Of a stretch of DNA of 64,000 bases, positions 1 to 64,000 are shown in pieces (positions within the stretch are counted from its first letter, which is position 1; each line of letters starts with the position of its first letter). The position numbers and the translations under genes are program-made. The DNA is from an uncultured bacterium. GTDB taxonomy: Bacteria; Bacillota_I; Bacilli_A; RF39; UBA660. A model generated the notes under the pieces. It had not been told where the DNA came from and ran no database searches. It was given only the letters and a program-made list of their open reading frames with translations. The stretch spans positions 183,313 to 247,312 of the forward strand of contig CASEYV010000001.1 of NCBI GenBank assembly GCA_949292245.1, in the 5' to 3' direction.

Positions 1-594
1 CAACATTATGCTTCTTCATCATATATTATAGACCCTTGCCCAACAAATATTATAGATATATTTGCTTTAACAAATACATATTATAATAATATTCAAAATT
101 GGTTATTAAATGGTAAAAAAGGAACATTTCCTAAATTACCATCATCTTATGAATTAAAATCAATTTTTGCTGAATTAGAAAATTATAATATGGTTTCTGA
201 TACTATTGTATGGCATCCAGTTAAATATAAATTATTGTTTGGTAATGAAGCCGATAATGAATATAAAGCTAATTTCAGAGTTATTAAAAATGAAAATAGT
301 GTTATGAGTGATAATGAAATAAAACAACAAATAATCGAAGCTATTGATTCATATTTTTCTTCAATGAAAGCTGGTGAAAAATTCTTTTTCACACAATTAT
401 CAACATATATACATGAAAGATTGGGAACAAATATTGGAACTGTTTTAATTGTTCCATCATTTGCAGAAGATAAATTTGGTAATTTATTTGAAATTAATTG
501 TGAAGAAGATGAAATATTATTATCTTCTGCAACTATTGATAATGTTCAAATAATTAGTAGAATTACAGATAATAATATTAGAATAGGTGAATAA
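1..594 (+). CDS. C-terminal part of a tail/baseplate-module virion protein; the 5' end lies upstream of the window
   Basis: Frame 1 is open from nt 1 to the TAA at 592-594, so the 190..594 ORF is only its Met-trimmed tail. It is tightly packed with the following same-strand genes. No family recognised. Confidence 0.5.
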   Translation, partial: QHYASSSYIIDPCPTNIIDIFALTNTYYNNIQNWLLNGKKGTFPKLPSSYELKSIFAELENYNMVSDTIVWHPVKYKLLFGNEADNEYKANFRVIKNENSVMSDNEIKQQIIEAIDSYFSSMKAGEKFFFTQLSTYIHERLGTNIGTVLIVPSFAEDKFGNLFEINCEEDEILLSSATIDNVQIISRITDNNIRIGE

Positions 595-622
595 ATATTT
601 TTAAATAGAATAGGAATAAGAT

Positions 623-1471
623 ATGTCATATAACATTAAAAAAACAAATGGAGAACCATTATTCGGAGAAACAGGATTACCAGAAAATCAAATTGATACT
701 ACAAGAACTCCTGTAGCATTAATTGGTAAATTGACACCAGATTATGGTAATTATCAATCAGAAAATTTTGTTCATATAACTGAAAATTTTGCTAATGATG
801 TTTTTCCAGAAAATCCATTAAAAGGTCAATTTGCATATAATACAACAGATGATTGTGTATATGTCTGTGTTGATGATATATTAAAAACTTGGACTAAAAT
901 GTTGTCTATTAGATTTGAGCAACAAACAAATCCTCAAACTGGTGATATGTATTATGATATTGAAGAAAAGAAATTATACATATTTGATGAAACAGTTGGT
1001 GATTATGGAGATTGGGTATTAATTGGTCCAGATAACTTTAAAAATAAAAAGACAGATTCGGTTGTTTTAACAACTGATAGGGATATAAAATCAGCATATT
1101 ATAATGTAAATTTAAATGTTGATGAAGCAAGTTTAGTAACATTAAAAATAGTTGCTAGAGAAAAAATGAATCCAGAAACAAATCCAGAATATGGTATTAG
1201 AGTTCCAGAATGTTCTTCTTGGGTATATCGCATGATGGCTAATTCTTATAAAATAGAAAATAATATAACAAAAACAGAAATTGTCGGTGACCCTAATTTT
1301 GAATTAATTGGTAGAACATCTGGTGAAGCATTAAATTGGGTTATTAATCCTGTAATATTTGAAAATATGCTTCAAATTAATGTTAGTGGTGTTGGAACAA
1401 CTAATGAATTAATGACTCCAGAAATGGATAATGTTCAATGGGAAATTGATATTGAGATTGTAAAGGTATAA
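623..1471 (+). CDS. hypothetical virion (tail/baseplate module) protein
   Basis: 282-aa ORF with an AGGAA-type RBS just upstream, in the same operon as its neighbours. No family recognised. Confidence 0.5.
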   Translation: MSYNIKKTNGEPLFGETGLPENQIDTTRTPVALIGKLTPDYGNYQSENFVHITENFANDVFPENPLKGQFAYNTTDDCVYVCVDDILKTWTKMLSIRFEQQTNPQTGDMYYDIEEKKLYIFDETVGDYGDWVLIGPDNFKNKKTDSVVLTTDRDIKSAYYNVNLNVDEASLVTLKIVAREKMNPETNPEYGIRVPECSSWVYRMMANSYKIENNITKTEIVGDPNFELIGRTSGEALNWVINPVIFENMLQINVSGVGTTNELMTPEMDNVQWEIDIEIVKV

Positions 1472-1473
1472 TA

Positions 1474-1752
1474 ATGACTTCTATTAATATTGACCATAAA
1501 AAAGGTATAATAAGCACAGAATCAGATGACATATTATATTTGTCAGATAAAGGTGCTATAAAAATAGGCGATGGAACATATTTAGATGAATTGGGAAACT
1601 CTCAAGAAATAGAAGCTCGTGAAGATTATATCGGAGCAATGAGATATAATTTTGATAGAGGTTGTTTACAAATTTGTGATGGTAAAAAATGGAAAGATGT
1701 TTTAGGTCAATATAAACAAACATCACATATTGTTTGGTCATTATTATTTTAG
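1474..1752 (+). CDS. small fibre/baseplate-like protein
   Basis: 92-aa ORF starting 3 nt after the previous stop. The motif GAMRYNFDRGCLQICDGKKWKDV resembles the G-x-(I/M)RYN...G..W motif common in phage fibre and baseplate proteins. Confidence 0.4.
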   Translation: MTSINIDHKKGIISTESDDILYLSDKGAIKIGDGTYLDELGNSQEIEAREDYIGAMRYNFDRGCLQICDGKKWKDVLGQYKQTSHIVWSLLF

Positions 1753-1778
1753 GCTCTATTAAACAATTTTGTTGAAAT
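1746..1778. repeat. left arm of a 33-bp inverted repeat (32/33 match; 25-bp perfect core at 1754-1778)
   Basis: ttttagGctctattaaacaattttgttgaaat is the reverse complement of 2232-2264. It overlaps the stop codon of the 1474..1752 CDS. Confidence 0.9.
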
Positions 1779-1900
1779 ATGGCTTGTCCCTTTTACATAT
1801 AACATTTTTAGACTTTTCAATGATATTCAATATGATAAATTATCAACTTAAATAATGAAAAGTTAAAGAAAAAATTATTTGATTCACAAATAACAAAAAT

Positions 1901-1934
1901 CTCCTTATAAATACTTGTACGAATTTATAAGGAG
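1901..1934. terminator. 12-bp stem hairpin (ctccttataaat / atttataaggag). It is a terminator for the minus-strand mini-ORF, and on the plus strand it sequesters the AAGGAG SD of the 1944 mini-ORF.
   Basis: Perfect 12-bp stem with a 10-nt loop. On the minus strand it is followed by a T-rich tract (atttttgttatttg). Confidence 0.6.
1906..1913 (+). promoter_or_regulatory. T4-type late promoter motif TATAAATA
   Basis: Exact TATAAATA 30 nt upstream of the ATG at 1944, lying inside the left hairpin arm. Confidence 0.45.
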
Positions 1935-1943
1935 ATTTGTGAA

Positions 1944-2045
1944 ATGATGAAAAGAATTTATGCAAAACTACAAAAATGCTATTATCAACGAAAACTTTTT
2001 AAAGATGTAATCATACTATATAAATTACATAGAAAAACTTTCTAA
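1944..2045 (+). CDS. 33-aa highly basic mini-protein (MMKRIYAKLQKCYYQRKLFKDVIILYKLHRKTF)
   Basis: Hand-translated; it is below the ORF-track size cutoff. A strong AAGGAG SD sits 9 nt upstream and TATAAATA 30 nt upstream. Confidence 0.35.
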   Translation: MMKRIYAKLQKCYYQRKLFKDVIILYKLHRKTF

Positions 2046-2144
2046 ATTATCAATATTATCTAAAAAAGTTTGTTTTTCTTCTTGGGATATTTTTAACGGT
2101 TCATATTTTGTAATTGTATATTGAGAAAAAGTAATTTTATCCAT
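2025..2144 (-). CDS. 39-aa acidic mini-protein (MDKITFSQYTITKYEPLKISQEEKQTFLDNIDNLESFSM)
   Basis: Hand-translated. It has an AAAGGA RBS and a TTGCTA-18-TATAAT promoter upstream. It converges on and overlaps the 1944..2045 ORF by 21 nt. Confidence 0.35.
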   Translation of the reverse strand: MDKITFSQYTITKYEPLKISQEEKQTFLDNIDNLESFSM

Positions 2145-2181
2145 TTCTAAAATCCTTTCATAAATTATTAAACAGAATTAC

Positions 2182-2211
2182 ATTATAGATTCTTATAAAA
2201 TAATCTAGCAA
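2182..2211 (-). promoter_or_regulatory. host sigma70-like promoter TTGCTA-18 nt-TATAAT
   Basis: The -35 element is at 2211-2206 and the -10 at 2187-2182 on the minus strand, about 38 nt upstream of the ATG at 2144. Confidence 0.5.
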
Positions 2212-2231
2212 GGATTTTATTTAGAGATTAT

Positions 2232-2264
2232 ATTTCAACAAAATTGTTTAATAGAGTCTAAAAT
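2232..2264. repeat. right arm of the 33-bp inverted repeat
   Basis: Reverse complement of 1746-1778. It sits immediately upstream of the promoter of the gp55-like gene. Confidence 0.9.
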
Positions 2265-2290
2265 TAAATAATTTTTTTATTAAATTTTTG

Positions 2291-2299
2291 TGATATAAT
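2291..2299 (+). promoter_or_regulatory. extended -10 promoter (TGaTATAAT) for the gp55-like gene
   Basis: Exact TGnTATAAT 29 nt upstream of the ATG at 2328. Confidence 0.5.
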
Positions 2300-2327
2300 A
2301 CTTAAAAATGGAAGTAAAAGGATTATT

Positions 2328-3359
2328 ATGAAATTTAATGAAAAAAGATATTTTTTAAAAAATTCTAATTTATTAGCCGAAGTTCATAATTCAAAATTAA
2401 CATATTGCTGTTATGAAAAACCAGAATATGGAAATTATGATATTATATGTAAAGATTATTTACTAATAACTCCAAATATAATATTAAATTTTTTTCGCAA
2501 AAATCCAAATAGAGATTATATAATTGTTAGGGTTATGACTGATGAGCATGTTTTACCTTATTGTAAAAATGGAAAAGTAAATTTGCAAGAATTAAAAATG
2601 AAACCATTTAAACATTTTTTAATTTATAAATCTGATTTTGAACGAATATATTCTGAAACGGAAGCTAATTTAGATAAAATTGAACAATTAAATACTAAGA
2701 TTTTAAATATTAAAGAACAGAAAAAAGATAATAATAGAAATATTAGATTAAATCGTTTAGAAAAAGATAAACAGATACCTTTTAAAGAAGATAATAAAAA
2801 ATGTGATGAAGAAATATATAATATAACAAATGAAATAAAAAGATTGTCTGAAACTTTTTCTATTAATATTATGAAAAATGCCAAAGAAGTATTGCGTTCT
2901 CATTGGAATGGAAAAACTATTGAAAGTGGTCATTTTGATGTTTCACAAGGAAAATTAAGCGATGGTTTAGTTTATATGATAATTATGTTGGTTGACCAAT
3001 TTGCTAAATCTGGTAATTGGTCTGGATATACATATTTAGATGATATGAAAGGAGCAGCATTGGTTCATTTATGCGACGTTGCTTTGAAATTTGAAGAATC
3101 TGAATCAACTAATGTATTTTCATATTTAACTCAAATAGCTTCAAATAAATTTACGGCTACTTTAAATAGTGAAAAATATCAAAGAAGAATAAAATCAAAA
3201 ATGATGCAAGCAGTTGGTTATAATCCAACATTTGGTGAAATTGTTGATGAAGAATTTAAAAATATATATTATGATGATGAAGGTAATGAGATAGTTGATG
3301 ATGATTCTGATGATTTAGAAGAATCATCTGATAATGAAACAACCGATGAAAATTATTGA
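2328..3359 (+). CDS. late-transcription sigma factor, T4 gp55 family, with a large internal insertion and an acidic C-terminal tail
   Basis: The C-terminal half LSDGLVYMIIMLVDQFAKSGNWSGYTYLDDMKG...FEESESTNVFSYLTQIASNKF...EKYQRRIK aligns with T4 gp55 [29 protein letters not shown]...[21 protein letters not shown]...ERKEVAKK. The N-terminal KNSNLLAEVHNSK matches gp55 NNKELLQAIIDWK. Confidence 0.75.
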   Translation: MKFNEKRYFLKNSNLLAEVHNSKLTYCCYEKPEYGNYDIICKDYLLITPNIILNFFRKNPNRDYIIVRVMTDEHVLPYCKNGKVNLQELKMKPFKHFLIYKSDFERIYSETEANLDKIEQLNTKILNIKEQKKDNNRNIRLNRLEKDKQIPFKEDNKKCDEEIYNITNEIKRLSETFSINIMKNAKEVLRSHWNGKTIESGHFDVSQGKLSDGLVYMIIMLVDQFAKSGNWSGYTYLDDMKGAALVHLCDVALKFEESESTNVFSYLTQIASNKFTATLNSEKYQRRIKSKMMQAVGYNPTFGEIVDEEFKNIYYDDEGNEIVDDDSDDLEESSDNETTDENY

Positions 3360-3841
3360 GGTTCAATAATTTCTATACCATCATCTTCGTCATAATCATT
3401 TGAAGCATTTTCAACATTTTTTGTAGATGCTTCAAATTTTTTTACTTGTAATTCATGATTTAATTTTTTAAATTTGGCATCTATTTTTGCTAATCTTGCG
3501 TTTAATTTTATATTGAGAAAATTTTGGGCTGATGAAGAAATATCTCCAACCGATTTACCTGTTGTATTTAAAGCTATATCCATTAAATCTGTAAATGCTT
3601 GGTCAGCTTGATTCGCAATTTCATCTAATTCAAAAGAATCTTTATCTAATAATTCCGATTTAGTTAGATTTTTTAATTCCTCATTTTTTTGAACAATAAA
3701 TTTTTTTTGTTCGATTGGTTCTAATTCTGTAATGATATTTTCTTTGTTGATTAATTCTAAAGCATTTTGAATATCAGAACATTCTTCTATTTCTTCATTA
3801 CTTAAAATATTAAATTCTTTATCTAATTTTTTATTTGCCAT
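3353..3841 (-). CDS. hypothetical acidic coiled-coil protein
   Basis: 162-aa ORF with a late motif 38 nt upstream on its strand. It converges on the gp55-like gene with a 7-nt overlap. Confidence 0.5.
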   Translation of the reverse strand: MANKKLDKEFNILSNEEIEECSDIQNALELINKENIITELEPIEQKKFIVQKNEELKNLTKSELLDKDSFELDEIANQADQAFTDLMDIALNTTGKSVGDISSSAQNFLNIKLNARLAKIDAKFKKLNHELQVKKFEASTKNVENASNDYDEDDGIEIIEPQ

Positions 3842-3872
3842 AATAAGCCCTTAATTACTAATAATTAAAATA

Positions 3873-3886
3873 TATAAATATTTATA
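3873..3886. promoter_or_regulatory. palindromic back-to-back late promoter pair TATAAATATTTATA
   Basis: TATAAATA at 3873-3880 on the plus strand is 30 nt from the ATG at 3910. TATAAATA at 3886-3879 on the minus strand is 38 nt from the ATG at 3841. Confidence 0.55.
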
Positions 3887-3909
3887 AGATAAAATATAGG
3901 ATTAAACGA

Positions 3910-5316
3910 ATGGGAATATTAGATAGTATTACAAATAAGTTTTATAATTCAGATGTTGGGCGAGTTTTTTTAGATGATAATAGCTATGCTTCGACACCAT
4001 ATAATTCAAATTTTATACCAGAATATTTAACTACAACCGGACAAAAGAGATTTTCAACTAATTCAGCAATTCCAAATTTACCAAAATTGGAAACTATGTT
4101 TTTTGTATATTTTTCTTTGAATCCAGAAGCACAAGCTATGATTAACAAGAAAAAAGCATTAATAAATTTTTTAGTTAATGCTAATTCTTCTGATACATCA
4201 ACATCAGATGTTCAATCCCAAAATTTAGCTTCAAGAATACAAAGTGGTATGACTTCTTTAATAAATGGAGCAGCTGATTATATAAATTCTGGGTTAAATT
4301 CAATAGCTAAATCATTTACAGGTAAAGATTTGACTTCTCAAGAAAATAAAAATCAAAAAATTCCGAACACAGAAAATTCAAAAACATTTGGGGATTATAT
4401 ACCAGATAAATTTTTATTGAATCAATTATCTTTTGAATTGTCTAAATTTGTAAAAACTATTGATAAACCATCTATTGATTTTGATATCAAAGAATATAAT
4501 GAATATAATCGTAAAAGATTAGTATATGAAAAAATAAATTACGGTCCTGTTAAAATTACATTTTATGATGTTAAAGAAAATCCAGTTCAACAATTTTTCT
4601 TTGCATATTTAAAAATGATTAATAATAACTTTTTATGTAAAGATTATACACATTATAATAAAAAAATTGTTACCAATAAATTTGATACTGATATTACAGA
4701 TTGGGGATTTAGTACTGATTCTAATTTTAGATTGATTGATAAAATTTCTATATGTGAATTTTATATGGATAAAATGATGGTATATACATTAGAAAACCCA
4801 GTAATTAAATCTATAAATTTTGGAACAAATAAAATGGGTTCATTTAATGCAAATGAAATTAATATAACATTTCAATATGAAGGATTTACCAACGATTTAT
4901 TGGATATTGAACCATATAATACTCAATTTGATACTGATAAAACTAAATTAAAATCAATGATAAATTCTAATATTGATGCTAATATGGCTAATTTCTTAAA
5001 TATGAGATATAAAGACGGTGCTTCAATGGGCATAGATACTGCCGTATCTTTTATTAAAGGTGTATTAGATGCTCCATCTGATGAAAGATGGGACAAAATT
5101 AAATCACAAACATTAGATACATTAAGAAAATTAGGATTTTCGGATGAAATTAATTTAACAAATTCATTATTGGAAGATATTGAAAATTATAAAAACTCTG
5201 AAGATAAAGCTAAATATTTGTTAAAATTAACTGATGACCCATCATCTATTTTGGGTCAAGTGTTAAATAACGGTAGCACTTCTTCCGCAGAAGGATTTTT
5301 AAAGATGTTTTTCTAA
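3910..5316 (+). CDS. baseplate/tail-tube-associated protein with a gp19-fold C-terminal half (T4 gp48/gp54-like)
   Basis: The C-terminal pattern KPSIDFDIKEYNEYNRKRLVYEKINYGPVKITFYDVKENPVQQFF...MMVYTLENPVIKSINFGTNKMGSFNANEINITFQYEGF has the tube-family layout also seen in the 10625..11239 protein. Confidence 0.45.
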   Translation: MGILDSITNKFYNSDVGRVFLDDNSYASTPYNSNFIPEYLTTTGQKRFSTNSAIPNLPKLETMFFVYFSLNPEAQAMINKKKALINFLVNANSSDTSTSDVQSQNLASRIQSGMTSLINGAADYINSGLNSIAKSFTGKDLTSQENKNQKIPNTENSKTFGDYIPDKFLLNQLSFELSKFVKTIDKPSIDFDIKEYNEYNRKRLVYEKINYGPVKITFYDVKENPVQQFFFAYLKMINNNFLCKDYTHYNKKIVTNKFDTDITDWGFSTDSNFRLIDKISICEFYMDKMMVYTLENPVIKSINFGTNKMGSFNANEINITFQYEGFTNDLLDIEPYNTQFDTDKTKLKSMINSNIDANMANFLNMRYKDGASMGIDTAVSFIKGVLDAPSDERWDKIKSQTLDTLRKLGFSDEINLTNSLLEDIENYKNSEDKAKYLLKLTDDPSSILGQVLNNGSTSSAEGFLKMFF

Positions 5317-6009
5317 AAATTCATTCCATTTATTATTTGTAGATGTATCGTGCAATATTTTGATAATAAAATTAGCATCATTTAACATAATAGTATTAAA
5401 TGATTTATTATCATATAATTTATTATCATAATAATATTTCCAATATTTGATATTATTATCATTTATACCTGTTTTATAATAATCGTAGAAAAAATCATCT
5501 AAAAATAATGACACTATGTTTGGAGATAAATCTTTATCATTACAAATTTTATCTCCATATCTTTCTTTTATGGATTTATCTTTATTAGAAGCAACAACAA
5601 TCATATAAACTAAATAAGAGTCAAAAAAGTCTATCCATCTGTTTAATAATGATTTGTTTAATTTAGAAAACTCTATTTCCATTTCATTGGTTAATGCAGA
5701 ACCTTTTAATCGTAAATTAGCATTTTTTAATTTATATATACAATTTAAAATGGCTATATTAAAAGAAGTGATATGATTAAATATTTTATTATTCATATAA
5801 TATAATAATAATTCAAATCTTTCTTCTTTAGAAGTATTACAAAAATATATATCAGATAGTAATCCTAAATTATTGATATAATCTAAGAAATTTGTTGTTT
5901 TATCAAATTTTTGAGATTTATCGTAATCAAAAATATATACAGTTTTTGATTCTAAATCATCATCCATATCAGAATTTAATATAGGAGCAGTTACTAATTT
6001 AGTTGTCAT
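5299..6009 (-). CDS. hypothetical protein, translationally linked to the radical SAM gene
   Basis: 236-aa ORF whose start overlaps the radical SAM gene stop by 11 nt. No family recognised. Confidence 0.5.
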   Translation of the reverse strand: MTTKLVTAPILNSDMDDDLESKTVYIFDYDKSQKFDKTTNFLDYINNLGLLSDIYFCNTSKEERFELLLYYMNNKIFNHITSFNIAILNCIYKLKNANLRLKGSALTNEMEIEFSKLNKSLLNRWIDFFDSYLVYMIVVASNKDKSIKERYGDKICNDKDLSPNIVSLFLDDFFYDYYKTGINDNNIKYWKYYYDNKLYDNKSFNTIMLNDANFIIKILHDTSTNNKWNEFLEKHL

Positions 6010-6799
6010 TATTTTTAAACCAAGTTAATATTTCATCAGAATATAAGTATGTATTTTCTGGATAATTTAATTTTAAGTTACTAGATTCTGTATAATTTTT
6101 ATATTTTAAAATATCACCGTCAAATTCTTGATATTTTAGTTCTCCGTTTGGAAACATAAAAATATTTTCATCATCTATATCATTATTTAATAATTTTGAA
6201 ATTATTTTTTCTTTATTTTTTAATTTAAACGAAATGTTCAATTTAGATGATAAAATTAATTTATTAAATGTTGTTAAACAATCATTTTTAGTTATATCAA
6301 ATTCTGAATTTTTATTTTTAAAATAAGGAATAAATTCTACACTTTTTAAATTTGGTAAAACTGATAATTTTTTTAATAAATTATTTGGGTGATATTTAAA
6401 AAGTAATGGAGATAATGTGATAGTTAAATTAAATTTTTTAGGAAATGTTAATAAATTGTTCCATACTTCCATTGCTCTTGAACGAGCCATAAAATCATAT
6501 GATAAATTATATTCTATATCATCACGATAATTTTTAATATCATAAGCATACGATTCAATAGTAATGGGTTTATTAAATGTTTTTAATTTATTGATTAAAT
6601 TATCAAAATATGATTTATTTAAATTCATTGGCTCACCACCAGAAATAATAATATTATCAATTTTATCAATAATAGATGGAAGTATCAAATCTATATTTGA
6701 TAGGTCTAATAAATCATTAGATGATAATTTATCTTTATGTATGCAAAATTGACATGAAAAAGGGCATAAAAAAGATGGATAAATTATTAAATTTTTCAT
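5999..6799 (-). CDS. radical SAM domain protein
   Basis: N-terminal CPFSCQFC (CX3CX2C) at residues 12-19, plus the SAM-binding-like IISGGEPM motif. Confidence 0.8.
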   Translation of the reverse strand: MKNLIIYPSFLCPFSCQFCIHKDKLSSNDLLDLSNIDLILPSIIDKIDNIIISGGEPMNLNKSYFDNLINKLKTFNKPITIESYAYDIKNYRDDIEYNLSYDFMARSRAMEVWNNLLTFPKKFNLTITLSPLLFKYHPNNLLKKLSVLPNLKSVEFIPYFKNKNSEFDITKNDCLTTFNKLILSSKLNISFKLKNKEKIISKLLNNDIDDENIFMFPNGELKYQEFDGDILKYKNYTESSNLKLNYPENTYLYSDEILTWFKNNDN

Positions 6800-6842
6800 A
6801 TATATCTCCTAAAGTAATATAAAATATTTACTTACAGAATTA

Positions 6843-7367
6843 TTATATATGAGCATGTACAAAAATTTCAATAAGTTTTTCTGATTTATCGCATTTATTT
6901 TCTAATGAAATTCCTATTGTTGGTTTAAATAAAAGATAATCTAAAAATGTTTTCTTTTTAGCAACACCGTAAGATTTTGATGTTGTCAATTTATCAAATT
7001 TATTAATTTTTCCTTTAACACGACAAGGAACTTTTCCGCATAAAGCCACTGGTAAATAATCACCTTTATTTTCATTTAAAACAACACCAGGATTTGAAGA
7101 TATTATACCAAAGAAGTTTCTATCATTGGCGACAGTTTTAGTAATTTCTTCTTCTCCACCAAATTTTACTAATGTGCCTTTTGGTAATACTTCTAAAGAA
7201 GAATGTTTATAATATTCTGCTAAATCGGCATAATAAGTAGCGTAAGCGGTACCTCTAATAACTTTATTAAAAGTTGTTACATCGTTAAATGTCCATTGAC
7301 CAGAAATATCTTCATTTTGACTTCTGCGAGTATATTCTGGGTCTGATATGAAACCACTATGAGCCAT
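6843..7367 (-). CDS. stand-alone Peptidase_G2 / intramolecular-chaperone-like domain protein (fibre or spike maturation-type domain)
   Basis: ADLAEYYKHSSLEVLPKGTLVKFGG...FFGIISSNPGVVLN...LPVALCGKVPCRVKG matches the remembered G2/IMC pattern ADYAEYFE...G.vV...ilGVvS..P.vvgn...PVgLlGqV.v.v.G. Confidence 0.45.
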   Translation of the reverse strand: MAHSGFISDPEYTRRSQNEDISGQWTFNDVTTFNKVIRGTAYATYYADLAEYYKHSSLEVLPKGTLVKFGGEEEITKTVANDRNFFGIISSNPGVVLNENKGDYLPVALCGKVPCRVKGKINKFDKLTTSKSYGVAKKKTFLDYLLFKPTIGISLENKCDKSEKLIEIFVHAHI

Positions 7368-7464
7368 AATTATTATCCTTTAAATTAAATAATACCTTTT
7401 TTGTATAAGTATTTATTCATTAATTATCAAATAATAAATAATTATATTAGTTATAAGGATTGAT

Positions 7465-10179
7465 ATGTCAGCTTTAGATAAAAATAAGATATTTTTTGGA
7501 TTAATACATTATGTATTATCAGAACAAAATAATGTTGATTGGATATTAAAAACCAGTTTAGTAAATTTTACAGGTATTAATTCAACAGTTGATAATAAAA
7601 AATATAAACAAAATTCGGTAACTGATGATATTATTGAATATATATATCAAGTTAAACCATACCATGTAACATTTGAACAATTTATTGAAAAATATTCTTC
7701 AAAACAAGATGAAGTTAATGTTACAACACAAGAGCAAAATAATATTACAATGTATATTAGATATGATGCCATAACTTCTGAATTTGAAGAACAAGGAAAT
7801 ATGAATGATTATGAATATATGGACACTCATATGGCTAATAGATTGTGGTATTTTAAACATAATGATTTAAAAGCTGTGTATGGAAATGATGAAGCTATTA
7901 AAGATTATATTAAAGATGTAATGGATTGTCATTTTAAAGGTATAACTGTTGAAGGTGGTGGATTTGATATTGATAAATCAGGTTATGATGCATTTTTATA
8001 TGATTCAACATTATATGATGCTCCAACATTAACAAGTGATTATTGCTTGGTTGATTATAAAGAAAGTTTGCAATATCCATATACAAAAAGTTTTATTAAA
8101 ATTGGTTTAAAAAGTTTTAAATTAGAATCTGAAGATGAAATATATCCAGGTAATATAACAATTTATAGTGATTATAATGGTCAAACCACACAAGTTGAAA
8201 ATTTTAATTTAAAAAATAATATTGTGACATTATTTTATGCTATTAGAAAATATGAAAAATTAACTATAGTTAATACAGTTAATAATATTAGAAAAGGATA
8301 TGTTTTTGTTGGACATCCATTTATTGAAAGCGAAGATGAAACAAATATAAGAAGATTTGTTGATATCGGAACTACTGAATTTGAAATACCGGATGGTAAT
8401 TTGGGTTCAAAAAAAGTAACAGTTCATATTGAATATCCTAACGGTTCAAGAATTCCAACTACAAATTTTGAAAAAATGGATAAAAATGTCGTTATTTATG
8501 ATACTTTGAAAGAAAATTATCATGTTATATTAACTGTTATAGATTATAAACAAATTTATGATAAAATTTATACTTGGGAAGACTGTTATGGTCAAAGTAA
8601 TAATGTAATAGCATTAGATGGTGATAAATTTTTAAGACCATATTATGAAAAAGAAAGACCATCTGAATTATGTGTTTCATATCCTATACATAATTTAATG
8701 ATATATACTGAAAATAAATCTGGAAAAATTAATTCTGTATATAATGCTGATTATAAAGATTGGCAATATAAATTACCAATAACTCAAACATATGTTACTA
8801 AATTAAGTCAAGATTTAAATATAGGTGATAAAATAATTAAAATTGATAATATATCAAAAGTAATTAAACCTAAAATAGGAGAAAATAATCAAGTAATTCC
8901 TGGTAAAATTATAATTGGTTCTGAAATTATTGAATTTTATGAATATGAAATAGGAGAAAATAATCAAGGTATATTAAAATCTATCCGTAGAGCGGTAATG
9001 GGTTCATATTTGGCTGAAAAACATTACAAAGGTGATAATGTATATACTTATAATGAGCAATCATTAGTAGATTGTTCTACAAAATCAATAAGTATTACAA
9101 CATTGGTTAAAGATAATACAGAAAATAAATTTATTATTCCAGGAACATTTAAAGATAATAAAAAAATTGAAATATATAAAAAACCTTATATTAACTTATT
9201 AAGTGATATAACATATTTAGGAAAATATTTTGATATTTCTAGTGATAATGTTAATTTACCTGGAAAAGTTGAATTACAATCCGAATTATATTATAATACA
9301 GTTCATAAAAATCAATCATTTATAATTGAGTTGGCTGAAACACCTTATGAAATTACAGTTGATGATGATTGTTTTTCAATTAAAGAATTGACTGATAAAA
9401 TAACTTCTGTAATAGCAAAAACATTAGGTTTTTATGTTTATGATATGGATGGAAAATTAAAATTTTCAGCAAGTGAAGGTAAATCTATTAAAGTTTATAA
9501 TAAAAATGGAACACCTTTACAAGAAATGTTTGGTAATTCTTTAATGGGTAATAAAAGTAAATTTAATATTTGGTTAGATGGTTATAATGGTATAAGTATT
9601 AATGGTAATGATATATTATGGGGAAATGATGTAAATTCTGTTCAATGGATGAAAGATAATCCAAGACAAGGAACAATAGATGACGCTATTTCTACTATTA
9701 ATAATATGTCAAATGTTAATAAACTAGTTAAAGCATATAATCGTGATGGTTATATAGAAATTGTATCATTAGTGAATGAAGAAATTAGAATAGAAAATGT
9801 AACAAATTTATCAACACCTATTGATAATTTGTCTGAAATAGGTATTGAGCCTATAATTTTTACACAGCCATTATTTAAAAATGACACACAATTAAATTAT
9901 TATCAAGATAATCCAGATAAATTAGGTAATATTTTTATCGATAATGAAAAATTATATTTTAAAAATATTCAAAGAATAATTTCTGGAAGAAATGAATATT
10001 ATAGAATATCTAATTATTTTATTGATAAAGAATATAAAGCCAATGAAGCTAAAATTATGTCTATTAAACCTATATTAGTAGATAAAAATGATTATATTGT
10101 TAATGGTGATGATGATTATATAACATTTAAAACAATGCCATCCATTGGAGAAATAATTACTATATATAATGAAAAATAA
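7465..10179 (+). CDS. large tail fibre/baseplate structural protein
   Basis: 904-aa ORF in the tail module, followed by a fibre-tip-like gene. No family recognised. Confidence 0.4.
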   Translation: MSALDKNKIFFGLIHYVLSEQNNVDWILKTSLVNFTGINSTVDNKKYKQNSVTDDIIEYIYQVKPYHVTFEQFIEKYSSKQDEVNVTTQEQNNITMYIRYDAITSEFEEQGNMNDYEYMDTHMANRLWYFKHNDLKAVYGNDEAIKDYIKDVMDCHFKGITVEGGGFDIDKSGYDAFLYDSTLYDAPTLTSDYCLVDYKESLQYPYTKSFIKIGLKSFKLESEDEIYPGNITIYSDYNGQTTQVENFNLKNNIVTLFYAIRKYEKLTIVNTVNNIRKGYVFVGHPFIESEDETNIRRFVDIGTTEFEIPDGNLGSKKVTVHIEYPNGSRIPTTNFEKMDKNVVIYDTLKENYHVILTVIDYKQIYDKIYTWEDCYGQSNNVIALDGDKFLRPYYEKERPSELCVSYPIHNLMIYTENKSGKINSVYNADYKDWQYKLPITQTYVTKLSQDLNIGDKIIKIDNISKVIKPKIGENNQVIPGKIIIGSEIIEFYEYEIGENNQGILKSIRRAVMGSYLAEKHYKGDNVYTYNEQSLVDCSTKSISITTLVKDNTENKFIIPGTFKDNKKIEIYKKPYINLLSDITYLGKYFDISSDNVNLPGKVELQSELYYNTVHKNQSFIIELAETPYEITVDDDCFSIKELTDKITSVIAKTLGFYVYDMDGKLKFSASEGKSIKVYNKNGTPLQEMFGNSLMGNKSKFNIWLDGYNGISINGNDILWGNDVNSVQWMKDNPRQGTIDDAISTINNMSNVNKLVKAYNRDGYIEIVSLVNEEIRIENVTNLSTPIDNLSEIGIEPIIFTQPLFKNDTQLNYYQDNPDKLGNIFIDNEKLYFKNIQRIISGRNEYYRISNYFIDKEYKANEAKIMSIKPILVDKNDYIVNGDDDYITFKTMPSIGEIITIYNEK

Positions 10180-10188
10180 AGGATTTTA

Positions 10189-10578
10189 ATGGTAGATATA
10201 TCAAAAATAGACATGGATAGAATTGAAGGTTTATTATCAAAATTTGAAGAAATTTCTAATAAATTAAATTCAATGAAATATGTTGTAGAAACCGGTCAAT
10301 CTGAAGATGGAAATCAGTGGTATAGAATTTGGTCAGATGGTTGGATTGAACAAGGAGGAAATTTTGGTGGGCAAGTTGGAGGATGGACAAATACTTCAAT
10401 AACATATTTAAAAAGTTTTAAAGATTTAAATTATTCTCTCTTTCTTCAAGGAAATTGGAGTGATGCAAACGCTTCATCTTGTAAAATAAATTCTAGAACA
10501 ACAAGCACAGCTAATGTTACATATGCTAATAATCTTACGAGTGCTCAATATTCAAAATGGTATGCTTGTGGATATTAA
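10189..10578 (+). CDS. tail-fibre tip / receptor-binding-type protein (gp53-like C-terminal domain pattern)
   Basis: The WYRIWSDGWIEQGG...TSITYLKSF motif resembles the G.w.r.sdGwieqgG motif of small fibre-tip domains. An N-terminal coiled coil is also present. Confidence 0.45.
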   Translation: MVDISKIDMDRIEGLLSKFEEISNKLNSMKYVVETGQSEDGNQWYRIWSDGWIEQGGNFGGQVGGWTNTSITYLKSFKDLNYSLFLQGNWSDANASSCKINSRTTSTANVTYANNLTSAQYSKWYACGY

Positions 10579-10608
10579 AAAAGGAGCTTTAAAGCTCCTT
10601 TTATTTTT
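10579..10608. terminator. bidirectional hairpin terminator between convergent genes
   Basis: The perfect palindrome aaaaggagctttaaagctcctttt is flanked by A and T runs. Confidence 0.8.
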
Positions 10609-10624
10609 GAAAGTTTTATTATGC

Positions 10625-11239
10625 TTAAAAAGCAAGAACTTTTGACATGAGTGTTGAAACAGCACCGTCACCAGTAATAAGAGTACCATCATAATCATAT
10701 AAGTTAGCGTTATCAAATCTGATAGAGCAGTTGATTATTTGGGCATCATGATTACCATTTTCACCATCTTCAGGTTGAGCTTGTGTTAAATAACAACCTT
10801 CCATTACCCAAGTACAAATAGTATTTTGGTGACCATCTGTATTTTCAAATTTAGTAACAAATTTATAGTTTTGAGAAACAGTACCTGTAACTTGTTCAGA
10901 TAAATCACGTTGTCTTTGAATTTGACGATATAATGATTTGTAACCAGCATTATCATATGAGTCATAAACAGTAAATGAAACTGGGTCCCAAGTCCATAAA
11001 CCTGGATAATAAATTGGACCATTTACAGTATCGATTTGTTTATCTTCAAATTTTCCTTTTGGTGTTTGGAATGTTTTCATATCCATTGATACATCTTCAC
11101 CACCGATAGGAGCAGCAAATCCCTCAAATATAACTCTATAACGAGTTTTAAGTTTTGGGAATTTAACTCTTTGATTTCTATCTTCAAGTTTAGTACCAAA
11201 TTTAGAAAGTGAGTTTATATAATCCATTGTAATCTCCAA
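10625..11239 (-). CDS. tail tube protein, T4 gp19 family
   Basis: TWDPVSFTVYDSYDNAGYKSLYRQI and WVMEGCYLTQAQPEDGENGNHDAQIINCSIRFDN align with gp19 TFDDWTVTVMNDEAHDARQKFVDW and EIKGLWPTNVGELQLDWDSNNEIQTFEVTLALDY. Codon usage looks like that of a highly expressed gene. Confidence 0.6.
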   Translation of the reverse strand: MEITMDYINSLSKFGTKLEDRNQRVKFPKLKTRYRVIFEGFAAPIGGEDVSMDMKTFQTPKGKFEDKQIDTVNGPIYYPGLWTWDPVSFTVYDSYDNAGYKSLYRQIQRQRDLSEQVTGTVSQNYKFVTKFENTDGHQNTICTWVMEGCYLTQAQPEDGENGNHDAQIINCSIRFDNANLYDYDGTLITGDGAVSTLMSKVLAF

Positions 11240-11257
11240 TATAGTAAATTATAAAAA

Positions 11258-11265
11258 TATTTATT
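11258..11265 (-). promoter_or_regulatory. late promoter variant AATAAATA
   Basis: Lies 19 nt upstream of the tube gene ATG at 11239 on the minus strand. Confidence 0.4.
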
Positions 11266-11316
11266 AGTTAAATATATTTATTCGTTAATTAGGGATTAAA
11301 ATTGTAATCTTTCTTT

Positions 11317-11324
11317 TATAAATA
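11317..11324 (+). promoter_or_regulatory. late promoter TATAAATA
   Basis: Exact motif 29 nt upstream of the ATG at 11353. Confidence 0.55.
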
Positions 11325-11352
11325 TTATTATGAATATTTAAAGGATAATAAT

Positions 11353-14300
11353 ATGGCAATCAAACAAGTTGTTAAAAAAGACCTTAAAGAGTTTTTTCCA
11401 AAAGAATTTTCAAATAGACGATTAATCGGAAAATTTATTGATTATGTTATGAATAATTTCTTTCAAACATCATCAGAAGAATATATTAATGGTTATGTTG
11501 GTAAAAAATCTGTAGCTTTGGAAGAAGGTGATTTTTATATTAAAGAAAATTCTTCTGAAAGACAAGTTTATCAATTAACTCCAGCTTTAATCTCTAAAGA
11601 TGCTATTACAGGAGAAAATAAGGCGATAGTTGAGTATTGTAATTTTATTAATACATTAAAATTACAAGGTTGTGATATTAATGACCAAAATAGATTATTA
11701 TCCAATGAATATTGGTCTTGGTGTCCACCAATTAATATTGATATGTTTTTAAATTATAATTTTTATTATTGGATAGAAGAAGGACAAGACCCTATTGAAA
11801 TAGTTGGTAGAACTAATATTATTTTAGATATTCTTGGTAAAGAGCATTATACATATATTAATGAAGAAAATTCAGATGATAGAGTTGAATTTTTATCTGG
11901 ATTAAGAGTAAAATTTTTAAATGATGAAAACCCAGAATATAATAATAAAGTTTATATTGTAGAAGGGGTTGGAAAATCTATAGAATTGATTGAAGATGAT
12001 AATATTTTATATTCAAAAAATATAGAACCAGACTACTATGTAATGGAAAGAGGTTGTGTTGATGGAAACTCTTGGTCATTAAGAAATAGATGGTTTCATC
12101 GTTCAGTTATTTCTAAGATGACTGCTATTGAAACAAAAAAATATAAACAAGCTAAAAAACCAATTATATGTTTTAATAAAGATATACAATTATATAATTA
12201 TGGTACATATAATCGTGGTTATGTTGATTTATATGTTGAAGCTAAAAAAAGTTCAATACACGGTGTTGCTCCACAACCAATTCAAAATGTTGAATTAAAA
12301 GATGGTATGACAATATTAATAACCGGTGATGATAATGTTGAAAATAATAATAAAATTTATCAAATATCTGGTGTTTCTAGTATTAATACTGTAATTTTAC
12401 AACCTATTATTAATGGTTTGTCAGCATCTGGTGAAGCGGTTGATGGTGAAGGTATTAATATTAGATTAGGAAGATATGCTGGACAATATTTTTATTTTAA
12501 AGATGGTCAATGGATTAACGGACAACAAAAAAATAATATAAATCAATCTCCATTGTTTAAATTATTTGATGATAATAAAGTTGAATTAGACAATAATTTA
12601 ATTTATCCACAATCATCATTTAAAGGTAGTAAATTATTTGATTATGTTGAAACTGATGCTGAAAATGCTGTTTATGATGAAGATTTAGGAAAATACATAT
12701 TAACAGATGGTTATGGAAACTATAAATTTAATAATTTATTAGATTCTGAATCGTTTACATATAATTATTACGATACAATTAAAACATATACAGGGTTCAA
12801 ATTTTTTAAATTAAATGGTTCTGATACTTATTTAAATACATGGTATTTGTCTAAAGATATTACTTCGCAATATATAACAACTGAAATAACAGTTACTGAT
12901 ATTCGTGAATATAAAGAAATAGAAGAAGAATCTGGATTAAAAACAAAATATACAGTTTATAAATTAGCATATCAACCAGATGTATCAAATATTAGAAAAT
13001 CATCATTTGTATATTTAAATGGGACATTATTAAATGAAAAAATTGATTATTTGATTCAAGATAAGCAACTTTTATTAACTGAAAATGTATCTTTAAAAGT
13101 TGATGATAATTTGTATATTAAATTATTGGTTAAAAAATTAGATAGTGAAATAGCTGAAAATTATTTTTATGATTTACCTTTATCATTGACAGCCAATGCA
13201 ATGAATGGAAATATAACAGAAATTAATTATAGTGAGTGCTTTGACCAATTAAAATCAATAATTGAAAATCAAAGTAATTTTGAAGGCGAAGGTGGCGGTT
13301 ATAATAATTATAATAATACTAAAAAAGACTTGTCATTGGGAACAGAAATTTTACAACATTCAAATCCTATTTTGAAAACAATGTTATTAAATTCTCAACA
13401 ATATACTAATATTAGAAATATTTTGGAATTTATAAGCAATGAATATTCTAAATTTAAAAATAAATTTAAAACAGTTATTACAACAATGAGTAATAATGGA
13501 GAATATACAGAGGAAAGCGATGTTGTAAAAATTGTAATGGAAGCTCTTAATAGAATTAATTTGGGCAAAGAAGGATTAAACGCATTTTATAATAATGGTG
13601 TGGCTTCTGAATTTGGTGAAACATATATACCTGCTACTCCAGCATATTTAGGAATTGATAATTGTTATAAGCCAGAAATTATAACATTAGATAATCAGAA
13701 TAAATCTACTGTTTTATTATGTCATGATGGTTCTTATACACAATTATTTAATGATTATAGAGATAATGCTTTATTGAGAATGGAACAAGCTATATATGAT
13801 TCTATACCTTTAAAATGGAAAACAACTTTACCTGTTTATAATAAGTATAAAAATATTCCTGGTAAATTTAGAAAAACTGATTATTCTTTAACAGAATATA
13901 AAGATTTTTCAGTTCCATTTTTGGAAAAATGGTGTAATGATAATAATTATGATTATACTGACCATTCTAATTTTGATTATACTGACCCATTTACTTGGAA
14001 TTATTCAACTTGTATAGATGTAGATGGTGAACAATTATATGGTTCATACCGTTCAATATATTTGTATTATTATGATACATATAGACCTCATACTCACCCA
14101 TGGGAAATGATAGGTTTTGGTTCAAAACCAGATTGGTGGGAATCATATTATGGTAAAGCTCCATATAATTCTTCAAATATTCCAATGTGGAAAGACATTG
14201 AAAATGGTTATATAGCTGATGGTGAAAATAAAGGAATTCATGAAGAATTTAAACGTCCTAATTTGGTTGAAAAATATTTACCAGTTGATGAAAATGGAAA

Positions 14301-17300
14301 TTTATTAAATCCAATACAAATAGGTATTGTAACTAAAGCTCCTATTGCGTTCTATGCTTCTCAACCATGGGTAGCTGGTGATATGGGTAGTGTTGAAACA
14401 GCTTGGACATTTACTTCTGAATATAGATATAATTTACAAACAATAATGTATTTAATGAGACCTATTGAATGGGTTGAACATAATTGGGATACTTTAAATA
14501 GAATTACTTTATTTAAAGGAACTGATTATGAACAAACAATTTATGAAAATACAATTAATAGACCATCACCATCAGAAATATATGTTCATAATGAAGTAAT
14601 AGACGGAGTTTATTTAAAGAATATAGGTATTCAACAATGGATATCTGACTTTTTGACAAATGAAAACATTAGTATTACAGATTATGCCGGCTCAATGATA
14701 AGAAATATAGATATGGTTTTATCTTATCGTTGCGGAAGATACTTTAAAAAAGATAGTTTAAAAATTATTTCTGATAATTATGGTGTTTTACCATCACAAA
14801 ATTATCATATTGATTTATACAAATCACAAACAAATAAACAATCTGTATATTCAGCTATGTTAATCACTAAAGTTGAAAATGGCTATATGTTAGATGGTTA
14901 TAATTTAAGTGACCCATATTTTAATGTTTTTGAACCAATATTAACAGGTAAAAAAACAAATGTTGAAATTAATAATAAAAATGTAATTTATTATAATAAT
15001 TGGAAAACAGATGGTGATAATAATGTTCGTAGAGTTAAATATAAAACTATTTTTACATCTGTTCAAGAATTATTCAATATTATTTGTGGTTATGGCAAAT
15101 ATTTAGAAGAAATGGAAGGCTGGGTATTTAATAAAGTTTTATCTTCTTCTGGAACATTAATAGATTTTAATACAAAAGCTGAAGATTTTGTTAAATGGGT
15201 TACATTAAATCCAACTAATGGTCAATTAATAATATTGAATCCAGGTTTTGAAGGCTTAACAATAATGCATGATGCATTTTTAGATACTGTTGGTCAATAT
15301 ATAAATGGATATTGGACTGTATTAGATACAAATGGAAATCCAATATATAATAATGAATTAGATGTTTATCGTCATAATGGTTATTCTGATATAATGTCAA
15401 AAGTTAAAGTATTGACAACATTGAAAACAAATATTGTTGAAAATGAGCATATTATTTTATTTGACAATAAAACATTATATGGTGACATATTATACGACCC
15501 AATGTTATGTATTAAAGCACAACGATTAAAAATAATTGGAACTGCTGTATCTGATTGGGATGGAACATTCTATGCTCCAGGATATTTAATTGATAGTGAT
15601 GGAGCTGTTCCTAATTATGATAAATTAGCAGAAGACTTTAAATACTTTTTTGATACAGATGATGTTAGAGCTCAAGGAATATTTGGAGATTATGCCAAAA
15701 AAACAATAGGATTTCAAAAATTACCAAATATGGAAAGATTATTAATTGATGATAGAAATATTTTTGATTTCTATAAAGGTATGTTAAAAGAAAAAGGTAC
15801 AAGACGTTCATTTGGTAAATTAAATCGTTCAAATTATATTATGAATAATAATAGTTCTCAAATAGATTTATATGAGAATTGGGCTTTCAAATTGGGAGAA
15901 TTTGGTTATACTTCAGATAACTACTTAATGGAGTTTAAAATAAATGCTAAAGATATAACACAAGACCCTCAAATTATTTCATTTACAACTTCTGATATTC
16001 CAAATAATGATAATTCAATAATTGAAATTTGTTGGAATGATAAAAATTGGTTGAAAAAATTAGCAAATAAAGAAGATAATACATTTTTATTTAATAATAA
16101 TACTAAATTTAATCCTATCGGTGGTTTTGCTAGAATAGAAGATGTAAATTATATAGTGGCTAATGATGAAGAATTTGAAAAAGTTCAAGAAAATATTAAA
16201 TTAAATGAAACTATTTGGGTTGTTAAAACATCAAATAAGAATTGGGATATATTAAAAAAAGTTGAAGATGGATTTATGTCCATGAGAGTTAATAATATAT
16301 CTCAATTAAAAACTTTTGATACTTCAAAATTGGTTAAAAATGATTTAGTTTATGTATCAGCTGATATTTTGAATAATCATCTTGATTATGTTAAAGACCC
16401 AGAAAATTTAATGCGTAAAGGTCAATATATTGTTGATAGTATTGCTTGGTCAATATTTAAATATAATGGCGAAGATTTTGAACTTTATCGTATTCAAAAT
16501 AAGGTTGTAGATTTGACAAAATTCAATGATTGTTTTATGATAAATGATGATACAAATGAAACTTTATCAAAAATTCATTTATATGACCCAATACAAGGTA
16601 TTATTCCAAATAAAGTGTTAGATGAAGTTAATTATATTACTTCTATTGACCCTGTATTTGATTATAATGATTTTTATAAATGGGGTGATGACAAAGTTGG
16701 TTATTTGTGGTGGGATATATCAAAAGTAAGATATCTTGATTACCATCAAGGTGATATTTATTATAGAAGAAAGAATTGGGGTAAGCAATTACCAGGTTCT
16801 GAAATAGCTGTTTATGAATGGTATAAATCAAATAAAAAACCAGATGATAATACAGTTAAATATGTTACAAAAGAATTATATAATTATGAAACATCAACAT
16901 ATGATACTTACTATTATTATTGGATTAAAAATCCATCTGATATACCAGATGTTGATTTTAGACACATATCTGCATTAACAATTTCACAAACTATTAATTC
17001 TCCACAAGATGAAGGTATAATATGGTTTGCTCCATTATATATTGGAACCGGCGATTATAAATACAGTTCGTTTATTATTGGTAATTTCGATAATGTTTCT
17101 ACAGGTAATGATTTTGTAATTCAGTTTAATTTTAAAAATGCTGTTGATATGGATGAGCATGTTGAATGGGTTTTAGTTCGTGAGGGTGATGACGATAGAA
17201 TTCCTGAATCATTGTGGAATAAAATGAAATATAGTTTAATAGGATATGATTCATTAGGAAATGCTATTCCAGACCCATCATTAGATGATAGAAATAAAAT

Positions 17301-18036
17301 TGGTATTTTGATTAGACCAAGACAAACAATGTTTAAGAGTTTAGAAAATTCTCGTAGAAATTTTGTTGATGTTGTTAATGATATATTTGATACTCGTGAT
17401 GTAATGACATCTACAGATGTAGGAACGACTGAATTTAATAAAACATTTTTAGATAGTGACCCATATCCTGAAAGTGATTTTGAACCATTTGAATCTTATT
17501 ATGATATGCAACAAAACAAAGATTCAAGTTTAATTGGTAAAAAATTACTTGTAGAACATGATGAAAATTACGATGGTATATGGACATTGTGGGAAATGAC
17601 AGCTATTGGTAAATTTAAATTGTTACAATATCAAACATATGATGTTAAAAAATATTGGTATTATAAAGATTTATATAAAGATGTTAAAGCATCTATGGAA
17701 CAACCATTGAGAATATTTGAAACTGAAGTAGAATTAAATGATTATTTCTATAATCATAATACAGTTGAAAAAGGTTCTATATATAAAGTTTATAACCGTG
17801 AAGGTAAATGGGAACTTGTTGAATTTACTGGTATGCAAGGAACTGTTCCAACATTTAACAAAATAGGTATGCAAGATGGAACTATTAATTTAACTGATGG
17901 ATTATATGAATTTTTATCTAATAAATCAATTGTTGACGATACAAATAAATTTATTGGAGATATTACAAAATATGAATATTTAATGAATGAAACATCTATT
18001 ATTATTGATAAAATAATATCATATTTTGAAAAATAA
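11353..18036 (+). CDS. giant (2227-aa) virion structural protein (baseplate/fibre class)
   Basis: Uninterrupted 6.7-kb ORF with a late promoter and terminator, set in the tail module. No family recognised. Confidence 0.5.
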   Translation: MAIKQVVKKDLKEFFPKEFSNRRLIGKFIDYVMNNFFQTSSEEYINGYVGKKSVALEEGDFYIKENSSERQVYQLTPALISKDAITGENKAIVEYCNFINTLKLQGCDINDQNRLLSNEYWSWCPPINIDMFLNYNFYYWIEEGQDPIEIVGRTNIILDILGKEHYTYINEENSDDRVEFLSGLRVKFLNDENPEYNNKVYIVEGVGKSIELIEDDNILYSKNIEPDYYVMERGCVDGNSWSLRNRWFHRSVISKMTAIETKKYKQAKKPIICFNKDIQLYNYGTYNRGYVDLYVEAKKSSIHGVAPQPIQNVELKDGMTILITGDDNVENNNKIYQISGVSSINTVILQPIINGLSASGEAVDGEGINIRLGRYAGQYFYFKDGQWINGQQKNNINQSPLFKLFDDNKVELDNNLIYPQSSFKGSKLFDYVETDAENAVYDEDLGKYILTDGYGNYKFNNLLDSESFTYNYYDTIKTYTGFKFFKLNGSDTYLNTWYLSKDITSQYITTEITVTDIREYKEIEEESGLKTKYTVYKLAYQPDVSNIRKSSFVYLNGTLLNEKIDYLIQDKQLLLTENVSLKVDDNLYIKLLVKKLDSEIAENYFYDLPLSLTANAMNGNITEINYSECFDQLKSIIENQSNFEGEGGGYNNYNNTKKDLSLGTEILQHSNPILKTMLLNSQQYTNIRNILEFISNEYSKFKNKFKTVITTMSNNGEYTEESDVVKIVMEALNRINLGKEGLNAFYNNGVASEFGETYIPATPAYLGIDNCYKPEIITLDNQNKSTVLLCHDGSYTQLFNDYRDNALLRMEQAIYDSIPLKWKTTLPVYNKYKNIPGKFRKTDYSLTEYKDFSVPFLEKWCNDNNYDYTDHSNFDYTDPFTWNYSTCIDVDGEQLYGSYRSIYLYYYDTYRPHTHPWEMIGFGSKPDWWESYYGKAPYNSSNIPMWKDIENGYIADGENKGIHEEFKRPNLVEKYLPVDENGNLLNPIQIGIVTKAPIAFYASQPWVAGDMGSVETAWTFTSEYRYNLQTIMYLMRPIEWVEHNWDTLNRITLFKGTDYEQTIYENTINRPSPSEIYVHNEVIDGVYLKNIGIQQWISDFLTNENISITDYAGSMIRNIDMVLSYRCGRYFKKDSLKIISDNYGVLPSQNYHIDLYKSQTNKQSVYSAMLITKVENGYMLDGYNLSDPYFNVFEPILTGKKTNVEINNKNVIYYNNWKTDGDNNVRRVKYKTIFTSVQELFNIICGYGKYLEEMEGWVFNKVLSSSGTLIDFNTKAEDFVKWVTLNPTNGQLIILNPGFEGLTIMHDAFLDTVGQYINGYWTVLDTNGNPIYNNELDVYRHNGYSDIMSKVKVLTTLKTNIVENEHIILFDNKTLYGDILYDPMLCIKAQRLKIIGTAVSDWDGTFYAPGYLIDSDGAVPNYDKLAEDFKYFFDTDDVRAQGIFGDYAKKTIGFQKLPNMERLLIDDRNIFDFYKGMLKEKGTRRSFGKLNRSNYIMNNNSSQIDLYENWAFKLGEFGYTSDNYLMEFKINAKDITQDPQIISFTTSDIPNNDNSIIEICWNDKNWLKKLANKEDNTFLFNNNTKFNPIGGFARIEDVNYIVANDEEFEKVQENIKLNETIWVVKTSNKNWDILKKVEDGFMSMRVNNISQLKTFDTSKLVKNDLVYVSADILNNHLDYVKDPENLMRKGQYIVDSIAWSIFKYNGEDFELYRIQNKVVDLTKFNDCFMINDDTNETLSKIHLYDPIQGIIPNKVLDEVNYITSIDPVFDYNDFYKWGDDKVGYLWWDISKVRYLDYHQGDIYYRRKNWGKQLPGSEIAVYEWYKSNKKPDDNTVKYVTKELYNYETSTYDTYYYYWIKNPSDIPDVDFRHISALTISQTINSPQDEGIIWFAPLYIGTGDYKYSSFIIGNFDNVSTGNDFVIQFNFKNAVDMDEHVEWVLVREGDDDRIPESLWNKMKYSLIGYDSLGNAIPDPSLDDRNKIGILIRPRQTMFKSLENSRRNFVDVVNDIFDTRDVMTSTDVGTTEFNKTFLDSDPYPESDFEPFESYYDMQQNKDSSLIGKKLLVEHDENYDGIWTLWEMTAIGKFKLLQYQTYDVKKYWYYKDLYKDVKASMEQPLRIFETEVELNDYFYNHNTVEKGSIYKVYNREGKWELVEFTGMQGTVPTFNKIGMQDGTINLTDGLYEFLSNKSIVDDTNKFIGDITKYEYLMNETSIIIDKIISYFEK

Positions 18037-18040
18037 ATTA

Positions 18041-18072
18041 AAAGAGTGATATAATTAAATATCACTCTTTTT
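18041..18072 (+). terminator. rho-independent terminator
   Basis: aaagagtgatat-aattaa-atatcactcttt followed by T residues. Confidence 0.8.
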
Positions 18073-18076
18073 CATA

Positions 18077-18084
18077 TATAAATA
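18077..18084 (+). promoter_or_regulatory. late promoter TATAAATA
   Basis: Exact motif 23 nt upstream of the ATG at 18107. Confidence 0.55.
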
Positions 18085-18106
18085 TTGATATTATAAAGGA
18101 GAAATT

Positions 18107-19039
18107 ATGAATAATCCATTATTAGATTTTGCAAGAAAACCTGAATTATCAATTAAATTACCATCAAATTGTGCATGGTATGATGACGGTGATATAGAAT
18201 ATACTTTAAATGGAGAAGTCGAAGTATATCCAATGTTACCAAAAGATGAATTGATTTTGATGAATCCAGATTCTTTATTATCTGGTGAAGCTAATATTCA
18301 ATTAATAAAATCTTGTGTTCCTGCTATTAAAAATCCTGAAAAATTATTATATCCTGATGCTAATGTATTATTTTTAGCGATACAAAAAGCAACATATGGT
18401 GATTCTTTAACTATGAATATTATATGTCCAGAATGTCAAAAAAGAGCTATTGCATTGGGTGATAAGGAAAAAATAGCTGAAGGTGAGAAAAAAGGAGATT
18501 TTATTTTACATTCACAAGAAATGGAATTTAGTATTAATGAAATTCTTCAACGTATAACTTATCTTGAACCATATTATGAAGTAAAAATTGAAAATGGCTT
18601 AATTATATATTTAAAACCTAATACATTAAAAGATAAAATGCAATATAGTTTAATGAGTTTTAATCAAGAAAAAATAGTTAAAGCCTATAAAGAATATAGT
18701 TATGAAGAATCTATTGAAGATGAGGAAAAAAGACATGTAATGTCAGAAGTTGCTAAAAGTTATTATAAAATGAATGAAATTGGTAATGATTTGATAACAA
18801 GTTGTATTAAAGAAATTAGATTGCCTGATGATACTTTTATTGCTGATAGAGATATGATATATGAATTTGTAACTAATACAAAATCAAGTATAATAACAAA
18901 TTTACATGATAAAATTAAAGAAATTAATGATATTGGATTACCAACTACATTAAATTATAGATGTTCTTGTTGTAATCATGAATGGGAAGAAAAATTTTAT
19001 GGTTTTAATCAAGTAGATTTTTTCGGGATAGGCTCTTAA
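18107..19039 (+). CDS. baseplate hub protein, T4 gp26-like pattern, with four Cys (CPEC...CSCC)
   Basis: VEVYPMLPKDELILMNPDSLLSGEA...IKSCVP...YPDANVLFLAIQKATYGDSLTMNIICPECQ resembles the remembered gp26-family pattern (..EE.iLl......i..Cv.....D.e.lfl.iR..s.G....C..C). It lies upstream of a tape-measure-like gene, as gene 26 lies upstream of gene 29 in T4. Confidence 0.45.
   Translation: MNNPLLDFARKPELSIKLPSNCAWYDDGDIEYTLNGEVEVYPMLPKDELILMNPDSLLSGEANIQLIKSCVPAIKNPEKLLYPDANVLFLAIQKATYGDSLTMNIICPECQKRAIALGDKEKIAEGEKKGDFILHSQEMEFSINEILQRITYLEPYYEVKIENGLIIYLKPNTLKDKMQYSLMSFNQEKIVKAYKEYSYEESIEDEEKRHVMSEVAKSYYKMNEIGNDLITSCIKEIRLPDDTFIADRDMIYEFVTNTKSSIITNLHDKIKEINDIGLPTTLNYRCSCCNHEWEEKFYGFNQVDFFGIGS
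19018..19024 (+). other. candidate -1 ribosomal slippery heptamer T_TTT_TTC
   Basis: The zero-frame codons are GAT TTT TTC GGG, five codons before the stop. The -1 frame is open from 19009 to 19257. Confidence 0.4.
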
Positions 19040-19068
19040 TATCTAATGATGAACAAATCAATACTTTA

Positions 19069-26984: not shown

Positions 26985-28058
26985 ATGTCTAAAAACTTGG
27001 ATAAAAAATTGTTAGCAGAAGCATTTGATGCGATTGTTAATGATAATGATGTTGCTAAAGCTACAAGACTTTTTAAACGTCATTGGGATTTGGCTGCTAA
27101 AAATAGTTACGCATTATTAGAATCTGCTGATGAAGATTTTGAAATTTCTGACATGGGTGATGATTTTAATAATGAAATTGCTGATGAAATTGGTTCTGAT
27201 TCAGAAGAAAAATTCAATCAAATTCAAATTGCTATCGATGAATTAGAAGATAAATTCCCAGCTGAAGTTACAGATGAAGTTCGTGCTAAATTTGATGATT
27301 TAAGAAACATCGTTGATGAAATGAAATTATCAGAAGAAGGCGAAGACGAAGGTTTAGCTGATGATGCTGCTGTTGCCTTAGAAGATTTAAGAGGTGAATT
27401 TGATATGGCTGGTGAAATGTCAGATGAAATCAATGATTTATTTGATGAAATTTCTTCTGGTTTACAAGGTGAAGAAGTAGCTGATGATGAAATCGATGTT
27501 GCTGATGATGAAGATGCTGAATTAGCTGATGAAGATTCAGAAGTAATTGATGAAGCTGACGAAGGTATGGAAGATTCTGACGTTGATTTAGAATTTGAAG
27601 ATTCTGATGAAGAAGCTGGTGATGAATCAATGGAAGCTGATGAAGAAGATGATGAAGATAAAGATTATGACGAAGTTCAACGTGGTGAAGACGAAGTAAT
27701 TGATGATATTAAATATTCAGCTGATGAATTAGTAGCTTTAATCGATGAATTAGAAGGCATCGAAGGCGAAGAAAAAGAAGCTGTTGAAGAATCTTGGTCA
27801 AAAATTTCTGACCCACGCAAAAAAATGACTTCTGAAGAAGAAGGTGTTAATAAAAAAGGCACAATGAACTTTGGTAAATTAAGAGGTTTATCTCTTGCAA
27901 AAGCTGGCTTAGGAACAAAAGATTCTGACTCTAAAGGAACATCAGCTGATAAAAAAGTAAAAGTTCAATCAAATGATAATAAAGGTGCTAAACAATGGCA
28001 TAAAGTTGAAAAACCTGCCAATAAACCAGCATCTGGTAAATCAATGATGGGTAACTAA
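26985..28058 (+). CDS. hyper-acidic head-module protein (prohead core/internal protein candidate)
   Basis: 357 aa, with long D/E-rich tracts through most of the protein and a basic Lys-rich C-terminus. It lies immediately upstream of the prohead protease in the same operon. Confidence 0.5.
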   Translation: MSKNLDKKLLAEAFDAIVNDNDVAKATRLFKRHWDLAAKNSYALLESADEDFEISDMGDDFNNEIADEIGSDSEEKFNQIQIAIDELEDKFPAEVTDEVRAKFDDLRNIVDEMKLSEEGEDEGLADDAAVALEDLRGEFDMAGEMSDEINDLFDEISSGLQGEEVADDEIDVADDEDAELADEDSEVIDEADEGMEDSDVDLEFEDSDEEAGDESMEADEEDDEDKDYDEVQRGEDEVIDDIKYSADELVALIDELEGIEGEEKEAVEESWSKISDPRKKMTSEEEGVNKKGTMNFGKLRGLSLAKAGLGTKDSDSKGTSADKKVKVQSNDNKGAKQWHKVEKPANKPASGKSMMGN

Positions 28059-28072
28059 TAAAGGATAGAAGA

Positions 28073-28744
28073 ATGGTAGATATATTAAATAAACCAGTTC
28101 TTCAAGAATATATCGGTCACGGTCAGTCAAAATTATTGGCTGACCCAACCGATTATGTTGATGAATATGGTAATAAAAAGAAACATTGGTATTTGAACGG
28201 TATCTTTATTCAAGGTGAGATTCAAAACCTTAATGGTCGTATCTACCCAAGAGAAGAAATTGCCAAAGCTGTTCAAGATTTATCTGAACAGATTAAATTA
28301 CATGGTGGTGTTCTTGGAGAATTAGACCACCCAGATACATTAGTTATCAATGTTCACAATGTATCTCATATGATTACAGAAATACATATGGAAGGAAATG
28401 ATGGTGTCGGTAAAATGAAAATTTTATCTAATACCCCATCTGGAAAAATTGTTGAAGGATTACTTATGGACGGAGTTCCATTAGGAGTAAGCTCTCGTGG
28501 TTCAGGTAATGTAGATGAATGGTCAAGTAGAGTTTCAGATTTTGAAATTATTACTGTTGATATTGTTGCTACACCTTCAGCACAAGATGCTAGACCTACA
28601 CCAATTTATGAAAAATTCCAAGGTGGAAAAGGTCAGCATTTATTAAATAATGCTCAAGATTATATTTTGGGCAATTCTAAGACACATGAAAAAGAATTAA
28701 ACGAAGATATAGTTTCTTGGTTTAAATCTTGGAGTTACAAATAA
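28073..28744 (+). CDS. prohead core protease, T4 gp21 family
   Basis: YLNGIFIQGEIQNLNGRIYPREEIAKAV...GELDHP...GNDGVGKMKIL...GVPLGVSSRGSGNV aligns with gp21 YIEGIFMQAEVVNRNKRLYPKRILEKAV...GELNHP...GNDVYGRARVI...GWIPGVSSRGLGSL. Confidence 0.85.
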   Translation: MVDILNKPVLQEYIGHGQSKLLADPTDYVDEYGNKKKHWYLNGIFIQGEIQNLNGRIYPREEIAKAVQDLSEQIKLHGGVLGELDHPDTLVINVHNVSHMITEIHMEGNDGVGKMKILSNTPSGKIVEGLLMDGVPLGVSSRGSGNVDEWSSRVSDFEIITVDIVATPSAQDARPTPIYEKFQGGKGQHLLNNAQDYILGNSKTHEKELNEDIVSWFKSWSYK

Positions 28745-28765
28745 GATTATTAAGGAGACCATATT

Positions 28766-30037
28766 ATGGCTACAAAATTAACAGATAGAGAATTAAATGC
28801 TAAACTTATGGAATGTTTAGGCGATAATGCTACTGCTGATATTAAAAATGCTTTTAATTCTTTGATGAAAGAAAAAGTTGCTCAAATTAGAAATGAAGTT
28901 CGTCAAGAAATTTATGAAGAAGTTTCTAAACAAGCAAAAGCCGATAAAGAAAAAATCGTTGAATCTATGAATCAAGTAACAAATAAAGTTCTTAATGAAG
29001 AAATGAAAAAAATTGATTTACATAGAAAAAATTTGATTAAAGAAAAATTAAAATTACAAGAATCACAAAAGAATTTTGATAAATTATTGGCTGATAAAAC
29101 AGCTTTGATTCAAGAAGATTTCAATAAAAAATTAGATAATGCTATGAAATCTATTAATGAACAATATGAATCTAAAAAAGCTGATTTCATTGAAAAAGCA
29201 TCTAAATTTATTAATGAAGCAGTTAAAAAAGAAGTTGTTGAATTAAGAAATGATAAAAAACAACTTTCAGAATCTTTAAATAAATTTGGTAAATTTATTT
29301 CTGCACAAGTAGCTGAACAAACAAGAGCAAATAGAGAAGAAATGAAATCTTTAGATGCTTTAAGAGTTCGTTTAGTTAAAGAAAGTGCTGAAAAATTAGC
29401 AAATTCTAAGAAAAAATTCTTTGCTGAAGCTGCTGATAAAATGGAAAAATTCATCAATGCTTCTGTATCAAGAGAATTAAATGAATTCAGAAAAGATATT
29501 GCTGAATCTCGTAAAAAATCTTTTGGTTCTAAAATTTATGAAGCATTTGCTCGTGAATTTGCTGTTAAATTCTTCAATGAAAATAAAGTTGTTAATGGCT
29601 TATTAGAATCAGTTAAAGCAAATCAAAATAAATTATTACATTCAAACAAAGTATTAGAAGAAAAAGCTAATAAAGTTATGAATGAAAATAAACAATTAAA
29701 ACTTGTTAATAACAAATTGACAAGAGAAAAAATCATTTCTGAATCTATTGCTCATTTGGCAAAAGATAAACAAGACATGATTAAAAATTTAGTTAAAGAA
29801 GTGCCAACAGAAAAATTAAACGAATCTATTCAAAAATACATTCCGATGATTTTAAGCAATTCTTCAACAAAAACAATAAATAAAAATGAGAGAGTGTTAA
29901 AAGAAAATAGAAAACCTATTTATTTAACAGGTGAGAATAAAAATAAAAAGGTTGCAATGGACTTAAATGATGAAATGGGCGGTCTTGATGTTGACGCAGA
30001 AATTTCTAAAGTTATTGCGAACAGTAAGTTCAATTAA
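28766..30037 (+). CDS. prohead scaffolding protein (T4 gp22 analogue)
   Basis: 423-aa K/E-rich, predicted all-coiled-coil protein between the protease and capsid genes. It has a strong AAGGAG SD. Confidence 0.7.
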   Translation: MATKLTDRELNAKLMECLGDNATADIKNAFNSLMKEKVAQIRNEVRQEIYEEVSKQAKADKEKIVESMNQVTNKVLNEEMKKIDLHRKNLIKEKLKLQESQKNFDKLLADKTALIQEDFNKKLDNAMKSINEQYESKKADFIEKASKFINEAVKKEVVELRNDKKQLSESLNKFGKFISAQVAEQTRANREEMKSLDALRVRLVKESAEKLANSKKKFFAEAADKMEKFINASVSRELNEFRKDIAESRKKSFGSKIYEAFAREFAVKFFNENKVVNGLLESVKANQNKLLHSNKVLEEKANKVMNENKQLKLVNNKLTREKIISESIAHLAKDKQDMIKNLVKEVPTEKLNESIQKYIPMILSNSSTKTINKNERVLKENRKPIYLTGENKNKKVAMDLNDEMGGLDVDAEISKVIANSKFN

Positions 30038-30066
30038 TAAGAGAAAAATAAAATAGGAGAAAATTA

Positions 30067-31254
30067 ATGGGAAACCTTTTATTAGAAAATGCGGTTGCTT
30101 GGAATAAATTGAAAAAAGGTATGGTATCTGATATTAAATCAGCTACTCGTAGAGCAATCACTGAAACAGTTTTAGAAAACTCTCGTAGAGAAATCTTGAG
30201 AGAACACGCAACAACAGGTGCTACAAATGCTGCTAACGTTGCTATTATCAACAAAGTTATGATGCCTTTAATTAAACGTGTTATGCCTACTGTTATGGCT
30301 CACGAATTAGTTGGTGTTCAACCTTTAACAGGTCCTTCTGGTTTAATCACAACTATGAGAATTAGATATGCAACTACTTCTCCTGTTGATGGTAAAGGTA
30401 TTATCGCTGGTCAAGAAGCTATGTCTCCATTCTTAGTAGGTGCTTGGTATTCTGGTAACGAAGATATGGAAAATCCAGGTGCTGCTGATACAGCTATCTT
30501 AGAAGGTACTGGTGGTAACGATATTTCTATCGAATTCGTAAAAGAAGATGTTAAAGCTGGCTCAAGAAAATTGAAAGCTAGATTTACATTAGAATCTATG
30601 CAAGATGCTGAATCTCAATACGGTGCTAATGTTGAACAAGAATTAACTTCTGCTTTAGCTCAACAAATCGTATTAGATATCGACCAAGAAATCTTGGCTA
30701 GATTAAGAAGTATTGCTGGTTTATCAGTAGCTACTTACGACCAAAACAAAATCTCTGGTGTTGCTACATCAGTTGTTGACGAACATGCTGCATTAGCAGT
30801 TATGATTAACAGATATTCAAATGAAATTGCAAGAAAAATCAGAAAAGCATCTGCTAACTGGTCTGTAGTTTCTCACACAGTATTATCTGTATTACAATCT
30901 GCAACAGCTTCTCAATTCGTAAGAACAACAGAAGGTGCTTTCGAAGCTCCAACTAACAACAAATTCGTTGGTACTTTAAACAACACATTAAAAGTTTATG
31001 TTAATACATATGCTACAGATGATGATATCTTAATTGGTTATAAAGGTTCAGATGAAATCGATGCTGCTGCATACTATTGTCCTTATATCCCAGTTATGTC
31101 ATCTGGTACAATCTTAGACCCTAACACATTTGAACACGTTATGGCTTTATCAACTCGTTATGGCTTCTTCGCTTTAACAAATCCTGCTAACTCATTAGGC
31201 AATGCTGGTGACTACTTAGCAAGAATTAAAGTTGCTAACTTACGTTTCATCTAA
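30067..31254 (+). CDS. major capsid protein, T4 gp23 family (short form without a large insertion)
   Basis: KVMMPLIKRVMPTVMAHELVGVQPLTGPSGLITTMRIRY aligns with gp23 TSLPLMRRVYPNLIAHDIVSVQPMSGPTGQVFALRAVY. It shows high-expression codon usage, and a strong terminator follows. Confidence 0.85.
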   Translation: MGNLLLENAVAWNKLKKGMVSDIKSATRRAITETVLENSRREILREHATTGATNAANVAIINKVMMPLIKRVMPTVMAHELVGVQPLTGPSGLITTMRIRYATTSPVDGKGIIAGQEAMSPFLVGAWYSGNEDMENPGAADTAILEGTGGNDISIEFVKEDVKAGSRKLKARFTLESMQDAESQYGANVEQELTSALAQQIVLDIDQEILARLRSIAGLSVATYDQNKISGVATSVVDEHAALAVMINRYSNEIARKIRKASANWSVVSHTVLSVLQSATASQFVRTTEGAFEAPTNNKFVGTLNNTLKVYVNTYATDDDILIGYKGSDEIDAAAYYCPYIPVMSSGTILDPNTFEHVMALSTRYGFFALTNPANSLGNAGDYLARIKVANLRFI

Positions 31255-31273
31255 TTGTTAGATTTAGTTATTG

Positions 31274-31302
31274 AAAAGAGTGGTTTTTAACCACTCTTTT
31301 TT
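31274..31302 (+). terminator. rho-independent terminator after the capsid gene
   Basis: aaaagagtgg-tttttaa-ccactctttt followed by tt. Confidence 0.85.
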
Positions 31303-31358
31303 ATTATATAATACCTTTATCAATAAATATATTATATGATAATAATAAGGAATTGTCA

Positions 31359-32939
31359 ATGAAAATTTATAAATTATTAAACCCATATAAATTGTTATGT
31401 GAAGCTGAACAATTAGATGAAGCATTATCTACCGATTTTAAAATTGGTTTTGAAATGGAAGGTGTTTGTACAAGAGAAGGATTTAATTCTTATATGTTAC
31501 CTGGATATCACTCTCAATCACAACCATCTGGTGTTGTAGCAGAATTATTTGATGATATTAATGAAACATTAGGTTTTGGTAAAGGTAAAATTGAAAGAGA
31601 TGGTTCATTGCGTGCATCACCAGAAAAAGGTGGTTGGACATTTGAATATGGTTCTCCAATTATTGATTTTAATCCAACTAATATAAATAAAATTTATCAT
31701 TTCTTAAAAAAAGTTCCAGAATTACAAATTTACACAAATGAAACTTGTAGTTTTCATACGCATATGTCTTTTAAAGATTTAGATAAAATAAATGGTGCTT
31801 GGGTTATGTGTTGTTTGGCTATTGATGAAGAAATGCAAGAAACATTAAGACATTTAAAAACAAAAAATTCAAATATTGATTTCTTTCACGGAGAATGGGC
31901 TAGAACATATCTATTCGATAATATTAAAGAATATTTAATTAATCATGAATATAAACAAATATCAAGATTATTAGATTCAACTGATAAGTATAATTTAGTT
32001 CGTGTTCACCCCGCTGGAACTCTTGAATGGAGAGGTCCAAGAAACTTTTTAAATGATTCTGATATTGAAGCAATTCATGGATATATTTTAAAATTATATA
32101 AAGTAATTGTTAAATTATCACAAATTGTTAATGCTCAAACTTATTCTGGCAGTGGTATTACAATTAATAGAAAAGAGATTGAATCACAAGTATCAATTAC
32201 TAGAGATTTTAAATCTCCAGCACAAAATAAAAAAGATGCAAAAATAAATAGTTTATCTACAGCTATACAAAAAAATCCTTTAATTTTAACAAAAATAAGT
32301 AATGATAAATTTAAAGATTTTTTTGACAAATATCCAAATAAAATAGCAGAATATTTTTGGTATGATGCTGATGATAGAGATGGAAAACCAAAAATAATAT
32401 TAGGTTTGAATAATTATAAAATAAATTTTATAATAAATGAAATTTATAAAGGTGGTAATTTGACCACTGTATTAAAATTATATAATTTATTGGATATTAA
32501 TTTAAATGATAAATTAAATGATGATACGAAAAAAAATGTTATTAATTCTTTATTAAAGAGTTTATTTCAAAATCAATATAGTGGAAATGTATTTAAACAA
32601 TTATTTAAAGATTATGAAGTAATGGATAATAAATATCTTCCATATATATATGAATTTATTAATGATAAAGATATTTCCGAATCTCTTATAAGATTTATAA
32701 AACAATTACAAGAAAATTTTGATTTCAAAGTTCCTATGGATTTTTGGAAGAAATTATTAAATAGTAATAAATTTTATTATATTTCTCGATTTAATGAAAT
32801 ACCTACAAAAGTTCAAAGAATGATGGTTAGAAGAAGTCCATATATGGTTCAATATATTAATAATCTTGACCCTCAAATTTTAAATTCTTTAAAACAAAAA
32901 TATCCAAATATTGAAGATTATACATTAGGAGTATTATAA
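31359..32939 (+). CDS. amidoligase-like protein (glutamine-synthetase-fold Amidoligase_2 pattern) with a long helical C-terminal extension
   Basis: GFEMEGVC...ERDGSLRAS...TFEYGSPII...NETCSFHTHMSF matches the remembered family pattern G.E.E...DGS...E..sP...sCG.HvH. An ATG at 31359 with an AAGGAA RBS is preferred over the TTG at 31353. Confidence 0.55.
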   Translation: MKIYKLLNPYKLLCEAEQLDEALSTDFKIGFEMEGVCTREGFNSYMLPGYHSQSQPSGVVAELFDDINETLGFGKGKIERDGSLRASPEKGGWTFEYGSPIIDFNPTNINKIYHFLKKVPELQIYTNETCSFHTHMSFKDLDKINGAWVMCCLAIDEEMQETLRHLKTKNSNIDFFHGEWARTYLFDNIKEYLINHEYKQISRLLDSTDKYNLVRVHPAGTLEWRGPRNFLNDSDIEAIHGYILKLYKVIVKLSQIVNAQTYSGSGITINRKEIESQVSITRDFKSPAQNKKDAKINSLSTAIQKNPLILTKISNDKFKDFFDKYPNKIAEYFWYDADDRDGKPKIILGLNNYKINFIINEIYKGGNLTTVLKLYNLLDINLNDKLNDDTKKNVINSLLKSLFQNQYSGNVFKQLFKDYEVMDNKYLPYIYEFINDKDISESLIRFIKQLQENFDFKVPMDFWKKLLNSNKFYYISRFNEIPTKVQRMMVRRSPYMVQYINNLDPQILNSLKQKYPNIEDYTLGVL

Positions 32940-33850
32940 TGATTAAATTATTTGAAGATTTAAAAAATTTAAATATGATTGACCGTTCATTTTTTATGGA
33001 TGGCGGTAGAATGGAAAAATTAAAACAAATAACAATGACTCCTAATAGTAGAATAGAGGTGTCAAAAATTCTTCCACATAAATTTACAACTGTAATGGAA
33101 AAACTTTCAGAAGATGATGTTGCTGCTATAGTTATACGAGCTCATAAACGTCAATTATTATTTGTTACCAAAGATGAAAGAATTGGTAGAGTTATGAATG
33201 GGTATTATAATTATAATTATTATGTTGTAATGTCTGATTATGCCTATACTAATTGTAATTCTCATGATTATAGAAAACAAACATCTTATAATACAGAAGC
33301 ACCAGCTAAAACTCAAATAAGTAGAACTGTAAAAGATTTTTATGAAAGAGTTGCTCCTGAAGGAACAAAAAAAAGTTGGGATGCATTAATTATATATAGA
33401 GATGAACAAGTAGATGATTTAAGACAAAAACGTGCGGAAATGAATAAAAATAGAGTTTATGTTCCATCTGATGGTCGTAAATATAGTGATTTTATTGATA
33501 ATCTTGAAAGTGCATTTCAAGAAAGAGCTGTTAAATATATTGATGCTCATCGTCCTAATATTCAAAATGCAGAAGAATTAAAACAATTAATGATGAAAGT
33601 TTCTAAATTAGATAAAATTAAATATAAAGGTAATATATATACATATACTGATAGTCGTGTATCTTTAACTAATAGAGGTACATCTTATATTCAATATGTA
33701 GCAACTAATGATGATAGAGGAAGAGTAAATCCACAAGTTATTTATGTAATACTTACATTTAAAGGTATAATGCCACAAATTGTTGATGTTAGAGCATCAG
33801 AATATAGATATACAAGTTATGATAGTTCTGATGTTCAAAGTATAGAATAA
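32939..33850 (+). CDS. hypothetical protein translationally coupled (ATGA overlap) to the amidoligase-like gene
   Basis: 303-aa ORF whose start overlaps the preceding stop. No family recognised. Confidence 0.5.
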   Translation: MIKLFEDLKNLNMIDRSFFMDGGRMEKLKQITMTPNSRIEVSKILPHKFTTVMEKLSEDDVAAIVIRAHKRQLLFVTKDERIGRVMNGYYNYNYYVVMSDYAYTNCNSHDYRKQTSYNTEAPAKTQISRTVKDFYERVAPEGTKKSWDALIIYRDEQVDDLRQKRAEMNKNRVYVPSDGRKYSDFIDNLESAFQERAVKYIDAHRPNIQNAEELKQLMMKVSKLDKIKYKGNIYTYTDSRVSLTNRGTSYIQYVATNDDRGRVNPQVIYVILTFKGIMPQIVDVRASEYRYTSYDSSDVQSIE

Positions 33851-33852
33851 AA

Positions 33853-33880
33853 AATTGGGAGATTATTTAATCTCCCAATT
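33853..33880. terminator. bidirectional hairpin terminator
   Basis: aattgggagatt-attt-aatctcccaatt. It overlaps the last codons of the HNH gene. Confidence 0.7.
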
Positions 33881-34433
33881 CTTCTTCCCAATAAGATTCG
33901 TTTAACCAATCTTCATATTTTGTTGGTTTATAATGAGATGATATTCTTTCTAAATGACCCATTGTAGGTATAAAAGGTTTATGTATTAAATTCATATGCG
34001 ATTCTTCTAATGTTTTACCACCCTTTCTACCGTTACATTCTCTACAAGCTGTTACAATATTTTCCCAAGTAGTAGTTCCACCTTTACAACGTGGTATAAC
34101 ATGGTCAAAAGTTAAATCTTCTGCTTTAAATTTTTTACCACAATATTGGCATGTGTAATCATCTCTTAAATAAACATTTTTACGGGAAAATTTTGGTTTA
34201 TGAGAAACATTAACATATTTTTTTAATACAACAACTTTTGGTAATTTCATTTCTTTATTTTGAACAGTAATTGTATCATCGTATTCTTTAACAACAGAAA
34301 TACGACCTTTTAATAAAGATTTTAAAACTTTTTTCATACTGTTTAAAGATAAAGGGTATTTACTTAATGGTTGATAATCACCGTTTAAAATAAGAACTGG
34401 TTTACCCATAATGTTTTTTGTTTTTATTTTCAT
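33867..34433 (-). CDS. HNH endonuclease
   Basis: CQYCGKKF...LTFDHVIPRCKGGTTTWENIVTACRECNGRKG is a classic HNH/McrA-type motif. The listed start at 34472 lies inside a terminator hairpin, so an internal Met (34433 or 34409) is more likely. Confidence 0.85.
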   Translation of the reverse strand: MKIKTKNIMGKPVLILNGDYQPLSKYPLSLNSMKKVLKSLLKGRISVVKEYDDTITVQNKEMKLPKVVVLKKYVNVSHKPKFSRKNVYLRDDYTCQYCGKKFKAEDLTFDHVIPRCKGGTTTWENIVTACRECNGRKGGKTLEESHMNLIHKPFIPTMGHLERISSHYKPTKYEDWLNESYWEEELGD

Positions 34434-34454
34434 AATTTTATACCATATAAAAAT

Positions 34455-34480
34455 TAACCTCATTGTTTTCAATGAGGTTA
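34455..34480 (-). terminator. rho-independent terminator for the 34513..35049 gene
   Basis: taacctcattg-tttt-caatgaggtta, followed by a T-rich tract on the minus strand. Confidence 0.7.
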
Positions 34481-34512
34481 TAATAAATTATTTTAATTTA
34501 ATTGTCAAGAAT

Positions 34513-35049
34513 TTATTTTTCACATTTTTGTAAACAAGCATCATATACTTTTTTATCATCTTTTACTGTTTCACAATCTTGGCAAGAAAATTTTTCTTTA
34601 GTATTATTGATAATTGTTACTCTATCATTAGACATACTATAACCTAACAAAAACCACAAAGGAGCATTACTTGAAGAAGATTCAGTAACAATATTAGATG
34701 ATGTATTAGAAGTGGTAGAAGCAGTAGAAGTAGATTTGTTCAATGATTTATCTGATACTTTACTTACAGTTTTAGATTTAGTTTTTTCAATAGCTTTTGT
34801 TTTATTTGCCATTGATGATGCTTTTATTGATTTAAGTTTATTACTATTTACTGATGGTTTATTTGCAATAGCTTTTTGTGAACGAGTTCTTGTTGTATTT
34901 GATACAGAACGAACTCTATTTGGTCTTGAATAACTATAGCTTCTAAAGCCAGAACTTCTGAATCCACCAACACGACCAACACGACCATAAGAATCAAATG
35001 CCGTAAACATAATCAAAAGCATGGCAACGATAGATATAATTTTTTTCAT
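34513..35049 (-). CDS. secreted/membrane-anchored basic Ser/Thr/Asn-rich protein with a Cys-rich C-terminus
   Basis: N-terminal signal-like MKKIISIVAMLLIMFTAFDSYG, a low-complexity basic middle, a hydrophobic APLWFLLGYSM segment, and a C-terminal CQDC...C...C. Confidence 0.5.
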   Translation of the reverse strand: MKKIISIVAMLLIMFTAFDSYGRVGRVGGFRSSGFRSYSYSRPNRVRSVSNTTRTRSQKAIANKPSVNSNKLKSIKASSMANKTKAIEKTKSKTVSKVSDKSLNKSTSTASTTSNTSSNIVTESSSSNAPLWFLLGYSMSNDRVTIINNTKEKFSCQDCETVKDDKKVYDACLQKCEK

Positions 35050-35124
35050 ATTTAATCTCCAAAATATATTATTAACAAAACTATATTTGTTATACCATAT
35101 ATTTTTGGATTGTCAATGATAAAA

Positions 35125-36303
35125 TTATATTCCTGTTGGAACATCCATATCTGGACAAATTTTTGATATATCTTTCCAAGGACGAGGATTTTTATGTTCT
35201 TTTTTAACTCTAGCTTTAACTAAATCTTTGATATTTTGTCTTTGTTTAATTTCTTTACCATCATCTAATATAATTGTCTTATCATTATTAATATGACTTC
35301 TTAAAATTGCTGGAACACCTGTCCATTGTTCTCTATTATCAAATTCTGTCAACTGCCATCTTCCTTCATTTGTTTCTTTACTAACAATTCTTTTAAATAA
35401 TCTTGGAGGATTATAATCTACACGCAAGAAATAATCACCATCTTTTGGATTTTCAGGAAAAAATTCTCCAAATTCAATATTTGCACATTCTAATTGATTT
35501 GGAATACCGTCAATGCCTTGTGGTATGAATCTATTTTCAACATATAATTGATTATTTTCATCAAGATAAACATGATGTTCATCATGTAATCTATATGAAG
35601 GACCGTTTAATTCGGCTTCTTCTAAAACTTTATCCATTATTTCCAATTCATTTGATGATGTTGTGTTATCTGGGTCTAAACCACCACCACCGTTTCCAGA
35701 ATTAACATCTTCATAGAAATCATTTTCTTTACCATCGTTAAATAAATCAGAAAATTCAGGAGCATTTGTTATAGGTTTACATTTAACTTTCCATAAATGG
35801 TATTTGTAATTTGCTGCCCAACCTTTTTCATCTCTTTCTGATGAAGTTACATGATAGAATTTATTAGCCCCTGTTTCAAGACCTAAAATATCTAAATCTC
35901 TTAACCAAGACCATTCTATAACATCACCAATCATTATTTTTCTTCCTAATTGAGCTACCATTGAATTATAATGAAAAGATATTTCTTTTTCATCACCATC
36001 TAATAATGATAAGCCGGAAAATGAAAATGAAAATTGAGGAGTGTTCATTGTTGTTACACCCCATAAATCAAATGTTTCACGAGAATATTTTCTTTTTGGG
36101 TTTTCATTAAATACAGGGTCGGAAACTAAAAAGCCTTTTTCTCCAATTTTATGTGATTGACCATTAGAATCTACAATCGCTGTCATTGGATATATATGAA
36201 ATAAAGCACCGCCTTGTTCCATATAGCTTTTTACAACTCTATCTATATAATTATAATTTTGACTTCTTTCTTTCTGATATAAATGATAATTGTTTGTTCC
36301 CAT
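35125..36303 (-). CDS. hypothetical protein (possible virion protein)
   Basis: 392-aa ORF with an AATAAATA motif 24 nt upstream. No family recognised. Confidence 0.45.
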   Translation of the reverse strand: MGTNNYHLYQKERSQNYNYIDRVVKSYMEQGGALFHIYPMTAIVDSNGQSHKIGEKGFLVSDPVFNENPKRKYSRETFDLWGVTTMNTPQFSFSFSGLSLLDGDEKEISFHYNSMVAQLGRKIMIGDVIEWSWLRDLDILGLETGANKFYHVTSSERDEKGWAANYKYHLWKVKCKPITNAPEFSDLFNDGKENDFYEDVNSGNGGGGLDPDNTTSSNELEIMDKVLEEAELNGPSYRLHDEHHVYLDENNQLYVENRFIPQGIDGIPNQLECANIEFGEFFPENPKDGDYFLRVDYNPPRLFKRIVSKETNEGRWQLTEFDNREQWTGVPAILRSHINNDKTIILDDGKEIKQRQNIKDLVKARVKKEHKNPRPWKDISKICPDMDVPTGI

Positions 36304-36326
36304 TTTAATTCCTTAATATATAATAA

Positions 36327-36334
36327 TATTTATT
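36327..36334 (-). promoter_or_regulatory. late promoter variant AATAAATA
   Basis: Lies 24 nt upstream of the ATG at 36303 on the minus strand. Confidence 0.35.
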
Positions 36335-36343
36335 ACTTTAATT

Positions 36344-36372
36344 TTGACATTTTGTTTGATAATTGATAATAT
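36344..36372 (+). promoter_or_regulatory. sigma70-like promoter TTGACA-17-TAATAT
   Basis: Exact TTGACA with a 17-nt spacer, about 45 nt upstream of the ATG at 36418 at the head of the plus-strand early-type block. Confidence 0.45.
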
Positions 36373-36417
36373 TGGTATAAATTAAGAATAAATAAAAGAA
36401 CTTAAAGGATAATTATT

Positions 36418-36699
36418 ATGAATAATGATTCATTAAAAAAATTGTTTGTCGTGATAAGTGAATTTCACGGAGATTTTGATAGCTTTTCTATTTTAGGTAT
36501 TTATGATGACGAAGAAAAAGCCAAACAAGTTACAAAAGAAATATATTTAAAAGAATTAGGAAAAAGATGCAATATTAGAATATCTTCTTATGATAAAGAA
36601 ATAAATGAAGGTATTTTTTATGATGAAGATAATGATATGCACTTATTTAAATATCAAATTCATTATCTTAATACAGATAACGAATCGCTTTTAAATTAA
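36418..36699 (+). CDS. hypothetical small early-type protein
   Basis: 93-aa ORF with an AAAGGA RBS. Confidence 0.5.
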   Translation: MNNDSLKKLFVVISEFHGDFDSFSILGIYDDEEKAKQVTKEIYLKELGKRCNIRISSYDKEINEGIFYDEDNDMHLFKYQIHYLNTDNESLLN

Positions 36700-36708
36700 A
36701 GGAATTAT

Positions 36709-36915
36709 ATGACAAAATTAGAAACATTAATAAAATATTTGAAATCTAATACTAAACGTGATAATTTTTATTTTCTAAGACGTAGAGTCGATAAAGGAAA
36801 TGGTAAAAAAAGTTTAGGCTGGATATTAAAAAGAGATGATACTAATAAAATGATTGAAAGTTTAGATTTTTATAAATTGCACAATCAAAGAAATAAATTA
36901 AAGGAAAATATATAA
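36709..36915 (+). CDS. hypothetical small basic protein
   Basis: 68-aa ORF with an RBS, tightly packed with its neighbours. Confidence 0.45.
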   Translation: MTKLETLIKYLKSNTKRDNFYFLRRRVDKGNGKKSLGWILKRDDTNKMIESLDFYKLHNQRNKLKENI

Positions 36916-36917
36916 TA

Positions 36918-37427
36918 ATGCTTAATGCTTTACTTAATTTAGAAACATATGCTACGACAACCGATTCTGCGATAGCACAGATTTCTGTTGTATATTTTGA
37001 TGTAAATACAAAACAAATATTTAAAACATTTTTAGCTAATATAAATCCAGAATCGGAAATGAAGAATGGATATTATATTGATTTAGATACAGTTGAATGG
37101 TGGGATAAACAACCAAAAGAAATAAAAGATAAGTTGTTTGTATCTCAAATATCTATTAAAGAAGCATTAAATAAATTGTATGAATTTATAGAAACTGATA
37201 CCATATTATGGTGTAATAAACAATTTGACCCATATATTTTTACAAATGCGTTTAAAGTTGAAAATATATATTGTCCTATAAAATATAATAATTTTAAGGA
37301 TATAGATACATTATGTTATTTGGCTAACATTGATTCTTATAAAAAGATTCATGATGCTAATATTGACATATCAAATCAAATAGGCAGAATAATATCGGCT
37401 TATACAAAAATTAAAGAACCAATATAA
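36918..37427 (+). CDS. 3'-5' exonuclease, DEDDh / Rv2179c-like exoribonuclease pattern
   Basis: LNLETYATTTDSAIAQISVVYFD (Exo I-like) and a C-terminal IHDANIDISNQ (H-D-A-x-x-D, Exo III). Confidence 0.5.
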   Translation: MLNALLNLETYATTTDSAIAQISVVYFDVNTKQIFKTFLANINPESEMKNGYYIDLDTVEWWDKQPKEIKDKLFVSQISIKEALNKLYEFIETDTILWCNKQFDPYIFTNAFKVENIYCPIKYNNFKDIDTLCYLANIDSYKKIHDANIDISNQIGRIISAYTKIKEPI

Positions 37428-37439
37428 GGAATAAAATAA

Positions 37440-37757
37440 ATGATTGAAATAAAACGTACAGAAGAATATAATTCTTTAAATGGTAAAGTTCCTTGTTTAA
37501 TTGAATTTGGAACACCAGATACTTGTATTCCATGTAAAATGGCAAAAGAAAATTTAACAGAATTAGAAAATAATAAAAAATATGAGTTGACATATTATTT
37601 TTGTTCTGATATTAATATTATAACTTCATTAAATTATAGTGCTGTTCCTGTTCTTGTTTTAATTACTCCTCATAGAAAAGTAGAATTAACAGATAGTTCA
37701 GTAGCTATGGATATAGATGAATTATGTGATTGGATTGATAAAAATATTGGAGAATAA
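37440..37757 (+). CDS. thioredoxin/glutaredoxin-fold protein
   Basis: 105 aa with a CIPC active-site-like CxxC after a beta-strand (LIEFGTPDTCIPCKMAK). Confidence 0.55.
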   Translation: MIEIKRTEEYNSLNGKVPCLIEFGTPDTCIPCKMAKENLTELENNKKYELTYYFCSDINIITSLNYSAVPVLVLITPHRKVELTDSSVAMDIDELCDWIDKNIGE

Positions 37758-37759
37758 AT

Positions 37760-38236
37760 ATGGCTTCTATAACAGAGCGTGCTGGTATTAAGAAAAATCA
37801 AGTTTATGAATGTATTGCTGATTTTAATGACCCTTTTAATGATAAGATTAAATATAAAAAGGGTGATATTTTAATTGGTGATGATATTAAAAATATTGAT
37901 GAAACTAATATTCAATTTTTTAAATTGATTGGTGGTAGAGGAATTACTCATATTATTGGTAAAAATAATAAAGTAATTAAATTACATAGACGTCCAGTTG
38001 AAGTTGGTGATGTATTTTTTGTTAAATTTGCAAGAATTAAATACAAGTATGTTGCTGTTTTAGATGTATTGGAAGATTGCCAAATGGCTGCTGTTTATCC
38101 AACTTGTCTTGGATATTTGCCATTAGGTGCATTATGTCGTGAGGAACATAAAGGTTGGATTGGAGTAAACTACAATTTTGAATTTGATGTTCCAGAAAAA
38201 GTAAATTTAAAATCAAACGAAGATGAATTAGGATAA
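37760..38236 (+). CDS. hypothetical protein
   Basis: 158-aa ORF, tightly packed with its neighbours. Confidence 0.5.
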   Translation: MASITERAGIKKNQVYECIADFNDPFNDKIKYKKGDILIGDDIKNIDETNIQFFKLIGGRGITHIIGKNNKVIKLHRRPVEVGDVFFVKFARIKYKYVAVLDVLEDCQMAAVYPTCLGYLPLGALCREEHKGWIGVNYNFEFDVPEKVNLKSNEDELG

Positions 38237-38245
38237 AGGATTAAA

Positions 38246-38545
38246 ATGAATATTTTTGATGTAAGAACATTTAATGTTGATGAGCAAAATGCTATTAAAA
38301 CCGTTGTTGATGATACAGAAGAAGTATTAAATCAAATTAGTGATTTGAATACTCATATGGCTGAAAATTTAAAGGGTTTGTGTGAAAGACTTAATGAAGG
38401 TATTTCTGACCCAGATATGAAAATTAAACCTGCTTTATTAAAGAGTATGGCTAAAGCTAAAATTAAAAATAAAGAAGATATTGAAAAATCAAAAGATGCT
38501 ATTTCAGAAGTTGAAACTGGATTGCACGTTATTTATAAAATGTAA
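38246..38545 (+). CDS. hypothetical protein
   Basis: 99-aa ORF with an RBS. Confidence 0.5.
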   Translation: MNIFDVRTFNVDEQNAIKTVVDDTEEVLNQISDLNTHMAENLKGLCERLNEGISDPDMKIKPALLKSMAKAKIKNKEDIEKSKDAISEVETGLHVIYKM

Positions 38546-38566
38546 TAAATACTAACATTGTTAAAC

Positions 38567-38606
38567 ATGAATGGAAGTATGTTTAATATTTCCATTCATT
38601 CTTTTC
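38567..38606 (+). terminator. hairpin terminator
   Basis: atgaatggaa, a 13-nt loop, then ttccattcat followed by tcttttc. Confidence 0.55.
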
Positions 38607-38621
38607 TAAAAGGTGATATTT

Positions 38622-39092
38622 ATGAGTATAATGCTAACCAAGCAAGGATTTGAAAAAATTAATAATGAATTAAAAAAATTAATTGAAGTTGACCGACCTA
38701 TAGCTTCACAAATGTTGGCTGATACACGTCCTGTTGGTGTTGTTGAAGATAATCCAGAATATTTACAAGCTATTGATAATCAAGATAGATTGGAAAAGAA
38801 AATAATGGATTTAAGAAATATAATTAATGATTGTGTTATTTTTACAAAAGAAATGTGTAAACCGAATGTCGTTTCTTTTGGAGCAACTGTAAAATTTGTT
38901 AATTGTGAAACCGATGAAATAAAAGAATATACTATTGTTAGTATGTATGAATCAGATATTAATAATGGTTTAATATCTATTCAATCACCGTTTATTCGTT
39001 CAATGTATGGAACAAAAATTGGTGAGTATTTTGAATTTAATGATGTTGAATATTTGATTATAGATATAAATTATTCTCTTTTAAAAGATTAA
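38622..39092 (+). CDS. GreA/GreB-family transcript cleavage factor homolog
   Basis: MLTKQGFEKINNELKKL...RP...EDNPEYLQA...KIMDLRNII...VSFGATVKFVNCETDEIKEYTIVS..ESD...GLISIQSPFIRSMYGTKIGE aligns along the full length with E. coli GreA ([56 protein letters not shown]..EAD...LISVNSPIARGLIGKEEDD). The ATG at 38622 with an RBS is preferred over the GTG at 38613. Confidence 0.75.
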   Translation: MSIMLTKQGFEKINNELKKLIEVDRPIASQMLADTRPVGVVEDNPEYLQAIDNQDRLEKKIMDLRNIINDCVIFTKEMCKPNVVSFGATVKFVNCETDEIKEYTIVSMYESDINNGLISIQSPFIRSMYGTKIGEYFEFNDVEYLIIDINYSLLKD

Positions 39093-39507
39093 TTAAACTA
39101 TTTTTATATATATAATAAAAACCCCACATTGAAGAAATTTTATCTTCTAAAATTTCTGATTTTTTTTGATTATAATAATTTGTAAAAAATTCTATTTTTT
39201 CTTTATGACGAAACATTTCATGTTCTACATGTCTAATATAATCACCTTTTGCTGGGTATTTTATATTATCAACAATATATTTTGCTACTTCTTGAAAATG
39301 TATTTTATTGGCAATTTTTAATTTATTAGGACTATAAACTGAATAAAGTCCATTTTTTCCTAAAACTATTTTATGCTTTTTATATATGAATTTTAATTGA
39401 GGTAATTTTTTATCCAAAATAACCTTTGACATCATATATTCAATAGCATTTGCTATTTTATCATCTGTTAAAATTTTTTTCTTAATTTCATTAAAATTGT
39501 TTTTCAT
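39058..39507 (-). CDS. hypothetical protein
   Basis: The ORF is trimmed to the ATG at 39507, because the listed TTG start at 39525 lies inside the upstream terminator hairpin. Confidence 0.5.
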   Translation of the reverse strand: MKNNFNEIKKKILTDDKIANAIEYMMSKVILDKKLPQLKFIYKKHKIVLGKNGLYSVYSPNKLKIANKIHFQEVAKYIVDNIKYPAKGDYIRHVEHEMFRHKEKIEFFTNYYNQKKSEILEDKISSMWGFYYIYKNSLINLLKENNLYL

Positions 39508-39524
39508 AAAAATATTTATAAACA

Positions 39525-39554
39525 AAAATGGTGGATTAAATAATCCACCATTTT
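39525..39554 (-). terminator. rho-independent terminator after the 39558..40805 gene
   Basis: aaaatggtggatt-aaat-aatccaccatttt, followed by a T run on the minus strand. Confidence 0.75.
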
Positions 39555-39557
39555 TTA

Positions 39558-40805
39558 TTATTCGTCATCTCCGTCCCAATAATCTTCATTAATATCTTTA
39601 TAATTATCAATTAAATGTTTTTCAGGTTCAATATATCTTACATGTGATGGAGTAGATGAATCATCAAAATATTTTACAAATTCTATTTCATAGAAAAAAC
39701 CTAACCCACTTTTATATTCAATATTTTTAATAGTAGCTATGTCACCTGATTCGATATGGATTAATTGTTGACCTTTAGAAAATAAAGATTTTTGCATTGA
39801 TTCTAATAATTCTTCATCTTCATCATCTTCACCATCCCACTCATTGTCGGATATTTTTTCCCATTTAAAGAAAGCAGATTCTCTAATCCATTCATCATCA
39901 AAATAATTCCCTTTATCTGTTTTAATTTTATATAATGGACAACCATCTTCTGAATCATATTCATGAGAATCAGTTATGGTTACGATAATACCTGTTTTTG
40001 TTTTAAATTGGTCGCCAATATTAAATTGTGGAACACGATGATAGTATGTTTCATTTAATTCTTCATCATCTTCACCGTCCCAATAATCTTCTTTAACTTT
40101 GATATAATTTATAAGTAAAGGAGTATTATAAATATCATCTAAAACTTGATGTGTTGCAATATTTGTTAATTGATATACAGGTTGGCTATATAATTTATTA
40201 TTAAATGAAAAATATGTTCTTTTGATATCAGAAACTAAATATCTGTCGCTTTTTCCTATTTTTTTAAATTCATCACCTATTGAAGCTAATTCATCACATT
40301 CCATTTTAAGATGTTCTGGTAAATCATTTATATTTCCATTTGGTAAATCTGGTAAATGATTTCTTTTTAAAAATTCTTCACGGGCTCTATCATAAGTTTC
40401 ATTTATTTTTTTACCATTGAATTTATTCCATGCTTTACCATATAGATATTTTTTATATTGTTTTCCATATCTATCTTGAAATCTTTGTTTATTATCTTCA
40501 ATCCATTTTTCAATTTGAGAATCTGGTGGAGCTACTTCATCTATTGGTTTAGATAAAGCACATTTTCTACGACCTTTAGCTGTAAAATATATTTCATGTT
40601 GAGGATTTTTTCTACGACATAATAAACCTTTGGTTACCATATCAGAAGCAATACGTTGGTCGTATTCATCTAATTCTGATTTTAATAATTTACCATTTTC
40701 TTTAACTTTGGTATATATTTTCTTTTCATCATTATTTAATGAACGTAAAATACCATTTATAGATACGGTTTGAAAGTTTTCAATTATAAATTCATTAATT
40801 TTCAT
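39558..40805 (-). CDS. hypothetical protein with two small beta-rich repeats separated by DYWDG-acidic linkers
   Basis: 415 aa. The motifs are KEDYWDGEDDEELNE, NEWDGEDDEDEELLE and a C-terminal NEDYWDGDDE. Confidence 0.55.
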   Translation of the reverse strand: MKINEFIIENFQTVSINGILRSLNNDEKKIYTKVKENGKLLKSELDEYDQRIASDMVTKGLLCRRKNPQHEIYFTAKGRRKCALSKPIDEVAPPDSQIEKWIEDNKQRFQDRYGKQYKKYLYGKAWNKFNGKKINETYDRAREEFLKRNHLPDLPNGNINDLPEHLKMECDELASIGDEFKKIGKSDRYLVSDIKRTYFSFNNKLYSQPVYQLTNIATHQVLDDIYNTPLLINYIKVKEDYWDGEDDEELNETYYHRVPQFNIGDQFKTKTGIIVTITDSHEYDSEDGCPLYKIKTDKGNYFDDEWIRESAFFKWEKISDNEWDGEDDEDEELLESMQKSLFSKGQQLIHIESGDIATIKNIEYKSGLGFFYEIEFVKYFDDSSTPSHVRYIEPEKHLIDNYKDINEDYWDGDDE

Positions 40806-40807
40806 AA

Positions 40808-43114
40808 TTAAGCCTTATTATCTTTACTAATTTTTATTTGAGAAAAGTCAGCGACTTTAACTTTACCTGTCATTGGGTCTTTGACGATATATTTTTTATT
40901 TTGCATATCAGAGTCGTCAATACCAACTAATTCTTGATTATTGATAATTTCATTTGAAGTATTGTCAGTTACACCAACTTTTAAATTTGGATTATTATTG
41001 AGTTCATTATTTAATTCTTGTTCTTGTTTTTCTTTTTCTTGTGGTGTAATAACTGTATTTGTTTCCATATTATTTTCTTCTTCGATTAACATGTCGATAT
41101 AATAATGTGAAACACCTTCAAACATTGGTAATGATAAACAATCATTATATATATCATCTACAGCTTCAATAATAGTTTCTTTGTTGTTTGCTTTAACAAT
41201 AGATTCATTAACAAACAAATATCCTTTATTATCATATAAACGATATGATATTGTTTTATTGTTTAAATTAATGGAGCAAGGTATATTATTTTGGATTGAT
41301 TCTTTAAACATTTCAACCATTGTATCAGATTTTTTTCTTTTTTTAGTTTTGCTTCCTAATGGTTTAGCAACTCCAGAAACATTAGCTGAACAAGTTGCTC
41401 CTGCTGAACAAGTTTCTTTAATAGGCAAACCAATAACACCGTTTTTTGTTCTTTCTGGGTAATCACCATTATCGTTTTCATACCAAGAATGGTCAAATAC
41501 TGTATCTTCATTTAATTCTTCTTCATCATCTCCGTCCCAGTAATCTTCTGATTCTTGATTGTCATCATAATGATAATCATTATTGTCATCATAATCTACA
41601 GCTGTCATTGCTATATTTGCTAAAGTTACTTCTGGGTCAATATCATATGCTAATTTAATAATTTTTTGACATATATCAGAGGAAATATGTTTATTTCTGA
41701 TAGTATCATCAAGAATATTAGCAATTACATCTAATGAATCATGTCTATCAAATTCTTCACCTGATTCTTCAAAATAATCATATACTTTATTATCAGTTAT
41801 TGGTTTGTTTGGAGTGTTAAATGAAGACATTTTATATATTAATACTGCATCTGATATATATCTAATTCTTCTATAATCTGAAGATTCTAAATCATCATTA
41901 ACCGATTCATTTAATACTGAATTAAAATAATTTGATAATTGGGATAATAAAGTATTAATTGTTTGTAATTCTTCTATATTGTTTTCTCTTGAATCTGATT
42001 TAACACAATTCATATGCGATGATAATGCAGATAATGCTGAAATAGCTGATGCTTGGTCTGGTTTTTTAAGAATTGGAGCATCAATAGCTGTTGGTGATAT
42101 ATTCATTGGTTGAACAGATGTTGGATAATTTATATTATCACAATTATCACATGGTTCTAAACATAATTCAGCAGTTGGAAGTTCTTCAATATCACCTGTT
42201 TCTTTATTAACTGTAATATTAATAACAGTTGGTTTCATATTATTTAATAAACCATCAAATGTATTTTCATCACATACATCAGAAACTACTTGTTGAGCAA
42301 TACATTCTTCTATTTTAGGTTTACCGTTATTCATTTGGTTTAATCTTGTTTGAGCAATAGATTTTAAATGTTCTAATGTATTAATTTGAATAGTATTTTT
42401 AGCTACTGCTTTGTATTCATCTATCATTTTAATTAATTCTTCTAATGCAGATGGTTTATGAACAGAATCAACCCAAGTTTTAATAGAAGAAATAGTTTGT
42501 TCCAATGGTATTGCTTTTCTTATTTTTTCTTCGTTTATTTCTTCACTTTTTTTATTATCTTCTTTTTTATTTTCTTTTTTTTCTGTTGGACATTCAAAAG
42601 AATTTATAAACATTTCTATATCATTTTTCATTTGATATATTATTTGAGCTAAATTTTGACCATTTACTTGTAATTCTGTATTAAATTTAAGATTAGAATC
42701 ATTTACTTGTGATTGTTGAACCATACCTAAAAATGTATTAGCAACATTAGCATTGGATTTAGTTTTTATTATATTAAAGACACCTTGCATACATTTTGGT
42801 GATTTAATTTTTTTAGATACATCAACTACTAAATTATTTAATTCCATTACTTGATTTAAATTTAATGAAGATTCTTTTAATATTCTTTCTTTTTTAATTT
42901 TATTAAATTGTTCAAGACATAATTCATAATTGCCATCAGCAGAACCAGCCATTATTTCTAATATTTTTTGTCTTTTATTAGATAATGGTAATATATTATT
43001 TTCAGCTATAGTTGTTACGTTTAATAATTCATTAGTATTTAATTCTAATTTATTAAAAAATTTTGAAAATTCGTGTTCAGAACTTGTATTGAATACATCG
43101 TAAATGTTTGTCAT
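40808..43114 (-). CDS. large hypothetical early-type protein carrying the same DYWDGDDEEELNE motif
   Basis: 768-aa ORF whose stop lies 3 nt before the next start. No family recognised. Confidence 0.55.
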   Translation of the reverse strand: MTNIYDVFNTSSEHEFSKFFNKLELNTNELLNVTTIAENNILPLSNKRQKILEIMAGSADGNYELCLEQFNKIKKERILKESSLNLNQVMELNNLVVDVSKKIKSPKCMQGVFNIIKTKSNANVANTFLGMVQQSQVNDSNLKFNTELQVNGQNLAQIIYQMKNDIEMFINSFECPTEKKENKKEDNKKSEEINEEKIRKAIPLEQTISSIKTWVDSVHKPSALEELIKMIDEYKAVAKNTIQINTLEHLKSIAQTRLNQMNNGKPKIEECIAQQVVSDVCDENTFDGLLNNMKPTVINITVNKETGDIEELPTAELCLEPCDNCDNINYPTSVQPMNISPTAIDAPILKKPDQASAISALSALSSHMNCVKSDSRENNIEELQTINTLLSQLSNYFNSVLNESVNDDLESSDYRRIRYISDAVLIYKMSSFNTPNKPITDNKVYDYFEESGEEFDRHDSLDVIANILDDTIRNKHISSDICQKIIKLAYDIDPEVTLANIAMTAVDYDDNNDYHYDDNQESEDYWDGDDEEELNEDTVFDHSWYENDNGDYPERTKNGVIGLPIKETCSAGATCSANVSGVAKPLGSKTKKRKKSDTMVEMFKESIQNNIPCSINLNNKTISYRLYDNKGYLFVNESIVKANNKETIIEAVDDIYNDCLSLPMFEGVSHYYIDMLIEEENNMETNTVITPQEKEKQEQELNNELNNNPNLKVGVTDNTSNEIINNQELVGIDDSDMQNKKYIVKDPMTGKVKVADFSQIKISKDNKA

Positions 43115-43172
43115 TTTAATTCCTCTAATATATATCTTATAGAATTATTTATTTAATACAAATATCAATAAT

Positions 43173-43203
43173 AAAAAAAGAGAGAGTTAATTAACTCTCT
43201 CTT
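43173..43203 (-). terminator. rho-independent terminator (palindrome centred on TTAATTAA)
   Basis: aagagagagttaattaactctctctt, with a T7 run downstream on the minus strand. Confidence 0.85.
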
Positions 43204-43230
43204 AATATTTTAATTTCACTTCCGATTAAA

Positions 43231-43641
43231 TTAAAATGCTTCTTCAACAGTAGCTGTGCAAGCAAAACTAGTTGTACCGTCAACAGCTTTTAAGTTAGCA
43301 AATAATGCTTCGATTTTAGCTTTAGCATCTGTAACATTGTTTTTAGCAGATGGTTGAACTTTAGAAGCATCACCATAAACATTAGCTTGTTCTAATGTGA
43401 ATTTTAAAGTTTTTTCATCAACAGATGTGATGATTGGTTGACCACCATATGTTCTTAAAACTTCTAATGCTCTTAATAAGTTAGCTTGAGCTTGAGCAGC
43501 TTTAACTGGGTCAGAACTTACAGAAGTATGGTCTTTATCAATAGTAACATTTGTGAAAACAACTGTGTAGTATTGAACGCAACCGTTCAAAGCAGTAAAT
43601 TTACCTGGAAGTGTATAAGTTTTTCCAAAACCGTAATCCAT
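43231..43641 (-). CDS. abundant small protein of unknown function (136 aa)
   Basis: The start at Met-10 (43641) is preceded by a strong AAGGAG SD. Codon usage resembles that of the capsid and tube genes (gct, ggt, aac, ttc), and a very strong terminator follows. Confidence 0.55.
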   Translation of the reverse strand: MDYGFGKTYTLPGKFTALNGCVQYYTVVFTNVTIDKDHTSVSSDPVKAAQAQANLLRALEVLRTYGGQPIITSVDEKTLKFTLEQANVYGDASKVQPSAKNNVTDAKAKIEALFANLKAVDGTTSFACTATVEEAF

Positions 43642-43731
43642 TTTTTTCTCCTTAAAATAATGATACATTTAATTTGTATCTGTATGTATTTATTATAATT
43701 GATGATAATTTTAAAATTATATTATAATACT

Positions 43732-43739
43732 TATAAATA
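43732..43739 (+). promoter_or_regulatory. late promoter TATAAATA
   Basis: Exact motif 37 nt upstream of the ATG at 43776. Confidence 0.5.
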
Positions 43740-43775
43740 ATAATATAAAATTGATTATATAAAGGATTAAGAATT

Positions 43776-46169
43776 ATGAGATTTATAATTGAAACAATAT
43801 CTGGTAGAAAAGGTATTAAGAATTTTGAAAATATTAATGAATATGTTGATTTTATGACTAAAAATGGTAATAAAATTAAAGATATTTTTGAAGCTGATAT
43901 GCCTTACGATGATAAACCAGTTAAATTATCAGATGTTACAACATCTGATGGTTGGAAACAAATTGATTCTTCTGCTTTTGGAAAAATCGATAGTAAAGCT
44001 GAAAAAGGTGATTGTATATTACCTACAAAATCTAAGAGTGTTTTTAAAGATGAAGCTAAATTTGAACCTACAAAATCTTCAGAAAAAGAAGATAGTTCAT
44101 CTTCAAATGTAAAAGTTAAATCACAAACTAATTCTGAATCTAAATCAGAAACAGAAAAAGAAGTAGAAAAAGATTTACCTAAATTTAAATATGAAGATGA
44201 TAATAAATCTGATGATAAAGAAAATAAATCAGAAGAAAAAGAAAAAAATAAGAAAATAGATGAAGCGGTTGAAACACAACCAGATATGTTTGATAATGAA
44301 TATGATACAAATTATGTTGATGGAGTTCAAACATATACTTTTCATGAAATAAATGATTTTATGAGTAAAATTGCCCCAAATTTAAGTTATACTAATGATG
44401 ATGAACAAAATGGTAAAGTATATTTAGGATATTGGGGAAATAATTTATCATTTAATGAATATAAGAGAATTGCTCAAGAAATTAAAAATAAATTTAATGG
44501 AAATGTTCAAGCACATTTAGCTAGAGCACAATATTCTCCAGAACAAAAAACATTATATATTTCTTATACTCCTACACCAGATGATGAACAAGAATTAACA
44601 GAAGATTTTAAAAATGGTTTAAAAAAAGCTGGCAAATATGTTAAAGGAGCTTTAGCTGGTGCAGCTATGGCTGGTGCATTAGCTGGCAACGCACACGCAA
44701 TGGAAGACCCATATTATGATGGTGCAACACAACCATTTGATAGTTCATATGAACAAGTTCAAGATGATTCTGATATGCCACAAATTAAAGCTGTTAAATC
44801 AGATGGAACAATAGTTGACCAATATGGCAATGAATACACAAAAGAAGAATTTGAAGCATTAAAAAGAGGTGAAGACCCATATTATGATGGTGCTAAACAA
44901 CCATTTGGTGAATCTGAAAATTTTGATGATGAAATCAAAGAATCATTAAGAATTGCTGGCGTTGAATTAAATGAAGATTATTACAATCAAGCTAATGATG
45001 AAATAGATGACGGTCAAGATATTGATGACGAAAAAGTTATTGATTCTATTGAACAAATAATGCAAGATAAAGGTATTTCTGAAGAAGAAGCTGTTCAAGA
45101 ATATATTAATTTTTCTGGTATGGATGAAAATATAGTTCAAGATATTTGGAATGATTATAAATCATATTCTGAACAAGCTAATAATGAAGAAGATGGTAAA
45201 CCAGATGAAAAATCAGGAAAGAAAAAATTATTTGAAGAAGACCCATTAGAAGAAGCTCCAATGTCTGATGAAGATTTTGATAGTTTAGAAGACGGAGATA
45301 AAGTTAATTGGGATTTATCAAAATATGATGGAAATTATACTGTTAAGAAAGATGGTGATAAAATAAACTTTATGGGCGATGATGGTCAAGGTAATCAATT
45401 TGATATGGGCAGACAAAAAGATTATGTTAAAAAATACTTTTCAAAAGGTCATAAAGAAAGTCCTGATAAAGATAGCGTGCAATATGCAGAAGATATGGTA
45501 AAATCATTAATTCATGATAAAGAAATGGCAGAATATGATGATTTTGCTTATACAAATGGCAGAATGAGTCGTATTAATAGAAATTTGGATTTTTGGACAG
45601 ATGAGCTTGAAAAAAGACGTGCAAGAGATGCTAAACTTAATGAATCAGAAGAAGAACCATTAGAAGAAGAAATTACTCCTTCAAGATTATGGAAATATCA
45701 AGAACATCCTGAAATGAATTTTGCTATTCTTTCTGCTGACAGAAGTGAAAGAACACCAGAAGAAAATAAAGAAAAATCAGAAGAATTAAAAAAAGATATT
45801 AAATCGATGGGTTATTGGTATACTGAATTAAAAGGTGGTTATGTTGAAGTTGGTAAAAATGGAAAGAGAGTACCTGTTGATGGTGAGGATTCATTCATTG
45901 TACCAAATATGACTAAAGAAGAAGCAATGGAATTAGGTAAAAAATATGACCAAGATACAGTAATGTTTAAAGATGCAAAAGCACATACATTACAATATAT
46001 CATTACTAATGAAAGAGCCGGTAATATTGGTGATGCTGATTCTTCATTTGAAACACAAGCTGGTAAAGATAATTTTTCAGTATCTTCTGGCAATAATTTA
46101 GATTATTATTCAAGACTACCAAAATCAAATAAAAAAGATTTGAAAATTGGTTTTAATTGGAAAGAATAA
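43776..46169 (+). CDS. large multi-domain protein: shared N-terminal module, K/E/S-rich linker, Ala/Gly hydrophobic segment, duplicated EDPYYDGAxQPF motif, and a C-terminal DUF3293-like domain
   Basis: 797 aa. The C-terminal FAILSADRSERTPEENKEKSEELKKDIKSMGYWYTELKGGY...EDSFIVPNMTKEEAMELGKKYDQDTVMF resembles the remembered DUF3293 pattern (fAiiTA.NP....s..eN..r...L...l...G.......G...........E.S.lv......A..lg..f.Q.a). Confidence 0.5.
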   Translation: MRFIIETISGRKGIKNFENINEYVDFMTKNGNKIKDIFEADMPYDDKPVKLSDVTTSDGWKQIDSSAFGKIDSKAEKGDCILPTKSKSVFKDEAKFEPTKSSEKEDSSSSNVKVKSQTNSESKSETEKEVEKDLPKFKYEDDNKSDDKENKSEEKEKNKKIDEAVETQPDMFDNEYDTNYVDGVQTYTFHEINDFMSKIAPNLSYTNDDEQNGKVYLGYWGNNLSFNEYKRIAQEIKNKFNGNVQAHLARAQYSPEQKTLYISYTPTPDDEQELTEDFKNGLKKAGKYVKGALAGAAMAGALAGNAHAMEDPYYDGATQPFDSSYEQVQDDSDMPQIKAVKSDGTIVDQYGNEYTKEEFEALKRGEDPYYDGAKQPFGESENFDDEIKESLRIAGVELNEDYYNQANDEIDDGQDIDDEKVIDSIEQIMQDKGISEEEAVQEYINFSGMDENIVQDIWNDYKSYSEQANNEEDGKPDEKSGKKKLFEEDPLEEAPMSDEDFDSLEDGDKVNWDLSKYDGNYTVKKDGDKINFMGDDGQGNQFDMGRQKDYVKKYFSKGHKESPDKDSVQYAEDMVKSLIHDKEMAEYDDFAYTNGRMSRINRNLDFWTDELEKRRARDAKLNESEEEPLEEEITPSRLWKYQEHPEMNFAILSADRSERTPEENKEKSEELKKDIKSMGYWYTELKGGYVEVGKNGKRVPVDGEDSFIVPNMTKEEAMELGKKYDQDTVMFKDAKAHTLQYIITNERAGNIGDADSSFETQAGKDNFSVSSGNNLDYYSRLPKSNKKDLKIGFNWKE

Positions 46170-46173
46170 TAAA

Positions 46174-46197
46174 AAAGGGGCTTAATTAAGCCCCTTT
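46174..46197. terminator. bidirectional terminator (palindrome centred on TTAATTAA)
   Basis: aaaggggcttaattaagccccttt lies between convergent genes and overlaps the 3' end of 46182..46733. Confidence 0.8.
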
Positions 46198-46733
46198 AAT
46201 ATATCTATTGTTGTATGAGTTGTCCAATGATTTTGATTGTTCATCGCAACATTTTTTAATTTTTCAACAATATTTGTATCATTAAAATTATCATCTCTAA
46301 TAGTTTTTAAATTATTATTTTCTATATATGTAATATATTTTTGTTGACCGTTATGAATAATTTTTTTATATTCTATGATAGGAAAATTATTATAAATAAA
46401 CCCTTCATTCCATAGATTTATTAAATCTTTTAAATAAATACTGTTCAATTCACCATTAAAACCAACACCAGCCATTAAACCACCAATATTATATAATTTT
46501 AAAAATTCAATAATTATTTGGTTGAATGGTGATTTATTTTTTAAATAATCTCTATGATTCCAAATATAATCAAAATGTTCAATAAACCATTTTTTATCAT
46601 TTTCACATTTTTGACTAAATAATTGATTAAATTCTTCTGAATTTTCTCGTTTAAATTTTTCTCGTTGATTAATTAAATTATTAATTTGGTTTTCATAGTT
46701 TTTATATTGTTGTATATAATCTTCATAAGTCAT
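46182..46733 (-). CDS. hypothetical protein downstream of the helicase gene
   Basis: 183-aa ORF with an RBS. No family recognised. Confidence 0.5.
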   Translation of the reverse strand: MTYEDYIQQYKNYENQINNLINQREKFKRENSEEFNQLFSQKCENDKKWFIEHFDYIWNHRDYLKNKSPFNQIIIEFLKLYNIGGLMAGVGFNGELNSIYLKDLINLWNEGFIYNNFPIIEYKKIIHNGQQKYITYIENNNLKTIRDDNFNDTNIVEKLKNVAMNNQNHWTTHTTIDILKGLN

Positions 46734-46779
46734 ATTATTTCTCCTTTAGTTATTGTTTAATGTGGCTAACAATTAGAGT

Positions 46780-48144
46780 TTAAATAACCACAGTTGTATT
46801 TATAGTTGGTTTGTTTAATCCTTGTAAAGTTTTTATAGAGTTCAAAACATTTTGATTATTATCAAAAACAGGATTTTGAACTTGAATTTCTTCTAAATCT
46901 GAAATTAATAATGTATCAACATTAAATTTCATTTTAAGTTTTTTATCTTTAGAACCAGAGTTTCTTGTTTTCAAAAACTTAAATTCATATTCTCCACGTT
47001 GTCTCATAGCATCGTTTGTTCTAACTGAAAAAATATTATCAGCATTTTGTGTTTTTGTTGTTCCACCAGCTACTTTAGACATACCAAATTCCATTTCATC
47101 CATAGAATCTTTAGTAATTTGTGAAGCTGTTAAAACCATTGTATTCTTACCGTTTCTAGTTCTTTCACGAGCAATATCTCTTAATTCAAGTGAAATAGCT
47201 CTATCAATTCTATTTAAATTGTTTGGGTCGATTCTTCTATCACATGGAGACATAATATCGGCATAGTCAATAATTATAATATTTGGAATAATATTTTTTT
47301 CTATTTCAAATTCTTGTATAAAACTTTCAATATCATTGGCATTACAACCGATTGGTAAATCAGCGATTTGTAATATACCAGGTTGAATATCTTTTCTTTT
47401 ATATATAATAGAATCAGATACTTTATTGATATCTTTTCTAATATCTCTATATGGAACATTTGAAACCATAGAAGCCATACGCTTACCGACTAATCTTCTA
47501 TTCATTTCAAGGGTAAAGAATAATACGTTATATCCCATCATTGACCAATTAATAGCCAAGTTTTGCATACAAAGTGATTTACCACTATTTACAGGAGCAA
47601 CGACATAATTAAGTTCACCCCAACCAAAACCACCATACATTAAATCATCAAAAGTATTCCAACCAGTTGGTAATATACCTTGTTCCGATTCTTGTTGTTC
47701 AAGCCATTCTGCAGGTTTATCCCAAAAGTTCATACCTAAATCTTTTTGTAATGATATTTGTTGAGCATCTTTAATTATTTTATCAATACCAGATGTTTCA
47801 CCTTTAGCAATTAATCCGTATGCTTCTTCGACTGCTATTTCAAGGGCACGTTTTTTAATGAATTGCTCCGCCATCCATAAAATAGATGATTGAGTATTAA
47901 TATTATTTTCAATACCATTAATTTTATTATAGTTTAATCTTACTTCAGTATTTAATTGTTCAATAAGAGGTAATGTATTAAATTGATTTGAGAAATCAAT
48001 TAAATATGAAATAGTTGGCTGAAATTTTTTATCAAAATATTCAGGCTTCAAAATAGGTTTAACCCTTGCGAATACCGAAGGGTCACTATAAATTAATTCA
48101 ATTAATGTTTTTTGGTCTTTTTCATCTAAATTTATAGCTGACAT
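46780..48144 (-). CDS. replicative DNA helicase, DnaB / T4 gp41 family
   Basis: Walker A VVAPVNSGKSLCMQNLA, LFFTLEM, and Walker B IIIIDYADIM. The layout parallels gp41 LLAGVNVGKSLGLCSLA...LYISMEM. Confidence 0.85.
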   Translation of the reverse strand: MSAINLDEKDQKTLIELIYSDPSVFARVKPILKPEYFDKKFQPTISYLIDFSNQFNTLPLIEQLNTEVRLNYNKINGIENNINTQSSILWMAEQFIKKRALEIAVEEAYGLIAKGETSGIDKIIKDAQQISLQKDLGMNFWDKPAEWLEQQESEQGILPTGWNTFDDLMYGGFGWGELNYVVAPVNSGKSLCMQNLAINWSMMGYNVLFFTLEMNRRLVGKRMASMVSNVPYRDIRKDINKVSDSIIYKRKDIQPGILQIADLPIGCNANDIESFIQEFEIEKNIIPNIIIIDYADIMSPCDRRIDPNNLNRIDRAISLELRDIARERTRNGKNTMVLTASQITKDSMDEMEFGMSKVAGGTTKTQNADNIFSVRTNDAMRQRGEYEFKFLKTRNSGSKDKKLKMKFNVDTLLISDLEEIQVQNPVFDNNQNVLNSIKTLQGLNKPTINTTVVI

Positions 48145-48198
48145 AAATATCCTTTAGTTTTTACTAATTATAAATGAAATTATGATTATAATACAATA

Positions 48199-48642
48199 TT
48201 ATTCATACATTATTTTCAATGTATTTAATATAATTTTTTGTAATTGTGGTTCTATATTAAATCTTTTAAAAGAATAATCTGTATCTAAAACTGTATTTCG
48301 ACAAGAAGCAGAGGATTCCCAATCGGCAACCATTTCTAAAATATCTAATAAATTCATCTCTTCCACACCATTTTTAAAATGTTCTGGATGATGTCTGTTA
48401 TTAGTATAATGATGGTCTAATGCTTTTTGAATTAACGGTTTTGTATGATTAAAATATTGTTCATAAGAATCAAAATCTTCTCTTTTTATATTATCAACAT
48501 TTTCAAATACATCTTTTTCTTCATTTGAATATTTGGAATTATCGTGATTATCAGCTCTTTCTTTTAATTTAAAAGAAAAATTATATAAAATATTTTTTAT
48601 TAAATCTTTATGCTTTTGTAAATCTTCGGTAAATTTACTCAT
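48199..48642 (-). CDS. DUF5662-like His-rich (metal-binding type) protein
   Basis: ALDHHYTNNRHHPEHFKNGVEEMNLLDILEMVADWESSA matches the remembered DUF5662 core (ALDHHY..NRHHPEHF..G...M.L.DlvEM..DW.aa). Confidence 0.5.
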   Translation of the reverse strand: MSKFTEDLQKHKDLIKNILYNFSFKLKERADNHDNSKYSNEEKDVFENVDNIKREDFDSYEQYFNHTKPLIQKALDHHYTNNRHHPEHFKNGVEEMNLLDILEMVADWESSASCRNTVLDTDYSFKRFNIEPQLQKIILNTLKIMYE

Positions 48643-48651
48643 AATTTATCC

Positions 48652-48801
48652 TTATAATAATATTTTATTACAACTAATAATAATTTGCCCACATTCTGGA
48701 CATTTAATATCTTCCGAAATAGAAATATATAATGGTTGATTAGCTGGAAGATGTGTATCGTGTCCACAATTAGGACATTTAATTGTTTGTGTATCTATCA
48801 T
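48652..48801 (-). CDS. unlisted 49-aa zinc-ribbon mini-protein (CPNC...CPEC)
   Basis: Hand-translated as MIDTQTIKCPNCGHDTHLPANQPLYISISEDIKCPECGQIIISCNKILL. Its ATG overlaps the TGA of the upstream gene (ATGA), and it fills an otherwise empty 155-nt gap. Confidence 0.5.
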   Translation of the reverse strand: MIDTQTIKCPNCGHDTHLPANQPLYISISEDIKCPECGQIIISCNKILL

Positions 48802-49061
48802 TTTATGCGTTCTCCTAATTTAATTTCATAAACTTCATTTAAACCTAAATCATTAGGATGATTAACTTTTTCAATAGAAATAATTTTAAATGTCATTCTT
48901 GGCGGATTTTTTGGAAAAGCCCTTTGAAAAGTTACAGTATCGTAATGTTTAGATAATCTATTATTCCAATATGGTTTAACTTCTCTATATTCAGAAGTTT
49001 TTTCTCCTGATTCAATTAAATCATACCATTTTGTTTTTAATGGTAAAAATAAATCATTCAT
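48798..49061 (-). CDS. small PUA/ASCH-like protein
   Basis: LKTKWYDLIESGEKTSEYREVKPYWNNRL resembles ASCH/DUF3850-type N-termini (..f..i.sG.Kt.E.R). This is a weak call. Confidence 0.35.
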   Translation of the reverse strand: MNDLFLPLKTKWYDLIESGEKTSEYREVKPYWNNRLSKHYDTVTFQRAFPKNPPRMTFKIISIEKVNHPNDLGLNEVYEIKLGERIK

Positions 49062-49072
49062 TTTATTATCCT

Positions 49073-49588
49073 TTAATTATAAAAATCTGGTTTATCTCTT
49101 TTTGTCCAAGTTGGAATTTTATTATCAGCTGTTTCTTTTTTCCATTTGGTAGCAAGATATAATTTATATGCTTTAAAAGTATCTTTCATATTCATTAATT
49201 CATCATAATTTTCATATTCCTTATTGAATTTTCTTGGAAATGGGGTAATGCTGATATTTGGAAAAGTATCTTCATATTGAGGTATAAGTTGAGCAACTCT
49301 CCAAGTATCATGATTTTTATCAAATCTATAACGATATTCATTTAAAGCATCTATTAAATAATAAAATGTCCATTTAAAATTATATTTTGATTCACGAACC
49401 CAAGCATTATGTTCTTCATTAGCATTATAAATTTTATATAATCCTTCTGGTTTATTTTTGATTTTATCATTTAATTGAATTGCGGTTGAAAGCATTTGAG
49501 CAGCTTCAACAATAGTTTTTCTTAATAAAACATCATCTAATGATTGAACGCAATGTTTTGTATTATCGCTTATTGTAAATAAATTCAT
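49073..49588 (-). CDS. conserved phage protein, possibly pyrimidine-dimer glycosylase (DenV)-related
   Basis: The N-terminal SLDDVLLRKTIVEAAQMLSTA and C-terminal KIPTWTKRDKPDFY loosely parallel T4 endonuclease V LADQHLMAEYRELPRVFG and RPTWYKYYGKAIYA. This is a low-confidence call. Confidence 0.3.
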   Translation of the reverse strand: MNLFTISDNTKHCVQSLDDVLLRKTIVEAAQMLSTAIQLNDKIKNKPEGLYKIYNANEEHNAWVRESKYNFKWTFYYLIDALNEYRYRFDKNHDTWRVAQLIPQYEDTFPNISITPFPRKFNKEYENYDELMNMKDTFKAYKLYLATKWKKETADNKIPTWTKRDKPDFYN

Positions 49589-49589
49589 T

Positions 49590-50432
49590 TTATTCCTCTT
49601 TATTTTTAATATATAAACTTTCTAAAACATTTGTATTTTTTGATTTTCCTATAACTCTCCTAAAAGAAGAATTACCACTATTTAGCAAGATATGATTATT
49701 ATATAAATTTTTAGGAATATTAACAATATTATTTTCATTTCCAGCAATTCCATCAAAACTTAACATATAATCACATTTTTGATTTTCTAAAAAAGTCCAT
49801 AATTGAGAATAATCAATAGTTCCATAATACATACCTTTAGTATTGTAATATGGTGGGTCTAAATAGATAAAATCATCCCCATTTGTCTTAATATCGATAA
49901 ATGGTTGATGAATAAATTCTACATTATATTCATTTAATAAATTAAACCAATGAGTTAATATAGGTTTTAATCTTTTGGGTTCAATACCATTTCTTGTAAT
50001 ATGAAAAGAATTATTAAATTCACCCTTAGAATTATATCTTGGCATCCCATTTGTTGTTGTTCTCATGAGAAAGAAAAATAAGCAAGGGTTTCTTTCTAAA
50101 TTAAATTGATGTCTAATAAAATTAAAATATTCTTTTTTCCTTTCTAAGTTATTATCTTTATTTAATTCTTGCCAAAAATATTCATATGTTTCTAAAATAG
50201 TTGATGGCATATTCTTAATCATATTGAATGTATCTATTAATTCTTTATTAATATCTGAACAAATAAAATGTTTAAATTTATTTGGACAATTATTTAATAT
50301 ATAAAATAAAACAGAACAACCACCACAAAATGGTTCATAATAAGTATTATAATTTTTGGTAATGTAAGAAGTGATTTCTTTAGCTTGACTTCTTTTAGAA
50401 CCAGACCATTTAATTATTGGTTGTAAATTCAT
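49590..50432 (-). CDS. dam: DNA N6-adenine methyltransferase, Dam (D12 class) family
   Basis: IKWSGSKRSQAKEI, YYEPFCGGCSV and YLDPPYY motifs. The target sequence cannot be inferred here. Confidence 0.85.
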   Translation of the reverse strand: MNLQPIIKWSGSKRSQAKEITSYITKNYNTYYEPFCGGCSVLFYILNNCPNKFKHFICSDINKELIDTFNMIKNMPSTILETYEYFWQELNKDNNLERKKEYFNFIRHQFNLERNPCLFFFLMRTTTNGMPRYNSKGEFNNSFHITRNGIEPKRLKPILTHWFNLLNEYNVEFIHQPFIDIKTNGDDFIYLDPPYYNTKGMYYGTIDYSQLWTFLENQKCDYMLSFDGIAGNENNIVNIPKNLYNNHILLNSGNSSFRRVIGKSKNTNVLESLYIKNKEE

Positions 50433-50676
50433 TATTTAATTCCTTTAATAATTCATTCATATGAGCTGATTTAATAAGGGGAATAATTATGTTAATTAAA
50501 AATTTTTTATCATAATTAGAAATATTATCTTTATTTATATTTAGATAATATGTCCTAACATTATCTAATACAATAAAAAATAATTTTTTAATTTCTTCAT
50601 TAGAAATATTTTTGGATAAATTATTTTTGATTTTATTATAAGCTATATCACTTTTTAATAACATACTCATCATCAA
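50410..50676 (-). CDS. hypothetical protein
   Basis: 88-aa ORF overlapping both neighbouring genes (an operon arrangement). Confidence 0.45.
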   Translation of the reverse strand: MMMSMLLKSDIAYNKIKNNLSKNISNEEIKKLFFIVLDNVRTYYLNINKDNISNYDKKFLINIIIPLIKSAHMNELLKELNNEFTTNN

Positions 50677-50887
50677 TCCATTCTTCTGGTTTTAAATATT
50701 GAATTTTTCCACATACTGGACAACCTCTATATTTTGTTAATTGTTGTGGTGAATAAATCATTAAATGATTAAGTGTAGTATTAAATGTTTTTGGGTCAAT
50801 TATATCTGCTGCTGTCCAATATTTCCAAAAGTGACCACCAATTTCTTCACATTCTTGTTCAGTTAATTTTCTTTCAATTTTCTTCAT
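50648..50887 (-). CDS. hypothetical protein with a CPVC motif
   Basis: 79-aa ORF, the first gene of the minus-strand block. An AAAGGAG RBS lies upstream. Confidence 0.5.
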   Translation of the reverse strand: MKKIERKLTEQECEEIGGHFWKYWTAADIIDPKTFNTTLNHLMIYSPQQLTKYRGCPVCGKIQYLKPEEWIDDEYVIKK

Positions 50888-50954
50888 AAGTTTCTCCTTT
50901 AACTAAACCACTTCATTGATTTCATTTTAATTAAATCTTTATTATTATTTTATA

Positions 50955-50982
50955 TTGTAAAAAATAAATGTCAATATATAAT
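50955..50982 (+). promoter_or_regulatory. sigma70-like promoter TTGTAA-16-TATAAT
   Basis: Lies about 80 nt upstream of the ATG at 51063. Confidence 0.45.
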
Positions 50983-50996
50983 TATGATAAATAAAC

Positions 50997-51031
50997 GTAT
51001 AAGGCGATTGCGACCAACAACCACCTTATAC
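50997..51031 (+). other. locally GC-rich stem-loop in the 5' leader of the endonuclease-like gene
   Basis: gtataagg-(cgattgcgaccaacaaccac)-ccttatac. It stands out against the AT-rich background. Confidence 0.4.
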
Positions 51032-51062
51032 TAAACAAACAATAACTGAATAGGAGTCATTG

Positions 51063-52004
51063 ATGTCTGACAATATTTACTCATATATTGAAGAGAATTT
51101 CAATATAAAAATTACCGATTATCAATTTAAAAGAGATTATATTAAAAATCCTTTAAAATTATCAAAAAATTTTAAAAAAACGGAACAGCCATACAAAGAA
51201 GATTTAGAGTATTTATATATTACTTTAAATCTAACTTTAAATGATTTATCTAAATTATTCAAAGTTTCATTAAGAACCACAAGAAAATATCCATTACGAT
51301 ATAATATTAAGAAAGAAAAAGATAGAATAATTGAAAATACTATTAAATCAATTAATAAAATATATCATACAAATATAATCAATATAAAACAATTGGAAAT
51401 TAGTAAAATAAATGATAAAAAATCAAAATTAGAACGATATGGTAATGAAAATTATAATAATATTGAAAAAATGAAACAAACATGTTTAGAAAAATATGGA
51501 GTTCAATATTATACGCAAACATCTGAATATAAAAAATATATGAAAAATATAAAAATTATTGAAAATCAAAAAAATAAAGAATATTTAACCAAGATGAAAA
51601 ATAATTCATTTAATATTAGTCATGTAGAAGAAGAAATATATATTTTACTTTGTCAAAAATATAAAGAAGTTAAACGTCAACATAAATCAGAAAAATATCC
51701 ATTTGCTTGTGATTTTTATATACCTGAAATTGATACATATATTGAATATCAAGGTTGGTGGGGTCATGGGTCAGAACCATTTGATAATACTAATATAAAT
51801 CATAGAGAAATAATAAAGAATTGGAATAAAAAAAGTTTTGAGGTAAATTATCAAGGAAAATTAAAGAAAATGTATAATTATGCTATAAAAACTTGGACAA
51901 TTAAAGACCCAAATAAAAGAGATATTGCCAAAAAGAATAATCTTAAATGGTTGGAATTTTTTAATATAAATCAATTTAAAGAATGGTTGAAAACCATTTC
52001 ATAG
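51063..52004 (+). CDS. free-standing endonuclease-like protein (N-terminal HTH-like region, YG-repeat modules, C-terminal PD-(D/E)XK/Vsr-like core); homing endonuclease candidate
   Basis: YPFACDFYIPEIDTYIEYQGWWGHG resembles the DUF559/Vsr-type core (..DF.i....i.IE..G..H). It also has repeats KLERYGNENYNNIEKMKQTCLEKYGVQYYTQTSEYKKY and an own promoter. It lies on the opposite strand between replication genes. Confidence 0.45.
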   Translation: MSDNIYSYIEENFNIKITDYQFKRDYIKNPLKLSKNFKKTEQPYKEDLEYLYITLNLTLNDLSKLFKVSLRTTRKYPLRYNIKKEKDRIIENTIKSINKIYHTNIINIKQLEISKINDKKSKLERYGNENYNNIEKMKQTCLEKYGVQYYTQTSEYKKYMKNIKIIENQKNKEYLTKMKNNSFNISHVEEEIYILLCQKYKEVKRQHKSEKYPFACDFYIPEIDTYIEYQGWWGHGSEPFDNTNINHREIIKNWNKKSFEVNYQGKLKKMYNYAIKTWTIKDPNKRDIAKKNNLKWLEFFNINQFKEWLKTIS

Positions 52005-52992
52005 ATTTAAATTTAATTAAATTTTTATCAGATTCTTTGGAAGTTAATATACTATAAATTGTATATAATCTTCCATATTTCTTAACAGCTTCTTCTGGGT
52101 CTTTAATCCCTTTTTCCCAGTTAGGGAATGATACACTAAATGGCAGATTTTCATCAATAATTTGGTCAATAATTTTCATTCCAGCTTTATCTCTATCTGG
52201 GCAAATTATTATTTCTTTATTGTCTGTAAATGGTAATATTCTTTTTAATCGGTCAGGTGTTATTGTGCTTGATAGATATGCTATTCCATTGATAGCTAAT
52301 GCACAAGTCTGACCTTCTACTAAAATTTCATATTTTCTATCAGTTAATAAATTATCATAATTAAATATGTATCCTGATGGGATAAAATGAATATATTTAC
52401 TATCGGTTTCATTTGTTAATTTTCTTAATGAATATCCAACAATATTACCATATTCATAACAAGGGATTAAAAAATTATATTGTTTATCAGCCCACATTAA
52501 ATCTGACCAACCAAGTAATCTTGGATTACGCTCATTAATATAATTAATAACTGCTTTAAAATATGGATTTTTTTCTCCTTTTAATAATGATTCTTTTATA
52601 GATATATAATTATTTGGTATTTGTCTTATTTCTCTTTTTTTAACTATTATTTTATTTTCAGATGGTGTATCTGAATGAGAATCATTATATTCTTGTATCA
52701 TAGCTCTAAAATTATTTAATTCATTATCTGAAATACCTAAATCTTTAAGCCATAATGTTGTTTCTTTTGATAAAAAATGTCCTAATGTAAATTTACAAAT
52801 AAATTTACAATTAAAGCACTGATAAACAAATCCATCTTCTAAAAATAAAATATTACCTCTGTGTTTAGTATCAGGATTTTCTGTATGATAGCATGATGGA
52901 CAATTAAAATAAATCCAACCATTATTGCGTTGTTTTTTATCAGGTGGTAATATATTATATATTGTTTCTAATATAGGATGCATTTTATTCAC
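51976..52992 (-). CDS. DNA primase, T4 gp61 / DnaG-like (zinc finger plus Toprim)
   Basis: Zinc finger FNCPSCYH...YQCFNCKF, and Toprim motifs ILVEGQTCALAING and IICPDRDKAG. Confidence 0.8.
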   Translation of the reverse strand: MNKMHPILETIYNILPPDKKQRNNGWIYFNCPSCYHTENPDTKHRGNILFLEDGFVYQCFNCKFICKFTLGHFLSKETTLWLKDLGISDNELNNFRAMIQEYNDSHSDTPSENKIIVKKREIRQIPNNYISIKESLLKGEKNPYFKAVINYINERNPRLLGWSDLMWADKQYNFLIPCYEYGNIVGYSLRKLTNETDSKYIHFIPSGYIFNYDNLLTDRKYEILVEGQTCALAINGIAYLSSTITPDRLKRILPFTDNKEIIICPDRDKAGMKIIDQIIDENLPFSVSFPNWEKGIKDPEEAVKKYGRLYTIYSILTSKESDKNLIKFKSMKWFSTIL

Positions 52993-53048
52993 TCTTTATT
53001 TTTTATTAAAATAATAAATTATATGAATGGTATTTTCAATAATTTTTT

Positions 53049-53056
53049 TATAAATA
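53049..53056 (+). promoter_or_regulatory. late promoter TATAAATA
   Basis: Exact motif 19 nt upstream of the ATG at 53075. Confidence 0.5.
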
Positions 53057-53074
53057 CAAATATAAACATACAAT

Positions 53075-53542
53075 ATGGAGAAAAATATGGTAAAAAATTT
53101 TATTCAAAAACTTTATGAATCTGAAATCCAAAATACAGAATTAGCTTTAGCTACTGAATCTTTTTCAGATGAAATTCAATCTATTATTGAAAAAGTTACA
53201 AATTTAAAAACAAAAGAATTGGCTGATTTAGTTAAAAAAATTAAATATGACGGTAATATTGAAAAAGCCGACACATTTAATAATGAATTGGGTCAAAAAT
53301 TAGATACTTTGATTCAAACAGCTACAGAAGTTAAATCAGAAATTGATAATAACGTAGTTCAATTATTCCAAGGTAATGATTTACAAGGTTCAGAAGCTAA
53401 TATGGATAATGAATTGGGTGATTTCGAAGATGATTTCGGTTCAGATGATATGGAAGAATTTTCTATGGATGATTCTGAAGGCGATGAAGATTTAGATTTA
53501 GATGGTATTGATTTTGGTGAAGTTTCAAGAGAAAAGAAATAA
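53075..53542 (+). CDS. hypothetical protein with a helical N-terminus and a very acidic C-terminus
   Basis: 155-aa ORF with a late motif upstream. Confidence 0.5.
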   Translation: MEKNMVKNFIQKLYESEIQNTELALATESFSDEIQSIIEKVTNLKTKELADLVKKIKYDGNIEKADTFNNELGQKLDTLIQTATEVKSEIDNNVVQLFQGNDLQGSEANMDNELGDFEDDFGSDDMEEFSMDDSEGDEDLDLDGIDFGEVSREKK

Positions 53543-53545
53543 AAA

Positions 53546-54106
53546 ATGAACACATTAGAAGATAGAGTTACAAAAAATGTTAATAGTTTGATTATGATGT
53601 TACGCTCTAAAGGAGTGAAACAATTATCAGCAACTAAATTTTTATTATTTATAAACAACAATTACGATGTTCAATTGGACCAAGATTCATTAGAAAAAAT
53701 ATTAAGTAATAATGATTCAGTAACGGAAGTTATAGATGATAAAATTATTATTGGTGCTCCATCACAAGAAAGTTCAGAAGATGTTTCTGATAATATTCAT
53801 GATACAGCTGTTGACCAAGCATCTAAAAATATGTCTATGGAATCAGTTGATTTATCAGATGTATTAAAAATATATGAAAATATTAAAATAGGTTCTGAAA
53901 TTAATCCAAAAGATATAATTTTAGAATCAACAGATAAAAATTATTTTTTAAATAATGGTGTTAAAAAATCAAAATCAACATATATTATAACTGATATTTT
54001 ACCAGGAAAAACTGTAAATGAATCGAAAATTCGTTGTAAAATAAATGGTCAATGTTTATTCGCTGACTTTCCTATAAAATCTATTAAAATGAAAAAGAGA
54101 ACTTAA
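53546..54106 (+). CDS. hypothetical protein
   Basis: 186-aa ORF starting 3 nt after the previous stop. Confidence 0.5.
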   Translation: MNTLEDRVTKNVNSLIMMLRSKGVKQLSATKFLLFINNNYDVQLDQDSLEKILSNNDSVTEVIDDKIIIGAPSQESSEDVSDNIHDTAVDQASKNMSMESVDLSDVLKIYENIKIGSEINPKDIILESTDKNYFLNNGVKKSKSTYIITDILPGKTVNESKIRCKINGQCLFADFPIKSIKMKKRT

Positions 54107-54122
54107 AAAGTTCTCTTTTTTT
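54092..54122 (+). terminator. rho-independent terminator overlapping the stop codon
   Basis: aaaaagagaactt-aaa-aagttctcttttt followed by ttt. Confidence 0.8.
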
Positions 54123-54128
54123 TATAGT

Positions 54129-54136
54129 AATAAATA
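54129..54136 (+). promoter_or_regulatory. late promoter variant AATAAATA
   Basis: Lies 31 nt upstream of the ATG at 54167. Confidence 0.4.
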
Positions 54137-54166
54137 ATAATATAGATATTGAATAAGGAATTTACA

Positions 54167-55969
54167 ATGGAATTTTATGATGCAACAAGTGCTAAACAAT
54201 ATGCAAGAAATAGAACAAGAATCATAAAAGAAATTAATGATATTGAAGAAAATATATTACAAGCTGTTGATGAAAATCAATTTGAATGTGATGTATTTAA
54301 TACCGTGATGACTGATTCAAGAGAAATAGCAGAACCAATTAGAGATGCTAAAGCTCATTGTTTAATGGAATTATCAAAAGTTTCAATTCACAAAGATTAT
54401 GAAAATGAAGATGACGAAGTTTTTGTTAAAGAAATTATTTGTGGTAATGCTAATATTGAATCTCCTTATGACAGAGTTTTCTGCGGTAATGCTAAAATAT
54501 TAGAACAAATAGATTCTTATGCTAATTGTGGTAATGCAGAAGGTATTGCATATCGTAAAAATTATTTTAGAGTTGGTGAAATATTAACTGTAAAAGATAG
54601 AAATGATGTTAATCCATTAGAATTTAAAGTTGTTGAAGTTAATGGTAATGGTGATATTATCAATATGGAAATACTTAATCGTGGAGAATTTACAGATAAT
54701 ATATTTGATACAGCCCAATTACAATATAAAGATATGACAAATTGGTTGAATATCGATTCTGATTTTGGTGTCATTTCTGATTTAAAAATTACAAGAGAAA
54801 ATGAAATATTAGTAAAAGATTTAACTGATGGATTAACCGATGGTGTTGCAACTGCTTGGTTTCCAATTCAAAAAACTTATAATCTTGAATCGTTACCATC
54901 AATGGGATTTGGTGAATTAAATGATGTTTATATTAAAAATCAAAATGAAATTTTTATAAAAACTGAACATGGTTGGTTTTTAAGTAATAAAATGTATGAC
55001 TATATATCTTTTAAATTACCATTTAATTTTGGTTTAGAAGGAACAGTTATTTACAATTTATTTGGTAATAATTGGGTTAAAACTCATTGTGGTTGGTATA
55101 AAGTCCATAATATATATGATTTGGGTGATTCAGTAAGACCTGATTCATTTGCTTATAGAGAATATGATATTGTATATTATAATGAAGTTATAACTGATGA
55201 AGAAGGTGAAATTGTTCAAAGAATCCCACATAGAATTTATAAATGCTGTCATAATGTTTGGAAAGATATTATTTTTGAATATGATTGGCAAGATAAACCA
55301 AGTGATAATTTTGGTGAAGATTTTGATTTATTCATTTATCCCGAAGGTAATTATCGTGTTAAAATAAACGGTCATTGGGAAATAAGTAAAAATGAATGGA
55401 GATTTGATTCTATATATTTAGAAGATACATTTGGTGATATTCATGATGTATTGACTTATACAGGAAAATATGAACCATTTACAACTTATGTTAAAATGGG
55501 TGTAACAAAAGACCATCCAAATGGTCATTGGGAATTGGTTGAAAAAGTATGGAATTTAAATGATTATCTTTTAGGTAGATTGCCTGTAAATGTAGATTTA
55601 GTATGGAGAATAAAAGCAATAATATTAGATGATTTTGGTGATGGCTATATGTATCCAACAACTGTAGTATTTAATATTGGTAATGCTTCTGCTTATGTAA
55701 AAATCATTAACGATAAAATTATTGATATTATATTAATTAATAATGGTGATGATTATGTTGAAATTCCAGAAGTTAATTTTGTTATGGAAGCTCCTGTTAT
55801 GTCTAAAAAATATTATCAAGTTTGGAAAAGATTACAAGAAAATAGTGTATTACAAGATGAAATGCAACAAGTTATGGATTATTTTGAATCTACGAAAAAA
55901 TATGCAATTTCTCGTGTAACTAATGACCAAACTGGTAATACATTTTATTGGCATTTACAATGGAATTAA
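54167..55969 (+). CDS. hypothetical (probably structural) protein with CGNA repeats and repeated G-x-W beta-hairpin-like motifs
   Basis: The ATG at 54167 with an AAGGAA RBS is preferred over the TTG at 54149. CGNA appears three times, spaced 14-15 aa apart. Four motifs are HGWFLSNKMYDY, CGWYKVHNIYDL, GHWEISKNEWRF and GHWELVEKVWNL. Confidence 0.5.
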   Translation: MEFYDATSAKQYARNRTRIIKEINDIEENILQAVDENQFECDVFNTVMTDSREIAEPIRDAKAHCLMELSKVSIHKDYENEDDEVFVKEIICGNANIESPYDRVFCGNAKILEQIDSYANCGNAEGIAYRKNYFRVGEILTVKDRNDVNPLEFKVVEVNGNGDIINMEILNRGEFTDNIFDTAQLQYKDMTNWLNIDSDFGVISDLKITRENEILVKDLTDGLTDGVATAWFPIQKTYNLESLPSMGFGELNDVYIKNQNEIFIKTEHGWFLSNKMYDYISFKLPFNFGLEGTVIYNLFGNNWVKTHCGWYKVHNIYDLGDSVRPDSFAYREYDIVYYNEVITDEEGEIVQRIPHRIYKCCHNVWKDIIFEYDWQDKPSDNFGEDFDLFIYPEGNYRVKINGHWEISKNEWRFDSIYLEDTFGDIHDVLTYTGKYEPFTTYVKMGVTKDHPNGHWELVEKVWNLNDYLLGRLPVNVDLVWRIKAIILDDFGDGYMYPTTVVFNIGNASAYVKIINDKIIDIILINNGDDYVEIPEVNFVMEAPVMSKKYYQVWKRLQENSVLQDEMQQVMDYFESTKKYAISRVTNDQTGNTFYWHLQWN

Positions 55970-55998
55970 TTGACAAATAAAATTAAATATATTAAAAT
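55970..55998 (+). promoter_or_regulatory. sigma70-like promoter TTGACA-17-TAAAAT
   Basis: Exact -35 element and a 17-nt spacer. It is immediately followed by a hairpin and T run at about 56000-56035. Confidence 0.45.
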
Positions 55999-56069
55999 TG
56001 GCACTAATTATTATAGTGTCAATTTTTTTATGAAAAAATAAAAAAGTTAACAAAAAGTTAATTTTTTAC

Positions 56070-56098
56070 TTGACAAAGTATATTTTTAGATTTATATT
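56070..56098 (+). promoter_or_regulatory. sigma70-like promoter TTGACA-17-TATATT
   Basis: Exact -35 element and a 17-nt spacer, about 48 nt upstream of the ATG at 56146. Confidence 0.5.
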
Positions 56099-56145
56099 AC
56101 TGATAAATCAATAAAATGTGAAATTATTTAAAGGAAATAAAGGAA

Positions 56146-57000
56146 ATGTGTCTTATATTTTTAAAACCAAAATCAGCAAAAAATTATTTAACTTATGAAA
56201 GATTTTGTAATGCTTTAGAAAACAATCCTCATTCAGTTGGTATTGTTTATAAAAATCCTTCTGATGGAAAAGTTAAAATTGAAAGATTTGTTCATCCAGA
56301 AAAAGGTAAAGAAAAAATTTATGATATTATCAAAGATAAAGAAGAATATGCTATTCACTTTAGATATGCAACACATGGTGGTGTTAATTTAGCTAACTGC
56401 CATCCATTTATTGTAAATTCTGATTTATGTTTAATGCACAATGGTGTTATGAGCGAGTTTGGTAAAATTGATGAATCAAAATCTGATACAAAGAATTTTA
56501 CCGAATGCTTCTTAAGACCATATATTGAACAAGAAGGAATTGGTGTTATCAAAGATAAAGAATTTATCGAAGATGTTGGTAAAGTAATTGGAGCATATAA
56601 TAAATTATTGTTAATTGATAAGGATTTTAATTGGTCAATTATCAATGAATCTTCTGGTGTTTGGAAAGAAGGTTGCTGGTTGAGTAATTCATATTCAACT
56701 GAATCTTCAAGAAACTATTATGATTGCTATAGTTATGGTAATTACTATAATAATAGTTCTAAATATAATTATCATAAAGATTACAAATATTATGATAATT
56801 ATAGTAAAAGTTATAATGATTGGGACGATGATGACGATTATTGGGACAATTATTATAATTCTAAATATAATCATGAAGAAAATAAGAAAAAATTTAATGA
56901 AGTTTTTGGTGGTGATGAAAAAACCGAACTTCAAAAAAAATTAGAAGCTGACCCATTTGGTTCATATGATGTTGAAACTGGTGAAGTTTTTGTAGATTAA
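56146..57000 (+). CDS. class-II (Ntn) glutamine amidotransferase-like protein with a Tyr/Asn/Asp-rich low-complexity tail
   Basis: N-terminal Met-Cys (MCLIFL), then HFRYATHGG..NCHPF and LMHNGV, matching the remembered GATase_2 pattern (MC..., hfR.AT.G...N.HPF, ..HNG.i). Confidence 0.6.
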   Translation: MCLIFLKPKSAKNYLTYERFCNALENNPHSVGIVYKNPSDGKVKIERFVHPEKGKEKIYDIIKDKEEYAIHFRYATHGGVNLANCHPFIVNSDLCLMHNGVMSEFGKIDESKSDTKNFTECFLRPYIEQEGIGVIKDKEFIEDVGKVIGAYNKLLLIDKDFNWSIINESSGVWKEGCWLSNSYSTESSRNYYDCYSYGNYYNNSSKYNYHKDYKYYDNYSKSYNDWDDDDDYWDNYYNSKYNHEENKKKFNEVFGGDEKTELQKKLEADPFGSYDVETGEVFVD

Positions 57001-57008
57001 AAATAATT

Positions 57009-57037
57009 TTGACATATTTTCTTAAATTGTGTAAAAT
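57009..57037 (+). promoter_or_regulatory. sigma70-like promoter TTGACA-17-TAAAAT for groES-groEL
   Basis: Exact -35 element and a 17-nt spacer. The -10 element abuts the terminator hairpin at 57037-57060, so the predicted start falls inside its left arm. Confidence 0.5.
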
Positions 57038-57066
57038 AAGCTAATCAAAAGATTAGCTTATTTTTT
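57037..57066 (+). terminator. rho-independent terminator of the upstream gene
   Basis: taagctaatc-aaaa-gattagctta followed by tttttt. Confidence 0.7.
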
Positions 57067-57081
57067 ATAGGAGAAATATTA

Positions 57082-57465
57082 ATGCGAGTAGGTTATACAA
57101 TTTACGATAAAGAAAAAACAATTAAATTAACATCCGCACCTGAAAATGGTTGGAATATTGTATTTGAAGGATTTGATACAATTAAACCAATGTTTGATTA
57201 TGTATTAGTTGAAAAAGATGAAGAAAAAACAAAGACAGCTGGTGGCTTAGTAATTCCAGATACAATGAAAGAAAAACCAAGCACTGGAACTATTGTCGCT
57301 GTTGGTGATGGATTGATTTGTGAAAAAACAGGTGAATCAATTCCTATGAAAGTAAAAGTTGGTGATAGAATTATTTTTCCTAAGTTAGCTGGTAAAACAA
57401 TTAAAGTTGATGATTCTGAAAAAACAATATTGAAACAATCTGAAATTTTAGGTATTCTTAATTAA
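57082..57465 (+). CDS. groES: co-chaperonin GroES (Cpn10) with an N-terminal extension of about 33 aa
   Basis: IKPMFDYVLVEKDEEKTKTAGGLVIPDTMKEKPSTGTIVAVGDG...VGDRIIFPK...ILGIL is a canonical Cpn10. AGGAG lies 8 nt before the ATG at 57082. Confidence 0.85.
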   Translation: MRVGYTIYDKEKTIKLTSAPENGWNIVFEGFDTIKPMFDYVLVEKDEEKTKTAGGLVIPDTMKEKPSTGTIVAVGDGLICEKTGESIPMKVKVGDRIIFPKLAGKTIKVDDSEKTILKQSEILGILN

Positions 57466-57486
57466 GAATTAAAGGAGATATAAAAT

Positions 57487-59118
57487 ATGCAAATTAAAAA
57501 AGTAATTAAAGGCGATGAAGCAAGATTTAAACTTTATGATGGATTTAAAACTGTTGCTGATATTGTATCTACAACAGCTGGTCCAGGTGGACGAAATGTT
57601 GCAATTCAAGAATCATGGGGTGGTCCAAAAGTAACAAAAGACGGTGTTACAGTAGCTAAATCTATCACATTGATGGATGCCGAGGGAGAAGGTGCTAAAA
57701 TGATTATTCAAGCATCTGAAAAAACAAATAAAAATGCTGGTGATGGAACAACAGCTACTTGTATTTTAGCTAAATCATTGGCAGAAGAAGGAATGAAATC
57801 AATTTCCAAAGGAAGAAAATCAACAGAAATTAAAAATGGTATTGATTATGCTGTTTCTTTAGTCGTTGAATCATTGAAAAATCATTCTAAGGAAATTAAA
57901 ACAAATGAAGAAATTCGTCAAGTAGCAACAGTATCAGCTAATAACGATACAGAAATTGGTGATATGATTACATCTGCTGTTGAAAAAATTGGTCGTGATG
58001 GTGTAATTACTGTTGAAGATGGTCGTGGATTGAAAACTGAATTAGAAGTTGTTGAAGGTATGCAATTTGACCAAGGTTATTTGTCTCCATATTTTATGAC
58101 AAATCCAGAAAAACAATTAGTAGAATTTGATAATCCATTGATTTTCTTGTATGATGGAAAAATTAATACAATGCAATCATTAGTTCCATTGTTGGAAAAT
58201 GTTATTAAGTCAGGTAGACCTATTGTATTTGTTGCTGATGAAGTTGATAATGAACCATTGACAACATTAGTAGTAAACCATATGAAAGGTGTATTGAAAT
58301 GTTGTGCTGTTAAAGCTCCATCATTTGGTGATATTCGTAAATTTATTATGGAAGATATTGCTACATTGACAGGTGGACAATTTATTTCAACAAGTTTAGG
58401 TGTTAATATTGAAGATATTACTATCGATATGTTAGGAACTTGTGATAAAATTAAAATTACTCCAACTGAAACTACGATTATTGGTGGTCAAGGTGATAAA
58501 GATTCTATTAAAGATAGAGTTGAAAAATTGAAAGAAGAAATGACCAATATTGAATCATCTTATGATAAAGAAAAAATCCGTGAAAGAATTGCAAGACTTT
58601 CAAATGGTATTGCTATTATCAAAGTTGGTGGTGCAACTGAAGTTGAAGTAAAAGAAAAGAAAGATAGAGTTGAAGATGCGGTTTGTGCAACTCGTGCTGC
58701 TCTTGAAGAAGGAATTCTTCCTGGTGGTGGTGTATCATTGGTTAGAGCTTCAAAAGAAGTTAAATTCTCTGATACATTTACAGAAGATTTTAAAGAAGGT
58801 ATTAATATTGTATTACGTTCTTTGTCATCACAAATGAAAACAATTGCTGAAAACTCTGGAAAATCAGGTGATGTAGTTGTTGAAAAAGTATTAGATTCTG
58901 ATAATTATAATTACGGTTATAATGCTTTGACAGATAATTATTGTGATTTGGTTGAAACAGGTATTGTTGATGCTACAAAAGTTGTTCGTTGTGCATTAGA
59001 AAATGCTTCATCAGTAGCTGGTTCTTTACTTACAGTTGAAGGTATTATTATTGATGACATTGAAAAAAATGCTCAATTAATGCAAATGATGAGACCACAA
59101 CCACAAATGGGAATGTAA
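57487..59118 (+). CDS. groEL: chaperonin GroEL (Cpn60)
   Basis: Full-length 543 aa, with TAGPGGRNVAIQESWGGPKVTKDGVTVAKSI, AGDGTTATCILA, VEGMQFDQGYLSPYF, AVKAPSFGD, GGATEVEVKEKKDRVEDA and GILPGGG. The C-terminus is MQMMRPQPQMGM. Confidence 0.95.
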   Translation: MQIKKVIKGDEARFKLYDGFKTVADIVSTTAGPGGRNVAIQESWGGPKVTKDGVTVAKSITLMDAEGEGAKMIIQASEKTNKNAGDGTTATCILAKSLAEEGMKSISKGRKSTEIKNGIDYAVSLVVESLKNHSKEIKTNEEIRQVATVSANNDTEIGDMITSAVEKIGRDGVITVEDGRGLKTELEVVEGMQFDQGYLSPYFMTNPEKQLVEFDNPLIFLYDGKINTMQSLVPLLENVIKSGRPIVFVADEVDNEPLTTLVVNHMKGVLKCCAVKAPSFGDIRKFIMEDIATLTGGQFISTSLGVNIEDITIDMLGTCDKIKITPTETTIIGGQGDKDSIKDRVEKLKEEMTNIESSYDKEKIRERIARLSNGIAIIKVGGATEVEVKEKKDRVEDAVCATRAALEEGILPGGGVSLVRASKEVKFSDTFTEDFKEGINIVLRSLSSQMKTIAENSGKSGDVVVEKVLDSDNYNYGYNALTDNYCDLVETGIVDATKVVRCALENASSVAGSLLTVEGIIIDDIEKNAQLMQMMRPQPQMGM

Positions 59119-59137
59119 AAATAAAATATATTTAAAA

Positions 59138-59170
59138 TAAATGCCATCTAATTAGATGGCATTTATTTTT
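59138..59170 (+). terminator. rho-independent terminator after groEL
   Basis: aaatgccatctaattagatggcattt followed by attttt. Confidence 0.85.
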
Positions 59171-59173
59171 ACC

Positions 59174-59181
59174 AATAAATA
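59174..59181 (+). promoter_or_regulatory. late promoter variant AATAAATA
   Basis: Lies 31 nt upstream of the ATG at 59212. Confidence 0.4.
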
Positions 59182-59211
59182 TTATTATAATAAAATTTGG
59201 AGAATAAAAAA

Positions 59212-59781
59212 ATGTTTGAAGAAATAGATTGTCAATATGGTGATGTTAGTCCAACATTAAATTGTAACAAACATTCCGAAAAAAATTTAGTCATTTCATT
59301 TTCATTATTAATGAGATTATTTGAATGGTGTCACGAAGATGCTAAAGATGATGTTGAAATGCACAAAGTTATGGAAAAATTGGTAGCATTTAATGATGGT
59401 GTTAATCCTTTAACTATTGATGTATATGATTGTTTAATTAACGATGTTAATTGCCCAAATGCTACTGAAGAAGATATTGATTATGCTTATGATTTAGGTC
59501 AAGAATTAGCTAATAAAGATTGCCAATTAAATGATGATGGTAGAAATTATTCACATGTAGCTGGTGAAATTATTACAACTTGTAAAGATGACGGCTGTGG
59601 TGCTTCTAATAGTGAATTAGAATCTTTTTGGAATGGTTATAATTCAGAGGAAGACCCACGTCAAAATTCATCAGTTATAACATTGAATGATGAAAATCCA
59701 TCTGCTTGCTGTGCTGGTGATATGTTAGATACTGATGTTTTGGAAAAAATTCAAAGTATAATTAATAATAGTAAATTTTAA
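59212..59781 (+). CDS. hypothetical acidic Cys-rich protein
   Basis: The ATG at 59212 with a GGAG RBS is preferred over the TTG at 59197. It has 13 Cys residues in 189 aa. Confidence 0.5.
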   Translation: MFEEIDCQYGDVSPTLNCNKHSEKNLVISFSLLMRLFEWCHEDAKDDVEMHKVMEKLVAFNDGVNPLTIDVYDCLINDVNCPNATEEDIDYAYDLGQELANKDCQLNDDGRNYSHVAGEIITTCKDDGCGASNSELESFWNGYNSEEDPRQNSSVITLNDENPSACCAGDMLDTDVLEKIQSIINNSKF

Positions 59782-59792
59782 TAGGAAAATAA

Positions 59793-62700
59793 ATGGATAT
59801 AAATTGGATTACTCCTTCAGGCGTTATAGTTGATGACTATGAAGAACAAGAATTAAAAGATATCATCATAGAAGTTGAACCATCAGATGTTATTGTTAAT
59901 ATCATTTCTGGTGAATTACCTAATGGTATTTCTTTATATAAGATTAGAGATGGTCGTTATGGCTTGCAAGGAGTTTTACCAATTGTTAGTGAAGATACTT
60001 CTTATTATTTTACATTGAGAGCTTCATTAGATAATGAATATTTAGATAGATATTTTCAAATTAATATAAAAAATAAAAAAGTAATGTGGGATGACTCTCA
60101 ATCAGATACATTTACTTTTTCCGAAACTTCATATGTTTCACAACAATTAAAATTAATTAATGCGACTGGTGATGAAAAATTTATTAAAATGTCTGGTGAA
60201 TTACCAGCTGGATTAACTTTAAATAATACAGGTTTGTTATATGGTATTGTATCTGAAGTTCCAGAAGAATTGACATATTATTCAAAAATAGGTGTTATTA
60301 AAAATGGACAAATAATTTTAGAAAAAGATTTTACAATTAAAATTGTCAAATTATCTTCATTGAAAGAACCTATATGGATAACAGAATCTGGATTAATTGG
60401 AACATTAAATTATAATGATATTTCATCTTTATTTGTCAAAGCATATGACCCTAATGGATTAAGAATAACATATGAATTAGGTGATAAAGGAAATTTACCA
60501 ACTGGATTATCATTAGATACTACAACTGGATATATTAACGGACAATTAAAATCTGAATATTCACAAGATTGGAATTTTAATATAATAGCTAGTAATGGAG
60601 CATATGAATTAAGTCGTGATTTCATGATTTCAACAAATGTAATATCAGAAAATAATGATATTATATGGGTTTCTGAACATATGCTTGGTAATTATAAAAT
60701 AGGTGATAATATAGTTATTAAATTAGAAGTTCAATCTAATTTCCCTGCTGTTTATACATTAGTTACTGATACTTTACCGAAAGGGTTGTCTTTTAATAAT
60801 AAAGGTGAAATTATTGGTGTTATTGATTATCAAGAATTAGGAACAAAAGAATTTATAATTGAAGTTACTAACGGATTTAAAACTATTCAAAGAACATTTA
60901 CTATTGAAGTTTTAAAAGGATTGGGAAAAAATTCTGTTCAAAGTTATTTTTATATAAATCATGAATATGATTCTGATTATAATAGATTGGTTGGAACATT
61001 TGATAGAAGCACATCATTTGAAGCATTTAATCCATTATATAAAATTAATACTTATCCTGAAATTAATGTATGTAAGTTAACTTGCTTTGATAAAACATTA
61101 TTAAAGCATATGCTTTATTTTAATAAAGAATTAGACATTTATTGGGAAAAGACAGTTAAAAAAGATTATATTAAAAATGATGAAATTATATATTCAGCAT
61201 ATTATAAACAATTAAGAGAAGAAACATCAGTTGGTAATATGACGACTATAAATGGAAATAAAATATATATTATTCCATCTAAACTTAGTTCTACTGGATA
61301 TATAAATGAATATACAAAAGAACCTATAGAAGTTGTAGGTCAAATATTTACAGAAAAGAAAGACGGTAAAAAATATATAATTTATTTAAATAGAAAAATA
61401 TATATTGAAATATTAAATGACAATCAATTTTATGAAAAAGATTCATTAAAAGTTATTGAATATGGAGAACCTGTATATATTGAAGAATATATTGAATTTG
61501 GTGAAGTTAAACAAAAAAGATATATATTAAAAAATAATGCAAAAGTTGAAGTATTACAGGCTGAAAATGGTATGATAATGAATTCTGAAACTAATGAATT
61601 TATGAATTTATATCAAGATTCGACAGATATTTTTCAAGATGAACCAACTACTAGATATTATTTTTATGAAGATAATAATACAACATTAGCATTATCGTCA
61701 ACATCTGAAATAAGAAATATTTTAAATCAAAAAATATATGTTGAAAAAAATAATAATGATTATGTATTATATGATATGGGAACTCAAGAAATAATATCTG
61801 AAAGTAATCAATATCCAGAATATACAATTTATTGGGATGAAGAACGTCAAACATATTATGCTGAATATAAAGGTGAAAAACAATATCTATCAGTATATGC
61901 CGTTAATGAATTAAATCAAGAGCCAGAATTAGTATATGCTTCTTGGGAACGTGCTGGACAATATGAAATTGATGGCGGTATTGCTGAAACAGATTCTTTT
62001 GAAGATATATTAAATGCTGGTGATGCTTCAACAACATCATTTAAAGAAATAATCGATGGTAATTATGAAAGATATGTTATTCAACCAGTTCAAGTTTATA
62101 CTGAATACTTAAATACAGATGTTGATTATAAACAATATTTGGTATATGAAAAAGGAACAATGAATTTACAAGAAAATATTTTATTTACATTATCTTGGAA
62201 TCCAAGTTGTAAATTTATAATATTAGATGGTAAAGTTCATCATGTTGATGTTATAAACAATCCATGGATGTATATCCCTGAAATAAATGAGATGATTGGT
62301 TATCCGACAAAAATTGTATTGCCATATATTTCAGATGAAGACATTATTGAAGAAAATAATAAAAATTATGTATTATTTTTTGATGAAGAAAATGAATCAT
62401 TGCCATTATGGAAAACAAAAGAGATTGAATCTTGGAAATCAAATCAATCATATATTACTAATGATGTTTTACAATATAATGGTATATATTATGTCGTATT
62501 GAATAATTTTACAAGCACTAATATTTTTGATGAAACTAATATGAGAAGAATGACAGAAACTGAAGTTAGTGAATATAGTAAAACATATTATTTCCCAACA
62601 TTAGATTTATTTTATTCTTATCCAAATACTAACTTATTAGCTCTAAGTAATTTGAATAATTTAGAAAGTAAAAGTGGATTTTGGACAGGAAGAAAATTTG

Positions 62701-64000: not shown

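Follow-up and report, generated by a model that had tools for sequence, protein, structure and literature searches.

Between a 92-aa gene (1474-1752) and the gene for a gp55-type late sigma factor (2328-3359; phrog_12791, E 1.2e-43), the 64-kb stretch of phage DNA analysed here (the window) contains a segment of about half a kilobase that is bracketed by a long inverted repeat. The question raised by this locus is what kind of DNA the segment is, and whether it serves the phage. A preliminary description had taken it for an early/late antisense switch, a toxin-antitoxin-like pair, or a MITE-like or invertible element, and nearly all of the sequence features that it listed were found where it had placed them.

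An inserted segment upstream of the gp55 gene

The inverted repeat is real, but it measures 35 nt per arm (1746-1780 and 2230-2264), with 34 of 35 positions complementary and 449 nt between the arms, rather than the 33 bp, 32 matches and 453-bp spacer originally given. The sole mismatch is at 1753/2257. A chance repeat was rejected, as the 29-mer of the arms occurs at two sites only within the 64 kb, these being the two arms, with none expected from 100 shuffles. The left arm indeed lies over the stop codon of the 92-aa gene (TAG, 1750-1752). The right arm had been said to abut the promoter of the sigma gene; that extended -10 promoter, TGTGATATAAT, is present on the plus strand at 2289-2299, but it lies outside the element at ~30 nt from its end, so that the wording was approximate. 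The promoter is conserved in related phages (alignment of L001, L004, L005 and L008).

A blastn search of deposited phages with 1400-3400 gave no DNA match. Comparison with related phage contigs (gp55 72-78% amino acid identity) showed that the repeat-bounded segment, a 507-bp element, is cleanly absent from all eight, as predicted for an insertion: in these contigs, 50-70 nt separate the stop of the 92-aa gene from the gp55 ATG, and the alignment contains a single clean gap of ~0.5 kb. An assembly chimera was rejected, since the phage sequence is syntenic at either junction and what lies between is a deletion derivative, not a piece of bacterial DNA.

Probable origin from an IS1595-family insertion sequence

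The exact 27-mer terminus of the element led to an element of 2382 bp on a contig of a related jumbo phage, with 29-nt terminal inverted repeats (TIRs) and an 8-bp target-site duplication (TSD), AAATTTTT; two sister contigs (L035 and L036) have exactly its empty site, with AAATTTTT present once. The 302-aa ORF of this element matches the NCBIfam model for the IS1595 family transposase (NF033547; 194.6 bits, cutoff 75), as well as Pfam DDE_Tnp_IS1595 (PF12762) and Zn_ribbon_IS1595 (PF12760). Full-length copies of 1.9-2.4 kb, encoding a Zn-ribbon/DDE transposase, are present in one related jumbo phage and in metagenome-assembled genomes (MAGs) of gut Alphaproteobacteria, and the same terminus was found at 9 loci in alphaproteobacterial MAGs and in 6 metagenome contigs. 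Perfect 8-bp TSDs flank all eight independent paired copies, full-length or short, the window copy aside; duplications of this length are described for the IS1595 family (PMC10045372). The passengers of the parent copies comprise DUF805, bPH_2 (PF03703 in L039) and small ORFs, and passenger-carrying 'tIS' forms are likewise described for IS1595 (PMC5704250). In IMG/VR, which does not include the window genome, no transposase relatives were found beyond the contig already identified, and scans with the promoter block and the hairpin tail gave no additional phage copies.

The element in the window spans 1752-2258 (20.9% GC), its orientation being given by the promoter-end module, which points along the minus strand. 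The TIR on the transposase side (GGCTCTATTAAACAATTTTGTTGAAATAT, 1752-1780, plus strand) has the same sequence as the ends of full-length copies in L018, L021/L024, L025 and L029, and its first G supplies the last base of the TAG stop of the upstream gene. The TIR on the promoter side (2230-2258, minus strand) has one mismatch, at TIR position 2 (GACTC versus GGCTC). The two 29-nt TIRs thus match those of the transposase-bearing copies L018, L025 and L029 at 29 and 28 of 29 positions, respectively.

The window element is 95.2-95.7% identical to the chromosomal copy L039 from a bacterium in blocks 3-190 and 326-629, plus the transposase end; identity to L021 is 90% over the hairpin and spacer. 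Relative to L039, two deletions are apparent, one of ~1.43 kb comprising the bPH_2 passenger and the transposase, and one of 156 nt in frame within the first of two mini-ORFs. The junction of the larger deletion (1781-1805, minus strand; alignment to L021 and L039) joins GGCTTG, a remnant of the -35 region of the transposase promoter, to the 20 nt with which the bPH_2 gene begins (reverse complement ATGTTATATGTAAAAGGGAC). No transposase was detectable in the 64-kb window by tblastn with the L018 transposase (best E = 2.3), although one could be encoded elsewhere in the phage genome. The only ORFs of the element encode 39 and 33 aa, in place of the transposase that defines an autonomous IS.

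Taken together, 1752-2258 is very probably a non-autonomous relic of an IS1595-family IS of the passenger-carrying tIS type, akin to a MITE or a mobile insertion cassette. The suggestion of a MITE-like element was therefore borne out, in the form of a transposase-less internal-deletion derivative that is cleanly missing from all relatives; since ORFs are still carried, the comparison with a mobile insertion cassette is more apt than that with a classical, non-coding MITE. The near-identical full-length copies in gut alphaproteobacterial chromosomes make it an element of a known kind. That such transposase-less derivatives do transpose is indicated by L028, an independent 607-bp transposase-less derivative in a bacterial MAG with a perfect TSD, TTTGTAAA.

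The window copy itself has no 8-bp duplication: the left flanking 8-mer, TTATTTTA (1744-1751), occupies the expected TSD position and differs from the right one, TAAAATTA (2259-2266), so that the insertion event is undocumented by the usual scar. The flanks contain 6 nt of inverted complementarity, which lengthens the repeat to 35 nt. Loss of a TSD by simple point mutation would need three changes in 8 nt and was not convincing. A quasi-palindrome template switch acting on a right-hand flank that was originally TTATTTTA would turn its first 6 nt into TAAAAT and give exactly TAAAATTA. A TA-dinucleotide duplication in the style of IS630/mariner, initially read from the junction ...TTTTA|GG...TC|TAAAA..., was dropped, as the parent is of IS1595 type with 8-bp TSDs. 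An empty site at this locus would read TTATTTTA joined to AATTAAAT.

We propose that the parent, whose home would be gut Alphaproteobacteria, was an element of ~2.1 kb consisting, in order, of the promoter-end TIR, a σ70 promoter with Shine-Dalgarno sequence (SD), mini-ORF1, an antisense mini-ORF2, a terminator hairpin, the bPH_2 passenger, the transposase and the transposase-end TIR. A copy would have inserted into the TAA stop of the 92-aa late gene, after the second base of this codon, with the first G of the element restoring the stop as TAG and the gp55 promoter staying intact. The two deletions, made before or after entry, would have removed the passenger gene and the transposase, as well as 52 codons of mini-ORF1, and what survives would be the self-contained expression module of the IS. 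The window contains one copy, giving no evidence of amplification in the genome. Lacking a transposase and a target duplication, and with a mutation in one terminus, the element is probably a fixed, near-neutral passenger and, as far as its sequence indicates, mobilisable in trans at best.

Inverted repeats of ~30 nt around a ~450-bp segment with an outward-capable promoter also bear a superficial resemblance to an invertible promoter switch (inverton), a flip of which would aim the strong σ70 promoter at gp55. However, the repeats are transposon termini, associated in other copies with 8-bp TSDs and a cognate DDE transposase. The polarity is fixed in every other copy: the full-length ones all have the promoter block at one terminus and the transposase at the opposite one, with no flipped version among them. 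The neighbouring genes encode structural proteins and the sigma factor rather than recombinases, and the segment is wholly absent from the relatives. The proposal of an invertible element thus found no support, and we regard it as extremely improbable.

The expression module and its mini-ORFs

The near-consensus host-type promoter and ribosome-binding site of the preliminary description are present on the minus strand. The predicted σ70 promoter P1 (2150-2211 including leader and SD) consists of TTGCTA (2211-2206), an 18-nt spacer and TATAAT (2187-2182), followed by the SD AAAGGATTT (2158-2150), and the block of TIR, promoter and SD is shared by all copies, from bacteria and phages alike, at 85-94% identity. 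The two convergent mini-ORFs, one acidic (39 aa) and one basic (33 aa) with a 21-nt overlap, were also found as described.

Mini-ORF1 (2025-2144, minus strand; pI 4.4) is the remnant of a 91-aa protein from which 52 codons were deleted in frame, with the junction at ~2087-2089 and TAT as microhomology; it is identical to P0004 (L039) across all 39 retained residues, and the parent family comprises four clusters. In a structural model of the 91-aa parent (pLDDT 82), the deletion takes out residues ~20-71, so that, by this model, the window ORF1 has lost the folded core. Mini-ORF2 (MMKRIYAKLQKCYYQRKLFKDVIILYKLHRKTF, 1944-2045, plus strand; pI 10.2) has the same 33-aa length and stop in L037, L038 and L039, and differs from L039 by 1 aa. 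In L031 the frame is open with the ATG lost.

The hairpin (1897-1938, minus strand) is a predicted intrinsic terminator of the P1/ORF1 transcript, with the minus-strand tail UUUUUGUUAUUUGUG, a U-rich tail being present on this strand only. It is stronger than had been claimed, with a perfect stem of 16 bp rather than 12 (1897-1912/1923-1938; -22.8 kcal/mol for an 81-nt fragment, z = -7.6), and has been kept in 11 copies, among which one base pair shows compensatory change (UA:4, AU:4, UG:2). Rfam models applied to 1600-2450 returned only sub-threshold miRNA-hairpin look-alikes. On the plus strand, the 5' arm of the hairpin carries TATAAATA, previously noted as a late motif, and the 3' arm carries the SD of ORF2, AGGAGA, in agreement with the suggested pairing between the hairpin and this SD.

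From the consensus and conservation of these signals, host RNA polymerase would fire P1 leftwards to give the truncated 39-aa peptide, and the transcript would cross the whole of ORF2 in antisense before ending at the hairpin. Since the SD of ORF2 forms the 3' arm of the stem, ORF2 would be translatable only from transcripts starting inside the hairpin. In bacteria, a weak σ70 promoter located in the 5' arm may give rise to such transcripts; a candidate, TTCACA (1883-1888)-N17-TATAAA (1906-1911), overlaps TATAAATA. The IS is the source of the promoter, the SD, the hairpin and TATAAATA, as well as of the two mini-ORFs.

The mini-ORFs might constitute a toxin-antitoxin-like or addiction module stabilizing the IS, with ORF2 as toxin and ORF1 or the P1 antisense RNA as antidote, thereby accounting for the persistence of the remnant. 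Of six unrelated cassette alleles, five share this geometry, with ORF1 positioned at the SD and the start of ORF2 3-6 nt past the AGGAGATTT of the hairpin; in those five, the 3' overlap is 20-54 nt and ORF1 is acidic (pI 4.4-5.3). The length and sequence of ORF2 are conserved among window-type alleles, and toxin-antitoxin pairs are, by one account of the Tn3 family (PMC7157771), integral to some transposons. However, the window mini-ORFs gave only sub-threshold noise against Pfam, NCBIfam, PHROGs and PADLOC, as did the other alleles against subsets of Pfam, NCBIfam and PADLOC, and the model of the 91-aa parent has no significant structural neighbour in the PDB (Foldseek best E = 0.027, TM 0.24). 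ORF2 lacks a hydrophobic stretch, unlike typical type I toxins, is basic in only 4 of 6 cassettes, and shows a ratio of synonymous to non-synonymous changes of ~5:10, indicating weak constraint only. L031 retains an intact ORF1 with no ORF2 start, and the window retains an intact ORF2 with no ORF1 core, so that loss of either ORF is tolerated. In the absence of any family, defence-library or structural match, there is no positive evidence for the pair that had been suggested, and we consider such a module distinctly unlikely.

Possible late transcription and comparison with known systems

The exact late motif TATAAATA (1906-1913, plus strand) lies 30 nt before the ATG of ORF2, as previously noted, and is a candidate gp55-dependent late promoter of this ORF. 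The motif is not over-represented in the window (22 copies versus 33.8 expected), for which it was at first dismissed. This dismissal was reversed by its strong intergenic, upstream-of-gene bias: 10 of the 22 copies fall in the 7% of non-coding DNA (P = 2e-4), mostly 19-43 nt upstream of gene starts with an SD and ATG. In the phage, ORF2 transcripts may plausibly be initiated at TATAAATA by gp55-RNA polymerase, and late expression of ORF2 is plausible on this sequence evidence.

These observations bear on the proposal that the IS remnant has been co-opted as a phage early/late antisense switch. Early P1 antisense RNA would silence ORF2, and a late, gp55-dependent start at TATAAATA would free the SD and express the 33-aa peptide, with the late transcript running on into the gp55 gene to give positive feedback. 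This idea stays plausible because TATAAATA behaves as the late promoter of the phage. In addition, the geometry is right, ORF2 is intact whereas ORF1 and the transposase are degraded, and the plus strand between ORF2 and gp55 has no terminator-like site. However, every component pre-exists in the bacterial IS copies, including TATAAATA (L021, L022 and L028), with no phage-specific adaptation shown; all eight relatives manage without the element; and the 95-96% identity to the bacterial copy marks a recent acquisition, with little time for co-option. The late-promoter part of the preliminary proposal therefore stood, while the layout of promoter, hairpin and SD-in-stem proved to be made of IS parts found in bacteria and phages and, to judge from the copies compared, is not one that evolved as a phage early/late device. 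Co-option as a switch is, in our estimate, unlikely.

The promoter-to-terminator 'slot' is conserved between copies with 97%-identical transposases, and the two mini-ORFs that it contains differ completely; the same slot also occurs in L037, an IS with different termini. To our knowledge, based on a non-exhaustive search, no such slot has been described for IS1595 elements. We tentatively raise the rather unlikely but broader view that this IS lineage carries an undescribed 'expression slot', in which a σ70 promoter/SD and a hairpin bracket a segment of ~210-360 nt, and this segment is exchanged as a whole among elements that are otherwise nearly identical, and even among IS backbones whose termini differ. 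Most alleles would encode a convergent, 3'-overlapping mini-protein pair, and the hairpin would play a triple role, as terminator of gene 1, -10 element of gene 2 (5' arm) and SD of gene 2 (3' arm), with gene 2 translated from internally initiated transcripts only. The TATAAATA of the stem would coincide with the gp55 late-promoter consensus in this jumbo phage, where the relic would express its 33-aa peptide late and add self-reinforcing gp55 transcription. If true, the swappable mini-gene slot with its hairpin-embedded promoter and SD would amount to a compact regulatory design, and IS elements would have in it a new means of carrying small genes that diversify.

The interpretation of the segment as an IS relic places an odd 'cassette' in an ordinary class of selfish DNA, and corrects the impression of a phage-evolved switch before the late sigma gene. 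What is unusual about this known kind of element is its place, a lytic-type jumbo phage: IS are rare in phage genomes, where they are poorly tolerated and 92% of phages have none (PMC3429520). At least three lineages of jumbo-type phages contain this IS family (the window phage, IMG/VR contig 152025 and L037), consistent with large genomes offering more permissive sites. The 95-96% identity to chromosomal copies of uncultured gut Alphaproteobacteria further provides a clue to the host range of this uncultured jumbo phage of 24-25% GC, one that is direct and cultivation-free since IS exchange needs co-residence in one cell.

Among known systems, type I toxin-antitoxin loci (par/fst) share with the module the convergent overlapping units, the strong terminator hairpin, and an SD predicted to be stem-sequestered unless transcription starts internally; the geometry would also permit a P1 antisense RNA across all of ORF2. 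There is no sequence or structural relationship between them, and whereas type I toxins are hydrophobic membrane peptides, the window ORF2 is basic and soluble-looking, with no transmembrane-length hydrophobic stretch by inspection.

The T4-type PeSL cassettes, reportedly described by Arbiol et al. 2010, are said to be ORFs flanked by an early promoter and a stem-loop. Like these and like phage morons, the window element is a predicted self-transcribed unit (σ70 promoter, ORF and terminator) between phage genes that is absent in relatives. Unlike PeSL cassettes, it came by DDE transposition rather than by recombination at repeated regulatory motifs, and a single instance of its promoter block and hairpin is present in the window, while only one other contig, in IMG/VR, has them, again inside the IS.

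IS1595 groups of the ISPna2/ISNwi1 type reportedly carry passengers (Siguier et al. 2009 are said to describe them). Like the tIS of this family (e.g. tISCpe8 and MTnSag1), the parents found here have a transposase with Zn-ribbon and DDE_Tnp_IS1595 domains, passenger genes, TIRs of ~29 nt starting with GG and AT-rich 8-bp TSDs, and the site is polymorphic, being empty in the eight relatives of the window phage. The window copy differs in lacking both transposase and TSD.

In common with MITEs and mobile insertion cassettes, the window element is small (507 bp), has TIRs matching those of an autonomous IS, originated by internal deletion with loss of the transposase, and has a sibling derivative (L028, 607 bp, in a bacterium) with an intact TSD; one copy is present in the 64 kb, and the element differs from them in lacking a TSD. 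Classical MITEs are non-coding and multi-copy, whereas the window element keeps two ORFs with a predicted promoter and terminator, and in this respect resembles a mobile insertion cassette.

Repeat-bounded segment upstream of the gp55 gene

A repeat search recovered the inverted repeat of the preliminary description, with arms at 1746-1780 and 2230-2264 that are 35 nt long, 97% complementary and spaced 449 nt apart, their sole mismatch lying at 1753/2257. The arm 29-mer was found at two sites in the 64-kb window, both of them the arms, with 0 expected (100 dinucleotide-preserving shuffles); the repeat-bounded structure is genuine and non-random. The left arm contains the stop codon TAG (1750-1752) of a 92-aa ORF (1474-1752), as had been described. 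Downstream lies a gene for a gp55-type late sigma factor (2328-3359; phrog_12791, E 1.2e-43; phrog_234, E 2.3e-18), in a neighbourhood of baseplate-wedge and tail-tube genes. At 343 aa, the gp55-like protein exceeds the 181 positions of phrog_234. It matches the late-sigma profiles at residues ~135-320 only, its N-terminus being extended by ~130 aa and its C-terminus forming a very acidic tail, DDDSDDLEESSDNETTDENY.

The interior layout proposed earlier was also obtained. On the minus strand, a σ70-type promoter TTGCTA-N18-TATAAT (2211-2182) and SD AAAGGATTT precede an acidic 39-aa ORF (ORF1, 2144-2025), which overlaps by the same 21 nt a basic 33-aa ORF on the plus strand (ORF2, 1944-2045), whose ATG lies 30 nt after TATAAATA and whose SD lies within the 3' arm of a hairpin (1897-1938). 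The hairpin, with TATAAATA in its 5' arm (1906-1913) and a U-rich tail on the minus strand only, does fold (-22.8 kcal/mol for an 81-nt fragment, z = -7.6), its perfect stem being 16 bp rather than the 12 bp first given for this terminator.

No DNA-level match to the window phage (~25% GC) was found among 50,697 deposited phages. A gp55 protein search returned eight close IMG/VR relatives (72-78% amino acid identity, contigs of 30-287 kb, 6/8 jumbo-sized at 203-287 kb), and remoter ones including Atu_ph07, PA5oct and similar jumbo phages. The comparison of related phages suggested in the preliminary description showed the segment to be cleanly absent from all eight close relatives: the stop of the 92-aa gene homologue is separated from the gp55 start codon by 50-70 nt in each, and the multiple alignment has one clean gap of ~0.5 kb facing window 1752-2258, with the C-terminus SLLF* of the 92-aa gene and the extended -10 TGnTATAAT of gp55 conserved on either side. 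The insertion point lies inside the ancestral TAA stop, which is restored as TAG by the first G of the element. By this alignment, window 1752-2258 is an insertion, and its location is a tolerated intergenic site before gp55.

Identity and derivation of the insertion

The exact arm 27-mer was scanned against IMG/VR, then against genome contigs and metagenome contigs. A single IMG/VR contig carries it, L018 (IMGVR_UViG_3300045988_152025), which is related to the window phage, is 287 kb in length and has two sites in inverted orientation 2.35 kb apart; L018 contains a full-length IS of 2382 bp (286-2667) with 29-nt terminal inverted repeats (TIRs), GGCTCTATTAAACAATTTTGTTGAAATAT. Its 302-aa ORF scores 194.6 bits to NCBIfam NF033547 'IS1595 family transposase' (cutoff 75) and is also above the Pfam thresholds for DDE_Tnp_IS1595 and Zn_ribbon_IS1595; its passenger gene encodes a DUF805 membrane protein. 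A 35-nt pattern consisting of the L018 flanks and a single AAATTTTT was found in two sister contigs (L035, 1578-1612; L036, 1707-1741), within an intact 258-aa D12-class N6-adenine DNA methyltransferase gene (PF02086, 77 bits), and this precise empty site indicates that the IS was recently mobile in a phage genome. The L018 methyltransferase gene is broken by the IS, and reads DPSY versus the catalytic DPPY of the intact gene.

The same terminus is present in six metagenome contigs and in nine genome-contig loci, all from MAGs (uncultured Alphaproteobacteria, 'Acetobacter', 'Azospirillum' or 'uncultured proteobacterium'); for some of these, the accompanying metagenome records point to the human gut. 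A perfect 8-bp AT-rich target-site duplication (TSD) flanks every copy with both ends present (8/8): AAATTTTT as a direct repeat on both flanks in L018, and, in the other compared contigs, TTTGTTTT in L025, TTTGTAAA in L028, AAAAAAAT in L029, AATAATTA in L021/L024, TTTATATA in L038, TAAAACTT in L039/L040 and AATAAAAA in L041. This agrees with the 8-bp TSDs published for the IS1595 family (PMC10045372), among whose members are 'tIS' forms that carry passenger genes and have TIRs of ~25 bp, for example tISCpe8 and MTnSag1 (PMC5704250). On these matches, the repeats bracketing the window element are the termini of an IS of the IS1595 family.

The window element is 92.5% identical to the L018 copy over the TIR, promoter and SD block, 84% over the hairpin and ORF2 start, and 94.7% over the transposase-side TIR. 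Its closest relative is a 2105-bp copy in a bacterial chromosome (L039), between flgE- and thrS-like genes, with 95.2% identity over element positions 3-190, 95.7% over 326-629, and a match at the transposase-side end, from which it differs by two deletions. The first, of 156 nt with a TAT microhomology at its junction (about 2087-2089), turns a 91-aa ORF1 into the 39-aa ORF of the window, with all 39 kept residues identical to the L039 protein. The second (~1.43 kb) begins in a bPH_2 passenger gene, at codon 7, and extends through the transposase to the transposase promoter, leaving the first 20 nt of the bPH_2 gene at 1786-1805 and GGCTTG beside the TIR at 1752-1780; the 64-kb window has no detectable transposase. 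The element is very probably a transposase-less relic of a passenger-carrying IS1595-family IS that the phage shares with gut Alphaproteobacteria. An independent transposase-less derivative of 607 bp in a bacterial MAG (L028, 5198-5804) has an intact TSD and a different deletion junction, which argues that such derivatives arise repeatedly and can transpose. Its mini-ORF pair (74 aa and 54 aa) differs from that of the window and is 99% identical to the cassette of L021, a full-length copy.

Among the copies compared, that of the window alone lacks an 8-bp TSD; it is flanked by TTATTTTA (left) and TAAAATTA (right). Owing to six nt of inverted complementarity in these flanks, the repeat appears to be 35 nt long instead of 29, and the promoter-side TIR (2230-2258) has a G-to-A change at position 2. 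We infer that templated (quasi-palindrome) repair, with the left flank as template, may have changed the first six bases of an original right-hand TTATTTTA, which would yield TAAAATTA exactly.

The mini-ORF module and its carriers

All copies share two end types, one with the TTGCTA-N18-TATAAT promoter and SD AAAGGATTT (P-end), the other with a TTGAC-N17-TATAAT promoter driving the transposase (T-end). Between copies, identity is 85-94% in the P-end block (TIR, promoter and SD), 75-94% in the hairpin block and up to 97% in the transposase (L018 versus L029), versus 47-58% in most pairs for the segment from SD to hairpin. Since 47-58% is what unrelated sequence of this base composition would give, this segment appears to have been replaced, not merely diverged. 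Nevertheless the same geometry is kept in five of six distinct alleles: ORF1 lies at the SD, the opposite-strand second ORF begins 3-6 nt past the AGGAGATTT of the hairpin, and the two share 20-54 nt at their 3' ends. Eleven copies keep the hairpin, in which one pair varies in a compensatory manner (UA:4, AU:4, UG:2). The parent of the window ORF1 belongs to a tiny family (four clusters, 74-100% identity), whose members all occupy the same position within an IS1595-type element. One of these members is on a third, distantly related phage-like contig (L037; 25% GC; gp25-like, UvsW-like and TnsA-like genes). Its IS1595-type element (2955-4980) differs in its termini, GGCTCAATTATGATTAGTGTATG, and has a 300-aa transposase that is divergent, yet shares the module of promoter, ORF1, ORF2 and hairpin with the window type, suggesting that the module moves between IS backbones. 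On this distribution, the regulatory features and mini-ORFs belong to the IS.

The module parts gave no match in protein-family, defence-library or RNA-family collections. The AlphaFold model of the 91-aa ORF1 is a confident α/β fold (pLDDT 82) with no significant Foldseek neighbour; because the window deletion takes out its folded core (residues ~20-71), the 39-aa product is probably non-functional as a protein. In L037, L038 and L039, the 33-aa ORF2 has the same length and stop position, and most of its residues are conserved (one residue differs between window and L039); in L031 the frame is open and the ATG lost. Its synonymous to non-synonymous ratio of about 5:10 indicates mild constraint only.

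The IS elements have ~27% GC, versus 38-46% in their bacterial flanks, and the phages ~25%. Bacterial and metagenome carriers (L020-L028, L031, L039) hold copies up to 95-96% identical to that of the window, and the presence of the IS in uncultured gut Alphaproteobacteria chromosomes is a candidate clue to the host of the jumbo phage. Insertion sequences are rare in phages (PMC3429520); this rarity and the host link make the relic of interest, as do the swappable slot for convergent mini-genes and the possible late-promoter role of the hairpin-borne TATAAATA. In MAG contig L027, an ORF starting MKFVPLYDRVLVK, which by eye looks GroES-like, is closely preceded by a lone T-end TIR (3010-3038) and then GACTTGACA; this TIR is possibly an IS remnant giving a -35 element to a chaperone operon.

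The late-promoter question

Bacterial copies L021, L022 and L028 also have the motif TATAAATA in their hairpin stem, so it was not created in the phage. A σ70-like promoter TTCACA-N17-TATAAA coincides with its position in the element, and most copies conserve the -35 region of this promoter (reverse complement TGTGAATC), on the far side of the terminator U-tract. From either a σ70-like or a late promoter, transcription would begin inside the hairpin loop, and the RNA, lacking the 5' arm, would leave the ORF2 SD free, while in read-through RNA from upstream the hairpin would fold and occlude it; the layout is read from the sequence, and its use is what we infer. No terminator-like site was found on the plus strand between ORF2 and gp55, so transcripts from the ORF2 promoter could reach gp55.

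In the window, TATAAATA is not over-represented (22 copies versus 33.8 expected overall), and within genes it is depleted. Its placement is nonetheless strongly biased: the non-coding 7% of the window holds ten of these copies (composition-adjusted P = 2e-4), seven of them 19-43 nt before a same-strand gene ATG, with an SD following. Intergenic plus-strand copies at 11317 (before a 2227-aa ORF), 18077, 20637, 26935, 43732 and 53049 lie 19-43 nt before same-strand gene starts, a minus-strand copy at 39520 lies 6 nt before one, and a copy at 3873 precedes the tail-tube gene at 3910. At 3873-3886, two overlapping opposite motifs form a palindrome, TATAAATATTTATA, between divergent genes (3353-3841, minus; 3910-5316, plus, tail tube-like), which looks like a back-to-back bidirectional late promoter. 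As a set, the intergenic sites are probably late promoters that depend on gp55. The element copy, 30 nt before the ORF2 ATG, matches this geometry, and it is a possibility that the hairpin-borne motif now works as a late promoter. The placement of the intergenic motifs in the window looks the same as that of T4-like gp55 late promoters.

Follow-up and report, generated by a model that had tools for sequence, protein, structure and literature searches.

Why should a radical SAM enzyme be encoded on the opposite strand between tail genes of an AT-rich jumbo phage, directly next to a protein of the fibre-maturation type? We analyzed this for a window of 64,000 nucleotides, i.e., the whole stretch of DNA under study, to which all coordinates refer. 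An earlier note, made from the sequence alone, had described a compact three-gene minus-strand operon at this site and suggested that it modifies a tail or fibre component, or a small substrate, after translation. The observation itself was confirmed, whereas its interpretation was only partly supported by our data.

Three minus-strand genes in the tail-gene block

All three open reading frames were found on the minus strand. They encode a 174-aa protein (6843-7367), a 266-aa protein (5999-6799) and a 236-aa protein (5299-6009), and the start of the last overlaps the stop of the 266-aa gene by 11 nt (5999-6009). The unit is real and under selection, as it recurs in 14 distinct lineages of this phage clade, down to 35-38% radical SAM identity. 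The note had placed it between plus-strand baseplate and fibre genes, which is only approximately right, because the flanking plus-strand genes encode a 468-aa tail-tube-like (gp48/54-like) protein and an unannotated 904-aa protein. Moreover, antisense orientation is not unique to this unit, since other minus-strand genes (3353-3841; tail tube, 10625-11239) also interrupt the block.

The 174-aa protein is a stand-alone mini-fibre with a conserved N-terminal segment (aa 1-16, MAYSGFISDPEYTRR type), a single ITGxWxF fibre turn (aa 17-38) and a Peptidase_G2 intramolecular-chaperone (IMC) domain (aa ~39-174). Pfam assigned Peptidase_G2 (PF11962) over aa 25-100 with E 8.9e-8 and 32.2 bits, above the cut-off of 25, and PHROG profiles matched tail-fibre C-termini. 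We found 118 homologous clusters, nearly all of 168-195 aa. With a mean pairwise identity of 60%, compared with 39% for the other two, this is the most conserved of the three proteins. The predicted self-cleavage motif D48-L-A-E51 (7215-7226, minus strand) lies at the start of the domain and is invariant in an alignment that included the fibres of Atu_ph07, Phosso and PA5oct. It aligned in register with S691|D692-F-A-E695 of phi29 gp12, where the crystallized auto-chaperone fragment 3gqh starts at this Asp and mature gp12* ends at residue 691 (PMC6542822). The Asp and Glu residues are reportedly catalytic (Xiang et al. 2009). Cleavage between A47 and D48 would leave a 47-aa N-terminal product.

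In this clade, the G2 domain is encoded separately from a possible partner. A 282-aa virion protein (623-1471, plus strand) carries the N-terminal anchor domain that is fused to the G2/IMC terminus in Atu_ph07 gp176, Phosso #292, PA5oct gp359 and the protein of a further locus, L035 (phmmer with gp176 aa 15-127, E 1.3e-13; shared motif YG..(A)ENFVH(L)(L)ENFA...NP..GQ). It is possibly the other half of a split fibre. The divergently transcribed 904-aa neighbor (7465-10179, plus strand) gave no family match, but is a conserved partner of the unit in the clade, with 671-942 aa in relatives.

A single-cluster radical SAM enzyme outside the curated subfamilies

For the 266-aa protein, Pfam gave Fer4_12 (25.1 bits, above the cut-off of 22) and Radical_SAM (23.1 bits, below 29.5), both matching the N-terminal 90 residues only. 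The CX3CXPhiC cluster motif is present as CPFSCQFC (aa 12-19; 6743-6766, minus strand), and the SAM-binding motif GGE (aa 54-56; 6632-6640, minus strand) as part of GGEPM (aa 54-58). Across 24 homologues, the pattern C12-x3-C16-x-F/Y-C19, G54-G55 followed by E/D, and S100-Y-D102-F were invariant. No Cys other than C12, C16 and C19 was conserved, i.e., there is a single [4Fe-4S] site and no second cluster of the SPASM/twitch type, in agreement with the note. The AlphaFold model (pLDDT 90.7) aligned to radical SAM cores with Foldseek probability 1.0. Its closest folds were the peptide- or protein-modifying cores SuiB, SkfB, anSME, CteB and EpeE, together with viperin, at TMq 0.56-0.62.

The note had named two conditions that would refute its proposal, a clean fit to a nucleotide or cofactor subfamily, for example NrdG- or QueE-like, or a lack of synteny in relatives, and neither was fulfilled. 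The best NCBIfam score was NrdG2 with 21.6 bits against a cut-off of 131, covering only aa 12-92, and NrdG scored 17.9 against 126, also in the N-terminal region only. The QueE model rSAM_QueE_gams gave 11.7 bits against 300 (E 0.15). PFL-AE and QueE ranked only 27th and 29th by fold. We found no glycyl-radical enzyme or queuosine genes nearby, and no conserved Gly-radical motif in either partner. The N-terminal cluster position, the GGEP motif and a JGI label 'organic radical activating enzyme' on one homologue point to a glycyl-radical activase or an NrdG/QueE-type enzyme, but this reading is already largely refuted.

A wider rival is that synteny was merely inherited, and that the enzyme, with or without the 236-aa protein, acts on a small molecule, nucleotide, tRNA or DNA, for example in metabolism, DNA modification or counter-defence. 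In favor of this, the enzyme is small and has a single cluster, like viperin, QueE and activases. The PADLOC pVip model gave a weak hit (E 1.3e-4, aa 12-76 only), the Atu_ph07 orthologue hit viperin_w_prok with E 1e-7, and viperin ranked high by fold. The RSF1 cluster contains two DHFR genes and 2OG oxygenases, and no substrate protein was identified in the window. In contrast, all subfamily scores were far below cut-offs (21-31 bits against 131-180; the Atu_ph07 orthologue reached 31 bits against 180 for viperin), and the viperin fold match (TMq 0.57-0.60) was similar to that of unrelated radical SAM cores. As described below, the gene lies in a virion block with late-promoter-like elements, tightly packed with fibre genes in every lineage, other members of the wider module are of the maturase type and accompany a substrate-like protein, and the Atu_ph07 module enzymes were not listed among virion proteins while their neighbors are structural. 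We therefore regard this alternative as unlikely.

The 236-aa protein (phrog_20767) has a confident predicted model (pLDDT 89.9) with no solved relative, as the best PDB match had TM 0.23 and E 0.1. Its BFVD relatives are only uncharacterized phage proteins, including Atu_ph07 gp169 and a 357-aa protein of RSF1. The family has 262 representatives among 1.84 billion proteins, and only P9, Y29, S32, Y44, Y71, F174 and N213 are invariant across the broad family. The protein has no conserved catalytic residues. One may ask whether this protein is itself the substrate, matured for example at the invariant D-Y-x-x-S loop (Y29/S32) before acting in assembly. It co-occurs with enzymes of the window's type in nearly all contexts, its gene is translationally coupled to the enzyme gene, and it has invariant Tyr/Ser residues while lacking conserved catalytic ones. 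However, it is lost in one lineage (loci L009 and L010) where the enzyme is kept, it is retained in loci of the wider module that lack radical SAM genes, and it was not detected in Atu_ph07 virions, so that we consider this very unlikely.

Late-promoter context

The core ATAAATA occurs 51 times in the window, and 25 copies lie 10-70 nt upstream of same-strand starts, where about 1.4 are expected, including those of portal, tail tube, hub and the giant protein. A gp55-like late sigma factor is encoded at 2328-3359. Upstream of the G2-like start, at a distance of 42 nt, we found the T4-type late-promoter-like element AATAAATA (7410-7417, minus strand). Its position is conserved in five divergent loci and it is an exact TATAAATA in one of these, L007. 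The 904-aa gene has its own late promoter (7433-7440). A second element, AGTAAATA (6825-6832, minus strand), lies 25 nt upstream of the radical SAM start and is followed by AGGAG (6806-6810). TAAATA is invariant at this position in five divergent loci, with ATAAATA in L007 and L009 and an exact TATAAATA in L011, but the window copy is degenerate with two mismatches, and its function here is hence uncertain. The single operon claimed in the note may therefore be two nested transcription units.

Membership of a wider fibre-linked module

Adjacency of the G2-like and radical SAM genes, in this order, held in 14 of 14 lineages, and the 236-aa gene was present in 13 of 14. Outside the clade, profile searches recovered orthologues of the enzyme (E 1e-23 to 1e-35) in RSF1 (ORF081), Atu_ph07 (gp164 region), Phosso (#283) and DT01 (PA10_00059), and the 236-aa family co-occurred in the same clusters (E 1e-8 to 1e-23). 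The trio is a reduced form of a widespread, uncharacterized module found in at least 120 viral contigs, with the order fibre protein, cupin, radical SAM/SPASM enzyme, a ~180-aa protein with a CHxS tail, 236-aa family, and three more radical SAM enzymes, of which the last is the window's type. The linkage of a radical SAM enzyme to a fibre-maturation-type domain, which the note had singled out as unusual, is thus real and far more general than could be known from the window. Counting only loci with enough sequence, and naming the enzyme types after the Atu_ph07 gene products, r171 was present in 41/45, the cupin in 36/42, a G2-type fibre in 23/33, the 236-aa family in 22/22, r168 in 21/22, r165 in 9/11 and r164, the window's type, in 5/5.

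Other module enzymes are SPASM-type peptide or protein maturases. Atu_ph07 gp171 resembles DynA, PapB, DarE and anSME, and its SPASM domain (TIGR04085) scored 30 bits against a cut-off of 27. The CHxS-tail protein ends exactly in CHxSCHxSCHxSRGRR in 96 of 96 cases and looks like a substrate. Published mass spectrometry of Atu_ph07 virions (PMC6102473, Table S5) lists gp170 (CHxS tail) and gp176 (G2 fibre), but not gp164-169, gp171 or gp172. The 32-kDa gp170 peaks in the top gel band, and the 66-kDa gp176 peaks with proteins of 51-56 kDa, which is consistent with IMC removal, albeit only indirect support for it. Taken together, the module favors protein modification over nucleotide metabolism.

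The part of the module whose role is most readable is, however, the part that is missing here. A protein ending in CHxSCHxSCHxSRxRR, the r171 SPASM enzyme and the cupin were absent from the operon and from the 64-kb window, and a search of the clade's IMG/VR contigs with an AT-codon pattern found none, so that the clade seems to lack the CHxS substrate, although this does not prove absence from the whole ~270-kb genome. The r164-type enzyme also has no recognizable peptide-binding (RRE) domain. In RSF1 and DT01, its orthologues sit behind fibres without a G2 domain and no G2-type protein was found, hence the G2 domain is not an obligatory partner. The L009/L010 lineage shows that the enzyme can do without the 236-aa protein. 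Conversely, a module variant with two tandem CHxS-tail genes keeps the 236-aa family but has almost no radical SAM genes, so the 236-aa protein may serve the fibre and not the enzyme. Conserved synteny among related virion modules can also be inherited without being functional.

These data also bear on the possibility of two unrelated functions side by side, i.e., that the 174-aa protein is a trans-acting or vestigial trimerization chaperone, or a small baseplate stub, serving the 904-aa or 282-aa protein, while the radical SAM/236-aa pair does something else. The anchor and IMC domains are in separate genes in this clade but fused in relatives, PA5oct and Campylobacter phages have G2-terminated fibres with no radical SAM gene nearby, and a separate promoter may precede the radical SAM gene. 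In contrast, G2-radical SAM adjacency survives in all 14 lineages while flanking genes vary (904, 671 or 833-942 aa; tail-tube-like gene present or replaced), and a G2-type fibre directly precedes the cassette in 23/33 plus 7/7 loci of the wider module. We hence consider this reading unlikely as well.

A proposed role in virion protein modification

We tentatively propose, with a probability of roughly 0.45, that the three genes encode a pared-down, late-expressed version of this module, in which a radical SAM enzyme and an accessory protein modify a fibre or virion protein. In this view, a T4-type late promoter drives the mini-fibre, whose G2-type chaperone should trimerize it and then cut itself off at A47|D48. 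The enzyme and the 236-aa protein would form a working pair, as the radical SAM HxsC does with the small protein HxsD in maturing HxsA in the bacterial HXS system (PMC13128918), and would install a radical-mediated covalent modification during tail or fibre assembly. The leading substrate candidate is the adjacent mini-fibre, followed by the 904-aa and 282-aa fibre-type proteins. Our analysis shows gene content, motifs, folds, conserved synteny, late-promoter context and membership of the larger module, and published Atu_ph07 proteomics adds that the fibre and CHxS-tail proteins are virion components while the enzymes and the 236-aa homologue are not. In contrast, we infer that the enzyme acts on a protein at all, on which protein and by which chemistry, that it interacts with the 236-aa protein, and that the G2 domain releases itself by autoproteolysis.

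A bolder and rather unlikely extension, which our data do not rule out, is that tailed phages have their own RiPP-like machinery for virion proteins, in which radical SAM enzymes encoded beside fibre genes covalently modify or cross-link fibre-associated proteins. In the full module the target would be the invariant CHxSCHxSCHxSRGRR tail. In the window's minimal version, a cluster-only radical SAM enzyme with a new-fold adaptor would modify a 47-residue mini-fibre released by a self-cleaving chaperone domain, i.e., a precursor whose 'follower' removes itself.

Comparison with known systems

The multi-radical-SAM clusters of jumbo phages RSL2/RSF1/FLC6, Atu_ph07, Phosso and pPa_SNUABM_DT01 contain true orthologues of the window's enzyme and 236-aa protein in a conserved order. 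They have 4-7 radical SAM genes, cupin/2OG oxygenases and the CHxS-tail protein, whereas the window keeps one enzyme and the accessory. The genome papers we consulted for the RSF1-like group only list these genes by annotation (PMC8066314, PMC5468394), and our literature searches returned no function for them. The note's precedent of multiple radical SAM genes in AT-rich T4-like phages, i.e., Campylobacter phages CP220/CPt10 (PMC2853527), concerns a different set of clusters, each with a putative glycine amidinotransferase; there are five radical SAM genes, and the clusters are not adjacent to the fibre. Their tail fibre (CPt10 gp106) also ends in a G2-type domain related to the window's, but tblastn with the window's enzyme and 236-aa protein found no match in these phages.

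In the bacterial HXS antiphage system (HxsA-D; TIGR03976-03979; PMC13128918), radical SAM enzymes and a small accessory protein mature a protein with short His-Xaa-Ser repeats, and HxsC and HxsD form the core complex. The full phage module likewise has paired radical SAM enzymes, an accessory protein of unknown fold next to the substrate-like gene, and a substrate-like protein with three (C)HxS repeats followed by basic residues. There is, however, no sequence membership. The window enzyme scored 17.3 bits against the HxsC cut-off of 268, gp171 scored 32 against 370 for HxsB, and the 236-aa protein matched no HxsD model and had no NCBIfam hit at E<=1. HxsC has a second cluster, which the window enzyme lacks, and the phage repeats are CHxS at the extreme C-terminus of a virion protein and not in a periplasmic peptidoglycan-binding effector. 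No HxS/CHxS repeat open reading frame was found in the window.

Radical SAM/SPASM maturases (SuiB, SkfB, CteB, PapB, DarE, DynA, anSME; CXXX-repeat maturase TIGR04115) include the nearest folds to the window enzyme's core, and other enzymes of the full module carry a genuine SPASM domain. Three CHxS units are formally a CXXX repeat, and gp168 gave a weak hit to the CXXX-repeat maturase model (E 1.4e-3). The window enzyme differs in lacking SPASM/twitch cysteines and an RRE, all its family scores are far below cut-offs, and the presumed substrates are full-size virion proteins and not leader-core peptides. Finally, the Peptidase_G2 chaperone is shared with phage tailspikes and fibres such as phi29 gp12 and Klebsiella phage Dpo31/36, and the same domain ends the fibres gp176 of Atu_ph07, #292 of Phosso and gp359 of PA5oct. 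Here it follows only 47 residues instead of a fibre or spike of 300-700 residues, and the mature product of the predicted cleavage would hence be a tiny stub.

Gene content of the unit

We located the three minus-strand ORFs at 6843–7367 (174 aa), 5999–6799 (266 aa) and 5299–6009 (236 aa), with the start of the 236-aa gene overlapping the preceding stop by 11 nt. The observation made in the earlier note, i.e., a compact three-gene unit with a G2-like protein, a radical SAM enzyme and an unknown protein, is hence confirmed. The window has about 24% G+C and is a virion module. It encodes a gp55-like late sigma factor (2328–3359), two tail-tube-type proteins (3910–5316, probably gp48/54-like, and 10625–11239), a 2227-aa giant virion protein (phrog_10938), a baseplate hub, a portal and a major head protein. 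The 3' ends of the plus-strand tail-tube-like gene (3910–5316) and the minus-strand 236-aa gene overlap convergently by 18 nt (5299–5316), and no terminator-like hairpin was found on either strand.

Pfam assigned the 174-aa protein to Peptidase_G2 (E 8.9e-8, above the gathering score) and the 266-aa protein to Fer4_12/Radical_SAM over the first 90 residues only. The 236-aa protein gave no Pfam hit but belongs to phrog_20767, a family without assigned function. A near-identity DNA search of the region against cultured phages returned no match. Pattern scans of IMG/VR with the single radical SAM or 236-aa protein found nothing, whereas alignment-based scans were successful. With the radical SAM alignment no cellular relative was found among the genome contigs searched; the broad 236-aa alignment was too divergent for such a scan.

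A radical SAM enzyme outside the curated subfamilies

NCBIfam placed the 266-aa protein in no subfamily. The best scores were about 21 bits (NrdG2, KamA) against cut-offs of 131–199, and all matches covered only the cluster-binding N-terminus. We found 28 homologous clusters, several of them on 270–390 kb metagenomic contigs. Their alignment keeps C12/C16/C19, GGE/D, an SYDF strand and a few Pro/Trp residues, but no further conserved cysteine. A high-confidence predicted model (pLDDT 90.7) was closest to SuiB, SkfB, anSME, CteB, EpeE, BlsE and viperin (TMq 0.56–0.62), whereas PFL-AE and QueE ranked only 27th and 29th. A clean NrdG- or QueE-type assignment, which had been set beforehand as an outcome that would speak against the earlier note, was therefore not obtained, and we regard an activase or QueE-type role as very improbable. 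The only other CX3CX2C-like string in the window, CLEPCDNC at about aa 318, lies in a 768-aa minus-strand ORF without PHROG match (40808–43114), too far from the N-terminus to look like a radical SAM enzyme.

The 236-aa protein has no solved structural relative

The 236-aa protein gave a confident predicted model (pLDDT 89.9), but no PDB relative (best E 0.1, TM 0.23), and a profile search of its family against PDB sequences returned nothing at E ≤ 10. In BFVD it matched only uncharacterised phage proteins, including Atu_ph07 gp169 and an RSF1 357-aa protein. An exhaustive profile search found 262 representatives, mostly of about 240 aa. We looked for informative domain fusions, but the few that exist only add low-complexity, Pro/Glu-rich N-termini without Pfam domain. 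In some members (P0220, P0253, P0259, P0264, P0265, P0275, P0290 and P0309 in our set) these extensions comprise 130–330 residues with a recurring PPWE(D/E)(L/I)P motif. Across the broad family only P9, Y29, S32, Y44, Y71, F174 and N213 are invariant. This argues against a metalloenzyme and for an adaptor, chaperone or substrate role, although we consider it rather improbable that the protein is itself the substrate of the radical SAM enzyme.

The 174-aa protein is a minimal fibre C-terminus

The 174-aa protein is a fibre C-terminus reduced to a minimum. Residues ~34–160 match the ends of tail fibres in PHROGs and in PA5oct gp359, a virion protein by MS, as well as in Atu_ph07 gp176, Phosso #292 and Campylobacter-phage fibres. 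D48-L-A-E51 is invariant and aligns in register with phi29 gp12 S691|D692-F-A-E695; the crystallised auto-chaperone fragment 3gqh begins at that Asp, and mature gp12* ends at residue 691 (PMC6542822). Self-cleavage, inferred here by analogy, would leave a 47-residue N-terminal product. This N-terminal segment (MAYSGFISDPEYTRR...ITGxWxF) is well conserved, and the whole protein is the most constrained of the three, with a mean pairwise identity of 60% against 39% for each of the other two.

The N-terminal anchor domain (…YG..SENFVHITENFA…NPLKGQ…) that Atu_ph07 gp176, Phosso #292, PA5oct gp359 and a 303-aa protein of another phage clade (locus L035) fuse to a G2/IMC terminus sits, in this phage, on a separate 282-aa ORF at 623–1471 (+). 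In the clade of the window, anchor and IMC are thus on separate genes about 5 kb apart on opposite strands.

Synteny and late-promoter context

In 14 distinct lineages of this clade (loci L005–L012, L017–L026, L033, L034, L036 and L037) the G2-like gene is always immediately followed by the radical SAM gene. The 236-aa gene is present in 13 of them. In L033 (7312–8046, −) it is inverted relative to the radical SAM gene, and in L009/L010 it is cleanly deleted, with the radical SAM stop 5 nt from the end of the convergent neighbour. The three genes are hence syntenic in relatives, and a lack of synteny in every relative, the second outcome set beforehand as speaking against the earlier note, was not obtained either. 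It appears unlikely to us that the unit merely places two unrelated functions side by side. In a different clade (L035/L038), a short 303-aa anchor+IMC fibre follows a gp177 homologue and a 3748-aa giant protein, and seven genes without assigned function and two radical SAM genes (332 and 458 aa) follow on the same strand (L038:10001–20879). We considered this as a third independent G2–radical SAM linkage, but these radical SAM genes lie 5–9 kb downstream and are not orthologues, so that it provides only loose support.

The phage uses T4-type late promoters. Of 51 ATAAATA cores in the window, 25 lie 10–70 nt upstream of same-strand starts, where about 1.4 are expected, i.e., in front of the portal, tail tube, hub, giant protein and other genes (for example (N)ATAAATA at 3873–3880, 11317–11324, 18077–18084, 20637–20644, 24064–24071 and 43732–43739). 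This fits the gp55-like sigma factor, which has 343 aa, with the sigma-like part at aa 135–319 and an unexplained N-terminal extension. One element (AATAAATA, 7410–7417) precedes the G2-like gene at a position conserved in five divergent loci. A second conserved TAAATA position precedes the radical SAM gene; it is exact in L011 and degenerate in the window. A sigma-70 promoter scan of the unit was uninformative (28 sites against 29.7 expected), and no terminator was predicted. Late co-expression with structural genes is thus inferred, possibly from two nested starts, with transcription starts predicted at NATAAATA.

The unit belongs to a larger fibre-linked module

With tblastn and HMM searches we found that orthologues of the radical SAM enzyme and the 236-aa protein lie together in the multi-radical-SAM clusters of Atu_ph07, Phosso, RSF1-like phages and Pseudomonas phage DT01. 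In Atu_ph07 and Phosso the G2-terminated fibre lies directly upstream on the same strand. In these clusters the gene between the first radical SAM and the 236-aa homologue ends in a striking tail, which reads CHSSCHASCHNSRSRR in Atu_ph07 gp170, CHTSCHASCHSSRSRR in Phosso #289, CHTSCHTSCHSARGRR in DT01 PA10_00065 and CHSSCHSSCHGSRGRR in RSF1 ORF071. This family of about 180 aa (phrog_35144, without assigned function) ends exactly in CHxS-CHxS-CHxS-R-G/S-R-R (L013:7119–8009(−), i.e., Atu_ph07 gp170; L014:6415–7335(−); L003:841–1377(+); L041:6902–7462(+); L042–L121). A degenerate DNA pattern for the tail hit at least 120 viral contigs, and in 96 of 96 ORFs the motif is the exact C-terminus. A tblastn search with an uncultured CHxS-tail protein against cultured phages gave no match. 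We also considered gp170 as a paralogue of the 236-aa family, which was rejected by hhalign (probability 0.2%).

Around single-tail genes the order is tightly conserved. Counting only loci with enough sequence on the relevant side, a G2-type fibre is found upstream of the CHxS-tail gene in 23/33 loci, a cupin upstream in 36/42 and the radical SAM/SPASM gene 'r171' upstream in 41/45. Downstream, a 236-aa family gene is present within 4.5 kb in 22/22 loci, r168 in 21/22, r165 in 9/11 and r164, the type of the window's enzyme, in 5/5. The Atu_ph07 protein gp171 is a SPASM-type maturase (DynA/PapB/DarE/anSME-like; SPASM model above its cut-off), and gp172 is a JmjC/cupin protein.

A second variant (L042, L053, L058, L059, L062, L075, L081 and 13 more loci) has two tandem ~127-aa CHxS-tail genes directly after a G2-terminated fibre (7/7). 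It usually keeps a 236-aa family gene 2–4 kb downstream (6/9) but has almost no radical SAM or cupin genes nearby, which raises the question of how, or whether, those tails are modified. In RSF1 and DT01 a G2 terminus is absent from the fibre-like proteins upstream of the cassette (RSF1 ORF067, L041:3140–4261(+); DT01 PA10_00068, L162:2175–3749(−)), which share a different C-terminal motif, …G.LYA.V…W..VWPP.WQ. The constant is therefore a fibre-type gene, not the G2 domain as such.

We found no paper that discusses the module. The jumbo-phage genome papers we read merely list 'radical SAM domain-containing' genes by annotation, and a comparative review of jumbo phages (PMC7824862) does not discuss radical SAM genes. 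The radical SAM precedent in Campylobacter phages was rejected as the same system.

Published virion proteomics

Table S5 of the Atu_ph07 study (PMC6102473) lists gp170, gp176 and gp177 as virion proteins, but not gp164–169, gp171 or gp172, i.e., the radical SAM enzymes, the cupin and the 236-aa homologue are not listed. The 31.9-kDa gp170 is most abundant in gel band 1, the top band, alongside 87–127 kDa proteins, whereas other ~30 kDa proteins peak in bands 7–8; we read this as an SDS- and heat-resistant or covalently linked form. The 66-kDa G2 fibre gp176 peaks in band 4 with 51–56 kDa proteins, which we read as loss of the ~15 kDa IMC domain. Both readings are our inferences from the table, not claims of that paper.

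A possible role in virion protein maturation

The best-supported reading is that the trio in the window is the minimal surviving form of this fibre-linked maturation module. It would be a late-expressed, cluster-only radical SAM enzyme with a translationally coupled accessory protein, acting on a fibre or virion protein, and the adjacent mini-fibre, which would cleave itself, is the leading substrate candidate. The proposal of the earlier note, that the enzyme modifies a tail or fibre component or a small substrate after translation, is supported in part. Gene positions, family matches, conserved order and module membership are direct results of the sequence analysis, whereas late expression, self-cleavage and any action of the enzyme on a protein are inferred, and no chemistry can be deduced from these data. 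We give this reading a probability of about 0.45. It is weakened because the window and its clade appear to lack the CHxS-tail protein and the SPASM enzymes, because r164 orthologues occur without G2 proteins in RSF1 and DT01, and because the 236-aa gene is dispensable in one lineage and occurs without radical SAM genes in the double-tail variant. A role on a small molecule or nucleic acid, with the synteny merely inherited, seems unlikely to us but is the strongest of the alternatives.

Enzymatic radical chemistry on phage structural proteins is essentially unexplored. If these cassettes modify or cross-link fibre or baseplate components, this would be a new layer of virion maturation, bearing on particle stability, receptor binding or DNA delivery, and would give a function to the many radical SAM genes that jumbo-phage genome papers list by annotation only. 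The module is common and comes in graded forms, i.e., a full form, a double-tail form without enzymes and the three-gene minimum of the window, which offers the simplest system for asking what one of the enzymes (r164 type) and the accessory protein do. The wider CHxS-tail module is the more striking result and is directly testable in cultured phages.

Radical SAM-dependent protein and peptide maturation cassettes are known in general. In our reading the unit is a reduced form of such a cassette in a context, phage fibre genes, where they have not been described. The bacterial HXS system gives a precedent for a radical SAM enzyme plus small accessory maturing a repeat-bearing protein (PMC13128918), but membership of that system is ruled out by model scores. 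The architectural parallel with this defence, in which a radical SAM-matured HxS-repeat protein blocks phage DNA entry, raises the question of whether phage and host use related chemistry at the same step of infection.

Follow-up and report, generated by a model that had tools for sequence, protein, structure and literature searches.

The gene that follows the capsid gene of an uncultured jumbo phage of ~280 kb, together with the gene that overlaps its end, appears to encode an enzyme and a partner protein that both travel in the phage head. Our analysis of a 64,000-nt stretch of the genome (the window) indicates that ORF A is a predicted ATP-dependent ligase of the glutamine synthetase (GS) fold that is packaged into the head and probably injected, and that ORF B is its partner in the virion; we give this reading, which draws on sequence comparison and on analogy with other phages, a probability of about one half. 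The original prediction had described an amidoligase-like gene next to the capsid gene and had suggested a role in modifying virion proteins; the observation is confirmed, and the interpretation is supported in part, the link to the virion being favoured by N-terminal leaders, a late-promoter-like element and homologs in Agrobacterium phage Atu_ph07. The genes and domains on which the argument turns are as follows.

28073–28744, + strand: prohead protease (Peptidase_S77, T4 gp21 family; Pfam PF03420, 5.7e-23; PHROG head maturation protease, 4.8e-54)
30067–31254, + strand: major capsid protein (MCP), Gp23 family (Pfam PF07068, 7.3e-82)
31428–32144, + strand: ORF A catalytic domain, residues ~24–262, predicted GS-fold, Amidoligase_2-type carboxylate-amine ligase (invariant residues, Foldseek, PF12224 matches of orthologs)
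32145–32939, + strand: ORF A C-terminal all-alpha domain, residues ~263–526, including the stop codon (AF2 secondary structure, pLDDT >90)
32939–33850, + strand: ORF B, conserved partner, 303 aa (synteny, AF2, homology to gp33 of Atu_ph07)

ORF A occupies positions 31359–32939 (526 aa from its ATG), in agreement with the coordinates first assigned to it, and lies directly 3' of a T4-type capsid gene, as had been noted, with Pfam now placing that capsid protein in the Gp23 family. ORF A and ORF B form the end of a head-morphogenesis module in which the S77 prohead protease is encoded three genes 5' of ORF A, and the order portal, protease, scaffold, MCP, A, B is kept in relatives. A search of the 64,000-nt window found no paralog of either ORF. 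Three short elements around the pair bear on its expression.

31273–31301, + strand: intrinsic-terminator-like hairpin (13-bp stem) plus T-run, between the capsid gene and ORF A
31322–31329, + strand: AATAAATA, late-promoter-like element, 37 nt 5' of the ORF A start
32927–32931, + strand: AGGAG, Shine-Dalgarno sequence for ORF B within the end of ORF A, 7 nt 5' of the junction (direct sequence reading)

The hairpin and T-run are kept in position, with differing stem sequences, at three related loci (L001, L003 and L005), and AATAAATA is kept 5' of the orthologs at these three and at L007. Across the window, the consensus (A/T)ATAAATA occurs 20–50 nt 5' of 22 of the 56 genes, where ~0.6 would be expected per variant, and AATAAATA itself also lies 5' of the portal gene and of further genes for virion proteins. 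Because the terminator and the late-promoter-like element are conserved, we regard the pair as its own late unit, a putative two-gene transcription unit comprising terminator, AATAAATA, Shine-Dalgarno sequence, ORF A and the overlapping ORF B. The Shine-Dalgarno sequence of ORF A (AAGGAA, 31347–31352) favours its ATG over the TTG at 31353. At the junction (...TTA TAA TG...), the ORF A stop codon TAA (32937–32939) and the ORF B ATG (32939–32941) have one base in common, a 1-nt overlap (TAATG). The two genes had been described as a coupled pair joined by an ATGA overlap; the letters ATGA are indeed there, but the TGA within them is not the ORF A stop, and the close spacing of the genes is kept in relatives, where the genes overlap by 1 nt (L001, L005 and L006), 4 nt (L003) or 17 nt (L007) or are separated by 2 nt (L008).

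Amidoligase_2 genes have been annotated in many phages, and to our knowledge no substrate has been demonstrated for any of them; since 2009 they have been guessed to modify cell walls, metabolites or peptides, and we found no biochemically characterised member of the family in the literature searched. The assignment of ORF A to this family comes from its orthologs, its fold and its motifs. The four motifs first recognised in it (GFEMEG, ERDGSL, FEYGSPI and CSFHTHMS) are all present and fall in alignment columns that show no variation among 30 orthologs. The invariant residues are E32, E34, E79, D81, S83, E96, C130, H133, H135, S137, H217, E223, R225 and R228, in the motifs E-x-E, E-x-D-x-S, F-E, H-x-H-x-S and E-x-R-x-x-R, and five of them (H133, H135, E223, R225 and R228) are invariant across 57 sequences when paralogs are included. 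Judged by sequence, the invariant acidic, histidine and arginine residues are of the metal-, ATP- and acyl-phosphate-binding type. A profile match had been proposed as a check, and here the outcome was divided: ORF A itself did not match PF12224, either at full length (E ≤ 0.1) or as the catalytic domain alone (E ≤ 1), whereas 27 of the 30 members of the ortholog alignment did, with a best E of 2e-8 and 31–35 bits against a curated gathering cutoff of 22 bits. Scores included 31.2 bits for P0009, 34.3 for P0011 and 34.8 for P0026, and the matches of P0009, P0011 and P0041 (31–34 bits) covered profile positions 3–235 of 245. Aligned over 100% of its length, ORF A shares 33–50% identity with proteins that score above this cutoff (E 1e-72 to 1e-162). 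Since its orthologs pass and its fold and motifs agree, we place ORF A in PF12224 as a divergent member.

The AF2 model of ORF A (pLDDT 90.4) bears out the GS-like fold of the catalytic domain that had been expected of it. The best Foldseek match in the PDB had an E of 1.2e-4 and a probability of 1.00, and all of the top 50 were GS, GshA (gamma-glutamylcysteine synthetase), YbdK or GS homologs. GS, GshA and YbdK were the best structural matches (Foldseek E 1e-4 to 5e-3), with TM-scores of 0.22–0.28 over the full length, and they share with ORF A an E-x-E in the first strand, G-x-H-x(3)-S, and E-x-R in the last strand, which we take to correspond to GS residues E129/E131, H269/H271 and E357/R359. 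In contrast to these enzymes, ORF A is without the N-terminal beta-grasp domain of GS, and it has no recognisable sequence similarity to any PDB chain; profile searches of the PDB with both the ortholog alignment and the ortholog-plus-paralog alignment gave no real match. The matches to designed helical bundles obtained there were compositional and confined to the C-terminal domain. Scanned directly against Pfam and PHROGs, neither ORF gave a meaningful match, the single one obtained (DSPn, E = 1.8e-3, below its own cutoff) being taken as noise, and none of 50,697 isolate phage records matched ORF A in tblastn. Together, homology, fold and invariant catalytic-type residues support the original identification: ORF A falls in the Amidoligase_2 branch of the GS fold and is predicted to be active as an ATP-dependent carboxylate-amine ligase.

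The PF12224 family of GS-like amidoligases, predicted by Iyer, Abhiman, Burroughs and Aravind 2009 and present in phiEco32, LUZ24-like and OM43 phages among others, has its catalytic core, motifs and GS-like fold in common with ORF A. In other respects, ORF A is unlike that family: it has 526 aa rather than ~260, carries an L-x-E leader and a helical C-terminal domain of ~290 aa, sits in a late unit of the head module with ORF B, belongs to a group with multi-copy tandem arrays and has no adjoining GATase or Aig2-type gene. The C-terminal extension (~290 aa) is all-alpha in the pLDDT-90 model and matched neither Pfam nor PDB sequences, in keeping with the helical extension of no recognisable family described at first. 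Its terminal motif, P.K.QR...R.SPY..QYI.N.D, is conserved, with Q486, R491, P494, Q498, Y499 and I500 invariant in the 30 orthologs. We had considered the QYI motif as a DUF4116-type repeat and dropped this for want of a supporting Pfam match.

ORF B lies directly 3' of the full-length ORF A ortholog in all eight cases examined, so that the co-occurrence to be expected of a pair is found; it is 26–46% identical to its positional equivalents. Its AF2 model (pLDDT 79.5) had no match among PDB folds (best E ~1), and a search of BFVD returned an Atu_ph07 protein (4.5e-12). The family is small and confined to phages, with 107 representatives among 1.84e9 proteins; its profile recovered from IMG/VR only contigs that already carried ORF A, and tblastn of isolate phage records with an ORF B relative gave noise only.

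Both proteins begin with a short segment that resembles the leaders of T4 head proteins.

31359–31427, + strand: ORF A N-terminal leader, residues 1–23, with LCE15 and LDE21; putative propeptide or head-targeting peptide (pLDDT <50)

The leader of ORF A is flexible, ~15–23 residues long and ends in L-x-E, with E15, L19 and E21 at least 90% conserved across orthologs, and residues 1–9 of ORF B likewise have pLDDT <50 and contain the motif LFE6, in which L4-x-E6 is invariant. The second L-x-E of ORF A lies right against the first catalytic strand and may have a structural role instead. In distant ORF B relatives, the leader is similar to that of ORF A, and its L-x-E endpoint falls exactly at the start of the conserved core; the classical short Amidoligase_2 proteins (~265 aa) have no leader, and about five paralogs are without any L-x-E. 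The prohead protease has an N-terminus of its own (MVDILNKPVLQE followed by Y) that is like the ORF A leader, and the MCP begins MGNLLLE followed by N, like the leaders of paralogs. With a 16-residue cutoff and head-module boundaries that were both picked after the data had been seen, [LI]xE occurs in the first 16 residues of all seven head-module ORFs and of 11 of the 49 others (p = 1.4e-4), and, without ORFs A and B, of five of five against the same 11 of 49 (p = 1.4e-3). L-x-E is a short motif, and the proteome is rich in L, I and E.

Prohead proteases cut after Glu in x-X-E motifs (PMC5694885). The T4 core contains gp21, internal proteins and ~40 copies of Alt, whose N-terminal peptides are cleaved, and a targeting sequence of ~10 aa sends proteins into it (PMC9958956). 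The leaders described here and the S77 protease fit this T4-type pattern of protease-processed head proteins, with the cleavage specificity assumed from T4. We propose that ORF A and ORF B resemble T4 Alt and IPI-III in being late head-module genes with an x-X-E N-terminal peptide and an S77-family protease encoded in the same operon, and, for the enzyme, in delivery along with the DNA (PMC9958956). The likeness extends to neither sequence nor fold, and the chemistry would be different, NAD-dependent ADP-ribosylation in T4 Alt and predicted ATP-dependent amide ligation in ORF A.

Evidence from particles comes from Atu_ph07, a jumbo phage with a T4-type head that is reported to be related to Rak2-like phages (PMC6102473). 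Two of its proteins, both annotated as hypothetical, are distant relatives of the pair: gp196 (AUZ94978.1) matches PF12224 at 30.2 bits and the ORF A family in hhalign at 89% (E 2e-6), and gp33 (AUZ94845.1) is a homolog of ORF B (hhalign 93.6%). The layout of ORF A recurs in gp196, where a leader (MRWQDISSKKLTE...) precedes an Amidoligase_2 core and a helical extension follows it at the C-terminus; the gene likewise lies in the head module. Candidate x-X-E sites are LTE13 in gp196 and VNE in gp33. The differences are considerable: identity to ORF A and ORF B is merely ~16–18% in aligned regions, the gp33 leader has 24 residues against 6 in ORF B, gp196 is encoded two genes from the portal gene, upstream and on the opposite strand, whereas ORF A follows the MCP gene, and the gp196 and gp33 genes are 130 kb apart, whereas ORF A and ORF B overlap. 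The neighbour of gp196, gp195 (330 aa), was considered as the Atu_ph07 protein that ORF B matches and was rejected, being an RlaP nucleotidyltransferase (hhalign probability 0.07). ESI-MS/MS of Atu_ph07 virions detected 14 unique peptides of gp196 (30.2% coverage) and 21 of gp33 (64.9% coverage), in a preparation that was PEG-purified and yielded 131 proteins, so that contamination is possible for both (PMC6102473, Table S5). Mass spectrometry of RsoM2USA covered its 10 most abundant bands, which gives too little depth to be informative about ORF26. Because these distant relatives were found in particles, ORF A is probably carried in the head rather than being a plain metabolic enzyme.

We propose that both proteins would be taken into the prohead and that the S77 prohead protease would cut their leaders after Glu, as happens to the internal proteins and Alt in T4. 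ORF B may then stay in the head in quantity, as an internal or structural protein, while the ligase would ride in the capsid and enter the host with the DNA, where it could use host ATP to join an amino acid, amine or peptide to a host or phage target, perhaps picked by its variable helical C-terminal domain. In related phages, paralogs of ORF A stand in tandem arrays, in four or more diversified copies that carry variable helical, acidic or zinc-ribbon modules, and one of them, P0053, joins an ART-PolyVal domain (54.8 bits) to the amidoligase core; this ADP-ribosyltransferase domain of the polyvalent-protein type recalls the comparison with T4 Alt. Polyvalent proteins, which Iyer et al. are said to have described in 2017, reportedly hold several effector domains per large polypeptide; ORF A, by contrast, has a single catalytic domain, and only P0053 combines two. 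Giant-phage heads hold paralog families of ejection proteins (PMC5694885). The wider proposal, a novel class of virion-delivered GS-fold amidoligase effectors with trimmed leaders, injection and modification of host molecules, in which the arrays would reflect diversification against hosts or defences and ORF B would be a partner or chaperone, is a tentative one, and we would lean against it as a whole. If the ligase is injected, ATP-dependent amide ligation would join a short list of phage-delivered chemistries, which now includes ADP-ribosylation, RNA polymerase and nuclease inhibitors, and injection would explain why these jumbo phages keep so many diversified copies. The apparent capsid carriage and the defined partner make this subfamily a concrete place to test what an amidoligase does, and Atu_ph07 is isolated and culturable, with both homologs already detected, unrecognised, in its particles.

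The alternative with the strongest claim, although we consider it unlikely, is that ORF A, cytoplasmic or associated with the prohead, covalently modifies a virion protein (MCP, scaffold or ORF B) during assembly through ligation of an amino acid or peptide, its presence in particles being incidental or due to binding of the substrate. Its place in a late unit, directly 3' of the MCP gene, would suit such a role, and the tight coupling to ORF B, whose Atu_ph07 homolog is abundant in the virion, could be that of an enzyme with its substrate. Among GS-fold ligases, the Pup ligase PafA provides a precedent for protein substrates; however, neither PafA nor Dop was among the top 50 Foldseek matches. 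We considered ORF B as a Pup-like donor and rejected this, given its 303 aa and the lack of PafA or Dop among those matches; since its C-terminus is not conserved (...SIE, ...LES and ...ISF), a C-terminal carboxylate donor of this type is unlikely. The distance between the two genes in Atu_ph07 also speaks against an enzyme-substrate pair, and the paralog arrays and the ART-PolyVal fusion better suit diversification of an effector than a single structural substrate. The leaders, the late-promoter-like element and the Atu_ph07 homologs suggest instead that the virion itself contains ORF A and ORF B, and that ORF A is not simply a cytoplasmic enzyme modifying the capsid.

A second alternative joins ORF A to a distant gene of the window.

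56146–57000, + strand: class-II (Ntn) glutamine-amidotransferase (GAT)-like gene, possible partner (sub-threshold Pfam, PHROG match)

The two proteins would make or remodel a small molecule or cell-envelope peptide, for instance to block superinfection, which follows the classical prediction of Iyer et al. 2009 for phage Amidoligase_2, cited by PMC10580990 and PMC11318856. PF12224 and PF13522 gene pairs recur in phages (PMC10580990). The amidotransferase-like gene noted at the outset is present, with Pfam matches that are both sub-threshold (GATase_6, PF13522, E = 2e-4, 21.7 bits against a cutoff of 27; GATase_4, E = 1.8e-3), a GlmS-type PHROG match (1.2e-6) and a protein that starts MC, which suits an Ntn nucleophile. 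Yet it lies 23 kb from ORF A, beside GroES/GroEL, and no GAT-like ORF was found within 10 kb of any of ~40 ORF A orthologs and paralogs (36 loci). The co-occurrence that had been put forward as a check does recur on one more contig, IMGVR_UViG_3300012979_000043, with the GAT homolog and the ORF A ortholog ~20 kb apart and never adjacent; it carries little information because it is found within one syntenic clade only. In the fetched IMG/VR loci, classical short amidoligases adjoin SMC/AAA, peptide deformylase and IMPDH genes, so that a neighbouring GATase is not a constant feature there either. The small-molecule role also leaves the leader, the late head-module placement and the virion detection of gp196 unexplained, and we find it improbable; a functional link between ORF A and the GAT-like gene is weak, possible but unproven.

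A part for ORF A in post-replicative hypermodification of DNA bases, such as the amidation of an aminoalkyl or carboxyl group carried by a modified pyrimidine, is suggested by the co-association of amidoligase and amidotransferase Pfam matches with thymidine-hypermodification genes on viral metagenome contigs (PMC8989533), but the neighbours of ORF A are head genes, the neighbours scanned included no 5-HMUDK, aGPT-Pplase or dUMP hydroxymethylase, and we attach very little credence to it. It is just as hard to credit that ORF A is a GS-fold protein devoid of catalytic activity and recruited as a purely structural part of the head: the window protein does fall below the Pfam model and carries G131S within the C-G-F-H-T-H motif, and gp196 has H-x-N where the ORF A family has H-x-H, but the metal-, ATP- and phosphate-type residues are invariant in orthologs that are merely 33–50% identical, five of them even among paralogs, and invariance at such identity points to purifying selection on an active site rather than on a scaffold.

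In the window, whose G+C content is about 25%, the + strand encodes a T4-type head module, in which an amidoligase-like gene (ORF A) and its overlapping partner (ORF B) follow the capsid gene. The features of this region are as follows.

24101-25876, +, portal (PHROG portal, 3e-75)
26985-28058, +, D/E-rich, extremely acidic 357-aa protein, adjoining the prohead protease gene on its 5' side
28073-28744, +, prohead protease (Peptidase_S77)
between the prohead protease and capsid genes, +, scaffold-like protein
30067-31254, +, Gp23-family capsid protein (7e-82)
31359-32939, +, ORF A, 526 aa
32939-33850, +, ORF B, 303 aa
33867-34472, minus, HNH endonuclease (HNH_5, 2e-18), convergent to ORF B

The capsid gene shares 65-68% DNA identity with Rak2-like jumbo phages (for example Munch, CBB and fHe-Yen9-04). 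The 357-aa acidic protein had no family match and is likely a prohead core or scaffold component. The position of the HNH gene is occupied in the related loci L001 and L003, and the gene is missing in L005. The products of 26202-26861 and 43776-46169 resemble each other in an N-terminal module (MKILFEAVNGKKGFKEFKSLKECKYF... and MRFIIETISGRKGIKNFENINEYVDF...), and the longer one (43776-46169) has a C-terminal SAM-methyltransferase-like domain (PHROG, 5e-9). These 64 kb of a jumbo-phage genome yielded neither tRNA nor tmRNA genes.

Sequence and model comparisons identify ORF A as a divergent GS-fold ligase of the Amidoligase_2 type with its predicted active-site signature intact. The motifs quoted in the original prediction were all found in the sequence, and its enzyme call stands. 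PF12224 gave no match to ORF A itself, either at full length (E<=0.1) or with the catalytic domain alone (E<=1). A search among 5.8 billion proteins yielded 58 relatives; the profile matched 27 of the 30 that are full-length, with scores of 31-35 bits (cutoff 22) and nearly the whole profile covered. The AlphaFold2 model, built from 57 sequences, has a mean pLDDT of 90.4, and when it was compared with the PDB by Foldseek, the best 50 matches were all glutamine synthetases, gamma-glutamylcysteine synthetase, YbdK or GS homologs (E from 1.2e-4). Among orthologs that are only 33-50% identical, E32, E34, E79, D81, S83, E96, C130, H133, H135 and S137 are invariant, as are H217, E223, R225 and R228, and even the paralogs (other copies of the family) keep the H-x-H and E-W-R-G-P-R elements unchanged. 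In GS-type ligases, the pattern E-x-E, G-x-H-x3-S, E-x-R marks the site for metal, ATP and acyl-phosphate. Residues ~263-526 form an all-alpha domain, which was modelled with confidence, matched nothing in Pfam or PDB sequence searches and terminates in a strongly conserved motif, QR...R.SPY..QYI.N.D. Whereas classical Amidoligase_2 proteins of ~265 aa begin at the first catalytic strand, ORF A has an N-terminal leader, and the combination of leader, catalytic core and helical domain is a new architecture.

The partnership of ORF B with this coupled gene is genuine and conserved. The tight coupling predicted earlier holds, but the junction is TAATG, with one base common to the TAA stop and the ATG and with AGGAG 7 nt upstream, and not the literal ATGA overlap described. 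An ORF B homolog lies directly downstream at the 8/8 loci examined with full-length ORF A orthologs; all eight junctions overlap or almost abut, and the downstream ORFs at three loci are 46%, 36% and 26% identical to ORF B. A word-based search returned close relatives only (at least 84% identity), and an exhaustive profile search of 1.84 billion proteins gave 107 representatives, 34 of which form the core family. No significant Pfam domain was present in the 10 distant family members scanned. The ORF B model (pLDDT 79.5, pTM 0.51) had no structural relative in the PDB and matched two BFVD entries, both uncharacterised viral proteins; the better match is from Agrobacterium phage Atu_ph07 (330 aa, E 4.5e-12).

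Atu_ph07 encodes homologs of both proteins. AUZ94978.1 (500 aa), two genes from the portal gene, is gp196 by its position relative to three annotated genes, those for the portal (gp198), the prohead core protein (gp204) and the MCP (gp215). It carries the motifs GFEFE, EPDGS, VELVSP, TNGSTGFH and IEFR, scores 30.2 bits with PF12224, aligns with the ORF A family in hhalign (89%, E 2e-6) and resembles ORF A in its leader (MRWQDISSKKLTE...) and in its long helical extension at the C-terminus. The protein similar to ORF B is gp33 (AUZ94845.1, 330 aa; hhalign 93.6%, E 2e-7; hmmsearch 2e-9). In virion ESI-MS/MS of this phage, 14 unique peptides covered 30.2% of gp196 ('hypothetical protein', 57.94 kDa) and 21 unique peptides covered 64.9% of gp33, compared with 20 peptides and 43% for the portal (PMC6102473 Table S5). 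Both proteins are 'hypothetical' in GenBank and in PMC6102473, and neither had been recognised. Proteins like gp196 also occur in a 635-kb uncultured phage and in Ralstonia phage RsoM2USA (ORF26), whose proteomics covered the ten strongest bands only and is uninformative on ORF26. Next to gp196, in tail-to-tail orientation, gp195 (L045:19930-20922, the Atu_ph07 locus) is an RlaP-type nucleotidyltransferase (PF10127, 7.6e-12).

In the two models, low confidence is confined to the leaders (ORF A residues 1-23, ORF B residues 1-9). E15, L19 and E21 are conserved at >=90% in ORF A, and L4 and E6 are invariant in ORF B, so that both leaders have L-x-E in common. The capsid protein begins with MGNLLLE followed by N, and the prohead protease start, MVDILNKPVLQE followed by Y, resembles the M.IYDILNPYKLLCE followed by A of ORF A orthologs. 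An [LI]xE motif lies within the first 16 residues of 7/7 head-module ORFs vs 11/49 others (p=1.4e-4), or of 5/5 vs 11/49 without ORF A and ORF B (p=1.4e-3); the 16-residue cutoff was picked post hoc, and p was <0.004 for all cutoffs between 12 and 25 residues. In distant ORF B relatives, leaders of 15-25 residues resemble that of ORF A (MKISSLLELEELFEEALLE or ...PRQLDE, each followed by HLGNL, vs MKIYKLLNPYKLLCEAEQLDE followed by A), with the terminal L-x-E exactly at the start of the conserved core. Most ORF A paralogs start with M-x-x-L-L-E just ahead of the first catalytic strand, and about five lack it. The product of 39558-40805 (minus), which matches a 'virion structural protein' PHROG (8.7e-8), has the N-terminus MKINEFIIEN, resembling the T4 capsid-targeting sequence MKTYQEFIAE, and is a candidate for another head-internal protein. 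Propeptides of 10-20 residues target proteins to the T4 prohead (PMC9958956), and the Glu of x-X-E motifs is the residue after which the prohead proteases of T4 and giant phages cut (PMC5694885). With the detection of the distant Atu_ph07 homologs in virions as the experimental anchor, we infer that ORF A and ORF B are head components that the prohead protease would process, and that the ligase would travel into the cell with the phage DNA. The earlier idea that the ligase instead modifies the capsid is a less likely rival.

The original prediction also pointed to a class-II amidotransferase-like gene at 56146-57000. Its product starts with MC, and matches to class-II GATases were sub-threshold. 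The gene lies 23 kb from ORF A, adjoining GroES and GroEL. The two genes co-occur on one further contig, of the same syntenic clade, but none of the family members has such a gene within 10 kb. Pairs of PF12224 and PF13522 are a known phage theme with functions that are predicted only (PMC10580990), and a functional partnership here is unproven. The phage-encoded GroES (Cpn10, 2.8e-30) and GroEL (Cpn60, 2e-79) pair occupies 57082-59118, directly 3' of this gene.

Between the capsid gene and ORF A, a hairpin with a 13-bp stem and a T-run (31273-31301) has counterparts at the equivalent position in L001, L003 and L005 with differing stem sequences, so it is the structure that is kept and not the sequence. 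Each hairpin is followed 3' by AATAAATA, whose copy in the window (31322-31329) lies 37 nt 5' of the ORF A ATG. The element (A/T)ATAAATA stands 20-50 nt upstream of 22/56 genes, including the portal gene and several virion genes, vs ~0.6 expected per variant, and occurs only 45 times on both strands (for example at 24064, 26156 and 31322, and on the minus strand upstream of 36303 and 43114). It resembles the T4 late-promoter core, TATAAATA, and probably serves this phage clade as its own late-promoter core. Because of the hairpin and the late-type element, ORF A and ORF B look like a late-type transcription unit of their own at the end of the head module, with expression below that of the capsid protein. 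TATAAATA is also found at -36 of a 2227-aa ORF (11353-18036), to whose cluster corresponds one in Atu_ph07 with a giant 'T4-like structural protein'. On the minus strand, a sigma-70 consensus matched at 12/12 positions, TTGACA-17-TATAAT (31331-31359), overlaps the ORF A start codon and faces away from ORF A, toward the 3' end of the capsid gene; it may be chance in AT-rich DNA, because the overall number of promoter-like sites, 37, shows no enrichment over the 34.9 expected.

The relatives of ORF A come from metagenomic contigs of 176-281 kb. Classical ~265-aa Amidoligase_2 genes in the IMG/VR loci L027-L036 belong to a conserved block of SMC/AAA (578 aa), amidoligase and peptide deformylase genes with an IMPDH/GMP-reductase gene upstream, and no GATase adjoins the amidoligase gene there. 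One sister genome has both a capsid-linked ortholog and three paralogs in tandem (482, 589 and 478 aa), the latter flanked by terminase/sheath genes and NrdD/gp13, and doublets and triplets of paralogs occur on other contigs. The paralogs vary in the helical domain and in acidic or zinc-ribbon inserts: in P0034-P0038, long poly-acidic, Tyr-rich inserts separate the first two catalytic strands, and P0055 has a DnaJ-type CXXCXGXG zinc ribbon. In P0053, an N-terminal ART-PolyVal ADP-ribosyltransferase domain is fused to the ligase (54.8 bits), a domain that Iyer et al. assigned to proteins injected with phage DNA (PMC7824862).
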